A DNA stretch of 64,000 bases, from the NCBI GenBank assembly GCA_965200875.1, contig OZ241456.1, positions 1,376,001 to 1,440,000 on the forward strand, written 5' to 3'. Position numbers and translations under genes: made by a program. Below are positions 1 to 64,000 of the stretch, piece after piece (position 1 is the stretch's first letter; every line of letters begins with the position of its first letter). The notes below the pieces were generated by a model. That model worked only from the letters and a program-made list of their open reading frames with translations, did not search any database and was not told the DNA's origin. The DNA comes from Bdellovibrionales bacterium. Its GTDB lineage: Bacteria > Bdellovibrionota > Bdellovibrionia > Bdellovibrionales > UBA1609.

Positions 1-43
1 AAATTGATAAAAAGCTGGCGTGAGTCGATGGAGCGTGAAAACA

Positions 44-721
44 ATGAAATTTTTAATTTTAGCTTTATCCATAAGCGGATTTGTTTTTTTTGGAGAAGTA
101 AAAGAGCAAGAAAAAAAGCCTCTTTATTTTGCACCCCCTAATGTTCTGCAATATTTTTCATTGGGTTACCGGGATTTTATGGCAAATCTTCTATGGCTGA
201 GATTTATACAGGATGCGGATTTTTGTTCTTTTGAAAAAGGGAAGCCAATTTATACAGGAAATAAAAAACATTGTGAACTAGGTTGGTCCTATAATATGGT
301 AGATGCCATTACGGAGCTGGCTCCCCGGTTCAAAACTCCTTATACGCTTTCCAGCGTCATACTCAGTGTTTTTACAGGGGATAAAAAAGGAGCAGAGAAA
401 ATTTTGCTAAAAGGCTTAAAATATTTCCCAGATGATTGGCGCATCAATTTTTATTCAGCTTATTTCTATGCTGTGGAGATGAAGAAACCCAACCGGGCGG
501 CTCGTTACGCATACCAATCTGCCAAAAACGGAGGGCCTTATTGGCTTTACAGTCTGGCGGCCAAGCAACATGGAGAAACAGGAACAGAAGAGCATTTTCA
601 GCTGGGTGAGCAAATACTGACAGATCTGTTAAATAAAGATCTAACAGATGAGCAAAAAAAACATGTTGAAAAACATTTGAAAAATTTTCGGAAAGAATAT
701 ATGGAACAACCTGTCAAATAA
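44..721 (+). CDS. Membrane-anchored TPR-like hypothetical protein
   Basis: N-terminal hydrophobic segment; helical TPR-like stretch (AEKILLKGLKYFPDDWRINF). ATG at 44 preferred over GTG at 20. Confidence 0.6.
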   Translation: MKFLILALSISGFVFFGEVKEQEKKPLYFAPPNVLQYFSLGYRDFMANLLWLRFIQDADFCSFEKGKPIYTGNKKHCELGWSYNMVDAITELAPRFKTPYTLSSVILSVFTGDKKGAEKILLKGLKYFPDDWRINFYSAYFYAVEMKKPNRAARYAYQSAKNGGPYWLYSLAAKQHGETGTEEHFQLGEQILTDLLNKDLTDEQKKHVEKHLKNFRKEYMEQPVK

Positions 722-824
722 AGAGTAAACACCTAGTTTTTGAATTTTTTGAGATAAATAAACTAACTTTTGTAGTGGTTACTGCACTTTTTCAGAAAAA
801 AAATCAATTATTTTTTTGCATTTT

Positions 825-852
825 CTTGACCTTTTTTTATTTATCCACATGT
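825..852 (+). promoter_or_regulatory. Putative sigma-32 (RpoH)-like promoter of dnaJ
   Basis: CTTGAC-N14-CCACATGT, resembling CTTGAA-N13/15-CCCCATNT; same geometry upstream of dnaK. Confidence 0.45.
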
Positions 853-947
853 TTTTCCTGTATTATGCGATTTTAGACCAATTCGGCCTTAAAATTGTTG
901 GATACCAAAATAATGTCTATTCTTAGTGGAGTACAGGTTGGAATTAT

Positions 948-2051
948 ATGGCGAAGGATTATTACGATATATTGTCTGTACCTCGTGATTGTGCTCAAGA
1001 AGATATTAAAAAAGCTTTTCGAAAGCTGGCTTTGAAGTATCATCCTGATCGGAATCAAGGAGATAAAACTGCGGAAAAAAAATTCAAAGAAGTTGCGTCT
1101 GCTTATGAAATATTGGGAGATCCAAAAAAACGAGCTAAATATGATCAATTTGGTCATGCCGGTGTAAACTCTCGTTTTGGACAAACAGGGTTTCACGATA
1201 TTCAGGATATTTTTTCCTCTTTCAGAGACATTTTTGAAGGAGGGGATCTTTTTGGAAGAAATTTCAGCTCTCTTTTTGGAGATCAAGGGTTTTCCCCTAC
1301 AGGAGGTATGAGAAACGCTATCAGAGGTGCTGATTTGCGCTACAATATGGAGATATCTCTTAAGGAAGTGTTAAATGGAGTGGATAAGACAATTGGCTAT
1401 GAAGTGGAAAAAAATTGCGACACCTGTAAAGGTTCTGGAACAAGTCCAGGAACAAAGAGGAAAAACTGTTCGGAATGCAATGGATCAGGGAGATTAACAC
1501 GCAGACAAGGTTTTTTTGCTTTTTCCTCTACTTGTCCAACCTGCCAAGGGGTAGGTTCCGTGATTGATTCACCTTGTGGAGTTTGTTTTGGAAAGGGACG
1601 AAAAAAGCAAAAGGCTAAAGTGGAAGTGCGCATTCCGGCAGGAGTGAATACAGGAACTCATTTGAGATTAAGTCAAAAAGGAGAGTCGGGACATTATGGA
1701 GGTCAACCAGGAGACTTATATGTTCAAATTATTGTTAAAAAGGATTCAAAATTACAGCGCAAAGGTTCTGACTTAATTGGCACAGTTGTCATATCCTATC
1801 TTCAGGCACTTTTAGGAACTAAAATGGAGGTTTATTCACTAGAAGGAAAAAAAGAAATTGTGGTGCCAAAGGGTGCTCAGTACGGTGATTTTATCACTTT
1901 GAAAGGGGAAGGGTTACCAGAATTGAATCGTAAAAAAAGAGGGAATTTATTGTATCAGGTGCAGGTAAAAATACCCCACAAATTGAAGAAAAGAGAAGAG
2001 GAAAGCTTAAGAGAGATCGCCAGAGTAAAAGGAGAATGTGTTTTGGATTAG
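948..2051 (+). CDS. dnaJ: Chaperone DnaJ
   Basis: J domain with HPD, G/F-rich region, four CxxCxGxG zinc motifs. Confidence 0.98.
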   Translation: MAKDYYDILSVPRDCAQEDIKKAFRKLALKYHPDRNQGDKTAEKKFKEVASAYEILGDPKKRAKYDQFGHAGVNSRFGQTGFHDIQDIFSSFRDIFEGGDLFGRNFSSLFGDQGFSPTGGMRNAIRGADLRYNMEISLKEVLNGVDKTIGYEVEKNCDTCKGSGTSPGTKRKNCSECNGSGRLTRRQGFFAFSSTCPTCQGVGSVIDSPCGVCFGKGRKKQKAKVEVRIPAGVNTGTHLRLSQKGESGHYGGQPGDLYVQIIVKKDSKLQRKGSDLIGTVVISYLQALLGTKMEVYSLEGKKEIVVPKGAQYGDFITLKGEGLPELNRKKRGNLLYQVQVKIPHKLKKREEESLREIARVKGECVLD

Positions 2052-2054
2052 TAT

Positions 2055-2082
2055 CTTGACTACTGCGCTTTTACCTTCATAT
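2055..2082 (+). promoter_or_regulatory. Putative sigma-32 (RpoH)-like promoter of dnaK
   Basis: CTTGAC-N14-CTTCATAT. Confidence 0.45.
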
Positions 2083-2193
2083 TAAGAGAAAGAGAACAAG
2101 GTTTTGAATGACAGTCTAATGAGACGCAAACTGCGAAAGGCAAATAAAATATAACAAATAATAACAACTAACAAAATAAACAGGAGTATAATT

Positions 2194-4107
2194 ATGGAAA
2201 AAATTGTCGGTATTGACTTGGGCACAACTAACTCTGTTGTCGCTGTTATTGAAGGCGGTAAGCCTAAAGTGATAGCCAACTCAGAAGGGAATCGTGTAAC
2301 CCCTTCCATTATTGGCTGGAATAAAAATGGAGAGAGACTGGTGGGACAGCTGGCCAAAAGACAAGCTGTTATTCACCCGGAATCCACTATATTTTCCTCC
2401 AAGAGATTTATCGGGAAAAAATTTGATGATATGCAGGAAGAGATCAAAAAAGTGCCTTACAAAGTGGTAAAAACAAAAACCGGAGACTGTGGCTTTAAAA
2501 TTAACAATAAAATTTATACTTGTGAAGAGGCCGGAAGTTTTATTCTGGCCAAGTTAAAGGAAGAGGCAGAAGAATATCTGGGACAAAAAGTGAAATCGGC
2601 CGTTATTACTGTACCGGCGTACTTTAACAGTACACAGAGACAAGCCACAAAGGATGCAGGTAGAATTGCCGGGCTTGAAGTAAAACGAGTCATTAACGAA
2701 CCAACTGCCGCGGCTTTGTTTTACGGGATGGATAAAAGGGTAAATCAAAAAATAGCTGTATATGACTTCGGTGGTGGCACTCTTGATATTTCCATTTTGG
2801 AAGTTTCGGAAAATTTAATTGAAGTAAAGTCCACTAATGGAGACACTTTCCTAGGAGGTGATGATTTTGACATAAGACTGATGAATTGGATGATTGAGGA
2901 ATTTAAAAAATCTTCAGGTATAGATTTATCCAAAGATAAAATAGCTTTACAGCGTCTGAGAGAACACGCTGAAAAAGCAAAAATTGAATTAAGCTCTGTA
3001 CAGGAAACACATATTAACCTGCCTTTTATTACAGCAGACGCTGAAGGACCGAAGCACATGGACATGAAGTTGAACAGAGCCAAATTCGATCAACTCACTG
3101 AGGATTTAGTAAAGCGCTCCATAGAACCGTGCAAATCTGCTATGGCGGATGGCAACTTTAATTTAAGTGATATTGATGAAGTGATTTTAGTAGGTGGCAC
3201 AACTCGTATTCCTGCTGTTCAGCAAGCTGTAAAAGATTTTTTCAACAAGGAGCTGAATAAGTCTGTTAACCCGGATGAAGTAGTGGCTCTAGGGGCGACT
3301 GTTCAAGCAGGAATTTTTATGGAAGAGGTAAAAGATATTTTACTTTTAGATGTCACTCCTTTGTCTTTGGGCATTGAAACTCTTGGTGGAGTGATGACTC
3401 GCCTTATTGAAAGAAATACAACAGTTCCTACTGAAAAATCAGAAGTATTTTCCACGGCAGAGGATAATCAACCGGGTGTCAATATTCGTGTATTTCAAGG
3501 GGAAAGAAAGATGGCAAATGATAACAAACTTCTTGGAGAGTTTGAGCTGATTGATATTCCTCCTGCACCTCGCGGTGTACCTAAGATTGAAGTGACTTTT
3601 AAAATAGATGTGGATGGCACAATGAATGTGTCTGCTAAAAATAAAGGCACTGGTAAAGAACAATCCATTAAAATTGATAAACCAGGTTTAACAGAGGATG
3701 AAATTAAAAAAATGGTGGATTCAGCTGAGCAACATGCAGAAGCAGACAAAGAAAAGAAAGAAAACATCAGCCTAAAAAACAAGTTAGATGGCATTATTTA
3801 TCGGGTGGAAAAACTGATATCTGAAAACAAAGGAAAATTACCCAAAGATTTGGAGGAGGAAGCGAAAAATGCTGTCTCTAACAGTAAAAGTTGTCTGAAT
3901 AAAGAAGAGGCTACAAAGGAAGATTTTCAGAACTCGTATAACGACATGAATAAAATCCTTGGAAAGCTGGGATCAGCTGTGTACTCTGCTTCTAAAAGTT
4001 CAGCAGATTCCTCCAAGGAAGGATTTGACAAAGATGCGGAAAAAGGTAGCAAAAAAAAGGGGAAAGACGATGATGTGATTGATGTGGGTTTTAAGGATGT
4101 AAAATAA
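2194..4107 (+). CDS. dnaK: Chaperone DnaK (Hsp70)
   Basis: [29 protein letters not shown] and [11 protein letters not shown] motifs. Confidence 0.99.
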
Positions 4108-4393
4108 GAAGCCCCCGTGATAACGGTTGTATCTTTTATGTATAAGTTTTTATTATACTATTTAAACATTGTATTGTTTTTTGTTATACCAGTTTCCCGG
4201 AAAAAAAAATATATTTCCACAGAATCGGCAGGTATTTTCCGTATAAAGAAAAAAGGGTTTTAATATAAGTTATTGAAATAATTATATTTATATATTATAA
4301 CAAATTTAATACAACTGAACAGATTTAATACAGCAAAGTTCCTTTAAAAAACTGATTGTTACTCACAAAATTTTGTAAAAAAATTGGTAGGTA

Positions 4394-5104
4394 ATGTTGA
4401 CATTATTTATTAATTCATTCACCCTTTTAAGGACAGTGAAAAAATTATTGCTTTTGCCTTTTTACTTGAACATTTTAGTTGCTTATTCAGTTTCTTCTTA
4501 TGCCTTTGATTCGTCTCAGGGTCTACAAACCAAGATAAATAGTTCTGTCTCTGATTTGCCGAAAAATTTTGAATCTATCGCAAATTTTCCCGATTTACAA
4601 AAAAACTTTGTATTTGTGTTAAGTGCTTGGGTAATAGATATTTATACATGGTCTGAGCAAGACAAAAGATATAGCCTCCAAAGCAGTCAGTTTAATTTTA
4701 AAGTGGAGCTTGAAGATCAAAAAACCAAAGAACTCAAATTGGTGGATTCAGGTAATATCATAGACAAGCCAAACCAAGATACACGTTATTTGTATGTACG
4801 AACTTCCAATATGGTGCATTTTATATCTGCTGTTACTGGAACAAAAAAAACATTAAAAGCCAGTCTTTCTGATAATAAGGAAAATCTTAAGATTTATCTG
4901 CCGGAAAAAGACAAAAGCGATATTTTATCTGGTATGATTTCAGCAGTAGGAATGGATTTTTCCATATATCAAAATCAAAATAAGTTTTCTGATTATAATT
5001 GCCATATAGAAAATAAAGAACTTGTATGTATAATTGATTATGTTCTGAGAAATCAAGGAAATCATGAAACAGGAATCCACCCCCAGTCAAAAATTGGAAT
5101 TTGA
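4394..5104 (+). CDS. Hypothetical exported protein
   Basis: 236-aa ORF with a signal-like N-terminus; no recognised domain. Confidence 0.55.
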   Translation: MLTLFINSFTLLRTVKKLLLLPFYLNILVAYSVSSYAFDSSQGLQTKINSSVSDLPKNFESIANFPDLQKNFVFVLSAWVIDIYTWSEQDKRYSLQSSQFNFKVELEDQKTKELKLVDSGNIIDKPNQDTRYLYVRTSNMVHFISAVTGTKKTLKASLSDNKENLKIYLPEKDKSDILSGMISAVGMDFSIYQNQNKFSDYNCHIENKELVCIIDYVLRNQGNHETGIHPQSKIGI

Positions 5105-5762
5105 AGTTTTCGCCAGAAAATCAGGCAAAACTTTTTCCCGACAACTGAGAAAAGAACATAAAATACCAGCCATTGTATATGGCCCTAGCCAAAAAACCAT
5201 GAATTTGGCTTTGGATATTCGATCTGTGGAGAAATACTCAAAAAAAGAATATGAAAACAAAATATTCACTTTTAAGTCAGAAGAAAGCCATTTAAATGGT
5301 CTGAAAGTGCTGAAAAAAGACATAAGTTGCCATAAGCTGACACGAAAACCCATTCATATTGATTTTCTCTCTTTGGATATGAATAAAAAAGTACGTGTTC
5401 ATGTGGATGTGCACTTTACTGGCAAGGCAAAAGGTGTCAAAGAATCCGGTGGAGTTTTTAATATTATTCGCAGAAATGTGGAAGTGGAATGTATGCCAGC
5501 GGAAATACCAGAAGCCTTCTCCATTGATATAGGTCCTTTGGATATTGATCAAAATTTTCATGTCTCTGATTTGCAAATACCGAAAAACATTAAACTGATT
5601 ACCAGTCTAAAATCCTCCCTATGCGGAGTCAGCGAAATTACGGAAGAAGAGGAAAAAGCCAAAACTGAAGAAGGAGCAGATACAACAACCAAAACAGCCA
5701 CTGCTGAGGTGGCAACCTCCAAATCTGAAGATAAAAAAGAAGTCAGCTCAACGAAAAAATGA
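5064..5762 (+). CDS. rplY: 50S ribosomal protein L25 / Ctc
   Basis: RQLRKEHKIPAIVYG and HIDF motifs, Ctc C-terminal domain; lies before pth. Confidence 0.96.
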   Translation: MKQESTPSQKLEFEVFARKSGKTFSRQLRKEHKIPAIVYGPSQKTMNLALDIRSVEKYSKKEYENKIFTFKSEESHLNGLKVLKKDISCHKLTRKPIHIDFLSLDMNKKVRVHVDVHFTGKAKGVKESGGVFNIIRRNVEVECMPAEIPEAFSIDIGPLDIDQNFHVSDLQIPKNIKLITSLKSSLCGVSEITEEEEKAKTEEGADTTTKTATAEVATSKSEDKKEVSSTKK

Positions 5763-6367
5763 AACTGATTACAGGTCTTGGGAATCCGGGAGAAAAATAT
5801 CTTTTAACCCCACATAATATTGGTTGGATCGTAATAGATGCGTTTGCCCATTATCTGAATATTTCATGGTCATCAAAGAAAAAATTATCCGCACAAATAA
5901 CAGAGAGTCAAAAAGTTTTATTAGCCAAACCTGTAACATACATGAATCTTTCAGGAACAGCTGTAAAAAGCCTGATGAATTATTACCATATCCCCTTGGA
6001 AAATCTTTTGGTCATACATGATGATATTGATTTGCCTTTTTTGAGTTTACGCTTTCAAAAAAATCGCGGACCAGCCGGACATAACGGGTTGAAAAACATT
6101 AACCACGAACTAGGTAGTCAAAACTATACCCGGCTGAGAATAGGTATGAGAGCCTTGGAACCACCACACACAACACCATCAGATGAACCAGCACCAGTAA
6201 TGCCCCCCTCGACGACGACCCCATTTCCTGTAAAAAGACAAGTCCTAAAACCTTTTACGAAAACAGAACAGGAGTTATTGTCCAACTTTTTAAACAAAGC
6301 TATTTCAGCTCTGGAATATTTTATCAAAGAAGGGTTGGACAAAACAGCCAATCTTTATAATAAGTAA
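5759..6367 (+). CDS. pth: Peptidyl-tRNA hydrolase
   Basis: GLGNPG, HNIG, KPxTYMNLSG, HDDID and GHNGL motifs. Confidence 0.97.
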   Translation: MKLITGLGNPGEKYLLTPHNIGWIVIDAFAHYLNISWSSKKKLSAQITESQKVLLAKPVTYMNLSGTAVKSLMNYYHIPLENLLVIHDDIDLPFLSLRFQKNRGPAGHNGLKNINHELGSQNYTRLRIGMRALEPPHTTPSDEPAPVMPPSTTTPFPVKRQVLKPFTKTEQELLSNFLNKAISALEYFIKEGLDKTANLYNK

Positions 6368-6438
6368 TAAAACAAATTATTCTTGGACTCAAAATTTTGG
6401 TTTCCTAGAATAAGTTTCAAAACAGGCATATAAAAAAA

Positions 6439-7626
6439 ATGAAATGTGGTATTATAGGACTCCCTAATGTGGGAAAAAGCTCTTTATTCAACTGTCTCAC
6501 CTCTCTTAAAGCGCCGGCGGAAAACTATCCTTTTTGCACGGTGGATCCAAATATTGGCCGTGTTAATGTTCCAGAGCCAAGGCTGGATGAGTTGGCGCGG
6601 ATTTTTAAACCCAAAAAAGTTACACCTGCCACAATGGAGTTCGTGGATATTGCCGGTCTTATACCAGGAGCACATAAAGGAGAGGGATTAGGAAATCGCT
6701 TTCTCAGTCATATAAGAGAAGTGGATGCTTTAGCTCATGTCGTGCGCGCATTCGATAATGAAAATATATCTCATACCCAAAGCAATGTGGATCCCCTAAG
6801 AGATATTCAGCTGATTGAAACAGAGCTACTTTTAGCAGATATAGAGTCTCTTGAGAGAAAAAAAGAAAAACTCGTCAAACTTTCCAAAAGCTCAATCAAC
6901 AAAGGTCTGAAAACAGAATTGTCTTTGACGGAAAAACTGTTATATCTTTTGTCAAAAGAAGAAAAACTTGCAAAGCAATATATACCGGAAGAGGCAGAGA
7001 AAAAATATTTTCAAAATCTTCACCTCTTAACTTCAAAGCCCTGCCTTTATATATGCAACATGGATGAAACAAAATGGGAACAACACCACCAAGAAACATA
7101 CGAGCAAAAACCAACAGACACCCCCATCACCACAAAAAACAAACCTATTAAAAATACAGAAACTAAATCAGAAAATCTTCATATTGGAGTTTTGGAACAA
7201 ATCAAAAATCAATACGGTTCTGAAAAAGTTTTCCCTATTTGCGTTTCTTTGGAAGTCCAAATAGCGGAACTGGATTCAGAAAATGAAAAACAAGAGTTTT
7301 TATCTGCTTTAAATTTAAAAGAACCGGGATTGCACAGGATGATCAGACATTCTTATTATTTATTAAATTTGATCACTTTTTTTACAGCGGGTAAGCAAGA
7401 AACGCGCGCATGGACTGTCTCAAAAGGAAGCACAGCACCTAAAGCTGCAGGTATAATACACAGTGATTTTCAAAAAGGCTTTATCTGCGCAGAAGTATAC
7501 TCTTTTAAAGATATTCAGTCAGCCGGATCAGAAAAAAAATTAAAGACAGAGGGCAAATACAGACAGGAAGGAAGAAAATATATCGTCCAAGATGGAGATG
7601 TTATTTTATTTCGCTTTAATGTGTAA
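6439..7626 (+). CDS. ychF: Redox-regulated ATPase YchF
   Basis: GLPNVGKS, NYPFCT, DIAGL, GEGLGNRFL and C-terminal DGDVILFRFNV. Confidence 0.98.
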   Translation: MKCGIIGLPNVGKSSLFNCLTSLKAPAENYPFCTVDPNIGRVNVPEPRLDELARIFKPKKVTPATMEFVDIAGLIPGAHKGEGLGNRFLSHIREVDALAHVVRAFDNENISHTQSNVDPLRDIQLIETELLLADIESLERKKEKLVKLSKSSINKGLKTELSLTEKLLYLLSKEEKLAKQYIPEEAEKKYFQNLHLLTSKPCLYICNMDETKWEQHHQETYEQKPTDTPITTKNKPIKNTETKSENLHIGVLEQIKNQYGSEKVFPICVSLEVQIAELDSENEKQEFLSALNLKEPGLHRMIRHSYYLLNLITFFTAGKQETRAWTVSKGSTAPKAAGIIHSDFQKGFICAEVYSFKDIQSAGSEKKLKTEGKYRQEGRKYIVQDGDVILFRFNV

Positions 7627-7713
7627 AGCCTTCAGCAATACCCATACTCCAAGGCTTTTTACACAGTTTTTGCCTTTTAGATTATATTATTAACTGTAAT
7701 GGACATTTTATCG

Positions 7714-8109
7714 TTACACTCTACTGGATGGGTTTGAAAAAGCAATTACCTCTATCTCCACATCCACTCCCTTGGGCAATCCACTTACCTCCACACAAGA
7801 CCGAGCGGGAAAAGGTTTTTTAAAGTACTTGCTGTAAATCGCATTCACAGAAGAAAAACACTCCATATTTTTTAAAAAAATACTAGCTTTCACAATATGC
7901 TGGAAGTCCATCTGATGAGCACGCAAAACTTCTTTTATATTTTGCAGGACTCTTTCTGTTTGAGCCGTAATATCTCCTGAAACAATTTCTCCGGTTTCAG
8001 GAATCATAGGAATCTGACCGGAAAGAAATAACCAAGAACCTACAGCTATGGCTTGAGAATACGGACCCAGCGGTTTAGGAGCTGATTTGGAAAATACAGA
8101 TTTTTTCAT
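7714..8109 (-). CDS. ridA: RidA/YjgF family enamine deaminase
   Basis: APKPLGPYSQA, SGQIP and PARSCVEVSGLP motifs. Start taken at MKKSV (8109). Confidence 0.92.
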   Translation of the reverse strand: MKKSVFSKSAPKPLGPYSQAIAVGSWLFLSGQIPMIPETGEIVSGDITAQTERVLQNIKEVLRAHQMDFQHIVKASIFLKNMECFSSVNAIYSKYFKKPFPARSCVEVSGLPKGVDVEIEVIAFSNPSSRV

Positions 8110-8111
8110 AT

Positions 8112-8197
8112 TGTTCCCTTTCTGAATCAAAACCACCGGAAAGAACATTCTGTTTTTTTTACTGTTCCCTTTCTGAATCAAAACCTCTGGAAAGAAA
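8112..8197. repeat. 35-bp direct repeat (two copies, 51-bp period) duplicating the 3' end of pilR
   Basis: tgttccctttctgaatcaaaacc[a/t]c[c/t]ggaaagaa at 8112-8146 and 8163-8197. Confidence 0.9.
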
Positions 8198-9595
8198 ATC
8201 ATCCATCTGATATTTTTGCAAACGATATCTAAAAGCACGAGCGGAAAGTTTTAATAAGTCCGCCGCAGGTTTTTTCAGACCATCTGTTCGCTTAAGAGCT
8301 TGAGTTAAAAGACTTTTTTCTAGGTTTCCAATCACAAACTCCATATCCAGCCCCTGCTCAGGAAGAGAAACTCCAAAAGATTCCTTTTCCAAAGCCTGAT
8401 TGGACTCCTCATTTAAAAAAGGTAAAATATCTTTACTTTCTATTTCCTGTTCCCCGCCCAAAATAACCACTCTTTCCATCAGGTTTTCCAATTCCCGCAC
8501 ATTACCGGGATAAGAATATCCCTTCAACATCTGCATAACCTCATTCGAAACCGTCTTTACCGGACAGTTTAATTTTCTGCTGTATCTGTTTAAAAAATGT
8601 TCCACGAAAAGAGGAATATCCTCTTTTCTCTCTCTTAAGGGTGGGATATGTATGCGTACCACATTTAAACGATAAAAAAGGTCTTCTCTAAAATCATTTG
8701 TCCGCACCATTTTCTCCAAATCACGATTGGTGGCTGAAATAAGACGAACATCCACTTTCTTACTCGTTGTGCCTCCAACCATTCTAATAACTTTTTCCTG
8801 CAAAGCTCTCAGCAATTTAGGCTGAACAGTCAAAGGCAACTCTCCAATTTCATCCAAAAACAAAGTTCCCCCATCCGCCAGTTCAAAAAAACCTTTTTTA
8901 TCCATAACAGCACCAGTAAATGAACCTTTTTTATGCCCAAACATTTCTGATTCAATTAAAGTATCCGGTATAGCACCACAATTAACAGCGATAAAAGGAC
9001 GAGAGGATAGAGCACTGTTTTGATGCACAGATCTGGCAATAACCTCTTTACCTGATCCACTTTCCCCCGTAATTAATATGTTTGAAGTGGAATGGGAAAT
9101 TTTATGAATATCCTCAAAAATTTTTTTCATCGCCGGAGATTGCTTGATAAAAGATAACGAGCTTCTCTCTTGATCCAACTCTTTTTTTAATTGTTGATTT
9201 TCCAATTCCAGATTTTTAAGTTTTAAAGCAGATAAAATAGTCAGCTTTATCTCATCCACATTAAAAGGTTTGGGAATATAATCATACGCCCCCATTTTCA
9301 TGGCTGACACAGCGGTTTCCGATGTATCAAATGCAGTAATAAGAATAAAAACTAAATTAGGTTGAACCGGTTTTATTTTTTTTAACAACTCCAAACCAGA
9401 CATATAAGGCATCTTTAAATCAGAGATCACCATATCAAAGGACTGTTTTTCTATCAATGCCAGAGCTTTTCGACCATCTTCGGCAGACACAACCTCAAAT
9501 GAATAATCACTTTCAGAAGACATTCTTTTAAGCAATATTTGAAAAAACTCACGGATAGACTGTTCATCATCCACTACCAAGATTTTTTTATTCAT
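8159..9595 (-). CDS. pilR: Sigma-54-dependent response regulator, PilR type
   Basis: REC domain, GESGSGKE, GSFTGA (GAFTGA variant), Fis-type HTH; follows pilS-like gene. Confidence 0.85.
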   Translation of the reverse strand: MNKKILVVDDEQSIREFFQILLKRMSSESDYSFEVVSAEDGRKALALIEKQSFDMVISDLKMPYMSGLELLKKIKPVQPNLVFILITAFDTSETAVSAMKMGAYDYIPKPFNVDEIKLTILSALKLKNLELENQQLKKELDQERSSLSFIKQSPAMKKIFEDIHKISHSTSNILITGESGSGKEVIARSVHQNSALSSRPFIAVNCGAIPDTLIESEMFGHKKGSFTGAVMDKKGFFELADGGTLFLDEIGELPLTVQPKLLRALQEKVIRMVGGTTSKKVDVRLISATNRDLEKMVRTNDFREDLFYRLNVVRIHIPPLRERKEDIPLFVEHFLNRYSRKLNCPVKTVSNEVMQMLKGYSYPGNVRELENLMERVVILGGEQEIESKDILPFLNEESNQALEKESFGVSLPEQGLDMEFVIGNLEKSLLTQALKRTDGLKKPAADLLKLSARAFRYRLQKYQMDDFLSRGFDSEREQ

Positions 9596-9643
9596 AAAAC
9601 TCCGCCAAATATTTTTCTAATTTATACATAATTCAATAAAAAA

Positions 9644-11365
9644 CTATGCGGTTTTTTTCTGTGCCATTTCCCTTGGGCAATAGTTAGGTTGAGTGGGAAA
9701 TCGCAGAACACAGATGGTGCCCTTATTGTCATGGCTTTTATACGATATATGCCCTTTATAAAAAAGAATCAGTTTACGCACTATAGATAAACCCAAACCA
9801 GTCCCTTTGTCTTTTTTAGAATAAAAAGGATCATAAATGTATGGTTTGTCTTTTTCACTGATTCCAATGCCTGTGTCTTTTACCCTGACAATCACCCATT
9901 CGTTATCATCAAAGCTTTCCACTTCCAAATGACCTTCAGATTGACCCTCCATTGCCTCACAAGCGTTTTTAATGATATTAAGAAATATCTGTTTGAATTT
10001 ATCTTTATTTCCTAAAGTCAAACCATGAGACTTTAAAGTAAAGTGATACTTTATATGCTCCCATTTTGGATTCACGAGAACCGTATCCAATAACTCCTCC
10101 AAGACAGAATTTACATTAAGAGATTCCATTTCCACTTTGGATATCCATTCGTCTTCATCTGTTCGTGTTTCCTCATTCGACGCATAATCCAAAAAATCCC
10201 CGATTATTCTATTTAAACGGCTGACTTCACTTAAAGCTATATTCATTAGCCTTTTATTCTCTTCAGAATTTTTATTATGCAGATCCAACAACTGAATACT
10301 TCCTCCAATACTGGATAAGGGATTTCTAAGCTCATGAGCAATTCCCATAGCCATTCTCCCTATGGAAGCGTGCCTCTCTTTTTCAATAGCGTTTTTTTCC
10401 AACTCACGCATTTCCGTGCAATCCTGAAATAAAACAAGATGCTTTTGTTTACTGCTCTGTGATGATGAGTCCTCTAAAGACGGTTCCTTAATTGGATAAA
10501 CAAATAGTTCTATTGATTTTACACAAGAACCATCTTTGTATTCCACATCCAAACGATTCACCATATTACTATTTCCCTTGCCAGATATAATATATTCTCT
10601 GAGTTCCGGGAAAATCTTCTGTATAGGTGACGCCGTAAAAGAAGCTAAATTCAAAATATTCAAGGCGGATTGATTGGAGTGAATAATAAAAGTGTCTTCA
10701 TCCAAAATAAAAAGCCCCATACTGATATTATCCACGATAAGCTTATTCAGGTTTTCCAACCGATGGGCTATTTTATCAGCAACATTCAATGACCATTGCA
10801 TTTTCCGAGCTTGATAGCCTATAAAACCACTCAGCCCGGCAACAGTCACAAAACCAAGGTTATTCAACATGAATGAAAATACCAATGAGGAATCAGATCC
10901 CATTGAATAAGGGTTTAAAATCAAAACCCACGAAAATAAAAACGCGGAAAGCAAGCTTTGAGTAAAAGACCATTTATACTGACCCAACAAACCTGCACTA
11001 AAAATCTGAAGTATATAAACAAATGCCAATACCGAATATAAAGCCGGCGTGGCAATGGCTAAACACATTGTCATTAACACAGCATCCAGAAATAAATACA
11101 ACAAATGAAAAGCTGGTTTAGACTTTATTTGTTCATGGAAATAAAAATATATGAAATCAACCGAAAAAGACAAAAACAAAACCATATAAATAAAAACATA
11201 TAAATCTGAATTTAAAAAAAGAGGCTGAATAAACTGATAGCCTATAAAACCAACCAATAACAGAGAACGAGCAGACACCATAAGACAATGAATTATAAAA
11301 AATTTATTGTCTGCAAAAGGCGTAGGGACAGAATAGCTCTTTAACAAATTCATGGTATTCATCAT
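9644..11365 (-). CDS. pilS: Sensor histidine kinase, PilS type
   Basis: Multiple TM helices, PAS-like region, AHELRNPL H-box, N/G boxes; position in pil cluster. Confidence 0.82.
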   Translation of the reverse strand: MMNTMNLLKSYSVPTPFADNKFFIIHCLMVSARSLLLVGFIGYQFIQPLFLNSDLYVFIYMVLFLSFSVDFIYFYFHEQIKSKPAFHLLYLFLDAVLMTMCLAIATPALYSVLAFVYILQIFSAGLLGQYKWSFTQSLLSAFLFSWVLILNPYSMGSDSSLVFSFMLNNLGFVTVAGLSGFIGYQARKMQWSLNVADKIAHRLENLNKLIVDNISMGLFILDEDTFIIHSNQSALNILNLASFTASPIQKIFPELREYIISGKGNSNMVNRLDVEYKDGSCVKSIELFVYPIKEPSLEDSSSQSSKQKHLVLFQDCTEMRELEKNAIEKERHASIGRMAMGIAHELRNPLSSIGGSIQLLDLHNKNSEENKRLMNIALSEVSRLNRIIGDFLDYASNEETRTDEDEWISKVEMESLNVNSVLEELLDTVLVNPKWEHIKYHFTLKSHGLTLGNKDKFKQIFLNIIKNACEAMEGQSEGHLEVESFDDNEWVIVRVKDTGIGISEKDKPYIYDPFYSKKDKGTGLGLSIVRKLILFYKGHISYKSHDNKGTICVLRFPTQPNYCPREMAQKKTA

Positions 11366-12573
11366 GCTCCTCCAATCACACCTGGCAGTTTAAAGATAGG
11401 TAGATACAAGGCTATAACGACAAAGCCAATAACCACTCCTAAACCAGCAATCAAAAAAGGTTGTATGAGTTCAGAAATAGCACCCGCTGTTACGCGAACC
11501 TGCTCTTCATAAAATTCAGACACTTTCTCCAAAGTAACATCCGTACTTCCTGTTTCCTCCCCAATAGCCACCATATTAGCAACAAGGGGTGGAATAACTT
11601 TTTCTTTCTTAAGAGACTCAGCAACAGATTTGCCTTTTATCACCTGATTTCTGACAGTCTGAATAGATTGCTCAATAAAAAAATTATTGGAAGTAAAAGC
11701 AGAAGTCTTTAAAGCATCTGCCATATTCACTCCTCCTGATAACAAACATGCTAAAGTCTTGCTAAATCTGGCCAAACTGCTTTTCACTGTCAAAGGCCCT
11801 ATAACAGGAAGTAGCATCAATAATTGATCTTTTAACTGACGACCTGCCGGTGATCTCAGATACATAATAAAACAAAAAGGAATAAAAAAACCGGCTATTA
11901 AAATAAATACTATATTATTTCTAAAAATATCACTCATGTTAATCAACATCTGGGTCATCATGGGTAACTCAGCAGACGATCCGGAAAACATGGTGGTAAA
12001 CTTTGGAACCACTTGCACCATAATAATTATAAAAATAATAACAGACACACTCAATACAAACCCTGGATACATCATGGCTTTTGTCACTCTGGATTTTAAT
12101 TTTTCACTTTCTTCTATATATTCTGCTAGACGATTTAACATAATGTCCAAATTTCCTCCCACCTCACCAGCTTCAATAATATTCACATACATATTGCTGA
12201 AAATAGCTGGATACCCAGACAAGGCCATAGCAAAGGTGTCGCCTTTTTCAATACTGACAATCAAATCAGAAATAACTGTTTTTAAAGCTATGTTAAGAGA
12301 TATTTCTTTTACTATCTGAAGAGCCTGTAAAATTGGCACACCGGCATTAATCAAAAAAGCAATCTGTCTAGTAAACTGCACAATATATTTTGTTCTGACC
12401 GTAGCTGAACCTCCACTTCCCAACAGGAAAATGGATTTTTGAAACTCAATATGGATAGGCTCTAATTTTTTTCCTGCCAACATATAAAGAACTTCATTTT
12501 TGTTCTTGGCCTTTACCTTTCCAGAAACAACCTGACCAGAAGGTTTTTTGGCTTTAAATATAAAAGTATTCAT
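11362..12573 (-). CDS. pilC: Type IV pilus platform protein PilC
   Basis: Two T2SSF-type domains (FTRQIAFLINAGVP, GEVGG, GEETG). Confidence 0.94.
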   Translation of the reverse strand: MNTFIFKAKKPSGQVVSGKVKAKNKNEVLYMLAGKKLEPIHIEFQKSIFLLGSGGSATVRTKYIVQFTRQIAFLINAGVPILQALQIVKEISLNIALKTVISDLIVSIEKGDTFAMALSGYPAIFSNMYVNIIEAGEVGGNLDIMLNRLAEYIEESEKLKSRVTKAMMYPGFVLSVSVIIFIIIMVQVVPKFTTMFSGSSAELPMMTQMLINMSDIFRNNIVFILIAGFFIPFCFIMYLRSPAGRQLKDQLLMLLPVIGPLTVKSSLARFSKTLACLLSGGVNMADALKTSAFTSNNFFIEQSIQTVRNQVIKGKSVAESLKKEKVIPPLVANMVAIGEETGSTDVTLEKVSEFYEEQVRVTAGAISELIQPFLIAGLGVVIGFVVIALYLPIFKLPGVIGGA

Positions 12574-12638
12574 TTTTTACCTTTAATAAAATTATTTCAA
12601 CACCGGCTATAGTCACACTTCCCGGTTCTTTACACAAA

Positions 12639-13730
12639 TTACATGGCTTTTTTCATACGGCCACTTTTCTTCAATCTGGCAAACATTTGATTCAATTCAT
12701 TGGGTTCATAAGAGCATGATAATGCTGTCTCTATTGAAATCAACCCTTTGCTGAAAAGATCCTCCAAAGATTGATTTAAGGTAATCATACCCAACGCTTT
12801 TTGTGTTTGCATAATACTGTAAATTTGATGCAATTTCCCTTCTTTAATAAGATTTCTAACAGCTGGATTAAAAAGTAATACTTCCACCGCAGGCACTCGC
12901 TTTTTTCGATCGATAGTCGGCAAAAGCCTTTGAGAGATAATACCCTGCAGTATTTGAGAGAGTTGAGACTGAACAGCTTGTTTTTCCTCTCCAGCAAACA
13001 CCCCTATCAAACGATCTATAGTTTGAAAAGTGTTGTTCGTATGAAGCGTTCCAAATGTAAGATGCCCTGTCTCAGCAATATGAAGGGCTGTTTCTATTGT
13101 TTCCTTATCCCTTAATTCCCCCAGTAAACAAACATCCGGATCTAATCGCAAAGCCGCCCTTAAAGAGTTATGAAAATCAGGAGCATCAAAACCAATTTCT
13201 CTTTGATTGACGATAGATTTTTGATGCTGGTAAATAAATTCTATAGGGTCTTCAATCGTCAAAATATGATATTTTTTATTTTTATTGATTTCATTAATCA
13301 TGGTCGCCAGAGTGGTTGTTTTTCCACTTCCTGTTGGACCAGTCACCAATACCAATCCATGAGGTTTCCTGCTGAGATCAGATATAATTGGAGGTAAACC
13401 TATAGCAGACAATTCAGGAATCACCATAGGGATCTGTCTGAAACACCCCGCCACTGTTTTTTTCTGATAATACAAGTGGCCACGAAATCTCGCAGAATCA
13501 TCAATGGAAAAACTAAAGTCTATATCTCGATCTGTTTCAAATTGACTTTTCTGTTCGTTTGTAATGATCGAGTAACAAAGCTCTTTGCTTTGTTGTTTTG
13601 TCAGAGGGTCCACATTCAAATGCACAATGTCCCCTTTCACTCTCAAAATAGGAGGCACTCCTGCAGTAATATGAATATCAGAAGCATTTTCACGAATAGC
13701 TGTTTTCAAAACCTGCACCATTGAAATCAT
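12639..13730 (-). CDS. pilT: Type IV pilus retraction ATPase PilT
   Basis: ASDIH, GPTGSGKTTT, TIEDPIE, AETGH, TLHT and AVRNLIKE motifs. Confidence 0.95.
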   Translation of the reverse strand: MISMVQVLKTAIRENASDIHITAGVPPILRVKGDIVHLNVDPLTKQQSKELCYSIITNEQKSQFETDRDIDFSFSIDDSARFRGHLYYQKKTVAGCFRQIPMVIPELSAIGLPPIISDLSRKPHGLVLVTGPTGSGKTTTLATMINEINKNKKYHILTIEDPIEFIYQHQKSIVNQREIGFDAPDFHNSLRAALRLDPDVCLLGELRDKETIETALHIAETGHLTFGTLHTNNTFQTIDRLIGVFAGEEKQAVQSQLSQILQGIISQRLLPTIDRKKRVPAVEVLLFNPAVRNLIKEGKLHQIYSIMQTQKALGMITLNQSLEDLFSKGLISIETALSCSYEPNELNQMFARLKKSGRMKKAM

Positions 13731-15491
13731 TTAATCATCCCCTACCGTTCCATACATTACTTCATCAATGGATGTGATTCCGTTCATCAGTTTTTCCAAG
13801 CCACTTTTCCTTAATGTTTGTAAGTTGTTTTTCTCAATAGCCAATAGTTTTAATTCTCTGGGGGACAATCCTTTAAAAACACCGGCTTTTAACTCATGGG
13901 ATATTTCCATAACCTCAAAAACAGCCACCCGACCTTTATAACCGGAATTATTACAATTTTGACAACCTTCCGGTTTCATTACTTTGGAACGCGCAGATTC
14001 TGCCTCTCTGTTCGAAAACCCCAAGTTCTTTAAAATATCTATGTTAACCGAATGAGGCACTTTACATTTTTCACATAAAACACGCAAAAGTCTCTGTGCT
14101 ATTACCACAGAAGTGTTCTCCGCCACACTATAAGCCGGCAAACCTATATCCAATAAACGGGTAACTGTGGAAGCGGAATCATTGGTATGCAAAGTACTTA
14201 AAACCAGATGTCCTGTAGCCGCTGCACGATAAGCAATATTGGCTGTTTCCAGATCTCTGATTTCACCCACTAAAATAACATCTGGATCTTGACGCAGAAA
14301 TGATCTTAAAACAGAAGAAAAAGTAAGTCCAATGTTCGCATTAACCTGCACTTGATTGATACCATGTAGTTTATACTCCACAGGATCTTCTGCTGTGGAA
14401 ATATTTCTGTTAGGAGTATTTAAGGTTTGCAAACCGGAATAAATAGTGGTTGTTTTTCCACTTCCTGTTGGACCGGTCATTAAAATAAGACCTTGACTGG
14501 CATCAAGATACTTCTTAAAAATCACCAGCTGGTTTTTATTCATCCCCAGATCAGCAAGCTCTGTTCCCAAAGCAGATGTATCCAATACTCTTAGAACAAT
14601 TTTCTCTCCGTTCACCACAGGCACTGTACTCACCCTGAAACTGACGGTTTTATTATTTACTTTTACTTTTAAACGTCCATCCTGAGGAAGACGCTTTTCA
14701 CTGATATCCAGCTGAGATAAAATTTTAATACGACTGGATATAGAGTCTTTCAGACTTAAAGGGGGATGAATATATTCCGACAAATGACCATCCACTCTAA
14801 AGCGAACACGACACTGGTTTTCATACACTTCAATATGAATATCTGAACAATTTAAACGAACACCCTCCTGAATAATATACTCCACACTTTGAACAGTGGG
14901 ATCATGCTTGATTTTCTGATTGCTCAGACTGTCATCTTCTTGCAAATTCTCCACTGTGGCAGATTCAACAATAGTAAAAATATTCTGTATACTTTTACTA
15001 TTTTCGCTCTTATAATACATATTAATAGTTTTTTGAATATCACTACGTGTTCCAACCATCATTTTAATCTTGGAATTGGTGATCAAAGATACATCATCTT
15101 TTGCCTGTATATCACCAGGATCAGAAAAAGCGACAACAATAGTGTCTTCCACTTCCATAATGGGAATTAATTGATATTTTTCACATATTCTTCTTGGAAC
15201 CTTGGATAATATTGTAGTATCAATTTCAAAGTTGGCAAAATTAATTTTTTGAAGCTGATATTCCTGAGCCATCAATGTCGCTATTTGCTCATCTGAATAT
15301 TGACTGGACTGAAATATAGACGATAAAACACTTCTTCTGGTATCCCCTTTCATAGAGATAATTTTTTTCCAGTCCGATTTCTGTAAAGAATATCTGCTAT
15401 GTTTAAGAGTGGACTTAGCCGTTTTTGCCACAGCTTGTTGTGATTTTAGCTGTATTTTTTTTTGTTGATTTTTGTTGTTCTGTTGTTGCAT
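13731..15491 (-). CDS. pilB: Type IV pilus assembly ATPase PilB
   Basis: SDIHIE, RLPQDGR, Walker A, LRQDPD and tetracysteine zinc motif. Confidence 0.94.
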   Translation of the reverse strand: MQQQNNKNQQKKIQLKSQQAVAKTAKSTLKHSRYSLQKSDWKKIISMKGDTRRSVLSSIFQSSQYSDEQIATLMAQEYQLQKINFANFEIDTTILSKVPRRICEKYQLIPIMEVEDTIVVAFSDPGDIQAKDDVSLITNSKIKMMVGTRSDIQKTINMYYKSENSKSIQNIFTIVESATVENLQEDDSLSNQKIKHDPTVQSVEYIIQEGVRLNCSDIHIEVYENQCRVRFRVDGHLSEYIHPPLSLKDSISSRIKILSQLDISEKRLPQDGRLKVKVNNKTVSFRVSTVPVVNGEKIVLRVLDTSALGTELADLGMNKNQLVIFKKYLDASQGLILMTGPTGSGKTTTIYSGLQTLNTPNRNISTAEDPVEYKLHGINQVQVNANIGLTFSSVLRSFLRQDPDVILVGEIRDLETANIAYRAAATGHLVLSTLHTNDSASTVTRLLDIGLPAYSVAENTSVVIAQRLLRVLCEKCKVPHSVNIDILKNLGFSNREAESARSKVMKPEGCQNCNNSGYKGRVAVFEVMEISHELKAGVFKGLSPRELKLLAIEKNNLQTLRKSGLEKLMNGITSIDEVMYGTVGDD

Positions 15492-15621
15492 AACAGCCCT
15501 TTATGAAAAACCGGCCAACTTGGAGGTTTTATAAACCCGATCCCCGTAAAAATGGAGATCACCAGTTCAAAACACTTATTTGTAGTAAATCGGCATTATA
15601 ATGAAAAAAATAAATATTTTT

Positions 15622-16611
15622 TTATTTCCTTTTTTTTATCTGCTGAAAATAAAAACGAGCATGGGCAACATCCTGCTTAATTTGCTGGACAAGTGCGCTT
15701 GCTGAAGAAAACTGTTTTTCAGGACGAATATATTGTAAAATTTCCACTTCAAAGACTTTTGTATCCCATCCTTTGTTTTTTCCAATAATATGAATCTCTA
15801 TTTTTTTTAAACAATCCTTTGAAAATGTTGGACTAGTGCCAATATTCATAACTCCGTAAAAATACTGATTTTTTTCCCTAATTCTTACTGTATAAACTCC
15901 ATTTACCGGCAGTAACACATTTTCATCCGGTTTTATGTTGATAGTCGGAAAACCCAGCTTTCCACCCCTGCCCTGTCCGCTCACAATTAACCCTGTGATA
16001 GAAAAATATCTCCCTAAAAGCGCAAATACCATATCCCAGGCACCGGATAAAACAGCTTTTTTTATATAAGAGCTGGATACAGTTACTCCTTTCTTTTTCA
16101 CGGAAGATACTGTTTTTAGACTAAAGTTGTGTTTTTTAGCCAATGTTTGCAGTAAAGAAACAGAACCAGCCCCTTTTATTCCAAATCGAAAATTATATCC
16201 CACAACAATTAATGAAGGCTGTATGGGTGCAATAATACATTTTTCCATAAATGCCTCAGGAGACAGGCGGGAAAAAGTTTTAGTAAAGGACTCCACTATT
16301 ATATAATCCAAACCTGTTGTTTGCAGAATTTCCCGGGTTTTTTCGGGAGCACATAAAAGCTTATGTTTTTTTTCAGGAAATAGGAATTGAACAGGATGAG
16401 GGGAAAAAGTATAAAGTGCGGATACTTTGTTATTTTTTCGGGCATATTGAGTAACAATTTCTATCAATCGTCTATGACCTGAATGCACTCCATCAAAATT
16501 ACCAATTGTTAACACAGCCCCTTTCAACAAATCTGCCTGAGAATGATAATCTGTTGTCTCTAACTTCTGAATATGTGGATATTTTTTTTGTATCCGAAAT
16601 ATTTTTTGCAT
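15622..16611 (-). CDS. ribF: Bifunctional riboflavin kinase / FAD synthetase
   Basis: IGNFDGVHSGH, GRGGKLGFPTIN and IRPEKQF motifs. Confidence 0.96.
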   Translation of the reverse strand: MQKIFRIQKKYPHIQKLETTDYHSQADLLKGAVLTIGNFDGVHSGHRRLIEIVTQYARKNNKVSALYTFSPHPVQFLFPEKKHKLLCAPEKTREILQTTGLDYIIVESFTKTFSRLSPEAFMEKCIIAPIQPSLIVVGYNFRFGIKGAGSVSLLQTLAKKHNFSLKTVSSVKKKGVTVSSSYIKKAVLSGAWDMVFALLGRYFSITGLIVSGQGRGGKLGFPTINIKPDENVLLPVNGVYTVRIREKNQYFYGVMNIGTSPTFSKDCLKKIEIHIIGKNKGWDTKVFEVEILQYIRPEKQFSSASALVQQIKQDVAHARFYFQQIKKRK

Positions 16612-16623
16612 AATTTGTTTTTT

Positions 16624-17118
16624 TCAAGGAGATGATTGGAAAAAAGTAATATGAGCCATAATGCCCGCTTTAACAGCTATCTCACCATCCACGAAAGCCA
16701 CACCCTTTCCCCAATAAAAAGAAGATTTTTTTTTTATCATCTCCACTTTCAAATCCAATATATCTCCAGGAAACACAGGTTTTTTAAAACGAACATCCTC
16801 CACACCTGTAAAAAACAGTTTTTCAATAGGAGAGTCTCCTTTTATAGCGCAACAGCAAAGTGCTCCTGCCTGCGCGATGGATTCCAAAATCAATACCCCC
16901 GGCATAACAGGATTGCCCGGAAAATGGCCTTCAAAAAATTGCTCATTTCCTGTAACATTTTTTCGCGCCTTACATACACGACCTACAATATCCCCCGGTT
17001 GTTTTTCCGTAACATTAATCACCTGATCTATCATTAAAAAAGGATACCGATGCGGAATCAATTTTTTTATTTCCTCAACTCGCAAAGGAAACCATGATTT
17101 ATTCAAAATACACCTCAT
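16624..17118 (-). CDS. fabZ: 3-hydroxyacyl-ACP dehydratase FabZ
   Basis: PHRYPFLMID and FFEGHFPGNPVMPGVLILE motifs. Confidence 0.97.
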   Translation of the reverse strand: MRCILNKSWFPLRVEEIKKLIPHRYPFLMIDQVINVTEKQPGDIVGRVCKARKNVTGNEQFFEGHFPGNPVMPGVLILESIAQAGALCCCAIKGDSPIEKLFFTGVEDVRFKKPVFPGDILDLKVEMIKKKSSFYWGKGVAFVDGEIAVKAGIMAHITFFQSSP

Positions 17119-17211
17119 AAAACTTTGAAATTATTTTCTAGGAAAATGATAAAAAATCAAGTGATAGCAATATGTTAAAAGCTTTTCGCTAGGGAACTGA
17201 GTGCTTTTTTA

Positions 17212-17733
17212 TTATTTGTATTTTTTTGTATACATACTTACCACTTTATTCGTGACATCCCATTTAGGACGCACCCAGAGCTCCACATCTTTATTACGGA
17301 TAATATCCACTTTCTCCTTCTTTGCCACTTTATCCACAACCACTTTGATTCTCTCCATAAAATTCCCTCTTAAATGAGCTTCTTTTTTTTGCAGTTCCAT
17401 TTCTTTACTTCTCACAAATTGCTCCATTTGTATCTGCATTTTCTGCATGGCCTCATACTTTTTCACTTTTTCATCCTGTGAAAGTAGCTCCATTGATTTT
17501 CTGATTTTCATGGCTTCCTTATGAAACTGCTCATTTTTTTTGATAATAACTCCCTGAATACGTTTTTTCTCTTTTTCCAAAGCTTTGCGGATTTTACTTT
17601 GTTCACCAGTCTTTTCCATAGCCTCGTTGATGCTGACATAAGCCACTTTAAGACGGCTCTCTTTTTCCGTCTCAGCATGTACCAACAATGGAATACAACA
17701 CAACCAAAACCCAATATAAATTATTTTTTTCAT
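17212..17733 (-). CDS. skp: OmpH/Skp periplasmic chaperone
   Basis: Signal peptide, KVAYV strand, long coiled coil, DVTxxV C-terminus; downstream of bamA. Confidence 0.88.
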   Translation of the reverse strand: MKKIIYIGFWLCCIPLLVHAETEKESRLKVAYVSINEAMEKTGEQSKIRKALEKEKKRIQGVIIKKNEQFHKEAMKIRKSMELLSQDEKVKKYEAMQKMQIQMEQFVRSKEMELQKKEAHLRGNFMERIKVVVDKVAKKEKVDIIRNKDVELWVRPKWDVTNKVVSMYTKKYK

Positions 17734-17854
17734 GCTTTCCTCCTTTTTGCACTATCTTTTACCCTTATACTGATTCAAAGGGAATTTCAACTTTTTTTAT
17801 ATTTCTTCTTTTCTCGCATTTTAAACAAGCTTTTCTTTTTCCACAACATATCGC

Positions 17855-20482
17855 TTAAAAAGGAAGCCCCATTGTAAATTGAAACTCAGATTGTTGCTCC
17901 CCATACTCCGGGCGTGGTTCAAAGGGAAAACCCATTTCCAGACGCATAGGCCCCATAGGGCTGAAAAGCCTTAAACCAAATCCCCAGTTTGCCCTCAAAT
18001 CCATGTCCTGAAATTTATCAAAAGCCGTGCCTATATCCATAAATAGCACTGCTGATAACTGAACGGAAGGAAAAGCCAGAAACTGTAATTCCCAGTTGGT
18101 ATAAAATTCCTTCATTCCTCCGAAAGCTCTTTCAGAAATAGTTTCCGCAGAGGACAACCCCCATTTTTTAGCTTTTTCATGGAGTATCTTTGATTTTTTC
18201 CGTGGTCCAATGGAAAAGTACTTAAACCCTCTTAAAGATTGGATTCCGCCCAAAAGAAATAGCTGATCAAATGGAACAGAGCTTTTTTCCCCATTCAAAG
18301 TAATATGCTGACTGTACTGAATGTTAAAACGAACAATAAAATTCCAAAACAGATTTTGATAAAACCGAAGGTTGGAAGATACTGTAAAATAATTAAATTT
18401 ACCGAATATTCCATTATACTCCAGCGAGCTTCGTGAATATACTCCTGATGTTGGTAAAATACGATCATTTCTTTTATCATACTCTATAATAGCTGACACG
18501 GGATTTCGCACTCCAGTGGCAAAATCAACAGGATAAAGATCTGGATCTATTGTATTCATCAGATCCACATACGACAAACGATAATAAAAAAGAAGTTTCC
18601 ATCTGTCCGACAGGGAACGGCCCAGAGTAACTCCTCCGCTTATTTTTTGCTCTGTAAATCCACGATAATTTGTGCTCGGAAAAGACCTAAAACACTCATC
18701 TTCCAAAGATTTTATTTCATTGTCCAATTTTGTAAGCTCTTGATCTGTAATCGCTCCGGCAGATTGTTTATTTTTTTTCTCCTCCTTTTTTTTACTCAAT
18801 TTATTGCAATCTGCAAAAATTTCTTCATCAGTGCTCCACTTATCTAGGTAAAAATCTCCGCCAAAATACCAATCAGAATCCAAAAAATAAGGATCCACAA
18901 AGTTCAAATTCACATATTGTCTTCTTAAGTTCAAATTCACATCCGAACCCACATTATAACCCATACCAAACAAATTAAACTTATGCAGTTTCCCACTCAC
19001 GGAAAAACCAAAAAAACCTTCATATCCAACCCCTAATTCAAATGTTCCTGTATTTTCCCGCTCTTTAATATTTATTTCCATATCCACTAAATCATCCCGA
19101 TTCTTAATAGTCTTGGGTATGATCTTCACATCATCAAAAAAACCCAATCTTTTTATATTCTCAACAGATCGATTTTTGTTTGTTTCATTATACAGTTCTC
19201 CTTCAAAAATTCTCACTTCCCGGCGGATAACTTTATCTCTTGTATAATCATTACCGGTAATATGAATCATTCCTATCTTCGCTTTTTTTCCTTTTTGTAT
19301 TTCAAAAAGCAGATGAATTGTTTTGTTATCATCTGTTGGCAAGTTAAAAAACTTGGGAATCACATTAACAAAGGCATATCCCTTATCACCATATTTTGTT
19401 TCAATTCTTTTGATATCTCTTTGCAGTTTTCCGTAAGAAAAAACCTCAGACTCCTCTGTTTCAAGGTCTTCTGTCAAGTATGCTTCATCAAAAATCAAAT
19501 CTCCGGTAAATTCAATAGTGCCTGCATTGTATTGAGCACCCTCTTGAATGGGAATACTCACAGTCACATCTGTTTTATCATGAGAAATAACCACTTCCGG
19601 TTCACCCACAAACACTTTCCAATACCCTCTATCCATGTAAATAAACCGAATGTTATTAAGATCTTTTTCCAAAATTTCTTTGCTGTAAGAACCTGCAGAA
19701 GAGATAAAACTCAGTAAATTGACTTCTCTTGTCCCCATGAAAGATTTAATTTCTTTTGAGGAAATGGCTTTGTTCCCGATAAACCGTACTTTTTTTACTT
19801 TTACTTTTTTATTTTCCTTGATACGAACCTTTAAGCGCACTTTCCCAGGATGAGAGGTTTTTTCGACAAAATAAGAAATCTCAGCCAGATAATACCCTTT
19901 TTTTTCATATTCATTTTTAATATTTACAATAGCCGTTCTCACCTTCTTATGATTCAAAAACTCATAAGAGGAAAAAAGAAATATCTCATCCAATTCTTTT
20001 TTACTTAAACTGCTGTTACCTTCGTATATTATTTTTTCAACAATAGGCTTTTCTTTCACTGTATAAACAAGAGAAATGGTTTTATCTGGCTGTCTTTTTT
20101 TTTGAACTTCTATATCATGGAACCAACCCGTATCAAAAATTTGCTGAACATCTCTTCTGATTTTTTTTGCATTGTATTTTTCTCCCTCTTGAGAGATAAT
20201 TTTTGCACGAATAGCTGAATCCTCCACAAGTTTGTTTCCTCTTATAATAATAGCCCCAATCCGACCAGCCCTCCGCCGGGAAGAACGACGAACAACGCGA
20301 GCTTTGCTCTTACGAGCACTTGAAGCTTTGCTTTTGCGGGAGCTTACAGCTTTGCTTTTACCCGTCTTATCTTCTACTACAAACACATTTCGTGCCGGTT
20401 GCTCTGCTAAAACCATAAAGGAAAACACAAAAAACCAAAGCCAAAAAACCATTTTTCCAGGATAGTGTTTTTTTTTAATCAT
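17855..20482 (-). CDS. bamA: Outer membrane protein assembly factor BamA
   Basis: POTRA repeats (GN..., TRDKVIRRE), LGGIQSLRGF loop-6 motif, SPMGPMRL, C-terminal F. Confidence 0.97.
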   Translation of the reverse strand: MIKKKHYPGKMVFWLWFFVFSFMVLAEQPARNVFVVEDKTGKSKAVSSRKSKASSARKSKARVVRRSSRRRAGRIGAIIIRGNKLVEDSAIRAKIISQEGEKYNAKKIRRDVQQIFDTGWFHDIEVQKKRQPDKTISLVYTVKEKPIVEKIIYEGNSSLSKKELDEIFLFSSYEFLNHKKVRTAIVNIKNEYEKKGYYLAEISYFVEKTSHPGKVRLKVRIKENKKVKVKKVRFIGNKAISSKEIKSFMGTREVNLLSFISSAGSYSKEILEKDLNNIRFIYMDRGYWKVFVGEPEVVISHDKTDVTVSIPIQEGAQYNAGTIEFTGDLIFDEAYLTEDLETEESEVFSYGKLQRDIKRIETKYGDKGYAFVNVIPKFFNLPTDDNKTIHLLFEIQKGKKAKIGMIHITGNDYTRDKVIRREVRIFEGELYNETNKNRSVENIKRLGFFDDVKIIPKTIKNRDDLVDMEINIKERENTGTFELGVGYEGFFGFSVSGKLHKFNLFGMGYNVGSDVNLNLRRQYVNLNFVDPYFLDSDWYFGGDFYLDKWSTDEEIFADCNKLSKKKEEKKNKQSAGAITDQELTKLDNEIKSLEDECFRSFPSTNYRGFTEQKISGGVTLGRSLSDRWKLLFYYRLSYVDLMNTIDPDLYPVDFATGVRNPVSAIIEYDKRNDRILPTSGVYSRSSLEYNGIFGKFNYFTVSSNLRFYQNLFWNFIVRFNIQYSQHITLNGEKSSVPFDQLFLLGGIQSLRGFKYFSIGPRKKSKILHEKAKKWGLSSAETISERAFGGMKEFYTNWELQFLAFPSVQLSAVLFMDIGTAFDKFQDMDLRANWGFGLRLFSPMGPMRLEMGFPFEPRPEYGEQQSEFQFTMGLPF

Positions 20483-20801
20483 TTCTGCACATATTTCCTT
20501 TTTGAGATAAAACCATTAGCTCGCTCTTCTATTATTTGATTTTTTTATAATTTTCCTAGAAAATAATTGCAAGGTTTTATAACGAAACCTTTTGTTTTCT
20601 TGCAAAGTGAAAGATGTAAAAAGCTCCCTTTGTTGAGTAAAAAATCGAAAATCAGTCCAAAAATCGTAAAAAGCTTATTTTTATCTAATTTAACCTTGTA
20701 TATTTTGAGACTATATACAAAAATGACATGATGATTAAAAGAGAGGCTTAATTGATAAAAATCGAAGAAAAGGCCAAAAAAAGACACAATTTCTGAAATA
20801 A

Positions 20802-20921
20802 TAGTCCGTGAAAAAGTATGTTATTTTCCTGGATTCCCGTTTTCACGGGAATGACTTCCCTTGGGAAGTTACATGAAAGAGGGGTGTGATAATTGAAACA
20901 CTAAGGCTTTTTCACGGGCGA
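20802..20921 (+). mobile_element. MITE-like palindromic repeat, family 1, complete copy A
   Basis: Inverted ends tagtccgtgaaaaag / ctttttcacgggcga; internal ATTCCC-N8-GGGAAT hairpin at 20833-20852; homologous copies elsewhere in the window. Confidence 0.75.
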
Positions 20922-22130
20922 ATAAACAGATTTTCTAGGTGGTTTATTACCTGAATCAGCCTCATCACTTTTTTCTTCCTTCTTAAGTGTATTTGACTTA
21001 AGTGCAGATGAACTGATTATACTTTTCCTCTGGTTTGATAAATCCGACAGATATTCAATGTCTTTTTTATATTCCTCGTAAGTAATCATCTTGTGACGAA
21101 TTTTTATTCCACTTGTCAGCTGGCTAGAAGAAGCCACTATATTTTCCTTTTGCAAAAGATCCCTTAATATTTCCTTATCTTTTGAATCAAAAAACACCGC
21201 TATCACTTCCGCACCCATAGCTCCACACCCTTTGGCTAAAACAACTGGTTTTAAACTTTCAATACGATTCAAAAACAACAGAGTATCCTCATGCACCAGG
21301 CCACGCTTTTTTAAACAAATTGAATATTCCTTTAAAGCGGAAATAAATCCCACCTTATCCCATCCATTTATACAAGCTGTAGCTTTTTTCGCCAAACCAG
21401 AGAGGTCGGAAAATTTTTTTTCTGACAAAATGTCCAAATGCGTATAAGTATTCAACTTTGTATTTGTGCGAATAAGAAAAAAATCCAAATCAGGAAAAGG
21501 CCAACCGATGGATCTTGCAGAAAAAGGGGCGAAAGAAAATAAACACACTCCTCCCAACCATTGCGAAACCACATCCGCACCTGATGGCTTTTGGCCTTTA
21601 AATTTTAGCCCTCTATAGGCACTCCATAGTTGAAAAAAACCGTCTTTCAATAAAGAAGTGTCTTCCTGTGTTCCCCTTGAATCCTCATTTTCCATCAGAA
21701 AAAAACCTTTTGGACTCTGAATAATTTTAAACCCGGTCTGATTTAACAAGCTATTTAATACCTCACACTCTTTAAGAGCACCCCTCTCCTTTTTATATCG
21801 CATTTTTAAAAGCTGTCCTAATAAGTACACAAGGTCAAACTGAACACTGGAAAAGCCAAACCCTCCTTTTCCAAAGTAAGGATCCTGATATTCAATATGA
21901 TAATTTTTGCTGATTTCAGGATACCGCTCAAGCCACTGACCTGCCGGACTTTGTAAATGAAACCCCTCTTTTGACTGTTTTATTTCTTTATTACCTGCTT
22001 TTTCGGTCACAAAAAACTGAAATCTCGGTTCGGTATTAACTAAAATGGCTGGCGCGCCTTCCAAAACAGCGTACTCACCTGTGAGAAAAGTTTTACTGGG
22101 AAAAGAAATATTGTATCGTAAAACCTTCAC
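20901..22130 (-). CDS. GHMP kinase of the mevalonate pathway (mevalonate or phosphomevalonate kinase)
   Basis: PSKTFLTGEYAVL, GFGFSS, SGAD and KGCGAMG GHMP motifs; next to HMG-CoA reductase. Confidence 0.8.
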   Translation of the reverse strand: MKVLRYNISFPSKTFLTGEYAVLEGAPAILVNTEPRFQFFVTEKAGNKEIKQSKEGFHLQSPAGQWLERYPEISKNYHIEYQDPYFGKGGFGFSSVQFDLVYLLGQLLKMRYKKERGALKECEVLNSLLNQTGFKIIQSPKGFFLMENEDSRGTQEDTSLLKDGFFQLWSAYRGLKFKGQKPSGADVVSQWLGGVCLFSFAPFSARSIGWPFPDLDFFLIRTNTKLNTYTHLDILSEKKFSDLSGLAKKATACINGWDKVGFISALKEYSICLKKRGLVHEDTLLFLNRIESLKPVVLAKGCGAMGAEVIAVFFDSKDKEILRDLLQKENIVASSSQLTSGIKIRHKMITYEEYKKDIEYLSDLSNQRKSIISSSALKSNTLKKEEKSDEADSGNKPPRKSVYSPVKKP

Positions 22131-22137
22131 TTTTACT

Positions 22138-23670
22138 TCATCTGTTGTTTATCCATTTCTTGGGTTTGGATTTTAATTCCTGTAAGGTGGCCAAAGCTTT
22201 TTGCTTCTGCTTGTCTTTTATTTTTTTAAGAGTCTCCATATTACTGATTTTAAGCTCTTTTAAAACCGCCAATGCCTGTTGTTGATGTTTGTCTCTGATT
22301 TTTTTAAGAGCTTCTTCAGCATGATCCCATGTTTTTTGTCTTAAAATTTTAAGAGCTTCCACCGCCTGAGAAAGAGAAATACGATTTTTAAAGCCGAAAA
22401 TAATTTCCAGATGTTTTTGAATCACCGGAATCTCCCAACCTTTTGCTCCTGCTCCCAAAGTAAGATTTTGAATATGAAGTTTCATGTGCCCTTCAATAAT
22501 ACCTACAGTGGTGAGTGCTCGCAAAGCACCCAAATTTTGCACCAATCCCACGCCAGCACAAATACGAGACAAGTCGTCAGCTTGTTTCACCTCAAGCATT
22601 TTCAAACACATTTTAGCTGTAGGGTGCAGACGAGTCATGCCTCCCACTGTGCCCAACATTATAGGAGCTTCGAAAAAACCATATAATTTATCCTGTTTTA
22701 CCCTCCAGCGGGTAATTGGTTGGTATTGCCCTTTACGAGCAGAATAAGCATGCACACCAGCGGAAACAGCTCGCCAGTCGTTTCCTGTTGCTATTAACAC
22801 AGCATCAATGCCATTCATCACTCCTTTGTTGCTGGTAGCGGCTCTATAAGGATCTGCCTCCGCAAACAGAGAAGCTTGCTCAATTTTGTTCATTAACTGC
22901 GGATCTATACCTGACATCACTACTTCTGCCGTCGTCAAACGACTGTCAGACATGTTGGAAACAATACAAACAGACACCTCTTCGTCAGCTGTGGATTCAA
23001 TCAAAGTTCTTAAATATTCACACACTTGATTGACAATATTAGCACCCATTGCATCACAAGTATCCACTATTACATGAACCACTGCCATCTTCTCTGTAGA
23101 AGATTCCACATTTTCCGGCGAGGGAAGACATCGCACTGTAAAGCCAATAACTCCACCTCCTCTTTTGCACATGGAAGAGACCACATCTTCATGTATCCTA
23201 TCTATCCATTCTTTTTCGTGCTCCTGAATAACTCTTTTTAAATTTTCAAAGTTTTTTACTCTATTAATTTGGATCTGACCTATCACTCCCGCTCCTTTAA
23301 CAGCGGTTTTAATATAACCGTGTTCACTCACCCATCGGGCGGTTTTACTGGCCGCCGCAACAATGGAAGTCTCCTCCACAGCCATAGGAATGACTGTTCT
23401 TTTTCCGTCAATACAGAAATTGGTGGCCACTCCCAAGGGAATTTGAAAGTAACCAATAACATTTTCTATAAATTTTTCCGCCAAATCAGTTTTCTTAATT
23501 CCCCCAGACTTTAAATATTTAATATCTGATTGAGTAAGAGCACCCATTTTTATTAGACGAGAAAACCTCTCCGCCATTGTCAGACGAGAAAAACCCTTAA
23601 ACAGGTTTTCTCTTTCTTTATTTGTTATTTCTGTGTTGTCGGGATTTTTGATTTTCTGTGAACTGGCCAT
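22138..23670 (-). CDS. mvaA: Class II HMG-CoA reductase
   Basis: ENVIG, DAMGAN, NKGVMNG, GNDWRA, GTVGG and GHMKLH motifs. Confidence 0.95.
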   Translation of the reverse strand: MASSQKIKNPDNTEITNKERENLFKGFSRLTMAERFSRLIKMGALTQSDIKYLKSGGIKKTDLAEKFIENVIGYFQIPLGVATNFCIDGKRTVIPMAVEETSIVAAASKTARWVSEHGYIKTAVKGAGVIGQIQINRVKNFENLKRVIQEHEKEWIDRIHEDVVSSMCKRGGGVIGFTVRCLPSPENVESSTEKMAVVHVIVDTCDAMGANIVNQVCEYLRTLIESTADEEVSVCIVSNMSDSRLTTAEVVMSGIDPQLMNKIEQASLFAEADPYRAATSNKGVMNGIDAVLIATGNDWRAVSAGVHAYSARKGQYQPITRWRVKQDKLYGFFEAPIMLGTVGGMTRLHPTAKMCLKMLEVKQADDLSRICAGVGLVQNLGALRALTTVGIIEGHMKLHIQNLTLGAGAKGWEIPVIQKHLEIIFGFKNRISLSQAVEALKILRQKTWDHAEEALKKIRDKHQQQALAVLKELKISNMETLKKIKDKQKQKALATLQELKSKPKKWINNR

Positions 23671-23949
23671 TGAAAAAACTCCATTCTATAGTGTTCAACA
23701 TTTTAGATATTTGCCAATCACCAATACAGGAATATTTTTAAGCATAAGTGGAACAACAAATAACATAAATAACCACATTGTTTCATACTTTATCCTGAAA
23801 AATAAACAAAAATCAGAAAAAATACATAAATTTAATCTGTTTTTGGTCTTTTTCATCTGATAAACCTATTCCTGATATATCTCCACTCCTGATATATTTC
23901 TGATTATCCTGAAATATCTTGTGCCCAATATCTTTATATATTTCTGAAT

Positions 23950-25008
23950 CTACTGATTTTTCCATTTCCAGGTTTTAAGATTTTTCATATCTTTTATATC
24001 TTTGCAACCGGAACAAAATAAAGCAATTTTCAGCTCATGTTCCAAACGAACCATTACTTTCTCCAGTGCCATATCCCCTTCCAAAGCTGATTGAACAATA
24101 GGTCGCGCCACTCCTATTCTGTCTGCTCCCAAAGCCAGTGCTTTCGCAGAATCGCAACCATTACGAATGCCACCGCTGGCCCATATTCCATAATCCTTCT
24201 GCACTTCACGAGCAAAAAGCAAAGAATCCACAGTGGAAATGCCCCAGTTCTTAAAGGCTTTTGCTGTTCCATACAAAATATGCTCTTTGCTGGTTCTGTT
24301 GCCTTCAATTCTTCCCCAATGTGTGCCACCATATCCACTTACATCCACAGCAAAAAGTCCTGTTCCCACCAAACTTTGCAATGTTTCCTGTGAAAAACCA
24401 CAACCTGTTTCTTTTAATATAACAGGGACAGATAATATTTCACATAAATTCTGTAAAGCTTTCAAGCCCCCTTTAAATTGAGGAGTACCTTCTGTCTGAA
24501 GGGCTTCTTGCAATGGGTTGGTATGCACCACCATAGCGTCAGCCTTTAGTGAATACACCATCTGTTCCATTAAAGACACTTCGTGCTTAATCATCTGGGA
24601 AAGACCAATATTACCAAGTAAAACCAAATCAGGATATTTTTGACGAATTTCCTGCCACTCTTTTCCAGCTGAAGGATCAAATATTTGCCTCCTTTGAGAA
24701 CCTGCTCCCATAATCCAACCTCTTTTTTCGCAGGCTTGTGCAATACTGTTGTTGATATTTAAAGAACCTTCCCAACCCCCTGTCATACCTGTAACTACAA
24801 AAGGAGTTTTTAGAGTTTTGCCGAAAATCTGAGTGGATATATCCACTTCCGAAAAGTCCATTTCAGGCAGTGCAGAGTGCATTAATTGAATAGCCTGAAA
24901 ACCGCTATAGCCGAGGGCTTCGTTTTCCTCTTTCAAAGATAAGAAAATATGATCTTTTTTTCGATGGGCAAATTCAGATTTTTTACTGAGTGTTGATTGT
25001 TTTTTCAT
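23950..25008 (-). CDS. fni: Type 2 isopentenyl-diphosphate delta-isomerase
   Basis: RKKDHI, MTGG, GSQR, NPLQE, KETGCG and GGT motifs. Start taken at MKKQ (25008). Confidence 0.95.
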   Translation of the reverse strand: MKKQSTLSKKSEFAHRKKDHIFLSLKEENEALGYSGFQAIQLMHSALPEMDFSEVDISTQIFGKTLKTPFVVTGMTGGWEGSLNINNSIAQACEKRGWIMGAGSQRRQIFDPSAGKEWQEIRQKYPDLVLLGNIGLSQMIKHEVSLMEQMVYSLKADAMVVHTNPLQEALQTEGTPQFKGGLKALQNLCEILSVPVILKETGCGFSQETLQSLVGTGLFAVDVSGYGGTHWGRIEGNRTSKEHILYGTAKAFKNWGISTVDSLLFAREVQKDYGIWASGGIRNGCDSAKALALGADRIGVARPIVQSALEGDMALEKVMVRLEHELKIALFCSGCKDIKDMKNLKTWKWKNQ

Positions 25009-25375
25009 TACCTGACGGTTTCCCCGAACTGGCTCCCAAAGCTTTTTGAACCAGATGTGAGAAACCACTGGAGTCCCGCACAGCCATATCTGCCAGCATT
25101 TTTCTATTTATATGAATATTGGCTTTTTTCAAAAGTCCAATAAAAGTGGAATAATTCATATTATTAAGACGCGCTGAGGCATTAATGCGTTGGTTCCATA
25201 GTTTGCGTTGCTCCCGTTTTAAACGCCGGCGATCACGATACTGATAAGCCAAAGCCCTGTCACTTTTTTCCACTGCCACCGTAAAACAGCGACTATTTGC
25301 CGAATAAAACCCTTTGGCTCTCTTTAATATCTTTTTATGCCTTTTTCTTCTTACACTACCTGTTTTAACTCTCAT
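24983..25375 (-). CDS. rplT: 50S ribosomal protein L20
   Basis: MRVKTG...RHKKILKRAKGF, YRDRR, LWNQRINA and NRKMLAD motifs. Confidence 0.97.
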   Translation of the reverse strand: MRVKTGSVRRKRHKKILKRAKGFYSANSRCFTVAVEKSDRALAYQYRDRRRLKREQRKLWNQRINASARLNNMNYSTFIGLLKKANIHINRKMLADMAVRDSSGFSHLVQKALGASSGKPSGNEKTINTQ

Positions 25376-25572
25376 GATTTCAACTCCAGTTTTAAATATG
25401 TATATAAAGTAGTACAACACTGCTTTAAAAATAATCAATACTGCTACTGTTTTAGAGCAACACAAATTACATTTACTGTGTTACCATAAAGTTTTTTCAC
25501 AGAGCACTAAAAAGAGAACAAAGCTGTAAAACCTTATAACTTTCTTGGCGAATATTCATCACATCTGAAAAA

Positions 25573-25761
25573 TCAACCAGCCCCCAACATCTTTTTTACT
25601 TCAGAGGTAAAAGAAGGGGACACATAAGCCGTTTTGCCAAGATGACGCTTTCTTTTCGAAGATTTATTAACCAACAAATGGCGAACATATCTTTGTTTTC
25701 TCTTCACTTTGCCACTGGCCGTAAGACGAAATCTTTTTTTTGCGCCTGAATGTGTTTTCAT
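25573..25761 (-). CDS. rpmI: 50S ribosomal protein L35
   Basis: [21 protein letters not shown] signature; upstream of rplT. Confidence 0.96.
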
Positions 25762-25805
25762 TTATCCACTCCAAAAAACAAAAGTTTGCAAAAAAAGTAA
25801 CTTGG

Positions 25806-25949
25806 TCGTCCGTGAAAAACCCCAGTGTTTCAATTATCAACACTTTTTTTCATGTACTTTCCCTTGGAAACTAAAAACCAAGTTGTTAGCTTTTAGTCCC
25901 TTGCAGGCGGGAATCCAGTCAAAATAACATACTTTTTCACAGAGGACTA
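25806..25949 (-). mobile_element. MITE-like repeat, family 1, complete copy B with an extra internal hairpin
   Basis: Aligns end to end with the reverse complement of copy A (cgtgaaaaa...gtgtttcaattatca...gggaatccag...aaaataacatactttttcac). Confidence 0.75.
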
Positions 25950-26171
25950 CTCACTATTACCAGAAACACAAAAACAAGCAAGTGATTTTTTGCAAATTCT
26001 GATTTTAAACCAGCAATTTCTATTCTCTTATTCCGGGAGTTTTACAAAAACAAGCGACTGAAAGCCAGTTCTAACTGTTTTTTACTCACATTGGCTTTTA
26101 TTTCTTGACTTTTTACCACCCCCCGTTAGTCTTAAATGATATTTTTTTGCAAATTAACAAGGAGATTTTTT

Positions 26172-27287
26172 ATGAAACTGATGAAATTTATAATAGTGAC
26201 AGGTTTTATTTTTATTTTGAGAGAAGTTTTTTTCCAAACCAAAAACAGTCTTGTAAAGATTCCACACTGTAATAATTTTGTTCTGAAAACTACACTGGTT
26301 TTATTATTTTTAAGCTTATTTTCTTTAGGTTGTGAAAAAAAAGATGCAGGTGCTCAAACAGAAGCGGGTGCTCAAACAGAAGAAGAAGATATAAAAGTAT
26401 TGGAGGATCTAAAAGCAAAAGATTTGGAATCGATAGAAGATAATTTGAAAGATCTGGATGCTAAACTTAGCAATGAGAATTTAAAACCCGATGAGCGTCA
26501 GGAGATAGAAGGACAGAAAGAAGTATTAGAAATCGAAAGGACCGCTTTAAAAAAAATGAATATAGGTCCTTCAATGTTTGAAAGACCCACTCCTCCCCGT
26601 GCAAACACTCAACCGGAAACAGGTGCTCAAACAGAAGCAAGTACTCAACCGGAAACAGGTGCTCAAACAGAAGCGGGTGCTCAAACAGAAGCAAGTGCTC
26701 AACCGGAAACGGGTGCTCCAGTATGTAATATCGATAATTATAAAGAATATATATATAAGCCTGGCGACCATAATTGCAATTTAGCAGGTGTGAATTTTAT
26801 TAAAAGGTGGTTTTTGCTTAGGCCGAGTTTTCGCGGAGCAAATTTTCGCGGAGCAAATTTGCAAGGGGTGATTTTGACCGGGACGAATTTGATAAACGTG
26901 GATTTTACCAGAGCAAATTTGTCCGATTCGATGTTGCGCCGAGTACATGCGCTCAGTGCGAAATTTACCAATGCGAATTTAAGCAATGCAATTTTGAGCT
27001 TTGCGAATTTGTCTAGGGGGGCAAGTTTTACCGAAGCGAATTTAAGCAATGCGAATTTGTCCAATGCAAATTTGAGCGATGCGATTTTGCAAAGAGCGAA
27101 TTTGCGCAATGCAAATTTATACAGAGCAAATCTACGAAGGGCAAATTTAATCGAGGCGGATCTGCGGGGAGCGAATTTTACTAGAGCAAATTTGAGTGGA
27201 GCAAATTTTACTAGTGCGAAAGTTGATCCAGACTTGGCGACTTATTTAACCTCAAAAGATATAAGTGGTTTTGTTGTTGTAGAATAA
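26172..27287 (+). CDS. Pentapeptide-repeat lipoprotein (paralogue 1)
   Basis: Lipobox-like FSLGC, AQTEAG/TQPETG linker repeats, A(N/D)LxX pentapeptide repeats. Confidence 0.88.
   Translation: MKLMKFIIVTGFIFILREVFFQTKNSLVKIPHCNNFVLKTTLVLLFLSLFSLGCEKKDAGAQTEAGAQTEEEDIKVLEDLKAKDLESIEDNLKDLDAKLSNENLKPDERQEIEGQKEVLEIERTALKKMNIGPSMFERPTPPRANTQPETGAQTEASTQPETGAQTEAGAQTEASAQPETGAPVCNIDNYKEYIYKPGDHNCNLAGVNFIKRWFLLRPSFRGANFRGANLQGVILTGTNLINVDFTRANLSDSMLRRVHALSAKFTNANLSNAILSFANLSRGASFTEANLSNANLSNANLSDAILQRANLRNANLYRANLRRANLIEADLRGANFTRANLSGANFTSAKVDPDLATYLTSKDISGFVVVE
26605..26718 (+). repeat. 18-bp coding tandem repeat (TQPETG / AQTEAG)
   Basis: About six units such as actcaaccggaaacaggt and gctcaaacagaagcgggt. 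Confidence 0.9.
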
Positions 27288-27362
27288 TTTTTTTACTTTG
27301 GTACTTATATCAACCCTATTGCTTTCTCCATAATGGTTGTATCCACTACCACTGTCTTAAGA

Positions 27363-30300
27363 TCACCTCGCTTTAGCATACCTTCTCTCACGGATTTCTT
27401 TTATCTCTTTTTTTAGTAAAGCGTTTTCTTTTTTGAGCCGAGCTTGGTCTTGTTGTAAAGTTTTTATTAGTCGGCTTTGTTTCTGAAGGGTTTGTGTAAA
27501 GCTTTCCATAAGCTGATTTTGTTCTTGGTCACTTTCTGTAAGCTTATCCACCTTAACAAACAGGTTGTTTATTTGTGCTTTTATTTTGCTTTGAAACTTT
27601 TTAAACGCTGACACCAGCCAGGGGATTAGCTCTGTGTATCTGATTGTAAAAAAACCTTTCCGGTCTTTTTCCACCACTTCCGGGATTGTGTCTTTTACTT
27701 CCTGTGCAATAAAACCAAAGTGTTTTCCTTTCCGGGAATCTGCGTTTTTCCATTTAAAGCTATAAGGCTTTAATTGGTTTATCTTTTCCAGCGGTGTTTC
27801 AAGGGTTTTAAAATCTTTTTTAAGTCGTTTGTCAGATGATGATTGTAAAGAGGCATAAAGGTTATTAGCCTCAAGATTATTGTTTATGGCCACCCATTCC
27901 TCTTTTGCGTTTCCTTCAATTAAACCTTGTATCCAAAGGTAATTTGAATTGTTACTCATAAGCTCTTTCTCTTTTTCATTGGAAAAAGAACCTATAAGAA
28001 TATTGTGATTGTTTTTTTCAATAGAAGTGGTACTCCAATTACTGTTGCCATTTCCATAGGCTTTTCTTTTTGTACGATTCCCGGCTTTAAGAATTATATT
28101 ATTGTTACCGGTGGTATTTTTTCCTGCTTCATACCCTATGAAAGTATTATGTCGTCCACTTCCACTTTCCTTTCCAGCTTCATGTCCTATAAAAGTATTT
28201 CCATCGCCTGCGGCGTACTTCCCACTATCTGCACCAGCCATGTACCCTAAAAAAGTATTATCGTACCCGTACCGGTTGTGTTCCCCTGCCGAAAAACCTA
28301 TCATAGTGTTTTTGCTTTGGAGATTACTATATCCGGCTTCATACCCTATATAAGTGTTATGATTACCTGTTTGGTTTTTTTCTCCTGTCTTGTATCCCAT
28401 AGCAGTATTTTCTATACCTGTGGTGTTGTCCTTTCCTGCGTGATAACCTATAAAAGTATTTTCCTCACCGGTGGTGTTTTTCTCTCCGGCATAATAACCC
28501 ATAAAGGTATTTTCCCGCCCGGTGGTGTTAGCTTGTCCCGCGTTGTATCCTATAAAAGTATTCTGCCCGACTAGGTTTTGTGTACCTGCCCTATAACCCA
28601 TAAAGGTATTGCGCTCGCCATTGATATTATGAAAACCCGCAAGGTGACCTATAAAAGTGTTGCTTTTCCCTATAGTGTTACTATTACCTGCTTGATATCC
28701 TATAAAGGTATTTTCCCAACCGGTGGTGGTATTATGTCCGGTTTCAGCTCCAACAAAAACATTTTTATTCCCACTGGTATTATTATACCCGGCTTCAGAT
28801 CCTATAAAGGTGTTTTTGTCCGCTTGGTTATTATAACCAGTTTTCCACCCTAGAAAAGTGTTGTTATCTCCAGAGGGTTTGTTATATCCAGATTGAAAAC
28901 CCACAAAAGTATTGTTGTGTCTAGTGGTTTTATAACCTGCCTGATAACCCATAAAAGTATTGTTGTTTCCAGTACCACATAAATAACCTGCCGCCGCTCC
29001 TATAAAGGTATTATTCCCCGCCGTTGCGGTCTTTTCCCCGGCATTGTTGCCCATAAAAGTATTACCACTGCCACGGGTGTTGTTCTTTCCAGCCATAGAA
29101 CCTATAAAGGTATTACTGTTACCCTCATTGTTTTTTTTTCCAGATTCAAAACCCACAAAAGTATTATTCACACCTGTTTGGTCAGGTGTTCTGGTAACGG
29201 GTGGTGTTGAATAGCTTACTATAATGCTGGTGGCGTCTCCATGCCCGGCCCGTGTTCCTACAAAAGTATTTTGATTACCAGTGGTGTTTAGATGACCAGC
29301 ATAATTCCCTATGAATGTGTTGTTACTCGCAGTGTTGTATCTTCCTGATTGACCACCTATAAAAGTATTCCCTGACCCTGTAATATTGTCTTGACCAGCT
29401 CTCCCCCCCACAAAAGTATTTTCATTTGGAGTTGTGTTGTTTCGTCCGGCCCGGTGGCCAATAAAAACATTAAAGTCCCCTTCGGTGTTGTTCTCACCTG
29501 CCCAAAGACCTATGAATGTGTTGTCATATCCGTCTGTGTTGTCATAACCAGCCCTGTGCCCTATGAAGGTATTACCCGTTTTTATGGTATTTGAAAAACC
29601 AGCCAGAGTACCTATAAAAGTATTAAAATAACCTGTCGTGGTGGCTGTCCCTGCCTTATATCCCATAAAGGTATTTACATGGTTGTTGGTGCTGGCCACT
29701 TCATTAACACTTGCACCCGCTCCAAACCCGATAGCGGTTGTCCGGCTCTTTGCAATAGCATTTGTTCCCCCACAGCCAATTAAGGTACGGCCTTTACTAC
29801 CAGTCAGATTTGCAGTTGTGTCGTCTTGATCATCCACCCGGAAACAATCTATGTCGGTTTTAACCAACCTTCCACTTGCACACCCAATGGATTTGCACTT
29901 GTCGCCTGTATTATCACAAGCGGAATTAGTGCACTTATATTTCATATTGCAAGAAAAGGAAAAACACCCTGTTTGATTTGTGGTTGTGCAGGAAGACCTG
30001 TTAACTGTCGCATATTCTCCTAAGTTAGGTTTTTTGTAATAAACTGTTAAGATTCTTTCTTCAGTGTCAGTGTTTGTCGTGTCCGGGTCTTTAAATTCCA
30101 TTTTCTGAACTTCAACAAAACCACCCTGGAATGCTTGAAAAGGGGGTGAGGTCGCAGTTTTTGCGAAAACCACATTTAAATTTCCGTCCGTCAATCTTTT
30201 AAAACTTTTAACTGTTGTACCGGTAACCCTATCTATGGCTGTTGTATGAATATTCTCTACACACTTAAGCCTTCTTTCCAATAGCTCTTTTACTGTACTC

Positions 30301-30476
30301 TTTAGGGCAGATTCCTCTATATTTGTTTGTACCACTTTAGACTTATTGACAGATATTTCAGTCAGTTTTATTAAACCAGAACCTACTGCTAACAATAGGC
30401 CACTTGTTAGTAGAGTCTCAATCAAACTCCAACCGGAATTATTGTTTTGTAGTTTTAAAATATGTTTTTTTTTCAT
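27363..30476 (-). CDS. Pilin-like N-terminus + NTFIGxxAG repeat fibre + peptidase S74 chaperone + coiled coil (putative pilus-associated tail-fibre-like adhesin)
   Basis: SG|WSLIETLL class III signal, about 30 roughly 17-aa NTF(I/M/V)GxxAG repeats, SDKRLKK...GFIAQEV S74 signature. Start at 30476 after an SD-like gagga. Confidence 0.85.
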   Translation of the reverse strand: MKKKHILKLQNNNSGWSLIETLLTSGLLLAVGSGLIKLTEISVNKSKVVQTNIEESALKSTVKELLERRLKCVENIHTTAIDRVTGTTVKSFKRLTDGNLNVVFAKTATSPPFQAFQGGFVEVQKMEFKDPDTTNTDTEERILTVYYKKPNLGEYATVNRSSCTTTNQTGCFSFSCNMKYKCTNSACDNTGDKCKSIGCASGRLVKTDIDCFRVDDQDDTTANLTGSKGRTLIGCGGTNAIAKSRTTAIGFGAGASVNEVASTNNHVNTFMGYKAGTATTTGYFNTFIGTLAGFSNTIKTGNTFIGHRAGYDNTDGYDNTFIGLWAGENNTEGDFNVFIGHRAGRNNTTPNENTFVGGRAGQDNITGSGNTFIGGQSGRYNTASNNTFIGNYAGHLNTTGNQNTFVGTRAGHGDATSIIVSYSTPPVTRTPDQTGVNNTFVGFESGKKNNEGNSNTFIGSMAGKNNTRGSGNTFMGNNAGEKTATAGNNTFIGAAAGYLCGTGNNNTFMGYQAGYKTTRHNNTFVGFQSGYNKPSGDNNTFLGWKTGYNNQADKNTFIGSEAGYNNTSGNKNVFVGAETGHNTTTGWENTFIGYQAGNSNTIGKSNTFIGHLAGFHNINGERNTFMGYRAGTQNLVGQNTFIGYNAGQANTTGRENTFMGYYAGEKNTTGEENTFIGYHAGKDNTTGIENTAMGYKTGEKNQTGNHNTYIGYEAGYSNLQSKNTMIGFSAGEHNRYGYDNTFLGYMAGADSGKYAAGDGNTFIGHEAGKESGSGRHNTFIGYEAGKNTTGNNNIILKAGNRTKRKAYGNGNSNWSTTSIEKNNHNILIGSFSNEKEKELMSNNSNYLWIQGLIEGNAKEEWVAINNNLEANNLYASLQSSSDKRLKKDFKTLETPLEKINQLKPYSFKWKNADSRKGKHFGFIAQEVKDTIPEVVEKDRKGFFTIRYTELIPWLVSAFKKFQSKIKAQINNLFVKVDKLTESDQEQNQLMESFTQTLQKQSRLIKTLQQDQARLKKENALLKKEIKEIRERRYAKAR

Positions 30477-30492
30477 TTTATTTTCCTCTTTG

Positions 30493-31137
30493 TTATTGAA
30501 AACCATCACAAGGTGCTAGCTTGTTCGCTCCCGGTCCACCTATCTGTTTAGGCGCACCCTCTCTGCATATATTGGATAGGGTTACATTTACATAATCAGA
30601 TAAATCACTATCTTTTTTGTTACACCACATATCAAACATACTTGGGTTACTCCACTGAACACGAGCAATAACCTGAAGTTTTTTTCCTGAAACTTCTTTC
30701 TGTATACTTAAGCAATGATATTGATGCTTTTTCTCCGATGAATCGTCATCACTCCTTGTGTTAATTATGCAATCAGCATCAGTGGGACAATCATAATTCA
30801 ATATTTTTTTTAAGTTTTTTTTAATCTCTGTTTGTGTTGATCCTTCTGCTTTGCAAGGGAACACTAGTTTTTTACCTGCTTGGCAGGGGGGATTTGGTGT
30901 TGGACATTCTGTTTGGTCTGCGGGGTCTGTGCAACGCTGGCATAATTTCCACCCACCATTTGAGACTATACAGGTTGAAAGATTACCCACCCACATCTGA
31001 GAAGATGACTTTATATTTCTTTTCTCATTATCTACCTTTGTGCTTCTATAAGAAACAGTGGCAATCCCGGAAAGAATCCCAACGAGCGTCAGTGTTACCA
31101 GCACTTCAGTAAGCGTAAAACCTGCCTTTGTTTTCAT
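30493..31137 (-). CDS. Type IV prepilin (12 Cys)
   Basis: KAG|FTLTEVLVTLTLVGILSGIA N-methylation/cleavage motif. Confidence 0.9.
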   Translation of the reverse strand: MKTKAGFTLTEVLVTLTLVGILSGIATVSYRSTKVDNEKRNIKSSSQMWVGNLSTCIVSNGGWKLCQRCTDPADQTECPTPNPPCQAGKKLVFPCKAEGSTQTEIKKNLKKILNYDCPTDADCIINTRSDDDSSEKKHQYHCLSIQKEVSGKKLQVIARVQWSNPSMFDMWCNKKDSDLSDYVNVTLSNICREGAPKQIGGPGANKLAPCDGFQ

Positions 31138-31443
31138 ACTTTAAACAACCTGTTTGCTAAAAAATCTGCCTTTGTTTTTATATTTTAAATAAAATGGGAT
31201 ACCCGGTGAAATTGTAAAAGCCATATCAATTATAGATTTTGTATTAATTGCAAAGATACTAGTGTGGTAACACAGCTGTTTGAACCCGTGAGACAAGTAT
31301 GAACAAATCAGCTGATACAACCAAGCAAGGTTTTTCAGATAAAAAATTTTGGTGCTTTCAAAGGATTTTCCAGTTAGTGTGTGTAAGTGTAAAAAAGTTT
31401 TTTGAATGCTGGATATCCAGCTCAGATTATGACGCAGAGTACC

Positions 31444-31453
31444 GGGGGGGGGG
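31444..31453. repeat. G10 homopolymer
   Basis: accGGGGGGGGGGtag in the AT-rich intergenic region upstream of the pilin operon. Confidence 0.95.
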
Positions 31454-31688
31454 TAGTGCTGTTTTTTGTTTCTACAAAATAACTTCATGTTCGGTTTTAT
31501 CGGCAGACTTTCCAAAAAACTTTACCATTTATTTTCTTTTTTGTGGATTCTGGTGCTAATTTTATAGATTCGGGGGCTAATTTCTTATTCTGTCCTGAAA
31601 AATTGCTAAAAAAATCGCTTGTTTTTTGGTTTACTCCCTTTTTATTGATAATTTGGTCATCCATAGAAGTTGATCCTGAATAAATAGT

Positions 31689-31755
31689 ACCCCGTGAAAA
31701 ACCCTTAGTGCTTTAATTATCACACTCTTTTTTCAGGTACTTTCCCACAAAAAGT
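31689..31755 (-). mobile_element. MITE-like repeat, family 1, partial copy C
   Basis: cccgtgaaaaacccttagtgctttaattatcacactc...tactttccc matches the left half of copy B. Confidence 0.65.
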
Positions 31756-31769
31756 GTCCGTGAAAGAAT

Positions 31770-31897
31770 CTCTTTATCAATACTCAACACGAGGCGAGTT
31801 CGGCTTTGAGCACCCCGTGGCTGAAAGACGCGTGCGTGGCAAAACGCATGTTTTCACCTAAGCGGTGAAGTATGAGTAAAGAGCACTTGTCCACTAA
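31770..31897 (+). repeat. Palindromic repeat, family 2, copy 1
   Basis: Core gacgcgtgcgtggcaaaacgcatg followed by cggtgaagtatgagtaaagagcac...ccactaa; degenerate left arm ctctttatcaatactc. Confidence 0.75.
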
Positions 31898-32123
31898 ACA
31901 AACAAGTTCTTCGATTGATTTTCAGGAGTTATGGTGTTATATTTTAAATAAGTCAAACAGTGCAAAAAATAAGGATTATCAGAAGCTTTTGGATAAAGAT
32001 TCTGAGTGGAAGGAGGCTATGATGTATTTGCGTAAGTTTTTGTTGGAGGAGCAACAGCAGGTTGTGGCAGATGCCAAGGAAAAAAACCGCCGTGATCGAG
32101 TGGCGCGTGAAGCTTATGTTTAG
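31895..32123 (+). pseudogene. Probable C-terminal remnant of a PD-(D/E)XK (Rpn-like) nuclease gene
   Basis: LWCYIL...EAMMYLRKF...DAKEKNRRDRVAREAY resembles the C-terminal helices of PDDEXK_2-type proteins. The ORF's ATG (31872) is supplied by the repeat element. Confidence 0.5.
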
Positions 32124-32160
32124 GAAGACAAAAGAACATCTGCTTTTCTGAGGAGGTTTT

Positions 32161-34226
<2,066 letters not shown>

Positions 34227-34322
34227 AGTATCATAAATCAACAAAACAATGGTAATGAACAATGATTACAACACTCTCATACACATAAACATAATAGGTA
34301 CATATTTGTTTTTCTCCAGCTT

Positions 34323-34820
34323 TTAATTTTTTGGTTCTTGAATTATTTTAATTTGTTTAATAATTTCGTTTTCTACACAGTTTTTATTTGATTTCTTATC
34401 CAAGAAATACAGAAAAATTTTGTAGTTAAATTTCCCGATAGATGCAACATTTTTTAGATAAAAAAGTCTTTTAACTTTTTTTGACAAATTAAGATAGTTT
34501 GTATGATAATTAATTTCTCCATCTTTTTTATGGCCGGAAAATATCAAGTCAATATCGAAGCTGTGTACTCCATTGGAATAAACATCATACGAGGTAGGAA
34601 TGCCAACATGAAGGTTGCCGTTTTCCAGAAATACAATAAGAGAGGTTTTATTTAATGTTTTTTCTATCATGTTCCGTGTTTCATTGACAGGTTCTATTTG
34701 ATGAAATAAATCAAAAATTTTAAGAACCTTAACAGGTTTTATAAACTGCAAAAACTTCCTATAAGATATGCTGTTACACAAACTAAAAGTAATCCCCTGA
34801 AGGACATCTGGCTGATGCAC
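34323..34820 (-). CDS. Hypothetical protein, possibly the 3' part of a frameshifted gene
   Basis: Very AT-rich ORF; hydrophobic short ORFs in other frames lie just upstream (to about 35020). Confidence 0.35.
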   Translation of the reverse strand: MHQPDVLQGITFSLCNSISYRKFLQFIKPVKVLKIFDLFHQIEPVNETRNMIEKTLNKTSLIVFLENGNLHVGIPTSYDVYSNGVHSFDIDLIFSGHKKDGEINYHTNYLNLSKKVKRLFYLKNVASIGKFNYKIFLYFLDKKSNKNCVENEIIKQIKIIQEPKN

Positions 34821-35052
34821 TCTGCAATTTGTTTGATATTGAAATAATCACATTTTAAATCAAAAAATAAACTACGACCGATATACAAGAGTATATAAAG
34901 AGAATAGGCAGGAATACCCATTGAGAGAAAATATTAATTTGTTTTCTACGCTGACTATGAATATAACCAAGATATGTAAAAAAGGAAGGGATGATAAAAA
35001 AAGCCAGTTCAAACATAAAAATATTACTAGAAATGAAGTTTAAATTATAAGA

Positions 35053-35256
35053 TTATTTTTGTTCGTCTTGAATCTCTTTGTATACTTCAGCCATTCTTTT
35101 TATTATTCTTTTTCTATTTTCTCGAAGGCTCTCTTCGTCCCCCTTAACTATCCCGCTAACTATACTACCTTCATAGGTGATTATGGGTTTGATCAATTTA
35201 ACTCCATCAACCACAATCTCTTCTCTATTTTCAAGTGAGGTTGGTTTTTTTTTCAT
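35053..35256 (-). CDS. Small hypothetical protein (67 aa)
   Basis: ATG at 35256 preceded by SD-like ggggag; charged, protein-like composition. Confidence 0.55.
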   Translation of the reverse strand: MKKKPTSLENREEIVVDGVKLIKPIITYEGSIVSGIVKGDEESLRENRKRIIKRMAEVYKEIQDEQK

Positions 35257-35550
35257 TATTGATTCTCCCCTGACACAAAATTTTATTATAGCAGTAACTC
35301 TTGACTCGCTTTGATTTTTGCCATATTTGACATAATTAATTTTATTGTGCCAATTTTGACTTTGAAAATCAAGCCTTAAACCGGAAAAATAGAGACTAAA
35401 GCACCACAAAACCAAACTTTTCACTGTGATCTCACACTTTATTTGATTCAGCTTTTAATCTATCTCTTCTTTAATAGGCAAAAAAATTACCTAAACTTAA
35501 TGTGTGAAACCCGGCTGAAGCCATAGCAGATGAGATTACATATTGAATAA

Positions 35551-37971
35551 TCATGATATATTCTTTTTTACTAAAGATAAAACAAGCAAAGCATGAATAA
35601 CACAAACAGCTATCATCCTATTAAAATTTTCGGCAGGAAAGTGCCCGTGGCAAATCATGTTTCTTATGTTCAGCCCTCTTTTGTCGACAAATAAAACCTG
35701 AAAGTAATCCGGTACACTTATGTTGTTTTTAAAAAAATTAGTAAATATAGGGTCTCTGATAAGAGCACCAAAGGGTCTTAACTCAAAGCCTTTTTCTTTA
35801 GGAGAGCAGTCAGTCTGATAGATTTGACCTCCATTAACAGCTATTAAATGTCTGATGGCTGACTCAATTTGAGGCAAAAGTATAGAACAACTTGCAATAT
35901 AGTTTTCATCAAAAAAAAGCTTTAAGCCTTCTTTAATGATCTGATGATGTGCTTCTGGAAATACAGGTGACTTAAGCAAATGTTCTGAAAGAGTATGAGC
36001 ATTAAGAGATTTTGTTTTTTGTAGATGACTTAAACCCATATCAATAAAAATACAATTATAGCTAATTTCTTGAGATATATGCTGAACAATATGTCCTTCC
36101 AAGTCATCTTTTATAGGTCCTACTTCAGCTGTTGTTCTTCCTGTATGATCCATAATCTGATGAGAGAACATAAATCTGATAGGATGTTCTTTTGCGAGTG
36201 TACAAACTGTCTCTTGAGCTTTTTTTTTATCAGGAATAAAGTTTGTGGATATGACCAATAATGCTTCAGATAGAGAGTTTTTGTCTAATTTTTTTTGAAT
36301 TTGCTCCTGTGGCAGTGGAATAGCTACCGATACAGGTTTTAGCTCTTTTAAACTTTCTTTTTGCAAGTCACGCATTCTTGGTTCCAGTTCTTTTGCCTCT
36401 TCAGATAGTCCATACTGGCGAAGTATTTGTTCCACTTTTTTTAACATAGTAGCTCCGATCATTATTGGCAAAGGGCCATGTAAAAAAGAATCCCGGTATA
36501 TGAGTAAAACTCTTTTCATGTTTTCCTGATCATTTTTATTTTTATAATAGGGTGCTAATTTTACAACGATAAGCTCAACAGAGTGCGAATCAAAGGTGTT
36601 TGGGTCTTTAGCAGAAAAACATTTTAATTTTCTTTCAAGCTCTTCTATAATTTGCTTTTCTTGTTTTTTTTCCAAGGGGATTTTCTGAAATAAATTTTTA
36701 TCTCCTATTAAAAGATCATAAGAATACCCCCATGTTCCGGCTTTATCATCTTCAGAGTGTTTTTTTTCATACTTGATAATAATATCTCTTAAATACAAAA
36801 CTCTCTCCTTGTCATCGAGAGAGATAGCCAACCTTAAAGCTCTTTCCAGTTGTTTTTGTAAATGAGAACTTTTTTGGTCAATCTCCGCTTGCTGTATGGC
36901 TGAATCAATAAACCTACGCGCAATAACTATATCTGGCTTTTTGTTTCTGATTTTTTTTGAGAAATCCCATACCAACCCGCCATATCGGTATTGGAGAATC
37001 GGACTTTTTACTTCATCAGACCTTTTTTCCCAATAGTTTATCATTTCAGGTGTAATATCTTTAATATTGGGGTTAGATATAAGGTTCCCGGTTTCTTTGT
37101 CTGTGAAGGTAACAGGAGGTACATAGTGCAAGCCTTCCCAACCAAGAGTGGCTTTATCCGGTTGCCATGTTTCTATAAGAGAAAAAGCTGTCTTTTCAAA
37201 AAATAAATGAGGTATGGATTGTAAACGATCCTCACCGGTTGTTTCTTTTATAAACTCACGAATTTTATCATTAATTATATGCTCAATTAAAAAGTCCGGG
37301 GTTGTAAGTTCATTTAAAACTGCGTACAGATCTTGCATTATTTTTCTTTGGAAAAATTGCTCGACAAAGATTTTTTTTTGCTCTTGAATTTTTTTGCCAG
37401 TGTGTTTTATTTTATCCAAGGTCATTTTGGGATATTGAAAATAATCAGCTATTTTTTTTAAAACATCCCTTCCGGTGGTTTTGTTGTTTTCTATCCGGTA
37501 GACAGTGGAAGAGGAAATATCAAATAAATTGGCAAATTCCCTTATGGAAAGGCCCAAGCTCTTTCTGAAAGATCGTAAATCTTCCGCAGAAAACTTTTTT
37601 TGCTCTTGAACTGGTTCAAATACAAAAGGGGTGATAGGGCTTTTTTTTCCGAAGGCACTTAGCAACATAAAAGGATCTTTTTCAAAAGGACTTAGGCCCA
37701 CATCACGACAGTATTCCTTATAAGCCGGATTTTTTTGGGAAGGGATCCTGTCTGCAAAAGAGGGGAAAAGTTTTAAAGAAACATGCCGTGCTTTTTTCAA
37801 AGGCAAATCCGGTCCTATAGCAATAGGGTTTTCACTATAAAGATAAGCCTTGTCATACTCAAAAACAAACTTCCCTTTTTGCCGGCTTAACCGGCCTACA
37901 TACGAACGGGTTTTGCGTCTTTCCAAATAAAAATCCAACGGTTTATATAATAATCTGTTTTTAGTTTTCAT
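35551..37971 (-). CDS. Fusion of HipA N-terminal (HipS-like) domain, XRE HTH and DUF4209/HEPN-like domain
   Basis: VGRL...FVFEY...LFPSFADRIP (HipA-N); LRSFRKSLGLSIREFANLFDISSSTVYRIE (HTH); LPQIE...GLNIRNMICHG (Rx4H). Confidence 0.78.
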   Translation of the reverse strand: MKTKNRLLYKPLDFYLERRKTRSYVGRLSRQKGKFVFEYDKAYLYSENPIAIGPDLPLKKARHVSLKLFPSFADRIPSQKNPAYKEYCRDVGLSPFEKDPFMLLSAFGKKSPITPFVFEPVQEQKKFSAEDLRSFRKSLGLSIREFANLFDISSSTVYRIENNKTTGRDVLKKIADYFQYPKMTLDKIKHTGKKIQEQKKIFVEQFFQRKIMQDLYAVLNELTTPDFLIEHIINDKIREFIKETTGEDRLQSIPHLFFEKTAFSLIETWQPDKATLGWEGLHYVPPVTFTDKETGNLISNPNIKDITPEMINYWEKRSDEVKSPILQYRYGGLVWDFSKKIRNKKPDIVIARRFIDSAIQQAEIDQKSSHLQKQLERALRLAISLDDKERVLYLRDIIIKYEKKHSEDDKAGTWGYSYDLLIGDKNLFQKIPLEKKQEKQIIEELERKLKCFSAKDPNTFDSHSVELIVVKLAPYYKNKNDQENMKRVLLIYRDSFLHGPLPIMIGATMLKKVEQILRQYGLSEEAKELEPRMRDLQKESLKELKPVSVAIPLPQEQIQKKLDKNSLSEALLVISTNFIPDKKKAQETVCTLAKEHPIRFMFSHQIMDHTGRTTAEVGPIKDDLEGHIVQHISQEISYNCIFIDMGLSHLQKTKSLNAHTLSEHLLKSPVFPEAHHQIIKEGLKLFFDENYIASCSILLPQIESAIRHLIAVNGGQIYQTDCSPKEKGFELRPFGALIRDPIFTNFFKNNISVPDYFQVLFVDKRGLNIRNMICHGHFPAENFNRMIAVCVIHALLVLSLVKKNIS

Positions 37972-38038
37972 ATTTTTAATGTTACCTTTTTGGTTCAGGC
38001 TTTTTTAATGCCACTTTTTAGTTAAAGTCTTTAACTTC

Positions 38039-39031
38039 TTAGCTGTTACCTCTTTTTTTCAGTTTTTTTAAATCTTCCAAGCGATTTTTCAAATAATTGA
38101 CAAAGGATTTTTTTCTTTTCTCTGAAATTTCAGAGAGCTTTATCTCCTCCATTAATAAGGGAAATTGACGAATAACTTTTTTAGCAAACTTCAAACAAGC
38201 TGTTTCTAAATTTAACCTTTTAAATTCTTTCAGATAATCATTGGTCTTTGGTTCTTTTGAGTTAGAGGTCCAAATATAACCACTAAAGTTAAACTGGGGG
38301 CCCAGCATTTTTTCATCTTGCACTCCAAAATTAGAGGGATTATCATACATGGGAGCAAGCTGTCTTTTTTTGCCAGTGTCTATGATGCCTAAATTTCTAC
38401 CATGCCGATCTCCATTTCCAATAAAGGAATCAAAAAGGCAGATTTCTACAAATGTTTCCACATCTCTTAATCTGCTTGTTTTCTCTTGGATAACCTTTAT
38501 TAAGGTTTCACAATTATAATGGCTTTTAGGTACATATTTATAGAGATGGTGTAAGCTTCCAACAGTACCTTGCATAAAATTTTTAGTGACAAAAGTTATC
38601 AGCTTCTCTGACTCTTGTTCTTCTTTATTCATTTTAGTAGTCGTAGCTTTATTTTTTGTATTGCTCTCATCTGAAAACAGGATTAAATAATATTCCGGCA
38701 CCTTCAAATTCAGAAGAGAGGCTATCTGATTACAAAGATATTCCATAGCTGGCAAGTCAGGAAACCCTGGTTCCTCAACTTTTAAGATGTATTGTTGGTC
38801 TCCAAGTTTGGCTGAATATTTGCGATATCGACCATGATAAAAACTGTCTTTATTTGTTGTGAATGTGGCAGAATGAGAAGAGGAGTAAGATGTTGTTTTT
38901 TTGAAATCCAGGTCATAAAATTCAGACGAATCCTGTACAGCAAACCACTTTTGAAAGCAGTCTGTATGTAGACCATAAATACTTTGATGTTCAATGGATT
39001 TATGGCATTTAAAACATTTGTGTTTTTTCAT
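38039..39031 (-). CDS. HipA/HipT-like Ser/Thr kinase
   Basis: N-terminal CxxC...HxxC, YILK, EYLC, FDSFIGNGDRHGRN and LAPMYD motifs. Confidence 0.88.
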   Translation of the reverse strand: MKKHKCFKCHKSIEHQSIYGLHTDCFQKWFAVQDSSEFYDLDFKKTTSYSSSHSATFTTNKDSFYHGRYRKYSAKLGDQQYILKVEEPGFPDLPAMEYLCNQIASLLNLKVPEYYLILFSDESNTKNKATTTKMNKEEQESEKLITFVTKNFMQGTVGSLHHLYKYVPKSHYNCETLIKVIQEKTSRLRDVETFVEICLFDSFIGNGDRHGRNLGIIDTGKKRQLAPMYDNPSNFGVQDEKMLGPQFNFSGYIWTSNSKEPKTNDYLKEFKRLNLETACLKFAKKVIRQFPLLMEEIKLSEISEKRKKSFVNYLKNRLEDLKKLKKRGNS

Positions 39032-39033
39032 AA

Positions 39034-39078
39034 TGTAGTCAATATACTACAAAATTATTTTGTAGTCAAATGACTATA
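39034..39078 (-). promoter_or_regulatory. Sigma-70 promoter overlapped by two 18-bp palindromic operators
   Basis: Minus strand TTGACT-N17-TATATT (39069-39041); operators TGTAGTCAATATACTACA (39034-39051) and TGTAGTCAAATGACTATA (39061-39078). Confidence 0.8.
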
Positions 39079-39284
39079 AATTTTTAAAGTAAGGACAAAA
39101 ATCAAGAATAATGGCCTTTATTCAAAGTTTTTTTCCAAAGTTTCAGATTAGAGAAGGTTTATAGAACATTGGTATTGAGATAAATACTGTCACATTTTTA
39201 ATAAAAACTTAATAAAAATGCGGTAAAGCTTGATTTGCTATTATTGACTTGTGAACCATTTTTCTTTATTCTGGATAAGTATAA

Positions 39285-39752
39285 ATGAACCACATCCCCG
39301 GAGGAATGTCAGTGTCGGATTCAAAAAAAGAACCAGTCACTCAAGCCGATTTTTCATTATTTAAACAGGAAATGAAACATGAGTTTATGTCATTTAAGAA
39401 AGATATGAAACATGAGTTTATGTCATTTCAAGACAATATGAATGGTCAGTTTAAGCTATATCTCTCACAGATAGATTCAAAAACAGCAGAAGTGATAAAT
39501 AAGCATGTGGATAAATTTAAATGGTGGGCTGTTGGTATTGGTTCGCTTTTTGTTATAGCTTTCTTTACTTATTTTGAAGTTATGCGCACAAAAGTAGACC
39601 AATTAAATAGTGAGCGTATAGCGAGAGTGGAAGAAGCTTATACCTTTATGAATCAATATGTAATGGGAGTATTACAAGACCAAAAAAAAGATAAGGAACA
39701 ATCTGACTCTCCTCTATCCATAAAAAGAAAAACAAAACGGCTAGGAAAATAA
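39285..39752 (+). CDS. Coiled-coil protein with an 11-aa tandem repeat and one TM helix
   Basis: VTQADF...EMKHEFMSFKK DMKHEFMSFQD...KWWAVGIGSLFVIAFF; architecture like CCDC90/DUF1640/Bdr proteins. Confidence 0.65.
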   Translation: MNHIPGGMSVSDSKKEPVTQADFSLFKQEMKHEFMSFKKDMKHEFMSFQDNMNGQFKLYLSQIDSKTAEVINKHVDKFKWWAVGIGSLFVIAFFTYFEVMRTKVDQLNSERIARVEEAYTFMNQYVMGVLQDQKKDKEQSDSPLSIKRKTKRLGK

Positions 39753-39860
39753 ATTTACTGGCGGTTTTCAACATAACACCCCTTGGGCAAAACGGTTGTA
39801 GCATGAACGCGTTTTTTCATTTTTTTTAGAAATTAAGGAATCGGTTCTTAATAAGTCTGT

Positions 39861-39930
39861 TTATTGTGGAGTGCTCTTTACCATACTTCATTGCACGATC
39901 TCAAACATGCGGGTTTTCCACGCACGCGTC
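39861..39930 (-). repeat. Palindromic repeat, family 2, copy 2 (half element)
   Basis: Reverse complement reads gacgcgtgcgtggaaaacccgcatg...tgaagtatggtaaagagcactccac. Confidence 0.7.
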
Positions 39931-39975
39931 TAATTGTAAAGCCCGGCTGATATAAGTACCAAAGTAAAAAAAAAA

Positions 39976-40878
39976 TTAATCTACAACAACAAAACCGCTT
40001 ATCTCTTGTGAGATTAAATAATTCTGTTGTAGTTCTGTGACTTTCGCATCGGTAAAATTCGCCTTGCTCAAATAACGAGCCTTTTGCAAATGCCTCACAT
40101 GACGCAGATCCGCCTCAGTCAAATTCGCATTGGTAAAATCCGCCCCATTTAAATTCGCGTAACGCATATCTGCCCCAGTCAAATTCGCATTATTCAAATT
40201 CGCTTGCTGCAAAATTGCATTGAACAAATTCGCTTGTTGCAAATTCGTATGGCTCAAATTTGCCTCGTGAAACCTTGTATTGTGCAAATCCGCTTCACGC
40301 AAAATTGCATAGCTCAAATTCGCCTCGCGCAAAAATGACCCGCTTAAATTCGCTTCGGCTAAATTCGCTCCAACCAAATTCGCATTACGCAAATCCACAC
40401 TGTATAAATACGCCTGAGATAGGTTGCAATTATGGACACCTGGTTGCTTTATATATTCTTTATAATTATCGACATTACAGACTGGAGCACCAGTGCCAGC
40501 TGGAGTACTTGCGCCCGGTTGAGTACCTGCACCTGCTGGGTTAGTCCCTGCTTCTGGGTGAGTGCCTGCTTCTGGGTGAGTGCCTGCTTCTGGGTTAGTC
40601 CCTGCTTCTGGTTGAGTGCCTGCTTCTGGGTTAGTCCCTGTTTCCGTTGAACCACCTGCACCCGTGGGAGTACTAGCATCTGGTTTAGCATTTGCGCCGG
40701 TTGAACCTGCATCTTTTTTTTCACAACCTAAAGAAAATAAGCTTAAAAATAATAAAACCAGTATAGTTTTCAGAACAAAATTATTAAAGTGTGGAATCTT
40801 TATAAGACTGTTTTTGGTTTGGATAAAAGCTTCTCTCCAAATAAAATCTGTCACTATTATAAATTTCATCAGTTTCAT
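39976..40878 (-). CDS. Pentapeptide-repeat lipoprotein (paralogue 2)
   Basis: Nearly the same N-terminus as 26172, TNPEAG repeats, pentapeptide repeats, shared ISGFVVV C-terminus. Confidence 0.88.
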   Translation of the reverse strand: MKLMKFIIVTDFIWREAFIQTKNSLIKIPHFNNFVLKTILVLLFLSLFSLGCEKKDAGSTGANAKPDASTPTGAGGSTETGTNPEAGTQPEAGTNPEAGTHPEAGTHPEAGTNPAGAGTQPGASTPAGTGAPVCNVDNYKEYIKQPGVHNCNLSQAYLYSVDLRNANLVGANLAEANLSGSFLREANLSYAILREADLHNTRFHEANLSHTNLQQANLFNAILQQANLNNANLTGADMRYANLNGADFTNANLTEADLRHVRHLQKARYLSKANFTDAKVTELQQNYLISQEISGFVVVD

Positions 40879-41142
40879 AAAAAAACCTCCTTGTTAATTT
40901 GCAAAAAAATGTCATTTAATATGGATATTCCCAGACTAACGGGGGGTGGTAAAAAGTCAAGAAATAAAAGCCAATGTGAGTAAAAAACAGTTAGAACTGG
41001 CTTTCAGTCGCTTATCTTTGTAACACTCTAGGAATCGGAGAATAGGAAAAAGGTTGTCCAACCTGTATAATGGCAAAAGGTTCATTTAATTCTGTAAATT
41101 TTAGACTCGGCTAAAGTGCGAACGCAGAATGAAATATTGGTA

Positions 41143-41442
41143 TTAAGAATTGTTTTTCAGCTTTTTGATCTCCTCTTCAGAAAGACCTGTCATCTCAGAA
41201 ATAAAAGAAAGCTTTAATTTGCTTTTTAGCATATTAAGTACCACTTCCTGACGACCTTCCTGATGACCTTCTTGACGACCTTCCTGTCGACCTTTCTGCA
41301 TGCCTTCTTGCATACCCTCTTGTAAACCTTCCTGACGACCCTTTTGCATACCTTCTTGTATTCCTTTTTGCATACCTTCTCTTAGACCTTTCTGCATGCC
41401 TTCTTGTATGCCCACTAATTTAATCTCTTCTCTTATGTCCAT
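41143..41442 (-). CDS. Putative intragenic small Rpn product (99 aa, antitoxin-like)
   Basis: In-frame ATG at 41442 preceded by aagAGGAGGttat. Confidence 0.65.
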   Translation of the reverse strand: MDIREEIKLVGIQEGMQKGLREGMQKGIQEGMQKGRQEGLQEGMQEGMQKGRQEGRQEGHQEGRQEVVLNMLKSKLKLSFISEMTGLSEEEIKKLKNNS

Positions 41443-42261
41443 ATAACCTCCTCTTTTTAATAAACTTCTTTCTATGGCCAACTGCTCAACTCTTTTCCAT
41501 AATTCAACACTCACTCCACCCGCTGACTTCAAATAATCCACTGCACTTAATATCAAATCCTCTCGCTTTCCCGAAAAAACTGAAAACGCAGACACAAACT
41601 CCAACAACTCCGGCACACTCTTCTTTAAAAACCATATCTTGCTTAACAATGCTAATGCTCCACGGCTTTGAATGTTTGGATCCTTTAAAGCTTTTTGAAC
41701 TTGTGGATCATGGGTGTCCAACAACTTTAACTTGTAATCTAACATACTTTTACGAAAGGAAACAGGAATTTTATTAAAAAACAGTCCAAAAATGGCTTCC
41801 TGAAAAGAAATAGGCCAGCTCCAAGGCTTTTTTCCATGATAAAACACAATGGGAATAACAGCTATAATGTTGTCTGACTTCCGTTCATAGAGAAGAGTCT
41901 GATAGGATAACACCTGCCGGAAGAGATTTTTATTGTAAGAGGACTTGTGTTCCAGAAGGATACAGAACTGAAACTTGGCAGAAGGGTTGTCTTTAAGAGC
42001 GACTGTAAAAACTAAGTCTGCCCTTTTATCTTTTAAACTGTCTTTTTCCACTTTTAAAGTATCCCAGTCGCAGGCTGAAAATTCTTCTGGAGATAAGACC
42101 AGTTTAAAGATCTCTTTGGCAAATGCAATTTCTGAAAAAAATCTTTTAAAGAATCTATCGTGCAAGTTATCCAAAGTTTTGCCTGTAGACACTGCTATTA
42201 TTTTTTTCGCCTTTGATTTTTTCAATAATTTTTTTTGCACTTTAACTGTTTGTTTCGTCAT
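41143..42261 (-). CDS. Rpn family recombination-promoting nuclease / putative transposase (PD-(D/E)XK)
   Basis: HDRFFK, ADLVF, LLEHKS, PIVFYHG motifs; C-terminal G(M/R)Q(E/K)G repeats and TGLSEEEI. Confidence 0.93.
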   Translation of the reverse strand: MTKQTVKVQKKLLKKSKAKKIIAVSTGKTLDNLHDRFFKRFFSEIAFAKEIFKLVLSPEEFSACDWDTLKVEKDSLKDKRADLVFTVALKDNPSAKFQFCILLEHKSSYNKNLFRQVLSYQTLLYERKSDNIIAVIPIVFYHGKKPWSWPISFQEAIFGLFFNKIPVSFRKSMLDYKLKLLDTHDPQVQKALKDPNIQSRGALALLSKIWFLKKSVPELLEFVSAFSVFSGKREDLILSAVDYLKSAGGVSVELWKRVEQLAIERSLLKRGGYMDIREEIKLVGIQEGMQKGLREGMQKGIQEGMQKGRQEGLQEGMQEGMQKGRQEGRQEGHQEGRQEVVLNMLKSKLKLSFISEMTGLSEEEIKKLKNNS

Positions 42262-42418
42262 GGCAGTCTCCTTGTTTAAAAGTTATTGATTTTTCTTTAT
42301 GCAAAATCGGGAGCGTTTAAAACAAGCTATTTAAAGGGTTTTGAGGGAGTAAAGATTCGAGATTCGAATTTTGCCGAATATAATGCTTTATTATTTATTC
42401 AGTCTTGAATAAGTCCAG

Positions 42419-42560
42419 TTAGTGAGAGTATGCTCTTTACCTATACTTCACCGCTCAGGTTCAAAAAAGCTATATTTGCAGACACAACTAAAAGACGCGT
42501 GCGTGGCACAAAACGCATGCCCCCCGATCGGTGAAGTATCGGTAAGAGTATGTCCACTAA
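42419..42560 (+). repeat. Palindromic repeat, family 2, copy 3 (complete, about 32-bp inverted arms)
   Basis: ttagtg...ctctttacctatacttcaccg / cggtgaagtatcggtaagagtatgtccactaa enclosing gacgcgtgcgtggcacaaaacgcatg. Confidence 0.8.
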
Positions 42561-42596
42561 AAGGAGTGCTCAAAATCGCCAAATTTCAGTGCTTGA

Positions 42597-43112
42597 TTAA
42601 CGACAAAGTTTAAATTTTAACTGCATCTTTGTAATGAGCTGTATTGCCATTTTTTCGTGAATTTTACACATTTTCAACTCATCTTTACGATGAGTTCTTT
42701 GGCTTGCAGTCAAAGAACCTGTTTCCAGTTCCATTTCATAGTCCAATTTATTGGATCTGATAACTTCCAACTCTTTGGATTGTTGTTTAAAAAGTTTATT
42801 CACCTTATACAAAGGAGCTACATCCAACCAGTCTTTTTTTGCTTTGTACCATACCAACTTCTTTTTAAACCGAGACTTGTTTTTAGCCAAGACGAAAGAG
42901 GGGTACTGCGACTCATCTACATCTAATATATTTTTGATTTTATCCAAATGGGCAATTTCCTCATCTTCCATAATGGAAGAAAAAGTACCGACCGATGATG
43001 AGGTTACCTTATCCACAGATGGGGTTACCTTATTACCTACAGATGGGGTTACTTTACTTGCCTGAGACGATTGATTTGACTGTGACGATACAGGGTTGAC
43101 AGAAACGCTCAC
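42597..43112 (-). CDS. Hypothetical protein with Ser-rich N-terminus
   Basis: GTG start after a strong SD (aggaggag); KVTPSV repeats; helical C-terminus. Confidence 0.7.
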   Translation of the reverse strand: MSVSVNPVSSQSNQSSQASKVTPSVGNKVTPSVDKVTSSSVGTFSSIMEDEEIAHLDKIKNILDVDESQYPSFVLAKNKSRFKKKLVWYKAKKDWLDVAPLYKVNKLFKQQSKELEVIRSNKLDYEMELETGSLTASQRTHRKDELKMCKIHEKMAIQLITKMQLKFKLCR

Positions 43113-43347
43113 TTTTCTCCTCCTTTTATTATTATTTATTTTTTATATTGATTTTATAATAAGAAATGCCTTCCAAATTTGTTTATAAGGTTGAGTTTAA
43201 CAAATATTTATTTTTTTGTCAAATTTGGTACAATTTTGGAAGATTACCCACTAGTTCATCCAGAAAACGCTCTGTTATCCGCGATACACTTCCTTAAAAC
43301 TCGGTAATATTCAGATTCGTTAATGACGCTAAGCGTAAGTTAAGGAA

Positions 43348-43430
43348 TCCCCCGAAAAAGTATGTTATTTTTTGAAGGTTTTATAAAAAAGTCAAGTGAT
43401 AACAGTATGTTAATAGCTGTTTTCGGGCGA
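43348..43430 (+). mobile_element. Short family-1-related element E
   Basis: Begins cccgaaaaagtatgttatttt and ends ttttcgggcga, matching both ends of copy A. Confidence 0.55.
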
Positions 43431-43442
43431 GCAGACATAAGT

Positions 43443-43516
43443 GGCCACGTAGCTCAGCTGGATAGAGCAAGAGTTTCCTAAACTCTAGGTCACAGGTTCA
43501 AATCCTGTCGTGGTCA
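43443..43516 (+). tRNA. tRNA-Arg (CCT)
   Basis: Cloverleaf GGCCACG...CGTGGTC-A; anticodon arm AGAGT-TTCCTAA-ACTCT; GGTTCAAATCC T-loop; CCA not encoded. Confidence 0.95.
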
Positions 43517-43540
43517 TAGATCAAACAAACACAGCGGTTT

Positions 43541-43963
43541 TTATTCTTTTGTCTCTTGTTGACTGGCCGGCATTCTTTGATCCTGCGAAACATGATTCAT
43601 TATACTTTCTATACTTTGCTGATTTTTATCACACTGAACCAGTATATGAGAAACATCTTTTTCCATCTGAATAAGCTTTGAGAGTGGCATTGCCTTTTTA
43701 TCTTTCACAAGCTGTTTTACTTCTCTTTCCAGTCGTTTTGCCTCTGCCCATAAAAGCTGATTCTCTTTCAGGATACGTTCTTGCTCCAATGGTGTCAGTC
43801 TGCCTTTTGCTTTTAACTGCTTTCGTTCTTCTGTCAAACGGTTAATATGTTCTGCCAAACTTTCCAATTGTGACATTAACAGTTTCACCTTCATGCTTTT
43901 ACTGGAAGTGGCACTGGAAATCTTGGAAACACCACTCACACCACTAGGAAAACCACCAGCCAT
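43541..43963 (-). CDS. Hypothetical coiled-coil protein with Ser/Gly-rich N-terminus
   Basis: ATG at 43963 (MAGGF) after ggtgg; heptad-rich body. Confidence 0.65.
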   Translation of the reverse strand: MAGGFPSGVSGVSKISSATSSKSMKVKLLMSQLESLAEHINRLTEERKQLKAKGRLTPLEQERILKENQLLWAEAKRLEREVKQLVKDKKAMPLSKLIQMEKDVSHILVQCDKNQQSIESIMNHVSQDQRMPASQQETKE

Positions 43964-44210
43964 AAAAATACCACCAAAGATAAATGTATAACTCGCAAAG
44001 CCCATACAAAAAGTCAGAAAAACCAAATTGATAATCTTCATAATACCCACTGATCGGCCAATTATTGATAAAAATTAAATTTAATCGAACTTGTCTCTAA
44101 AATAAAGCCTTTAAGGTTGAAAAGAAGAACCTCCAAGGCTTCTATACCTGTCACAAACAGTCAAAAAAAGTAAATTTGAAGTTTCCTGAAAAACAGTATA
44201 TAATCAGTCA

Positions 44211-44300
44211 AGCGTGGAAAAGTATGTTTTTTTGACTGGATTCCCCCGTTTTCACGGGACTGAAAAGCCAACAACTTGGCTTTCAGTTTCAAAGAGGAAA
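44211..44300 (+). mobile_element. MITE-like repeat, family 1, partial copy D
   Basis: cgtggaaaagtatgtttttttgactggattcccccgttttcacgggactgaaaagccaacaacttggctttcag matches the reverse complement of copy B, including its extra hairpin. Confidence 0.72.
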
Positions 44301-44373
44301 CCCATAAACCGGCAAGCATTGGTGTATGGAACAAAACAAGTGCTGGAAAATTCAATCTTGTGGAGTATAAAAT

Positions 44374-44808
44374 ATGAATCCATTTATTCTGATAAAAGAA
44401 AGCGAAACAGGAATCGAGCGATTGCTTTTAAATACTGCAACAATTGGAGAATATGATAATGAAGGATTTAAATTATCACGTGACAATGTGTGTTCAGCAC
44501 TTTGGCCGGTTCATAAGAAAGGATGTCCTATAGAACTCATAAAGCAGATCGCAAAGGATCTGCCTGACATCGTAAACACAATACTTACTATGGAAAATTC
44601 CCATAGATGTATTGTGGAATTAGGTCGAGCTTATTCTATATGGATTGAAACCAAAGAAAAAAGCAAAACCATACAGCTTTCTGTTTTGAAAGAACTTTCC
44701 CCGGGTGAATCTCAAACATTAAAAGATAAAGCGCAGTATTTTAGTCAAACTGGAGAAGGCGATACCATAGCTGGGGCTTTTGAAGCTTATAAAAACTCCC
44801 TTCATTAA
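44374..44808 (+). CDS. Hypothetical protein
   Basis: 144-aa ORF with SD-like ggag upstream; no recognised domain. Confidence 0.6.
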   Translation: MNPFILIKESETGIERLLLNTATIGEYDNEGFKLSRDNVCSALWPVHKKGCPIELIKQIAKDLPDIVNTILTMENSHRCIVELGRAYSIWIETKEKSKTIQLSVLKELSPGESQTLKDKAQYFSQTGEGDTIAGAFEAYKNSLH

Positions 44809-44825
44809 GAAATACAGGTTGATTT

Positions 44826-45398
44826 TTATTGATTTTCTTCGATCAGGTGTGTGATTTCAGTTTTCCATTTTTCAGAGTTCCATTTTTGAGGCCCGATGAT
44901 TTTTTTATATAAATTTCCAGCTTTGTTTAAAATGTAAGTTTCAGGAAAAGCTCGAACATTGAAATGGGCTAGCATTTGATTTCTTCCCATATTGGAAGGA
45001 ATCAAATTGGAATGAAAATCAGGAAACGCCATTAAAAAATTTTTTATATCATCTGTTTTTTCATTGGATATAGCCAGAATAATCAATTCTTCTGGAAAAT
45101 ATCCCGCTAACTTGTTTAACGAGGGTAACTCTTCAATACAAGGGGCACACCAAGTAGCCCAGAAGTTGATCAGAATCACTTTATTTTTAAAAGAAGAAAG
45201 TAAAATGGGTTTTGTGTTAAGATCATACACTGTGATCTCTGAGTCTTCTTTTCCTATGTTTTGGTTTTTTTGAATATGTGCCGGCAGATCATGTTTTTTT
45301 TGATAATATTGATAAATAAAAACAGCACCAATAAGAGCAATACAGCAGATACTGGTGATTCCTATAATAAGCCGATGAAATAAGCGTGGGTTTTTCAC
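44826..45398 (-). CDS. TlpA/ResA-like membrane-anchored thiol-disulfide oxidoreductase
   Basis: N-terminal TM helix, NFWATWCAPCIEELP, cis-Pro FPETY. Confidence 0.93.
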   Translation of the reverse strand: MKNPRLFHRLIIGITSICCIALIGAVFIYQYYQKKHDLPAHIQKNQNIGKEDSEITVYDLNTKPILLSSFKNKVILINFWATWCAPCIEELPSLNKLAGYFPEELIILAISNEKTDDIKNFLMAFPDFHSNLIPSNMGRNQMLAHFNVRAFPETYILNKAGNLYKKIIGPQKWNSEKWKTEITHLIEENQ

Positions 45399-45478
45399 GA
45401 ATAACTAACCTAACCAGTCGATCCTGAAAAAGTCCATTCAGATAAGTCAATCACTTGACATATTTCCCTAAAACCCGA

Positions 45479-46864
45479 CTAATGACCTTCATGAACAACT
45501 GTTTTTACCTCTGCCACGGAAATAGCTGGCAATGTTCGAATATACAGCAGGAATAAAGTGAAAAACATTCCAAAGCTTCCAATTAGTGCTCCAAAATCAA
45601 AAAAAGTCAAATCAAACATTCCCCAGTTGGCTGGCAAAAAGTCCCTATGTAAAGAGGTAACTACAATCACATATCTTTCAAACCACATGCCAATATTAAC
45701 AAAAATGGAAACAATAAACATGGTGATAATACTTCTGCGCGCTTTTTTAAACCAGAATATCTGAGGAATAAAAACATTACAGCTCACCATAATCCAGTAA
45801 GACCACCAATAAGGTCCCATTGCCCTATTTAAAAAAACATACTGCTCAAAACTGGAACCAGAGTACCAAGCGATAAAAAACTCAGAACCATAAGCATAAC
45901 CCACCATCATTCCCGTAAGCATAATAATCTTATTCATGGCTTCCATGTGGTTGATGGTCACATAATCCTTAAAACGAGGAACAAATCGCCGTACCAGACA
46001 CATTAAAGTTACCACCATCCCAAATCCGGAAAAAATAGCTCCCGCCACAAAATAAGGCGGGAAGATAGTGGTGTGCCAGCCTGGAAGACTGGCGGTGGCA
46101 AAGTCAAAAGACACAATACTGTGAACAGACAACACTAGAGGGGTGGATAAAGCCGCGAGCAACATATAAGTCATTTCGTAGTGACTCCAGTTACGGGCCG
46201 TCCCTCTCCAACCCATAGATAAAATGCCGTAAATATGACGACGGATCCCCTTAGATCTATCCCTTAAGGTGGCCATATCAGGCACCATCCCGATATACCA
46301 AAACACAATGGAAACAGTTGCGTAAGTGGAAACTGCGAACACATCCCACACCAAGGGGGAGCGAAAGTTCACCCATAAAGGCCCTCGCTGGTTGGGATAC
46401 GGCAAAAGCCAATAGGCCAACCAAGGCCGTCCTGTATGCAATAAAGGGAAAATACCGGCTGTCATCACTGCAAAAACTGTCATAGCTTCCGCAGTGCGGG
46501 CAATGGAAGTTCGCCACTTTTGGCGAAATAAAAACAAAATTGCAGAAATTAAAGTTCCGGCATGGCCGATGCCAATCCAAAACACAAAAGTAATAATATC
46601 CGTTCCCCAACCCACCGGATGATTTACACCCATAAGCCCCATACCCACGGCCACAATAGCTCCCATTACACAGATATAAAACAGAAACAAAGACTTTGCG
46701 CTTAAAAGAGCCACAAAGTACCCTTTGCCTGGTAGTTTTTCTGTCAGGGAACAAATATCGTTTGTAATATCTTTAAAAGTTTTTTTTCCGGTTATGAGAG
46801 TGGGTCTTTGAATTTGGTTATTCCCCCCTCCACTCTTTTCTACACTTGTAATTTCTTTTTTCAT
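45479..46864 (-). CDS. actC: Alternative complex III subunit ActC (NrfD/PsrC family)
   Basis: [40 protein letters not shown] and GMWFER motifs. Confidence 0.92.
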
Positions 46865-46900
46865 TTTTATGAATTTAACCCTGTAATTTATCCATTAGTT

Positions 46901-49900
46901 TTACCCATGATGATGACCATCTCCTTCCCCAGAACTGGAATCATCTTTATTTCTCACCTTTACCTGATACCGCACCGCTGGCTGAGTGTTCAGCTCCTCC
47001 AACAGAGAATAGCTATCCTCTCTTGTAAATAAACGATATACCTCGGAGCTTTTGTCTTTCAGATCGCCAAACACAATAGCCCCTGTTGGACAGGACTGTT
47101 GGCAGGCGGTTTGAACATCTCCATCTTTTAACTCGCGGTTTTCCAGCTTGGCTTGGGCTTGTGCAGAACGAATACGATGCAAACAAAAAGTGCATTTTTC
47201 CATCACCCCTCTGGATCGCACGGTTACATCAGGATTCATGGCCATGTTCAAAGGTTTTTCCACTTTCCGGGCATAGTTAAACCAGTTAAATCTCCTCACT
47301 TTATAAGGGCAATTATTGGCACAATAACGAGTGCCCACACAACGATTGTAAATCATATCGTTAGTCCCCTCATCGCTATGCACTGTGGCGGCCACAGGAC
47401 AAACTGTTTCACAAGGAGCATTGTCACAATGCATGCACACTACAGGCTGGTGTAAAGTCTCAGGTGATTTCGGGTCACCCTTGTAGTAACGATCCACCCT
47501 TATCCAGTGCATTTCTCTTCCCTGCAGAACCAAATCCTTTCCAACATTTGGAATGTTGTTTTCGGATTGACAAGCAACCACACAAGCAGAACAACCTGTG
47601 CAGGAGTTGAGATCAATTACCATTCCCCACTTATGTTTTGGATACTGATGAGAAGACCAAAGACTGAACATTTTATGACGATGAATGGCCCCACCGGGAT
47701 TTTTTAAATATTTTTTTAAAGTGGTCTCCACTATAATCTGCCGACCCTCCATAGAATGATGCCCCTGCGTGTTGGCCAGAGAAACTTTTTTTGAAGTGGA
47801 TTCAATACGAGTGGACGAAGAATGAAAAATCATTTGACCATCCACAGATATTTCCGCCAAAGGCCAAGCACTCACTCCTACTCGGTTTGCCACTTTACCC
47901 GCGCGCTCTCTTCCATACCCTAAAGCCAAAGCCAACACTCCATCGGCCTGCCCGGGCTGAATATGCACCGGCACTGATATCACTTTTTCCGCTGAATTTC
48001 CTGCCAGCTTTTCCTTTTCAGATATGTCCTTCATATCCTCCGAAGTTTGCTTAAAAGCCACACTAGCACTTTCTCGTTTTTTTAAAATCCCACGGCTCTT
48101 AATGACTTTCACTACTTGCCCTTCTTTCCAATTTCTTTTACGCGCATCTGAAGGGGAAACACATAAATAATTATCCCAGCAAATTTTTGTAACAGGATCG
48201 GGAAATTCCTGAAGCCAAGAAACATTGGCCAAAGCACCGTCCTTTAAGCCACTGGTGGAGTAAAGCAAAAGCTCGTACTCTCCTTTTTTATCGTGCTCAG
48301 CCTCAGAAGAAGGAACAATAGCGGAAAGCGCGGAAGAATTAAAAGAACGTGCCGGAAACCGGCTTTCTCTTTGTTCAGGCTTCTCAATATATACGCCGGT
48401 TTTAAGAAAGTTATTCCAGGAAAAACCAACTTTTGTATTGGTACTCATATTTTTCTTTAAATATTCATACCATGATTTTTCTTCAAATTTTTTTACTGAT
48501 TTTGTCTTCTCCGCTAACAACCCAACCCATTTGATAAGCGTGTCTTCAAAAGCCCGCGTACGATATAAAGGACGAATAGTGGGTTGTTGAACACTCAGTG
48601 TCCCTTTTTGAAACTCCCAATCAGACCATTTTTCCAAATCATGATGATCCGGTAAAATATAATGTGCCCAGCGACCTGTTTCGTCTTCCCTGTCTCCTGT
48701 GTAAATGATCAACTTGGCTTTTTGAATGGCAGACTTCAAACGCTCCTTATCAGGATAAGTATAGAGGGGGTTTGTTCTATGTATAATCAAGGTGTCTGTT
48801 TTTTCCTGTTCCAAATTTTTAATAAGCTCCTCTATGTTTCTATTTGCCCAAGACCAAGAGTTATAGCTATGTCGATAATCCACCGTATAACCATCATTTC
48901 CCAAAAGGTGGTTCAACCATGAAACAGCTATTTGCAAACTTTTGGAATCACGCCCACCTTGTTGATCTCCCGCTAGGACAAGGCTTTGCCCTTTATTCTC
49001 CCAAAGAGCCTGTATCAGCTGATCCCAACTTTTTTTGTCAATATGAAAAGCCTTATAAGGAGCTGAAGGCACTTTGAGGTGAGAAGGCCATTTTCCTTTC
49101 ACGAAACCTTTTTGTATTAAATCGTGAGTAAGAGACAATACTAAGTCCAGCTGTTCAGAAGGTTTAATCCTAAATCGCCAATCTGCGTTTGTCCCGGTTA
49201 AGGAAAGCAAAGACTCAAACACTATCAGCCGGTTCATGTCTCTGTTGGCTTTCCGGCCTTTGCTATATAAATGATTAAACTCCGTAGGGTAAAGCCATGT
49301 TCCTAAAAAGTCACAGTTGATACTCAAAATCAGCTGAGCGCGATCCAGAGCGAATCGCGGGACCAGTGCCTTGCCGTAACAAAGTTTTTGCGCTGATTCC
49401 ATAGTGGAATGATTTAAAGGATTCCACACAAAGTGTGAACAGGAAGTTTTTTTGCAAAATTCTTTCAGCAAATGCTCTGAAGAGGGAGAAGGCCACTCCC
49501 CAGTTAAAAGAGCGGTTTTTTTCTCCGATTTGTTTTTTTGTAAATGTTTAATGATTTCCGTATCTGCCGAGAGGTACTGGGCACGAATTTTTTCTCTATT
49601 GCTTTTTTTATCATTAAATAAGTTTTGTTGAGGATCTTTTAGTCTTTCCGGATCGTATAAACTCAGTATATGTGAATGCGCACGAGCAGAAAGTCCACCT
49701 TTATTCACCGGATGCTCTTTATTTCCCTCAATTTTAATGGGCCTTCCTTCACGGGTTTTAACCAAAATACCAAAACCCTCCTCCCCATCATAGTAAGAAG
49801 ATGAGTAAAGGCTGTCTTTACCGAGGCTCACATCTTCAGGGCGTTTAATGTAAGGCACAATCTTTTCCGTTGGTCGGCGCACACAACCAAAGCTTGCCAA

Positions 49901-50089
49901 GGCCATTCCAGCCGCCATTAACTGTAAAAACTCCCTTCTTTCCCAAAGATCTAACCCTTCCTTTTCTGAAGGAACAGGATGAAGAAACTCTTTATCAGAA
50001 CCTGCCAATTTTTGAAAGTTTTTGTCTTGACTCCACTGCTCCAAGCTTAGCCAGTACTGTGTATTGGATTTTTTTTGTTCTTTTTTCAT
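46901..50089 (-). CDS. actB: Alternative complex III subunit ActB (molybdopterin-oxidoreductase-like + 4Fe-4S)
   Basis: YWLSL...RREFL TAT-variant leader, GRPIKIEGN, C-terminal CTGCSACVVAC, CVGTRYC and EKCTFC clusters. Confidence 0.92.
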   Translation of the reverse strand: MKKEQKKSNTQYWLSLEQWSQDKNFQKLAGSDKEFLHPVPSEKEGLDLWERREFLQLMAAGMALASFGCVRRPTEKIVPYIKRPEDVSLGKDSLYSSSYYDGEEGFGILVKTREGRPIKIEGNKEHPVNKGGLSARAHSHILSLYDPERLKDPQQNLFNDKKSNREKIRAQYLSADTEIIKHLQKNKSEKKTALLTGEWPSPSSEHLLKEFCKKTSCSHFVWNPLNHSTMESAQKLCYGKALVPRFALDRAQLILSINCDFLGTWLYPTEFNHLYSKGRKANRDMNRLIVFESLLSLTGTNADWRFRIKPSEQLDLVLSLTHDLIQKGFVKGKWPSHLKVPSAPYKAFHIDKKSWDQLIQALWENKGQSLVLAGDQQGGRDSKSLQIAVSWLNHLLGNDGYTVDYRHSYNSWSWANRNIEELIKNLEQEKTDTLIIHRTNPLYTYPDKERLKSAIQKAKLIIYTGDREDETGRWAHYILPDHHDLEKWSDWEFQKGTLSVQQPTIRPLYRTRAFEDTLIKWVGLLAEKTKSVKKFEEKSWYEYLKKNMSTNTKVGFSWNNFLKTGVYIEKPEQRESRFPARSFNSSALSAIVPSSEAEHDKKGEYELLLYSTSGLKDGALANVSWLQEFPDPVTKICWDNYLCVSPSDARKRNWKEGQVVKVIKSRGILKKRESASVAFKQTSEDMKDISEKEKLAGNSAEKVISVPVHIQPGQADGVLALALGYGRERAGKVANRVGVSAWPLAEISVDGQMIFHSSSTRIESTSKKVSLANTQGHHSMEGRQIIVETTLKKYLKNPGGAIHRHKMFSLWSSHQYPKHKWGMVIDLNSCTGCSACVVACQSENNIPNVGKDLVLQGREMHWIRVDRYYKGDPKSPETLHQPVVCMHCDNAPCETVCPVAATVHSDEGTNDMIYNRCVGTRYCANNCPYKVRRFNWFNYARKVEKPLNMAMNPDVTVRSRGVMEKCTFCLHRIRSAQAQAKLENRELKDGDVQTACQQSCPTGAIVFGDLKDKSSEVYRLFTREDSYSLLEELNTQPAVRYQVKVRNKDDSSSGEGDGHHHG

Positions 50090-50135
50090 GTTGTTTCCTT
50101 TTTGCTATCTTTATCACAGATAGTCGGATAATCAA

Positions 50136-50234
50136 GGACTTCTTCACAGGCCACGGCTTAAAAGGCTTGGTTAAGTAAGCCCCGAGCCAGATATGATATT
50201 GGACTTCTTCACAGGCCACGGCTTAAAAGGCTTG
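50136..50234. repeat. Perfect 34-bp direct repeat separated by 31 bp
   Basis: ggacttcttcacaggccacggcttaaaaggcttg at 50136-50169 and 50201-50234. Confidence 0.95.
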
Positions 50235-50255
50235 AAAATCATCCAAAAAATCATC

Positions 50256-51758
50256 TTAATCCAGCAAACCAATGGATTTTTTTTTCAAAGGAACATGGGC
50301 CTGCACATTAAGCTGAGCCACTTCTTCCGCAGAAAGCTCTGGCAGTCTCTGAACCAAAGAAAGAAAACGGACTTTTTCCTTTTCCTCTATGGTGGCCTTA
50401 CTGCTTAGTTCCATAAATTTTTGAATATAGTTCTCTCTTTTAAAAGGTTTGTCTCCAGCAGGGTGGGCATTTGCTCTTCTCTTCTCTGCCGTCAATTTTG
50501 ACCCATCTTTAAAAATAATTTCCACTCTGCCTCCAAAACTTTTTTTTGTTGGATCAGGGTGATGATAAAGCTCTGTCCATTTTTTATCTTCACGGGTTTT
50601 GATTTTACGCCAAAGCCGTATAGTTTCAGGCCGGGTGGCTCTTTCAAAGGTATAAGAGTGAATATGATGCCACTTTCCGTCTTCTAGAGCCACAGCAAAG
50701 ATATAGGTGATACTGTGATCCAAAGTTTCCCGGCTGGCTTTGGGATCTTGTTTTTCTGGATCTCCAGAACCAGTGCCAATCACATAATGAGTGTGATGGG
50801 AAGTATGAATAATAATCTGCTGAATGGATTCCCGATCTTTTATTTTTTTATTTATTTCAAAAGCCAGATCAATTAAAGCTTGGGACTGATATTCTGCAGA
50901 ATGTTCTTTGGTATAAGATTCCAAAATCGCTTTTTTTTCTTCTCCTTTTTCCGGAAGATTAATTTCATATTCTGCTAAAGCTCCATCTAAAAATTGCGCG
51001 ATTACAGAGTCTTCTCCTTCATAAATTGGTGAAGGGGATTTTTCTCCCCGGAGCGCGCGATCTACCGCCTCTATGGCGAGCTTACCAGCATGAGCCGGGG
51101 CGTAGGCTTTCCATGAAGAGATAGTACCCTTTCGAGATTGACGGCTGGTAAAGCTCACATGAACTGCCTGGTTAATGGCTTGGTAGAGAGTATTTGTATC
51201 CATAGACAACAACGCACCCACTCCCCCCACTTGTGCCGGGCACAAGTGCGCTATATGATCCACCTTGTGTTTATGCAGGCATATTGCTTTTACCAAGGCA
51301 ATATGAATTTCATAAGAGGAAACAATACCTTTTAGAAGTTGCTGGCCATTGAGGAACTTTTGTTGAGCCACGGCCAATACAGGAGGAATGTTGTCCGCCG
51401 GATGAGCATAGTCTTTTGCTAAAAAAGTGTCATGGAAATCCAGCTCCCGAACAGCTGTTCCGTTGGCCCAAGCACACCAATTAGCGAAAAATTTTTGTTT
51501 ATTGAAGCAACCAAAAATCAAACCCCCTTGATGATGAGGATGCACCATCGCCTGATCTCTTGCGTGTTGAACAGGTGCTCTTTCCAGACTGGCTGTGGCC
51601 ACAGCCGAGTTGTCAATCATGCGATTGATGACCATATCACATACTTCTGGTGAAACAGGTGCGGAATCAAGAGCACATTCTGCCAGTTTCCAAGCCAAAT
51701 GATCTTCTTTTTTTAAATAAGTTTTTGCCGGACAAACCCGTACAATATGTTTTTTCAC
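50256..51758 (-). CDS. prpD: 2-methylcitrate dehydratase (MmgE/PrpD family)
   Basis: NGTAVRELDFHDTFLA, HPADNI, SSWKA and RETLDHS motifs. Confidence 0.92.
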   Translation of the reverse strand: MKKHIVRVCPAKTYLKKEDHLAWKLAECALDSAPVSPEVCDMVINRMIDNSAVATASLERAPVQHARDQAMVHPHHQGGLIFGCFNKQKFFANWCAWANGTAVRELDFHDTFLAKDYAHPADNIPPVLAVAQQKFLNGQQLLKGIVSSYEIHIALVKAICLHKHKVDHIAHLCPAQVGGVGALLSMDTNTLYQAINQAVHVSFTSRQSRKGTISSWKAYAPAHAGKLAIEAVDRALRGEKSPSPIYEGEDSVIAQFLDGALAEYEINLPEKGEEKKAILESYTKEHSAEYQSQALIDLAFEINKKIKDRESIQQIIIHTSHHTHYVIGTGSGDPEKQDPKASRETLDHSITYIFAVALEDGKWHHIHSYTFERATRPETIRLWRKIKTREDKKWTELYHHPDPTKKSFGGRVEIIFKDGSKLTAEKRRANAHPAGDKPFKRENYIQKFMELSSKATIEEKEKVRFLSLVQRLPELSAEEVAQLNVQAHVPLKKKSIGLLD

Positions 51759-51872
51759 ATCTGAATTATACTCACATAGTTTAAGTTTTCAAGTGTTATA
51801 TCTGAAGGAATGTTTGATTCTTTTATTGCTTGTTATTGCTTGTACGAAGAATATTGTTTTATACTTCAAGGT

Positions 51873-52652
51873 ATGAGATTTTCTGCTTTTTTTCTTTTTT
51901 GTATATTGTGTTCTTTTTCCTGTTTTGTGGAAACAAAGTCTTTAACCGGAAAGTTTTCCACAAAAAAAACTATAAAAGAAGAGCACTTCCAAAAATTGTC
52001 TGCACAAAAAGAGAGTAAAGAAAAAGTGATCAATACTCCTCCGGTGTCTGTTTATCCGGTTCATCAGCAAATAGAAGGAGAATCGGGAAAAAAGCTTCTT
52101 GACTTAAAGCCAGTGTCAGCGGATTGGTTGGAACATTATCCTTCGATAAAAAAAGAAGTTGAGAAGATTATTCAGACAAAAAAACAGGAAATCACAAAAT
52201 CTGCGGAAGAGTTATTTAATGATAACCCTCATTCAAATCTTTTGCCTTATCGCCTTTATATAAAGGAATTGAAGTTATTTCAACCAAAAAACAAAGACAT
52301 TGTCAGCGTGCGACTGAAAATCTATACCTATACGGGAGGTGCTCATGGAGGCACTTTTTACTACAGCTGGAACTGGAGTCAAAAAAAACAAAAGTTTTTA
52401 TCTCTGAATGAAGTTTTGTCTTCTGAGCAATTTATACAAATTGTCAAAAAAACAAGGAAACTTCTGTTTGAAAAAGAAAAACAGGGGAACAAATATGATA
52501 AATATCGAAAAAGAGATATTCATCTGGGAACTGATGAAAAGAAAGACTTTACAATTTGGAATCTTCATCAGGATATGATTATATTTGTATTTCCTGAATA
52601 TCAAGTAGCCTCTTATGCCGCCGGCAGTTTTGAAGTTCATGTTTCGTTATAA
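51873..52652 (+). CDS. RsiV/PdaC-like (DUF3298/DUF4163) exported protein
   Basis: YTYTGGAHG and FPEYQVASYAAG motifs; signal-like N-terminus. Confidence 0.8.
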   Translation: MRFSAFFLFCILCSFSCFVETKSLTGKFSTKKTIKEEHFQKLSAQKESKEKVINTPPVSVYPVHQQIEGESGKKLLDLKPVSADWLEHYPSIKKEVEKIIQTKKQEITKSAEELFNDNPHSNLLPYRLYIKELKLFQPKNKDIVSVRLKIYTYTGGAHGGTFYYSWNWSQKKQKFLSLNEVLSSEQFIQIVKKTRKLLFEKEKQGNKYDKYRKRDIHLGTDEKKDFTIWNLHQDMIIFVFPEYQVASYAAGSFEVHVSL

Positions 52653-52684
52653 AATCTTACAATTATTTTTTCCCGAACAGAAGT

Positions 52685-53161
52685 GTGCCATCAGAATCAT
52701 CTGAAAGTGAGGGAATGGTTCGTGTGGCTTTTTTGGATACGGCGAAGAAATGTTTTGTGTATGACAGCATGACCAAAGAGATGGTTATTTGTGATGAGGA
52801 AGATACAGTTTTGGTGAGAGATTCAGAAGAGGTTTTAGCGAGTTCTCTTTCTTCGTATGCTCCTGTTGATTCTTCTTTTCTTCCGGTGGGAGCTTTACAA
52901 ACGGCTGGCTTGGGAGGTTTTATATGTGCTTATAAAGAACCGATAGGACTGTTTGCAGCTTTTGTAGGATTAGGATCACTCTTATCAACAGGAGGCATGT
53001 TAGCGGGAGCTGGAGGAACAGCAGTAACAGCTGGAAGTATAGGAGTAATAGTCATAGGAGGAGTAATCGTAGTAGGGGCAGGAATAACATTCGTATTAGT
53101 ATGTGATAATTTCATAGAAGGTATAACGCAAAGAGGTTCGTTTAATTCTGCAAGAAAATAA
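52685..53161 (+). CDS. Hypothetical protein with Gly/Ala-rich hydrophobic C-terminal hairpin
   Basis: Acidic N-half, then about 55 aa of uninterrupted G/A/V/I-rich sequence. Confidence 0.6.
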   Translation: MPSESSESEGMVRVAFLDTAKKCFVYDSMTKEMVICDEEDTVLVRDSEEVLASSLSSYAPVDSSFLPVGALQTAGLGGFICAYKEPIGLFAAFVGLGSLLSTGGMLAGAGGTAVTAGSIGVIVIGGVIVVGAGITFVLVCDNFIEGITQRGSFNSARK

Positions 53162-53240
53162 CAAATTTTAAGGATTTTTCTTGCAATTATTCATAAGGCT
53201 TTTTAAAATTAAGTAACAACTTTAAATGAAGGGGGTTATA

Positions 53241-53654
53241 ATGAAACTTTTTGGAAAAGCCGGGTTTGTTTTATTTTTTGGATTTTCCTGTTTCGCACAA
53301 GAGAATCAGCAAACACAAGTAGGGTGCGACTGCCTACATAAAGCAGGAACAGTCACAGCCAGCGACCTTTCCTCTCAACAATCGCGACAGGACACAGCCA
53401 GCTTAAACTGCGCCAATAAACTTGCCAACATACCTGGAGAAGAAGACATAAGTCCGCATATTGAACCATTAAGCAACTCTGAAAACAACAATGAACCAGT
53501 ATATGCGTGTTTTGCCATTCATTATGTGTATGGATTCGGATCGGATCGCGAGGAAGCTATAAGAAACGCAAGGCAAACTTGTTCCGCACTAGTGCAAGAC
53601 CCTCAAATAGAAGAAGCGATTATTCATCCTGAAGAATGCAAAAACGAGAGATAG
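53241..53654 (+). CDS. Secreted Cys-containing hypothetical protein
   Basis: Signal peptide; GSDREEAIRNARQTC motif (DUF4189-like). Confidence 0.65.
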   Translation: MKLFGKAGFVLFFGFSCFAQENQQTQVGCDCLHKAGTVTASDLSSQQSRQDTASLNCANKLANIPGEEDISPHIEPLSNSENNNEPVYACFAIHYVYGFGSDREEAIRNARQTCSALVQDPQIEEAIIHPEECKNER

Positions 53655-53660
53655 TATCTT

Positions 53661-53933
53661 ATGAAATGGTTATGGCTAGCCAAGTGCTTCTTTATGCTGT
53701 TTCTTTCAGCCTGTTCATCAGATCAGGTGATAAACAACTCTGGCAAAGATAAAACAAACGGAGCTGGTTCAACAAATAACAATGAGCTTCCGGGCAAGGT
53801 TATTGTAATTTGCCGGTGTGGAAAAGGACATGTAAGCTGGTCTGGAGAAAATGAATCCTCAGCCAAGGAAGTTTTGAAGAAAAATTGTGAATCCTTATCA
53901 CAATCCATCCGGGATTGTCGTGTAAAGAAATAA
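53661..53933 (+). CDS. Small Cys-containing lipoprotein
   Basis: Lipobox LSAC; GENESSAKEVLKKNC motif. Confidence 0.7.
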   Translation: MKWLWLAKCFFMLFLSACSSDQVINNSGKDKTNGAGSTNNNELPGKVIVICRCGKGHVSWSGENESSAKEVLKKNCESLSQSIRDCRVKK

Positions 53934-53964
53934 CAGCCTCAAAAACACAAAAAAATGAAGAAAA

Positions 53965-54038
<74 letters not shown>

Positions 54039-54330
54039 ATATACCATTTATCCTCTTAATAAAATCACTCAATATATTTTACTTTCACTTTTCTGAATAT
54101 TGTTTTAGTATAAAAAGCAACAATTTTAAACTAACACAGCCAAGGAGTTGTCAAACCTTCAAAAACCTCATGTCTATAAAGAGGCGACAAAGCAAAATGA
54201 AGGGAAAACTCCTTAAGAACACAGTAAATCCAAAACCGATGTGGTATAAAAAGTGCCAGCAAAACCTTTAACAAAATACAGACAAGCAATAATAAATACT
54301 AAAATCATCAAAATAACATAAAATAGTCAA

Positions 54331-56703
54331 GTGAATTTAGAAAAAATTATTTTTCTGCTGTTTTTACACTCCAGTTTGAACTTTCTGGTGGCAGATCATC
54401 TTTATTCCGAGGCTTTCGCTTTTAAAGCTCCAAAAAATTCCAAACAAAGCCATTTATCTTCTGTCAGTAACAAACCGGCAGATCTGAAAAATCACACTCA
54501 TTTTTCAACAGTAAAATTAGTTACACCTTATCAAATTTTGCCCCGAAAAATCAAAAATATCCCCATAGGGTTATGGGTCACTTTAAACAAGGGCTGGTAT
54601 AGTTATTGGAAAAACCCGGGCGAAAGCGGAAAACCTTTAAAAATAAAATGGATTTTACCAAAGGGAAATGACATTTCTGATTTTAACTGGCCGATTCCAG
54701 AGAGAACACAATTCAGAACCTTTACCAATTTTGTGTATAAAGATGATTTTCTTTTAATAAGTGAATGGTCACTTCCGAAAAAAAAAATAGGAGAGCAAAT
54801 CCATATCAAAGCTCAAGTAGAATGGCTGATCTGCAAAGAAGTATGTATCCCTCTGACACAGGAAACCCATTTAAAATTGCCAGTTGAACCTTTAAGCTCA
54901 AACAAAACTCAGAAAAACAAATACCCGGAAAACATATCCAGCCCCTCTCATTCCACACCCCACTCTTCTCAGTCTGAAGCAAGAACAAAAAACAAGGAGA
55001 AAAACACAAAACAGACAATAAATACTTATTGGCAATCTATTTTTGACAAATGGTCCAAAAAAATACCTGAAATTGTTAAAAAAAATATAATAATTCAAGA
55101 AACAAACACTTACTGGAAAGCTGACTTCACCACAGATAAAAAACTTCAGCTCCTAGATGTGTTTCCTTTATCCAACAATTTATTTTCTCTTCAAACGCCT
55201 GAAATTATCTCTGCTGAAAATTATCAGCATTCTTTTCACATCAGAAAATCTGATTTTCAAAACAGTGCGAAATCTTCCAATACAAATAAATCTTCTTCAT
55301 CACCACTGAAAAAGAAAACCAACAATGCTGACACTCATACTGCAAATAAAAAAACACAAGCCCTTGTGGTTTTCCACCAAACTCAAATGGCCATGAATGA
55401 ATATTCAAAAAACACACGCTCGAAAGAAAAAAAAACACTGCCGGAAATGGTGACCAACAGGAAAAATAAAGTGGGTATCCTATACACTTTCATGCCTAAG
55501 TCGGAAAGTATATTGTGGTTTCTGATTCTGGCTTTCTTAGGAGGAATACTCCTGAACCTGATGCCTTGTGTGTTGCCGATCGTATTTTTGAAGTTCTCAA
55601 ACACTTTGGAACAATCAAAACAAAAAACTCTTACGGTTGTGTCAGGGAATTTATGTTACAGCGCAGGTGTTATCTCCTCTTTTCTTCTTCTGGCTATTCT
55701 TCTTCTCTTGTTTAAAAAAGGAGGGGAATCCATTGGCTGGGGCTTTCAAATGCAGTCTCCTTATTTTCTTCTCAGTATAATTTTTCTATTCGTCCTTATC
55801 AGTTTTGGCTTTATGGGATGGTTGTCTGTTTCTCTACCTTCTCTTCCTTTTTTTCACAGTGGCCAAAACAATTTTAAACATTTTTTAACAGGAGTTTTAT
55901 CCACTACATCCGCTTCCCCCTGTACAGCACCTTTTATGGGTGCGTCCATTGGATATGCTTTATCCAGTGACACTTTTCAGGCCATAATGATTTTTCTCTT
56001 TTTGGGTATAGGGCTTTCTTTTCCTTATCTCTTGCTGTCTGTTTTTCCAAAATGGATAAAATATATCCCTACTCCTGGAAACTGGAGTCACAAATTAAAG
56101 CACTTTATGGCCTTTCCTATGCTGATCACCAGTGCCTGGCTGATTCACTTGTTTAACAGACAAAAGCCTTCCGCGCTCCTACCAGTATTGCTTGGTCTTT
56201 TATTTATGGCTCTTGGATTTTGGATTTTAAATAATCTCAAAAGAAGAACCTGGCTTACAGGTCTTTCCCGTGTTATCATACTTACCGGTTTAATCTATCC
56301 TTTCTTTCATTTATATGGGGAATCAAAGCTCAACTTGCCCGGTATAAACTGGCAAAAATTTTCCCTCAATAAAATGCGAAATATTAATGACAGTGGACAA
56401 GCTCTGTTTATTAATTTCACAGCTGATTGGTGCTTAACCTGTAAATTTAACGAACAAATAACCTTTAAAAATAAAAAAGTTATAAAATTCTTTTCTCAAA
56501 ATCAAATCCATAGCCTTAAAGGAGACTGGACAAATAAAAACAGAGAAATTACTGAAGTGTTGAATAACTATCATCGATCCGGCATTCCTTTTTACCTGTA
56601 TTTCCCTCCCTCAGCAGAACCTTCTTCAGGTATTTTGTTACCTGAACTGCTAACCCCCGGTTTGCTTTTAAAGTATCTGAATAAACAAGAAGTGGCTAAA
56701 TGA
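54331..56703 (+). CDS. dsbD: DsbD-family protein-disulfide reductase
   Basis: WYSYWKNPG and CKEVCIP N-domain; LNLMPCVLP and SPCTAPFMG TM domain; FTADWCLTCK thioredoxin domain. Confidence 0.9.
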   Translation: MNLEKIIFLLFLHSSLNFLVADHLYSEAFAFKAPKNSKQSHLSSVSNKPADLKNHTHFSTVKLVTPYQILPRKIKNIPIGLWVTLNKGWYSYWKNPGESGKPLKIKWILPKGNDISDFNWPIPERTQFRTFTNFVYKDDFLLISEWSLPKKKIGEQIHIKAQVEWLICKEVCIPLTQETHLKLPVEPLSSNKTQKNKYPENISSPSHSTPHSSQSEARTKNKEKNTKQTINTYWQSIFDKWSKKIPEIVKKNIIIQETNTYWKADFTTDKKLQLLDVFPLSNNLFSLQTPEIISAENYQHSFHIRKSDFQNSAKSSNTNKSSSSPLKKKTNNADTHTANKKTQALVVFHQTQMAMNEYSKNTRSKEKKTLPEMVTNRKNKVGILYTFMPKSESILWFLILAFLGGILLNLMPCVLPIVFLKFSNTLEQSKQKTLTVVSGNLCYSAGVISSFLLLAILLLLFKKGGESIGWGFQMQSPYFLLSIIFLFVLISFGFMGWLSVSLPSLPFFHSGQNNFKHFLTGVLSTTSASPCTAPFMGASIGYALSSDTFQAIMIFLFLGIGLSFPYLLLSVFPKWIKYIPTPGNWSHKLKHFMAFPMLITSAWLIHLFNRQKPSALLPVLLGLLFMALGFWILNNLKRRTWLTGLSRVIILTGLIYPFFHLYGESKLNLPGINWQKFSLNKMRNINDSGQALFINFTADWCLTCKFNEQITFKNKKVIKFFSQNQIHSLKGDWTNKNREITEVLNNYHRSGIPFYLYFPPSAEPSSGILLPELLTPGLLLKYLNKQEVAK

Positions 56704-56750
56704 AAATGAGTGTCATTTTTATTGACATCAGTGATTTTCTGATTATATAA
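56699..56750 (+). promoter_or_regulatory. Fur-box-like palindrome next to the fur promoter
   Basis: AATGAAAATGA-GTG-TCATTTTTATT; 56702-56720 matches 13/19 of GATAATGATAATCATTATC; TTGACA at 56722. Confidence 0.6.
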
Positions 56751-56758
56751 CAACTAAC

Positions 56759-57250
56759 ATGGATATACCTGAGCTTCCCAGAGGATATACAAAAGACGAG
56801 CTGATTCAACCTCGAACGAGGCTTTCGGAGAGTAATTTAAAATCCATGCTCAGGAGCATGAATCTTAAAGTCACCAGCCAAAGGCTTTCTATTTTAAAAG
56901 CCCTGAGCACAGGTCCTAAAACACATGTCACAGCTAAAGATGTGTTTGAAAAAATTCGAACTCAACACCCCAACATTGGATTTGCCACTGTTTATCGTTT
57001 TTTAAAAGACACTTCACGATATGGAATCACTTCTGAACTGCGCATTGGTCATACTCCCTCCCGGTATGAATTAAAAATCAGAGAACATCATCACCATATT
57101 GTATGCACCAGCTGTGGCAAGATTATTGAGTTTCAAAATGAAATTATAGAAAAACAAATCAAAAAAATCAGCAAAGATCACAGTTTTTCACTGGAGCATC
57201 ATATTTTTGAACTCTACGGGCGTTGTAACCGCTCTGCCTGCCAAAAATAA
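56759..57250 (+). CDS. fur: Fur family transcriptional regulator
   Basis: TSQR, ATVYR, HHHHIVCTSCG and C-terminal Cys pair. Confidence 0.9.
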   Translation: MDIPELPRGYTKDELIQPRTRLSESNLKSMLRSMNLKVTSQRLSILKALSTGPKTHVTAKDVFEKIRTQHPNIGFATVYRFLKDTSRYGITSELRIGHTPSRYELKIREHHHHIVCTSCGKIIEFQNEIIEKQIKKISKDHSFSLEHHIFELYGRCNRSACQK

Positions 57251-57288
57251 CCAGCTGGAGTCCCCAGATGAGCAAAAAAAGACAAAAT

Positions 57289-57858
57289 ATGAAAAAAAAC
57301 GGCTTCTTCGTTTTATCAGGGCCAAGTGGATCTGGTAAATCCACGATAGTAAAAGAAGTCTTATCTTTATACGGCCCGGAGATAATGGGCACGACTGTCT
57401 CTTACACCACTCGCCCCTTAAGAGGTGCTGAGCAAGAAGGCAAGCATTATCATTTTGTGAGCAAGGAGGAATTTTTATCCCTTAAGGAAAAAAACTTTTT
57501 TGCAGAATGGGCTTATGTTTATAACCATTATTACGGAACAGATATCAAGCAAATTAATCAGCATTGGAGCAAAGGACGAGCCATTATCAAGGATTTTGAT
57601 TTAAAGGGTGCTTCTGCAATTAAACAGCTTTATCCTCAAGCTTTAAGAATTTTTATTTCCCCTCCGTCTGTAGAAGAATTGGCCGATCGCGTCCGCAAAA
57701 GACAGGAAAATCTCCCGGAAGAAATAAAATTCAGACTGCAAGAAGCAAAAAAGGAAATGAAGCAAAAGGTTCAATTTGATTATCATCTGAAAAATGTGAA
57801 CCTAAAAAAAACAATCGAAAAAATAAAAAAAATTATTGATAAATATCTGAAAATTTAG
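57289..57858 (+). CDS. gmk: Guanylate kinase
   Basis: SGPSGSGKST, SYTTR, YHFVS and YYGT motifs. Confidence 0.96.
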   Translation: MKKNGFFVLSGPSGSGKSTIVKEVLSLYGPEIMGTTVSYTTRPLRGAEQEGKHYHFVSKEEFLSLKEKNFFAEWAYVYNHYYGTDIKQINQHWSKGRAIIKDFDLKGASAIKQLYPQALRIFISPPSVEELADRVRKRQENLPEEIKFRLQEAKKEMKQKVQFDYHLKNVNLKKTIEKIKKIIDKYLKI

Positions 57859-57899
57859 CCGAACCTCAGGGGCAGGTTCTGCCTTACAGAGCGATTAAA

Positions 57900-58163
57900 C
57901 TACTCTGGGTAAAGATATTTTGGAATTTGTTTTTCCACTTTTAAATCTTTTTCCAGCTGTTCTTCCGGGAGGGTTGAACCACAATTAAAGGTGATTTTAT
58001 CGGCGGCCACTTCTCTTAAAGCATTAACCACATTGCTGTTCTTATCATTCACTAAACATTTATCTCCTTTTAAAAATTGCTTCACGCGCTTTGTAACCAG
58101 AGATACAAGAGCAAAACGATTAGATACTTTAGTCAGACAATCCTCAACTGTTACGCGAGCCAT
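57900..58163 (-). CDS. rpoZ: RNA polymerase omega subunit
   Basis: MARVTVEDCL...NRFALV...ALREVA. Confidence 0.95.
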   Translation of the reverse strand: MARVTVEDCLTKVSNRFALVSLVTKRVKQFLKGDKCLVNDKNSNVVNALREVAADKITFNCGSTLPEEQLEKDLKVEKQIPKYLYPE

Positions 58164-58341
58164 TATAATCCTCCTTTGAAAGTGACAAACCAAGAAAATG
58201 ACATTACTTTTCCCCGGGCGACTTTTTATTAACTTTCTGGAAAAAATATCTTATTTATTTTATAAAAGCAAGATAAATTTCAGACCGGTTTTACTTATTT
58301 TCTTTGTGTATTTTGGTAAAACAGGATATAATTTATTTGCA

Positions 58342-60561
58342 ATGTCGTCTGAGCGAAAGATAAATCTGGATTATAAACATAAATCTGAACAAGGTGTCAG
58401 GGACCTTGTTGTTCGTATTCAAAAATATTACCCCTCTGCAAACTTAGATATAGTACATAAAGCTTACAATCTGGCAGAAAAAGCCCATACCGGCCAATAT
58501 AGAAGAGATGGTACGCCTTTTGTATTTCATCCTCTCCATGTAGCCACCATCTTAGCAGATCTTAAGCTGGACCTTTATACTATCGTGACGGGTCTCCTGC
58601 ATGATGTGGTGGAGGACACTTCTGTGGGTCTGGATGTTATTACAGAGCAATTTAATAAAACGGTGGCTTTTTTAGTGGATGGAGTTAGCAAAGTCTCTCA
58701 AATACATTTCAAGGACACTCAAAAAAAAGATAGTGAGAATATGAGAAAAATGATTGTGGCTATGGCCTGTGATGTGCGGGTTATTTTGGTCAAGCTGGCT
58801 GATCGTCTACACAACATGAGAACTCTTATTCACCTGCCCTTGGAAAAACGATTAAAAGTGGCTAGGGAAACATTGGATATTTACGCGCCTTTGGCGTCCC
58901 GGCTGGGTATTCACTCTATTAAGGTGGAGTTGGAGGATCTGGCTTTTTGTCATTCTGATAGAGAGGCTTATCACTCTTTGGTGGAAAAAATGGACAGTGA
59001 AAAAGAGGAAATGGAGAAATACATTTCCGAAGTGATTCGCATTCTACAAAAAGAAATGACTGAACAAATGAATTTAAAAGTGGAAATAACTGGTCGTCCC
59101 AAAAACTTATATTCCATTTATCAAAAAATGATCACGCAAAATGTGGATTACAGTCAAGTGTATGACATTTTGGCTTTTCGGGTTTGTGTGAATAAAGTTG
59201 AAGAATGTTATAAGGTATTGGGGCTTATTCATTCCCTTTGGAAACCCATTCCAGGAAGATTTAAGGATTATATTGCCATACCCAAACAAAATAACTATCA
59301 AAGTCTTCACACGACTGTATTGGGGGAAAAAGGAAAGCGAATTGAAATCCAAATCAGAACCCATGAAATGCACCTGCTGGCGGAGCGTGGAATTGCAGCT
59401 CATTGGAAATATAAAACTGAGTCTTGGAAAAACAACACTTCCGTTGATATGAGCACTTTAAAACAATTTAATTGGCTCATGGATTTGGTGAGCTTGCATC
59501 AGCAAAACACAAATTCCGGTGAATTTTTGGAGTCCGTAAAAATGGATCTGTTTGACTCCGATATATATATATTTACTCCAGAGGGTGATGTAAAAGAGTT
59601 TCCCAAAGGAGCCACTCCTATTGATTTCGCATACTGTATTCATACGGATTTAGGTCAGCGCATTACCGGAGCACGCATTAACGGACGACTGGTTCCTCTT
59701 AAACAAAAGCTTCAAAATGGAGATACAGTGGAAGTTATTACTTCCAAAAATCAAACTCCTTCTGAAGAGTGGCTTAAATATTGCGTGACTTCCAAGGCCA
59801 AATCAAAAATCAAGTCTTTTTTAAAAATGGAAAGCCGAAAGCGCGCACTGGAAATAGGCCAAAAACTTATTGAGAAGGAGTTAAGAAGCAGGGGTTTAAA
59901 AATGGAAGAAGTATTGAAAAAGCCAGTTTGCATAAAATACATGAAAGACAAAGGAATTAATACGAAAGAAGATCTTTATACTCAGCTGGGGTACGGCAAA
60001 GCACTGGTTAAAAACTTATTGGATATTATTATTCCCGAAAAATCAGATGCAGGGGACAGCACTTCCGCTGACGATATTTTTTCCCATGAAAAGCCACAAA
60101 CAGAAAAATCAGATCATTTTTGCCCAGTTGTAGTGGAAGGGTTAGGTAACATGTTAACAAACTTCGCTCGCTGTTGTCGCCCTTTGCCAGGGGACGCCAT
60201 TACTGGCTTTATCAGCAGAGGCCGGGGTATTGTGATTCATCGCCAAGCCTGTCGCTCTTTGCTGTCTATGGATTCTGAAAGATATATTGATGTGCAATGG
60301 AATCTTAATAAAAAGACAAAACAGAATAAACATGCTGTGGATATAAAGGTGGTTTCTCACGATGTTCCGGGAGTTTTAAAAAGTTTTTCAGAAGTATTTG
60401 CAGAACAAAACATTAACATTTTCAATCTTAAGGTTGCTTCCACAAAGGATAAGAAAGCAGTATCCTTGTTTAGTGTAGAGGTGCACGATCTGAAGCAACT
60501 TCAAGTTATTATTCGATCGTTAAAATCACTCAAGCATGTTCTTAATGTCATAAGAGGATAA
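58342..60561 (+). CDS. spoT: Bifunctional (p)ppGpp synthetase/hydrolase Rel/SpoT
   Basis: LHDVVED HD domain, KLADRLHN, YQSLHT, EIQIRT, TGS, CC and ACT domains. Start taken at MSSERK. Confidence 0.95.
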   Translation: MSSERKINLDYKHKSEQGVRDLVVRIQKYYPSANLDIVHKAYNLAEKAHTGQYRRDGTPFVFHPLHVATILADLKLDLYTIVTGLLHDVVEDTSVGLDVITEQFNKTVAFLVDGVSKVSQIHFKDTQKKDSENMRKMIVAMACDVRVILVKLADRLHNMRTLIHLPLEKRLKVARETLDIYAPLASRLGIHSIKVELEDLAFCHSDREAYHSLVEKMDSEKEEMEKYISEVIRILQKEMTEQMNLKVEITGRPKNLYSIYQKMITQNVDYSQVYDILAFRVCVNKVEECYKVLGLIHSLWKPIPGRFKDYIAIPKQNNYQSLHTTVLGEKGKRIEIQIRTHEMHLLAERGIAAHWKYKTESWKNNTSVDMSTLKQFNWLMDLVSLHQQNTNSGEFLESVKMDLFDSDIYIFTPEGDVKEFPKGATPIDFAYCIHTDLGQRITGARINGRLVPLKQKLQNGDTVEVITSKNQTPSEEWLKYCVTSKAKSKIKSFLKMESRKRALEIGQKLIEKELRSRGLKMEEVLKKPVCIKYMKDKGINTKEDLYTQLGYGKALVKNLLDIIIPEKSDAGDSTSADDIFSHEKPQTEKSDHFCPVVVEGLGNMLTNFARCCRPLPGDAITGFISRGRGIVIHRQACRSLLSMDSERYIDVQWNLNKKTKQNKHAVDIKVVSHDVPGVLKSFSEVFAEQNINIFNLKVASTKDKKAVSLFSVEVHDLKQLQVIIRSLKSLKHVLNVIRG

Positions 60562-60589
60562 ATTTTTAAATACTCGTCCGAGAAAAACC

Positions 60590-61891
60590 TTAAGCACATT
60601 TATCAGTTAGATATTCCTCTATTCGATTCACAGACAAACGTTCCTGCTTCATGGTATCTCGATCACGTACAGTCACTTGGTTATCCTGAAGAGAATCAAA
60701 ATCAACAGTGACACAAAAAGGAGTGCCTATTTCATCCTGTCGCCGATACCGTTTGCCAATACTGCCGTTTTCATCTTGTTCTATGCGCCATTTCTTTTGT
60801 AAAGACCGACCAATCCGATCAGCCAAATCCATTAATGGCTCTTTTTTACTTAAAGGCAAAACAGCTACCTGCACAGGAGATAAGCCAGGATCTAATGCCA
60901 GTACCACCCGGTTTTCTTGGTTTACTTTTTCCTCTTTATAGGCAGAACACAGAAGGGATAAAATTAAACGATCCAAACCTATAGAGGTTTCAATAATATA
61001 CGGAGTATAAGTTTCTTTTTTTTCCACATCAAAATAACTTATTTTCTTTCCGCTAAATTTTTGGTGTTGGCGTAAATCAAAGTCCCCTCTGTTGTGAACA
61101 CCCTCCAGCTCTTTCCACCCCATAGGAAAACAAAATTCCAAATCCACTGCCTTTCGCGCATAGTGAGCCAGCTCGTCTTTGCTATGCTCATGGATACGTA
61201 AAAATTTTTCAGAAAGCCCCAAATTCAGTAAAAACTTTTTTCTCTCCTCCAACCAGTAATCAAAATATTTGTCTGCGTCTTCAGAGTAGACAAAATACTG
61301 CATTTCCATTTGTCCAAATTCCCTGCAACGAAAAATAAAATTTCCTAAAGTAATCTCATTTCTAAAAGCTTTTCCAATTTGTGCCACCCCAAAAGGAATT
61401 TTCTTTCTCATGGAACCCTGAATATTCATAAAATTTACATAAATCCCTTGCGCGGTTTCAGGACGAAGATACACTAAAGAGGCATCTTCCTCCACTGAAC
61501 CTGCGTATGTTTTAAACATGAGATTAAAGTCTCTTGGTTCTGTTATGTTTTTAGAACCACAACGAGGACATGATAAACCTTTTTCTGTTGTTTTTTCCAA
61601 ACGAAATCGAAAACGACAGTCTTTGCAATCCACCAGAAGATCAGAAAATCCATCTAGATGCCCTGATGCCTTCCAAACCCTGGGATGCATTAATATGGAA
61701 GAATCCAGACCCACTACATCCTGTCTATGAGTCATTGCTCTCCACCAAAGTTGTTTGACATTCATTTTAAATTGCACACCCAACGGACCATAATCCCAGC
61801 AAGCACTAAGGCCACCATAAATTTCACTACTCGGAAAAATATATCCACGCCTTTTACACAAAGAAACAAGAGGGTTTAAGTCCTTCAACAT
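60590..61891 (-). CDS. glyS: Glycine--tRNA ligase (alpha2 type)
   Basis: [27 protein letters not shown] and [13 protein letters not shown] motifs. Confidence 0.96.
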
Positions 61892-62292
61892 GAAAATAAC
61901 TCCTTCAATATAGTTTATCAGGATATCAAAAAAGCCTCAAGAGCTTAAAGTTGCTTCATTAATATAACAACAATTAAAGTACAAAAGAAAAAACATTTAT
62001 TCAGGACCGGATATGTAGAACCCGGTGAAAAAAGTTAATAGACATAAAAATGTTCAGATTGTGTTAAGAAAATATTAAGAATATATGTCATTATTTATAC
62101 AAAAATGAATTTTTTTCATATTTTTAAAAAATAATTTATACAAACTTGAAAATATCTTGTTTTTTTGATATGTTACATTTATATAAAGTTATAACTGTAA
62201 TCTCATTCTTAGGAATTACAGAAATACCACAAAGTTGGTTCTGAGCAAATTTGTTCTATTCAAGGAAATGCCTGACACATCTCCTGAAGTCT

Positions 62293-62345
62293 GCCCTCCA
62301 CGCAGGCGGGAATGATGGCAAAAACAAAACATTTTTTCAGGATTA
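62293..62345 (-). mobile_element. Degenerate family-1 fragment F
   Basis: gcaggcgggaatga...aaaacattttttcagga resembles the right half of copy B. Confidence 0.45.
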
Positions 62346-62419
62346 ACTAAAGTAAAAAAACAGGTAAAAAAAATTGAGACAAATAAAATTTGTTGTTTTT
62401 AAAGTTTTAAACTTAACAA

Positions 62420-63853
62420 GTGTCACAAAAGGAAAAGTGTATGCGCGATTTTTGCAAAAAAAAGCCTTGGAGAAATGTATGGAAAACAGTCTGTTTTCCA
62501 GTTTTTCCATTTTTTCTGCTCCTCATAAGTGCTTTGCCTGTAAACACTTATGCTAGAAATCCCGTTAATAATCCCTCCAAAGTCAAAAAATCATTCAAAA
62601 TAAAAAGTTTCACAAAAGAAAACACAGAAGCTCAAACTGTCCCCAGCTTAACGGAAACCATTAATAAACAGTCCACCAATCCCAATATTATAGAAGTATT
62701 TGATTCCACCTTATTTGATGAAACTACAGAAGTTTTGGATCATCCTTCCCTTATGTGGTTGCATAACCCAGAGATTAAAGAAAAAAGAAGGAAAATTGTG
62801 GGTACTCAATCCAGCTCTTTTGAACCGTGGTGGAAAATGGAGTTGGACGCCTTTTTACAGGAAGATCGCCTTGACTACAAAGCACTTATGCGAACAAGGA
62901 TAAACGCCAAAGTGCTGACTCAATTAAACAGCTTCTTTTTTGCTCAAGCAGAATTTGAACTGATGACGGGAATTGGCTCTATTCAAACAATTGATCAAAG
63001 GCCCGGCGACACCAGTGGAATATCCCAAAGGGAACTGTTACTGTTATTAAAAACCACCAACTGGCTTACTGTTCAATTTGGCACTATCAATCAAAGATTT
63101 CTTCAGGCCCCTTTATTACTGGCGAAAATTCCTTTTCCCTCCATTGTGGAAAACATAGAACTCTTTGCCGGCAAGTATAATAATCTTTTTTTAAGCTTCC
63201 AACAGGCTGTTCCCACAACTTTTTCAGATGATCATTCCATTTATATTCAGTCCCTAGCGAAAATTCCTTTTTTAATGACAAAGTCTTTTTTCTGGAATTA
63301 TGATCCCAAAAGTTTTTATAAAATAAAATTTAACAGCACTTTTTTTCACTATAGTACTTTACCCAGTGATATAGCACAAAACAGTTGGGCCAATGGAAAT
63401 TCCATTTCTGAAAACCCTGCCAGCTTCAAATATAATTATACGGGATTTTATTTTGGACTGGAACCTTCTTTTCAGCTGTTTCCCAACTTGGGCTTGAAAT
63501 TAAAAGTACATTACATAAACAATTTAAGAGATATGGAAAAAATAGAAGAGCTTAACCAAGGCATCTTATACAGCTTGGAAGTTCCTTTTGATATAACAGA
63601 AAACATCAGGCTCACATCGATTATTGAATACTTTATCTCTCAACCCGATGCTTCTGTTGCCGCCTATAACAGTGAAAGATACGGGCACAGTAACAGAACA
63701 GGATTTGTGGGAGAGCTGATTTTGAGTTTTTACAATAGAAATATGGAAGTGGGTATCCGCCATTTAAACAGCCGAGCTGTGAGAACCGGAGGCCCAAAAG
63801 AGGACCAAAGTTACTATCTACTTTTTTTGAGGACAGGCTATGCTAAAATTTAA
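62420..63853 (+). CDS. Hypothetical outer-membrane beta-barrel protein
   Basis: Signal-like segment, amphipathic aromatic-rich strands, terminal YYLLFLRTGY strand; exact start uncertain. Confidence 0.6.
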   Translation: MSQKEKCMRDFCKKKPWRNVWKTVCFPVFPFFLLLISALPVNTYARNPVNNPSKVKKSFKIKSFTKENTEAQTVPSLTETINKQSTNPNIIEVFDSTLFDETTEVLDHPSLMWLHNPEIKEKRRKIVGTQSSSFEPWWKMELDAFLQEDRLDYKALMRTRINAKVLTQLNSFFFAQAEFELMTGIGSIQTIDQRPGDTSGISQRELLLLLKTTNWLTVQFGTINQRFLQAPLLLAKIPFPSIVENIELFAGKYNNLFLSFQQAVPTTFSDDHSIYIQSLAKIPFLMTKSFFWNYDPKSFYKIKFNSTFFHYSTLPSDIAQNSWANGNSISENPASFKYNYTGFYFGLEPSFQLFPNLGLKLKVHYINNLRDMEKIEELNQGILYSLEVPFDITENIRLTSIIEYFISQPDASVAAYNSERYGHSNRTGFVGELILSFYNRNMEVGIRHLNSRAVRTGGPKEDQSYYLLFLRTGYAKI

Positions 63854-64000
63854 TGTTTTTTTACTTTTTTTATTAATCATTTCTGTGACCACGGGTTGTA
63901 TCAAAAACGAAGTGCAACAGTCCCAAAATACAGGCTGTGACGCCAACTTTATTGTGGATAAAGTGGAAGGTACCTTTTCCATTTCAAAGGAAAAAGCTCT
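63840..64000 (+). CDS. Probable lipoprotein, runs off the window
   Basis: MLKFNVFLLFLLIISVTTGC, open to the window end; overlaps the previous stop. Confidence 0.55.
   Translation, partial: MLKFNVFLLFLLIISVTTGCIKNEVQQSQNTGCDANFIVDKVEGTFSISKEKA

What the first reader, a model, noticed from the sequence alone, without database searches (positions are those of the whole stretch)
27363..31137. Type IV pilin fused to a phage-tail-fibre-like shaft with a self-cleaving S74 chaperone
Seen: one ORF joins a class III signal (G|WSLIE, Glu at +5), a Cys-rich pilin-like head, about 30 NTFIGxxAG repeats, an S74 domain and a coiled coil; it lies 16 bp behind a 12-Cys pilin. Established: S74 domains trimerise phage fibres and then autocleave, and Bdellovibrio has S74-containing fibre adhesins. 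Inference: a protein processed at both ends whose pilin helices could mount a trimeric fibre on a retractable pilus (PilB/T/C are in the window). I do not know this architecture as a characterised system.
Basis: partly seen in the sequence, partly recalled or inferred. Interest (0 to 1): 0.85.

Follow-up and report, generated by a model that had tools for sequence, protein, structure and literature searches.

The report
Pilin-anchored self-cleaving trimeric fibre adhesin
A small-genome relative of the predator Bdellovibrio fuses a pilus subunit to a phage-style, self-trimming three-chain fibre, probably a swappable sticky tip for its pili; this kind of fusion was counted in a 2021 database survey but not studied, and here it is one member of a genus-wide family of interchangeable tips.

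Summary
The ORF is real (27363-30476, minus strand, 1037 aa): class III signal, Cys-rich head, 30 repeats of 16-17 aa, S74 domain (Ser881/Lys886), coiled coil, 16 nt behind a 12-Cys pilin. The head models as a pilin-like fold (weak scores; 20 of 50 structural rows are pilins). A homotrimer model passes (0.86; best control 0.00), with confident contacts only in neck and shaft. The pilin-S74 architecture is already catalogued (Raynaud 2021: 29 proteins, plus 8 with YadA heads, read there as a peptidase), and this scan found it before on other genomes (5 notes); I found no experimental study. New here: the head belongs to a genus-level family (14 copies in this genome, up to 23 in relatives) with swapped passengers, either Cys-rich rods or repeat/S74 fibres. 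33 of 35 S74 ORFs read from 8 relatives are pilin-led; the MAT-type anchor was found in 0 of 15 genus genomes. Seven cassettes, this one included, share a poly-C promoter-like motif, and the PilD methylase domain is degenerate. Best reading (0.6): a trimeric, S74-matured tip adhesin of a type IV filament, like CofB/TcpB in mounting and like MAT fibres in role. Which machine, and which target, remain open.

The parts
31426..31453 (-). Promoter-like motif: C10 tract followed by a conserved box ending in a -10-like hexamer, 307 nt before the partner pilin's start; candidate slipped-strand switch
   Evidence: Motif occurs 7 times in the genome, each time upstream of a pilin cassette of this family; tract lengths 9-11. 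Promoter activity and switching not shown.
30493..31137 (-). Small 214-aa type IV pilin, 12 Cys; first gene of the cassette, member of a family that leads 6 head-bearing cassettes in this genome
   Evidence: Pfam N_methyl E 9e-7, TIGR02532; paralogues
27363..30476 (-). Pilin-fibre-S74 fusion gene, 1037 aa
   Evidence: covered without differences by one contig of run X1
30432..30476 (-). Class III leader peptide, residues 1-15, ending in Gly
   Evidence: Sequence; homologous heads carry the canonical G|F-S-L-x-E signal
29877..30431 (-). Pilin-like head, residues 16-200: helix of about 51 residues, antiparallel sheet, conserved Cys; shared with 13 paralogues in the genome
   Evidence: AlphaFold2 mean pLDDT 76; VIA top row GspK Z 5.6, rmsd 3.4, 98 aligned; 20 of 50 rows pilins or pseudopilins; family alignments
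29682..29876 (-). Neck, residues 201-265, conserved in repeat-bearing members; start of the predicted trimer interface
28101..29681 (-). Shaft, residues 266-792: 30 repeats of 16-17 aa, predicted beta-roll trimer resembling trimeric-autotransporter heads
   Evidence: best VIA row UspA1 head, Z 8.2, rmsd 8.0, 111 aligned; trimer model of the first repeats
27837..28100 (-). Tip segment, residues 793-880; would be the free end after self-cleavage; candidate binding region
   Evidence: 57-64% identical to five relatives whose heads differ from this one; binding role inferred
27597..27836 (-). Peptidase S74 intramolecular chaperone, residues 881-960, Ser881 and Lys886
   Evidence: Pfam PF13884 E 2.6e-20 on 881-935; phage long tail fibre 6f45 E 8e-4
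27366..27596 (-). C-terminal coiled coil, residues 961-1037
   Evidence: Sequence pattern; weak match to Max coiled coil
11362..15491 (-). Context only: pilB-, pilT-, pilC-family genes of a type IVa pilus machine, followed by a kinase and sigma-54 regulator (8159-11365)
   Evidence: Pfam T2SSE+MshEN, T2SSE, T2SSF, HisKA, Sigma54_activat; gene names inferred from order and size

Best explanation
A modular minor type IV pilin that mounts a homotrimeric, phage-fibre-like adhesin on the tip of a type IV filament. Steps: (1) the prepilin inserts in the inner membrane and PilD removes the 15-residue leader, probably without N-methylation (signal and enzyme shown in sequence; processing inferred). 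(2) In the periplasm the S74 domain and coiled coil bring three chains into register, the repeat shaft zips into a three-chain beta-roll, and the S74 domain cuts itself off before Ser881 (domain and catalytic pair shown; trimer modelled for neck and first repeats; cleavage inferred from phage and MAT S74 proteins). (3) The three pilin helices enter the filament first, as described for CofB/TcpB, and major pilin added below pushes the rod, roughly 15-20 nm long if each repeat is one turn (inferred), through the secretin. (4) The exposed tip binds a surface, prey cell or animal host (target unknown), and retraction pulls the cell in (inferred). The gene is one of a repertoire: the same head carries Cys-rich rods, repeat shafts or repeat/S74 fibres, passengers are exchanged between heads (shown by tree and identity), and in this genome seven cassettes share a poly-C promoter-like motif that could switch them on and off (motif shown; switching inferred).
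For: Signal, repeats and S74 in one intact ORF. Head model and pilin-enriched structural neighbours. Trimer model: score 0.86, best of 3 controls 0.00, runs share at least 79% of contacts, pLDDT 67; the mark is reached by 20 of 30 solved homo-pairs and 1 of 23 single chains, counts that hold only roughly here. Conservation: 33 of 35 distinct S74 ORFs read from 8 same-genus genomes carry the pilin head, 15 S74 ORFs lie in one array of about 65 kb in G012; 28 of the 150 best head relatives end in S74, and 13 of those 28 match both N_methyl and S74 in Pfam at E 0.01. The architecture recurs in Melainabacteria clusters and InterPro. Machinery in the genome: PilB/T/C families, PilM next to PilD, four secretins. 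Precedents: CofB and TcpB are tip-located pilin homotrimers that pass the secretin (PMC8179133; PMC9565799); S74 self-cleavage shown for MAT Bd3182 (PMC10769870).
Against: No experiment. The protein misses Pfam N_methyl and TIGR02532 and has Trp at +1. Structural matches of the head are weak: best Z 5.6, no Foldseek match at E 0.001. The trimer model has no confident contacts in the head, and its pass may come from likeness to solved autotransporter heads. The gene is not in an operon with pilus machinery, and in 3 of 15 genus genomes cassette-type pilins adjoin the T2SS-like gsp operon instead. The upstream small pilin is not a fixed neighbour. No ligand is known.
Confidence: 0.6

Rival explanations
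1. Same trimeric fibre, but carried by the T2SS-like machine (gspE-F-G-H-I-J-K operon) as an alternative tip on a short endopilus, so it is held in or released through that secretin and is not on a long retractable pilus.
For: Best structural match of the head is the T2SS tip pseudopilin GspK (Z 5.6; Z 5.5). A partner-type pilin lies just upstream of gspE in G000, a head-family gene just upstream in G010, and the large pilin array follows gspI in G002. The gsp ATPase is in 15 of 15 genus genomes.
Against: 12 of 15 genomes show no such neighbour in the stretches read (1.5 kb upstream for all 15, about 15 kb for 7). The operon in G000 has its own GspH-K-like genes. Profile comparison of the head with the GspJ-like protein aligns only the signal helix. 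GspK is within about 1 Z unit of true pilins in the same list.
Confidence: 0.17
2. The pilin-like N-terminus is only a membrane tether or export handle: the trimer stays anchored in the inner membrane, or is released, and never polymerises into a filament.
For: Many family members lack Glu5 or have Gly-rich signals; the head is divergent; the same shaft and S74 occur in other bacteria behind a Sec signal and MAT-like domain (33 of 120 shaft homologues match my MAT-type profile), so the fibre does not need a pilus.
Against: This copy keeps Gly-1, Glu5 and a full-length helix. The whole globular head with its Cys is conserved, not just the helix. Cassettes are led by ordinary pilins. An inner-membrane tether would leave an adhesin-like tip in the periplasm of a diderm.
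Confidence: 0.12
3. The S74 module is a pilus-borne protease acting on outside substrates (the reading in Raynaud 2021), or an inactive trimerisation cap that stays attached.
For: InterPro classes the domain as a peptidase (PMC8179133). Most genus members carry a variant motif with Ser/Arg in place of Asp, and score lower in Pfam.
Against: The characterised S74 domains I saw cut themselves once after folding (PMC10769870). This copy has the canonical S-D-x-R-x-K motif, at the C-terminus behind a fibre, and the variants keep Ser and Lys at the same spacing.
Confidence: 0.08
4. A chance fusion, prophage remnant or assembly artefact without function.
For: S74 domains are typical of phage fibres; this is the only S74 gene in the genome.
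Against: Intact 1037-codon frame confirmed on a separately assembled contig; no phage families among the 32 window proteins scanned in Pfam; the same architecture in 8 of 8 relatives read in full, plus G007 by shared frame.
Confidence: 0.02

Closest known systems
Modular type IV pilins, architecture IPR012902 (N_methyl) - IPR030392 (Peptidase S74), Raynaud et al. 2021, PMC8179133
   Same: Class III signal and pilin module fused to a C-terminal S74 domain; 29 proteins listed, plus 4, 3 and 1 with one to three YadA-head (IPR008640) domains between.
   Different: Only counted there and read as 'peptidase activity'. This protein would be missed by that survey (no N_methyl match). The lineage-specific head family, passenger exchange and shared promoter motif are not in the passages I read.
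CofB (ETEC CFA/III) and TcpB (Vibrio cholerae TCP) homotrimeric tip pilins
   Same: N-terminal pilin domain plus C-terminal beta-rich domains that form a homotrimer at the pilus tip and pass the secretin.
   Different: Type IVb pili, short beta-repeat and beta-sandwich domains, no S74, no self-cleavage; they bind a secreted partner (CofJ, TcpF). No sequence match found in PDB sequences.
Bdellovibrio bacteriovorus MAT (mosaic adhesive trimer) fibres, Caulton et al. 2024, PMC10769870
   Same: Same order of bacteria; about 1000-aa trimeric fibres, constant N-terminal anchor, variable passengers, S74 and non-S74 subtypes, multi-gene repertoire.
   Different: All 21 MATs have a signal peptide followed by a conserved ~130-aa beta-rich domain whose surface partner is unknown; 'pilin' does not occur in the main text or the 2 readable supplement files. 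This protein has a pilin head and a different shaft, without the V-G-I-G-type capping loop.
Trimeric autotransporter adhesin heads (UspA1, EibD, BoaA, BpaC; YadA-type beta-roll)
   Same: Gly-containing short repeats; best structural rows for the shaft; trimer contacts along the repeats.
   Different: Period 16-17, no Pfam YadA_head match, high rmsd (8.0), no C-terminal outer-membrane barrel; the polarity is reversed, with the anchor at the N-terminus.
PilV shufflon adhesins of IncI plasmid pili; Myxococcus Tad/Kil tips (PMC12075869)
   Same: Pilin carrier with interchangeable C-terminal modules at a pilus tip.
   Different: PilV exchange by invertase is recalled (paper PMC9045228 seen in listing only); Kil tips are hetero-complexes and the paper holds no 'S74' or 'tail fiber'.

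Membership tests
Modular type IV pilin (pilin-S74 architecture) | N-terminal class III signal: short leader ending in Gly, Glu5, 21 hydrophobic residues | tested here: met
   Read from the sequence; canonical in homologous heads
Modular type IV pilin (pilin-S74 architecture) | Match to IPR012902 / N_methyl / TIGR02532 profile | tested here: not met
   No match for this protein; 14 of 28 S74-bearing head relatives match at E 0.01
Modular type IV pilin (pilin-S74 architecture) | Pilin fold of the head | tested here: inconclusive
   Long helix plus antiparallel sheet; 20 of 50 VIA rows are pilins but best Z is 5.6; Foldseek finds nothing at E 0.001
Modular type IV pilin (pilin-S74 architecture) | Extra non-pilus domain (S74) | tested here: met
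   PF13884 E 2.6e-20
Modular type IV pilin (pilin-S74 architecture) | Processing by prepilin peptidase and incorporation in a filament | not testable with these tools
   PilD with both Asp motifs present
S74 intramolecular chaperone fibres | C-terminal domain with S-D-x-x-x-K catalytic motif followed by a coiled coil | tested here: met
   Ser881, Lys886; motif as given in PMC10769870
S74 intramolecular chaperone fibres | Homotrimer | tested here: inconclusive
   Model of residues 16-345 passes, 0.86 against 0.00; a model, and the S74 part was not folded
S74 intramolecular chaperone fibres | Self-cleavage | not testable with these tools
   Inferred from Bd3182
MAT fibres of Bdellovibrio | Signal peptide followed by the conserved ~130-aa beta-rich N-terminal domain | tested here: not met
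   My profile, built from 8 order-level S74 proteins with that layout (not from B. bacteriovorus itself), finds nothing in G000 at E 1 and nothing in 15 of 15 genus genomes
MAT fibres of Bdellovibrio | Capping-loop motif V-G-G/N-pi-X-X-P-X-X-X-L | tested here: not met
   No such repeats in this ORF (sequence)
MAT fibres of Bdellovibrio | Mosaic repertoire with a constant anchor and variable tips | tested here: met
   Analogous, with a different anchor
Trimeric autotransporter adhesins | C-terminal YadA-type membrane anchor | tested here: not met
   C-terminus is S74 plus coiled coil; no anchor family in Pfam
CofB/TcpB type IVb tip pilins | Beta-repeat and beta-sandwich domains; type IVb operon | tested here: not met
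   Shaft of 30 repeats plus S74 instead; no sequence match in PDB; gene not in a pilus biogenesis operon

The most novel reading that the evidence does not exclude
In this genus of small-genome Bdellovibrionales the Sec-exported MAT-type fibre repertoire is gone and is replaced by a repertoire of pilin-mounted trimeric fibres: one lineage-specific pilin head, exchangeable passengers (self-cleaving phage-type fibres or Cys-rich rods), up to 15 S74 copies in an array, cleaved by a PilD that no longer methylates, and in this genome selected by poly-C switching. That would be a retractable filament tipped by a phage-like receptor-binding fibre, a direct mechanical link between target recognition and pulling in a predator-derived lineage.
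Probability: 0.3. Interest if true: 0.8.

Novelty: new variant of a known kind. Interest (0 to 1): 0.56.

Why it matters
How Bdellovibrio-like bacteria hold their recognition fibres on the surface and couple them to pili is stated as open in the MAT paper. Here fibre and pilin are one polypeptide, so the coupling can be tested with one gene. It would also reinterpret a catalogued modular-pilin class: the S74 module would be a folding chaperone that makes a three-fold tip, not an outward-facing protease. A homotrimer matured by self-cleavage on a type IVa-like filament would extend the CofB/TcpB principle beyond type IVb pili. The genus-wide repertoire points to strong selection on target recognition in an uncultured lineage whose relatives occur in sponge metagenomes.

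Tried and rejected
NCBIfam gave nothing for the fusion. Foldseek gave no match at E 0.001 for either model. The ESM Atlas gave no usable hit for the head alone. A head-region homologue search among 570-1815-aa proteins found 1 protein among 2768 candidates; the profile search later found 1066 at E 0.001. Cluster look-up of 10 homologues gave no names. A PilY1 search found nothing over the cut-off in 41 genomes, but its 14 controls were also blank, so it is uninformative. Sigma-70 and terminator scans were at chance level (13 found, 15.3 expected); no sigma-54 motif upstream of 11 pilin loci by a simple pattern. No RNA holder listed. No length variant of the C10 tract was listed among the rows shown, from contigs only. 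The poly-C motif is not a genus trait: 2 of 48 relatives' upstream regions had a tract of 7 or more. A fixed partnership with the 12-Cys pilin was rejected. A fixed link to the gsp operon was rejected as a rule (2 of 15 upstream; one more downstream among 7 read). My first repeat pattern was wrong and gave 0; corrected. The tree is the quick version; the careful search did not finish, and 36 unclassified rows were left out. Literature searches: 'S74'+'pilin'+'tail fiber' 1 unrelated paper; 'Bdellovibrio'+'S74'+'fibre' only the MAT paper; 'modular pilins'+'S74' only Raynaud 2021; 'pilin'+'intramolecular chaperone' 6 papers, none on this by title and abstract start; searches listed no study of such a fusion. 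The library lacks most subscription journals; one scanned supplement of the MAT paper could not be read, and the preprint's supplements were not opened.
Full report
Observation. The fusion gene runs from the ATG at 30476 to 27363 on the minus strand, 1037 aa, 16 nt behind a 214-aa pilin with 12 Cys. It has a 15-residue leader ending in Gly, Trp at +1, Glu at +5 and about 21 hydrophobic residues; 10 Cys in residues 72-235; 30 repeats at residues 268-785 with 27 of 29 spacings of 16-17; Pfam S74 at 881-935, E 2.6e-20, with Ser881 and Lys886; and a coiled-coil-like end. No other ORF of the 1.87-Mb genome has 2 such repeats or an S74 domain. One contig of run X1 covers the whole gene with no differences. 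In MAT Bd3182 the catalytic residue is S782 and the mature structure ends at A781 (PMC10769870, passages), so the cut expected here is Ser880|Ser881, not S|D.

Organism. The nearest named relatives of the window's PilT-family protein (82% and 77% identity, then 49% or less) are labelled Bdellovibrionales. The 14 same-genus genomes are 1.3-2.3 Mb. Short pieces about 85-97% alike to the gene lie in 2 sponge metagenomes of one study that I laid (X3, X4), a hint at habitat only.

The head is a family. It has 13 paralogues in this genome at E below 1e-50 with a profile built from them; they carry Cys-rich C-terminal parts (one is short), and most sit in two- or three-gene cassettes led by a small pilin. 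A profile of 35 heads matches 14 of 15 genus genomes at E 1e-8, 13 of them over the full head, with 4-23 copies; four of these genomes (G003, G005, G007, G009) gave no sequence to the profile; among 26 genomes outside the genus only G016 has a full-length match. Among 1.84 billion representatives 1066 match at E 0.001. Of the best 150, 28 end in S74 (27 with the repeats), 21 have repeats without S74 (some are truncated), 59 are Cys-rich, 6 mix repeats and Cys-rich parts, 36 are short or other.

Passengers are exchanged. On a quick tree of 126 heads the S74 label needs 21 changes, at least 12 forced by well-supported branches; this is inflated by truncated rows, but near-identical heads do carry an S74 fibre in one case and a Cys-rich rod in the other (P0169 and P0190). 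This protein's head is closest to Cys-rich members (7 of the 8 best, 29-35% identity), whereas its tip and S74 are 57-65% identical to proteins with other heads. G002 also has a pilin with a Cys-rich rod ending directly in S74.

The fusion is the rule for S74 in this genus. S74 was found in 9 of 14 relatives. I read 35 distinct S74 ORFs from 8 of them (one duplicate row dropped; G007 not fetched, but its head and S74 matches share one 612-aa frame): 33 carry the pilin head (one weakly), 2 are headless pieces, none has a MAT-type domain. G012 holds 15 in about 65 kb. Of 20 S74 ORFs read from other genera, 8 begin with a signal peptide and a ~135-aa domain that fits the description of the MAT anchor, 3 match the pilin-head profile weakly and 1 more looks pilin-led by eye. 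A profile of that MAT-type domain matches 0 of 15 genus genomes and 12 of 26 others, 6 of which supplied the profile; 14 outside genomes also lack it, so its absence is not unique to this genus. The same repeat shaft is common elsewhere (5479 of 8000 candidates); of the best 120, 33 start with a MAT-like domain and 11 with a pilin head, all 11 with S74. The ESM Atlas places the protein next to Melainabacteria clusters with S74 in 100% and N_methyl in 14, 74 and 97% of members, scores 0.86-0.90.

Structure. AlphaFold2 models give a helix over mature residues 2-52 and an antiparallel sheet (mean pLDDT 79 and 76). For the head alone the best row is GspK (Z 5.6, rmsd 3.4, 98 aligned) and 20 of 50 rows are pilins or pseudopilins; no row reaches Z 6 and Foldseek finds nothing, so the fold call is likely but not firm. 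For the shaft the best row is the UspA1 autotransporter head (Z 8.2, rmsd 8.0). Three copies of residues 16-345 score 0.86 against 0.00 for the best of 3 controls, with at least 79% shared contacts and pLDDT 67; the mark was reached by 20 of 30 solved homo-pairs and 1 of 23 single chains, which holds only roughly for this job. Confident contacts lie at residues 211-341, neck and repeats, none in the head; likeness to solved autotransporter trimers may explain the pass.

Machinery. The genome has PilB-, PilT- and PilC-family genes in the window, PilM beside PilD, four secretins, a second A24 peptidase and a gsp operon. PilD keeps both Asp motifs but its N-terminal part has lost one Cys pair; the methylase domain PF06750 was found in 0 of 15 genus genomes and 25 of 26 others. 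Which machine carries the fibre is open: cassette-type pilins adjoin the gsp operon in 3 of 15 genomes, and the window's pilB/T/C are 12-16 kb away. A small pilin lies directly upstream of the fusion only in G000 and G002 among 9 genomes read.

Regulation. A motif made of a C9-C11 tract and a conserved box ending in a -10-like hexamer occurs 7 times in the genome, each time upstream of a cassette of this family, including this one; these are 7 of the 23 tracts of 9 or more C. This recalls phase-variable fimbrial promoters of Bordetella (recalled, no paper read). Switching was not observed, and relatives do not share the motif (2 of 48 upstream regions with any tract of 7 or more).

Mechanism, rivals and confidence. 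Best reading (0.6): PilD-cut minor pilin, S74-driven trimerisation and self-cleavage in the periplasm, three pilin helices priming a filament as CofB and TcpB do (PMC8179133 and PMC9565799, passages), tip pushed through the secretin to bind prey or host. Shown: anatomy, conservation, passenger exchange, machinery genes. Modelled: fold and trimer. Inferred: processing, display, adhesion, retraction. Rivals: display by the T2SS-like machine (0.17), plain membrane tether (0.12), outward protease or uncut cap (0.08), artefact (0.02).

What is known. Raynaud et al. 2021 (passages and Dataset S1 rows seen) list N_methyl-S74 among the 15 commonest modular-pilin architectures, 29 proteins, plus 8 with YadA heads, and read it as peptidase activity. 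Caulton et al. 2024 (abstract, passages, Discussion, 2 of 3 supplement files searched) describe MAT fibres with a different anchor and name interplay with type IV pili as unexplored. Ten literature searches showed no study of a pilin-S74 fibre. Earlier notes of this scan report the architecture in at least 5 other genomes and gave me the lead to the Raynaud survey, which I then checked; one note covers a Cys-rich cassette of this same genome. None matched this sequence. So the protein works like a CofB/TcpB tip carrying a MAT-like fibre; it is a member of the modular pilins and of the S74 fibres, and not a member of the MAT, autotransporter or CofB families.

Verdict. The genus-level repertoire with exchangeable passengers, missing MAT-type anchor, degenerate methylase and shared poly-C motif adds something I did not find in print. 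New variant of a known kind; interest 0.56.

Noticed in passing
G000:C1:836773-837648 (outside the window): Prepilin peptidase PilD keeps both Asp motifs but has a degenerate N-terminal methylase domain; PF06750 found in 0 of 15 genus genomes and 25 of 26 others. Many pilins of the family start with Trp, Tyr, Met, Val, Thr or Gly instead of Phe.
   Followed up: partly
window 26100-26135 and six sites elsewhere in G000: A second promoter-like cassette, TTGACT then a C9-C11 tract as spacer, precedes six genes for small secreted or lipoprotein-like proteins; the convergent pentapeptide-repeat gene at 26136-27287 has an interrupted version. About 53 ORFs of the genome have pentapeptide-like repeats by a rough pattern.
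   Followed up: partly
window 31740-32125: Dispersed repeat: 34 blastn hits in the genome, depth up to 378 against 18 nearby. It includes an 83-aa ORF (31872-32123) that looks like a lone C-terminal piece of a YhgA/Rpn-family protein (by eye; a full one is at 41143-42261).
   Followed up: partly
G012:C7:821000-887000 (L054-L057): Array of about 15 pilin-fibre-S74 genes with 1-34 shaft repeats each, separated by tandemly repeated intergenic DNA; one copy is split.
   Followed up: partly
L042-L060, L080: Most genus S74 domains carry a variant motif with Ser-Ser-Arg/Lys in place of Ser-Asp-x-Arg; Ser and Lys spacing is kept. Activity unknown.
   Followed up: no
G002:C1:786000-842000 (L135, L044, L045): Long cluster of near-identical small pilins alternating with head-family genes, directly after gspE-F-G-H-I; includes a pilin with a Cys-rich rod ending in S74 and a lone S74 ORF behind another Cys-rich pilin.
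   Followed up: partly
window 20901-25068: Mevalonate-pathway-like genes (kinase-like, HMG-CoA reductase-like, type 2 IPP isomerase-like) by eye from the translations; not scanned.
   Followed up: no
window 35551-39031: HipA-like kinase gene followed by an 806-aa ORF that starts with a HipA-N-like and helix-turn-helix region fused to a long further domain; possible toxin-antitoxin or defence module.
   Followed up: no
G000:C1:868233-868997 and 1446170-1447939: Two heads nearly identical over about 200 residues; the first ends right after the head, the second continues into a Cys-rich rod.
   Followed up: no

Follow-up and report, generated by a model that had tools for sequence, protein, structure and literature searches.

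Hip kinases are standard examples of persistence toxins, and debate continues over what they do in nature. We asked what kind of system is encoded when the HipS-HTH partner of such a kinase continues, in one polypeptide, into a large HEPN protein. The locus lies in a Bdellovibrionales bacterium (GCA_965200875.1, contig OZ241456.1, positions 1,376,001-1,440,000); the window is this whole 64,000-nt stretch, and all feature coordinates are positions within it. The host is a small-genome relative of Bdellovibrio (genome 1.87 Mb). An earlier note on this DNA had described two open reading frames, the kinase gene first, and a check of the frames and their translations found both: the kinase gene (38039-39031) and then the partner gene (35551-37971) form a two-gene unit on the (-) strand with a spacing of 67 nt. 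The locus is likely a two-weapon anti-phage suicide switch, and in sister genomes different defence proteins take the place of the HEPN protein. The modularity of this C-terminal slot on HipS-HTH is the main result and is what is new here; the pairing of a Hip kinase with HipS is itself known. The features of the locus are:

39034..39078, (-): two TGTAGT-N6-ACTACA sites, at -20 and -47 relative to the kinase start codon ATG, putative operator covering the promoter (conservation)
38039..39031, (-): gene for a HipT-like (HipA_C only) Ser/Thr kinase, 330 aa, predicted toxin (Pfam HipA_C, PADLOC PDC-M03A)
38957..39016, (-): N-terminal C6-x2-C9 ... H22-x2-C25 motif, possible zinc finger (all four residues invariant, 18/18 kinases)
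38810..38842, (-): loop F64-YHGRYRKYS-A74, located where Hip kinases have the Gly-rich loop, including Ser73 (conservation)
38342..38410, (-): catalytic D208-RHGR-N213 and Mg-binding A226-PMY-D230 (invariant in 18/18 related kinases)
35551..37971, (-): partner gene, 806 aa, HipS + HTH + DUF4209/PDC-S39 protein (Pfam, PADLOC, relatives)
37642..37905, (-): HipS-like domain (Couple_hipA, residues 23-110), predicted kinase-neutralising part (Pfam E 2.8e-9)
37429..37578, (-): XRE-type helix-turn-helix (residues 132-181), predicted autorepressor (Pfam HTH_3 E 1.5e-9)
37336..37338, (-): codon for M212, where the two parts join (in alignment, the counterpart of the start Met in stand-alone DUF4209 proteins)
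36010..37326, (-): helical-repeat (TPR-like) region, residues 216-654, predicted sensor or scaffold (AF2 pLDDT 89)
35554..36009, (-): HEPN domain, modelled residues 655-806, Pfam DUF4209 at 702-796 (AF2 pLDDT 86, pTM 0.81)
35647..35664, (-): HEPN Rx4H motif R770-NMIC-H775 (R, N, H invariant)

The kinase was matched by Pfam HipA_C over residues 74-249 (69.4 bits, cut-off 30.5, E 4.6e-19) and by PADLOC PDC-M03A over profile positions 50-268 of 280 (E 1.1e-18), and its nearest solved chain was HipT of L. pneumophila (8ezr/7vkb, E 4e-6), in which GNEDMHLKN and SPAYD align with the catalytic and Mg-binding motifs listed above. The intact DRHxxN and APxYD read from the letters earlier were borne out (D208, H210, N213 and D230 are all there, and no catalytic position varies among the 18 kinases), as was the atypical loop FYHGRYRK (F64-Y-H-G-R-Y-R-K71), in and beside which F64, H66, G67, K71, Y72, S73 and A74 are invariant in the same 18. 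By its position and pattern, this loop may be the equivalent of the Gly-rich loop, from whose canonical forms it differs. Pfam placed Couple_hipA only in the partner and none in the kinase, which thus lacks N-subdomain 1. Upstream, operator-like sites of the same form (at most 2 mismatches) recur as a conserved pair over the promoter in 17 of 18 loci, against a mean of 0.12 and a maximum of 3 loci in shuffles; the window holds no further site elsewhere, and the bridging palindrome (39046-39066) is unique in the 1.87-Mb genome.

In the partner, Couple_hipA, HTH_3 and DUF4209 each exceeded the Pfam cut-off. The HipS domain retains all 9 of the columns in which 41 HipS-HTH sequences do not vary and is the only part matched by PADLOC PDC-M03B (about profile positions 20-105 of 245), while solved HipS chains gave no sequence-level detection against it. 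The Met reported at the junction (37338) is M212, at 37338-37336; it is not conserved in three relatives that share the fusion (P0003, P0004 and P0007). Stand-alone HipS-HTH proteins stop 0-4 residues ahead of the M212 position in the alignment, and the junction is seamless, end to start, without a linker domain.

Everything beyond the junction (about 595 aa) corresponds to a whole DUF4209/PDC-S39 protein, with helical repeats and a C-terminal HEPN domain. The PDC-S39 profile PDLC05011 matched partner residues 284-788 over its positions 62-567 of 595 (E 7.2e-34), and the second PDC-S39 profile, PDLC05012, matched as well (E 7.7e-37). The architecture claimed earlier, HipS-HTH joined to a roughly 595-aa HEPN-bearing part, stands, except that RNMICHG lies 31 residues before the C-terminus and not at the end. 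Assignment of the Rx4H motif to HEPN also held: R, N and H of RNxxxH are invariant in two alignments (38/38 and 40/40 sequences), DUF4209 is listed as a HEPN family in Anantharaman 2013, and the top VIA-align rows for the HEPN-domain model were mostly HEPN proteins, albeit at Z 5-7.2, below 8 (AbiA Z 7.2, rmsd 3.9, 112 aligned; Csm6 Z 7.0; 4nqf Z 6.6). Foldseek with this model returned no match at E <= 1e-3. With the whole 591-aa model, Foldseek and VIA searches found nothing beyond generic TPR/solenoid matches; PDB sequences searched by profile gave nothing at E < 0.39, and ESM Atlas only weak leads (DUF7380/DUF4209 clusters, scores <= 0.84). We predict that the HEPN domain is an RNase.

Proteins of the DUF4209 family also occur on their own. 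Stand-alone forms of about 600 aa from the same genus share 45-55% identity with the partner; among the neighbours of stand-alone copies are a CD-NTase and, elsewhere, TIR and DUF4145 genes, and a P2-like phage encodes one DUF4209 protein at its gpA-gpQ defence hotspot. We considered whether such copies belong to split three-gene Hip systems and rejected this, as no Hip genes lie within 5-6 kb of them in five loci (L002, L003, L004, L058, L059) and in G348 and G352 over 100 kb of sequence separates the DUF4209 gene from the Hip pair. By sequence comparison, then, the C-terminal part is a complete defence candidate of roughly 595 aa, PDC-S39, which otherwise stands alone and has here been grafted, end to start, onto HipS-HTH, itself one half of a widespread kinase/HipS-HTH pair. 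The literature search found no paper testing PDC-S39 or PDC-M03, both of which are still candidates only.

A fusion of this kind could reflect an assembly artefact or a lost stop codon, and was checked for conservation, as proposed earlier. It is not unique to this assembly: P0003 (809 aa), P0004 (801 aa) and P0007 (494 aa) have the same architecture with all four Pfam domains at 62-66% identity to the partner, P0007 (locus L038) being without about 290 aa of the repeat region and having an intact kinase immediately upstream. Public-run contigs bridge the junction with 0 differences (a 4825-nt contig of run X1 over 35551-38750 and a 554-nt contig of run X2 over 36997-37550), where X1 and X2 are one sample that may be the assembly's own source. 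Relatives and contigs together rule out the artefact. In mobile sequence the fusion was not seen: viral contigs scanned with the HipS-HTH alignment gave no relative, and none of the phage and plasmid records has the HipS-HTH part or the fusion (24 plasmid records match only query residues >= 230). A profile scan of metagenome contigs gave one short match of unrelated length (L056).

We then compared the window with 20 fetched related loci, the window being counted separately. An intact kinase gene lies directly upstream of the HipS-HTH gene in 17 of these; the exceptions are a locus cut by a contig end (L048), one with only a 95-aa kinase remnant (L051) and one with a split kinase (L047). The C-terminal slot is far less constant: the protein ends after about 210 aa in 8 loci, has an Avs8/PD-lambda-4-like STAND extension in 10 and a DUF4209 extension in 1, and is decayed in 1. 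PADLOC on 35 long representatives likewise reported PD-Lambda-4_A in 10, SIR2 in 1 and ankyrin in 1; database relatives also bear unknown extensions, and the extension of P0069 gave only unnamed ESM Atlas clusters as weak leads. In the phylum sample, all 29 other matches were the bare kinase/HipS-HTH pair. Since the same slot holds STAND, SIR2 or nothing in relatives, the Hip pair looks like a common chassis, with the HEPN protein one of several exchangeable modules; the comparative data point to such a chassis rather than to the mutual restraint of kinase and RNase suggested in the earlier note. The appended modules appear to be complete defence proteins that otherwise stand alone, the PDC-S39 profile being covered nearly end to end. 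The HipS-HTH tree (31 rows) requires 6 label changes, and 4 STAND-fused rows share a starred clade with the window; in the DUF4209 tree, which has 35 stand-alone members, all fused parts group in a single starred clade. According to these trees, DUF4209 was captured once, and modules were then exchanged at the junction.

The unit resembles several known systems without coinciding with any of them. HipBST (E. coli O127, L. pneumophila), in which HipS blocks HipT, similarly has a split HipA kinase whose core is without N-subdomain 1, a HipS-type domain encoded apart and an HTH component. However, it comprises three genes (hipB-hipS-hipT), whereas here there are two with the kinase first, HipS and HTH share a polypeptide that continues into the 595-aa HEPN protein, and the kinase has the N-terminal CxxC..HxxC motif and the unusual loop. 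Kinase-first order, also seen in 17 of the 20 related loci, is shared with the hipJS and hipIN operons (Gerdes et al. 2021, mBio), where the partner is HipS only (hipJS) or HipS with an additional C-terminal HIRAN domain, a proposed phage-DNA sensor (hipIN); in contrast, the partner here bears HTH, helical repeats and HEPN, and no HIRAN match is among its Pfam matches at E <= 1. Gerdes et al. 2021 mentions neither 'fused', 'fusion' nor 'HEPN'. Both PADLOC candidates resemble the locus in part. PDC-S39 (DUF4209, the C6orf70-type HEPN family) agrees in both profiles and the invariant RNxxxH, but is there a single stand-alone gene and here the C-terminal part of a Hip partner; in the two-gene PDC-M03, the A profile matches the kinase well and the B profile, over no more than its first ~105 of 245 positions, the HipS domain, but the rest of the partner is HTH and PDC-S39. 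PD-lambda-4 is Avs8, a capsid-protein sensor with Mrr nuclease, NTPase and sensor parts. Its STAND relatives occupy the same slot in related loci (not in the window), but are of an unrelated, NTPase-bearing type, whereas the window's protein has no NTPase. Finally, the locus may work like, without being a member of, two anti-phage systems whose toxin is under the control of an antitoxin part physically joined to additional domains: CapRel, described as a fused TA defence protein, and DS-6/HipAD, an anti-phage system with a HipA-family kinase whose catalytic residue is required. CapRel has another toxin family and DS-6/HipAD other partner domains (DUF3037/DUF1829 in DS-6B), and neither involves HipS, HTH or HEPN.

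Our preferred reading, which we consider about evenly balanced between right and wrong, is a TA-style anti-phage (abortive infection) operon in which HipS would hold the kinase, HTH would autorepress, and the C-terminal sensor/RNase would couple infection to both outputs. The HipS domain would bind and block the kinase in the way known for HipS and HipT of HipBST, and an HTH dimer would occupy both promoter sites and repress its own operon. The helical-repeat part would sense an infection cue, which would switch on the HEPN RNase and also free the kinase to phosphorylate an essential translation factor (e.g. an aminoacyl-tRNA synthetase), so that one sensor would drive two growth-arresting outputs. 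The defence role proposed earlier is plausible. Against two outputs, both appended module types already bring their own effector, so that the kinase is not obviously needed, and L051 retains its STAND fusion with the kinase lost. Also weighing against this reading are the lack of a sequence match between HipS and its solved chains, the departure of the kinase loop from Gly-rich forms, the middling HEPN fold match and the absence of the fusion from phage and plasmid records. A broader version, which we offer tentatively and think rather less probable, is that HipS-HTH serves as a portable adaptor connecting the Hip kinase toxin to unrelated receptors (TPR-HEPN, Avs8-like STAND, SIR2 and several unknown domains), with one sensing event firing two effectors and the junction acting as a recombination point at which whole immune proteins are swapped. 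If true, this would be a bacterial principle of receptor-kinase coupling, and the pairing of kinase and HEPN would be reminiscent of RNase L and Ire1.

The completeness of the modules, with effectors of their own, can also be read as a guard: the HEPN (or STAND) protein would be a self-sufficient immune protein and the Hip pair a dead-man's switch or second line of defence for which joint sensing is unnecessary. Because antitoxin and immune protein are one chain, degradation, inhibition or shut-off of the immune protein by a phage would free the kinase. Stand-alone DUF4209 proteins without Hip genes, the seamless linker-free junction and the STAND fusion persisting in L051 after kinase loss agree with this, but the commonness of the bare pair (8 of 20 loci, and all 29 other matches in the phylum sample) is left unexplained and no anti-defence target is known; we regard the guard as unlikely. 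The junction, being the exact end of one protein and the start Met of another, would also suit a chance fusion, in which read-through or a deletion joined neighbouring defence genes and the halves act separately, the fusion being neutral and perhaps sharing only an autoregulated promoter. Defence genes frequently cluster and recombine, and P0007 tolerates its loss of ~290 aa in the repeat region. Nevertheless, the fused frame is open across ~35% amino-acid divergence in four proteins, at least three unrelated types of module have come to occupy the slot, with repeated exchange, fused forms make up 12 of the 45 strong HipS-HTH places in the order, and catalytic residues are invariant in both halves, which leaves chance a more doubtful explanation still.

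The kinase might also be not a toxin but a regulator that phosphorylates the partner or itself and so gates the HEPN RNase, loosely like Ire1 and RNase L, given that Hip kinases autophosphorylate, Ser73 is invariant beside the loop, and kinase-HEPN fusions are known in eukaryotes (Anantharaman 2013). Yet effector-less partners pair with the same kinase family in 8 of 20 loci, and all characterised Hip kinases named in the literature examined are toxins. Decay is also asymmetric: a broken kinase beside an intact HipS-HTH occurs in 2 of the 20 loci and the reverse in 0 of 20, a toxin-like pattern that fits the kinase as the toxin, and we consider a purely regulatory kinase very improbable. The surroundings allow one further reading, a plain TA or addiction module stabilising a variable genomic island, with no anti-phage role. 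The stretch around the locus is of low GC (0.31-0.35), and Hip modules are classical TA systems. The R-M and Rpn sequences reported around the locus were recovered in part, as a gene remnant (a truncated type II methyltransferase, 33606-34226) and a YhgA/Rpn-like gene (41143-42261), and no restriction enzyme was found. Flanking small ORFs, considered as added components and rejected, had no Pfam or PADLOC match and are absent from the related loci. An addiction role is hardly credible given that the fused modules are defence-type (HEPN, Avs8-like STAND, SIR2), that a DUF4209 protein sits in the P2 defence hotspot and that PADLOC defence-candidate profiles match both halves.

Anti-phage defence by a HipA-family kinase system was shown only recently (DS-6/HipAD). 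The locus and its relatives provide natural evidence that the HipS-HTH antidote and repressor serves as a handle at the N-terminus of whole immune proteins, which belong to at least three unrelated kinds and have been swapped between closely related loci. Should the coupling prove functional, it would suggest a way in which TA toxins are connected to dedicated phage sensors, and the natural chimeras, with one kinase chassis and varied sensors, could be used for tests of trigger specificity. It would also open the first functional route into DUF4209, a HEPN family that, according to Anantharaman 2013, is conserved up to eukaryotes.

The locus comprises two open reading frames 67 nt apart, encoding a HipT-like kinase (P0001) and a partner protein (P0002):

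38039-39031, minus strand: P0001 kinase, 330 aa (ORF call)
35551-37971, minus strand: P0002 partner, 806 aa (ORF call)

P0001 scored 69.4 bits against the Pfam profile HipA_C (cut-off 30.5), and the same search found no Couple_hipA domain in it. Its closest solved relative was Legionella pneumophila HipT (8ezr/7vkb, E 4e-6), in which GNEDMHLKN aligns with P0001 GNGDRHGRN, and SPAYD with APMYD. P0002 contains three Pfam domains over cut-off, namely Couple_hipA (HipS, the predicted kinase-neutralising part; residues 23-110), HTH_3 (132-181) and DUF4209 (702-796). The earlier note had described a kinase followed by a HipS-HTH-HEPN fusion, and every motif it cited was found in the two proteins. 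Among PADLOC-DB profiles, P0001 matched PDC-M03A (E 1e-18), the match of P0002 to PDC-M03B was limited to the HipS part (profile positions 20-105 of 245), and both PDC-S39 profiles matched P0002 residues 284-788 (E 7e-34 and 8e-37); we take 'PDC' to stand for phage-defence candidate.

We assessed the junction by aligning P0002 with stand-alone proteins (alignment A5). Stand-alone HipS-HTH proteins finish at ...FFxSQIxK(Q), and the stand-alone DUF4209 start, MxxxLYxILNEF, aligns with P0002 M212-QDLYAVLNEL; therefore, a DUF4209 protein begins immediately where HipS-HTH ends. The methionine at the junction is probably a relic start codon, and three other proteins with the same architecture (P0003, P0004 and P0007) have V-T-E at this position.

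37338-37336, minus strand: M212 codon of P0002, at the position the earlier note gave

These three proteins also mean that the fusion is not peculiar to this assembly, the case that the earlier note had seen as fatal to its reading. Moreover, the junction was bridged without differences by contigs from two public sequencing runs representing one sample, possibly the source of the assembly: a 4825-nt contig from run X1 spans 35551-38750 and a contig from run X2 spans 36997-37550, each with 0 differences. An identical kinase gene occurred in the contigs of a second study, and a third study (a sponge metagenome) held a near relative in pieces, with the junction not bridged. The fusion is real and seamless.

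P0002 contains, as its C-terminal part, a complete protein with a HEPN domain. Of the 45 proteins returned by a word-indexed homologue search, HipS, HTH and DUF4209 occurred together in four: P0002, P0003 (809 aa, 66% identity, 99% coverage), P0004 (801 aa, 65% identity) and P0007 (494 aa). DUF4209 was present without HipS in 37, most of them 570-650 aa long with 45-55% identity, HipS(-HTH) was present without DUF4209 in three, and one had no precomputed Pfam domain. One of the 37, P0040 (1121 aa), has a Fic/SoFic-like domain fused N-terminally to the DUF4209 protein and is another N-terminal graft onto this family. Anantharaman et al. (2013) place DUF4209 (the C6orf70 family) among the HEPN families, predict that it is active and describe it from restriction-modification-related operons. 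Residues R770, N771 and H775 of the Rx4H motif were invariant in two alignments (38/38 and 40/40 sequences). AlphaFold2 models of the 591-aa part (pLDDT 89) and of residues 655-806 (pLDDT 86, pTM 0.81) were both confident. With the latter, Foldseek returned nothing at E ≤ 1e-3, its best rows being RnlA and small HEPN proteins, and the top VIA-align rows were mostly HEPN, including AbiA (Z 7.2, rmsd 3.9, 112 aligned), Csm6 (Z 7.0), 4nqf (Z 6.6), HEPN toxins, sacsin, RnlA, AbiV and LsoA. Because these Z values are middling, the fold comparison supports a HEPN assignment without settling it. In both searches, the initial ~330 residues of the 591-aa model matched only generic TPR/solenoid repeats.

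We examined the distribution of the HipS-HTH module (P0002 residues 1-215) beyond the window's genome (1.87 Mb, 2 contigs). Within the order (384 genomes searched), we counted 45 matching places at E ≤ 1e-30, spread over 43 genomes; 12 lay in open frames of at least 400 aa, all of them from two genera of the family to which the window belongs, and the others in frames of 132-281 aa. In an evenly drawn phylum sample of 401 genomes, 30 matched at E ≤ 1e-10, the 29 besides the window's in frames of 158-287 aa. Among 20 related loci (19 fetched regions plus L001), an intact kinase gene lay directly upstream of HipS-HTH in 17, mostly with an overlap of a few bases, the exceptions being L048 (contig end), L051 (a 95-aa N-terminal remnant of the kinase only) and L047 (kinase split into two ORFs). 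The partner stops after ~210 aa in eight of these loci, leads into a protein of 1300-1600 aa with a PADLOC PD-Lambda-4_A match in ten, continues into DUF4209 in one (L038, 494 aa, without ~290 aa of the repeat region) and has a decayed C-terminus in one (L047). The conserved core is a kinase followed by HipS-HTH, and the C-terminus is exchangeable. PD-lambda-4, since renamed Avs8, is described as a STAND NTPase that carries an Mrr nuclease domain and reacts to major capsid proteins. One genome (G351) has two paralogous Hip pairs (L037 and L038), one an Avs8-like fusion and one a shortened DUF4209 fusion.

An exhaustive HMMER search with the 215-aa module against 1.84 billion representatives yielded only 254 proteins at E ≤ 1e-3, of which 75 reached E ≤ 1e-30. 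The 38 long matches had no Pfam domain past HipS/HTH, save ankyrin repeats in one, and PADLOC profiles, run on 35 long representatives, picked up PD-Lambda-4_A in ten, SIR2 only in P0114 (E 1e-8) and an ankyrin-type candidate in one. In 50 proteins of at least 330 aa, clustering of the C-terminal extensions gave groups of 12 (Avs8-like), 11 (no annotation), 4 (DUF4209), 3, 2 and 2 members and 10 singletons; a further group of 6 consisted of multi-HTH proteins and not HipS fusions. P0114 and P0122 join HipS(-HTH) to a SIR2-like domain and ankyrin repeats, respectively. The unannotated extension, common to 11 representatives (among them P0046, P0067, P0069, P0075, P0078, P0079, P0081, P0084, P0105 and P0113), is 270-430 aa long, and ESM Atlas returned only unnamed clusters for it.

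In the HipS-HTH tree (31 rows), the window groups with four STAND-fused rows (starred clade, 100/99), apart from the other three DUF4209-fused rows, which make up a starred clade of their own; the C-terminal label needs 6 changes. In the DUF4209-part tree, built by a quick method from 38 rows (35 of them stand-alone), all three full-length fusions fall together in a single starred clade (SH-aLRT 100); P0007 was left out, being absent from alignment A1. Taken together, the two tree patterns show a single DUF4209 capture followed by exchange of modules at the junction.

The catalytic residues, the loop F64-A74 including Ser73 and an N-terminal C6/C9/H22/C25 motif, which may be a zinc finger, were invariant across 18 kinases, with a variable insert after residue ~120.

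38957-39016, minus strand: N-terminal C-x2-C ... H-x2-C motif of the kinase, invariant in 18/18 relatives

The kinase was broken beside an intact HipS-HTH in two of the 20 loci and the reverse was seen in none, a decay pattern that is toxin-like, albeit in small numbers. At L051:2461-7797 (G299), where the kinase is down to its remnant, a 1680-aa HipS-HTH-Avs8-like ORF is still open. L047:1958-5863 (G357) is a decaying copy: besides the split kinase, it has a whole HipS-HTH, a STAND part broken into three short pieces and, 2 kb further on, another HipS-HTH fragment.

Conservation was striking across the 90 nt that precede the kinase ATG. TGTAGT-N6-ACTACA (≤ 2 mismatches) occurred within 120 nt upstream in 17/18 loci, usually as two copies, at -47 and -20. 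When the letters of these stretches were simply shuffled (500 trials), the motif turned up in 0.12 loci on average and in 3/18 at most.

39061-39078 and 39034-39051: TGTAGT-N6-ACTACA sites upstream of the kinase, the only ones with ≤ 1 mismatch in 64 kb
within 39032-39090, minus strand: promoter-like TTGACT-17 nt-TATATT, recognised by reading the sequence itself, overlapping the sites and ending ~10 nt before the kinase ATG

The bridging palindrome ACTACAAAATAATTTTGTAGT occurs once in the genome. The stretch between TATATT and the ATG contains no Shine-Dalgarno sequence, and the kinase mRNA may have little or no leader. Site layout was identical whichever C-terminal module follows and fits autorepression by a dimeric HTH, which is predicted to bind there.

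The surroundings of the locus, and one DUF4209 gene elsewhere, are as follows:

33606-34226, plus strand: type II DNA methyltransferase, C-terminal part only (PADLOC positions 141-285 of 319; N6_N4_Mtase 80-217 of 221), a gene remnant directly after purF
26136-27287, plus strand: pentapeptide-repeat protein
39976-40878, minus strand: pentapeptide-repeat protein
41143-42261: YhgA/Rpn-like gene, relatives of which adjoin L001 and L051
L060:2499-4430 (ON470601.1, Peduovirus): DUF4209 protein in the gpA-gpQ slot of P2-like phage vB_EcoM-569R9

The pentapeptide-repeat proteins flank the region on both sides. Bearing on a defence role of the appended protein, the slot between gpA and gpQ has been described as a defence hotspot (Rousset et al. 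2022). DUF4209 relatives also occur on 24 plasmid records, and stand-alone DUF4209 genes adjoin a CD-NTase-like gene (L002) and TIR and DUF4145 genes (L003); no Hip genes were found within 5-6 kb of such genes at five loci. Our literature search found no experimental test of DUF4209 or PDC-S39.

In HipBST, HipS is described as neutralising HipT by occupying its Gly-rich loop, and HipB as the repressor (eLife 2023). The kinase comes first in hipJS and hipIN operons, and it has been suggested that the HIRAN domain of HipN senses phage DNA (Gerdes 2021). The HipA-family kinase system DS-6/HipAD is reported to protect against phage and to need its catalytic residue (DefensePredictor). We consider it an even chance that the parts of the present locus work jointly: HipS would hold the kinase, the HTH would autorepress the operon, the repeat region would sense infection and HEPN would cut RNA, with the infection trigger also freeing the kinase. 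A guard or back-up switch is possible and distinctly less probable, and it is rather doubtful that the fused parts are functionally uncoupled. That the kinase serves as a regulator of the HEPN part seems improbable, and a plain addiction module is the reading to which we give least credence. The mutual restraint of kinase and RNase suggested in the earlier note would be a special case, and our results speak neither for it nor against it. The combination of HipS with an extra domain has a precedent in HipN, where that domain is HIRAN (Gerdes 2021). The words 'fused', 'fusion' and 'HEPN' are absent from the main text of that paper, and its supplementary tables could list such partners. Fusions of HipS or HipS-HTH to HEPN, STAND or SIR2 modules were nowhere described in the literature we searched. 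The component parts of the locus are all of known kinds; its good interest is due to the modular exchange.
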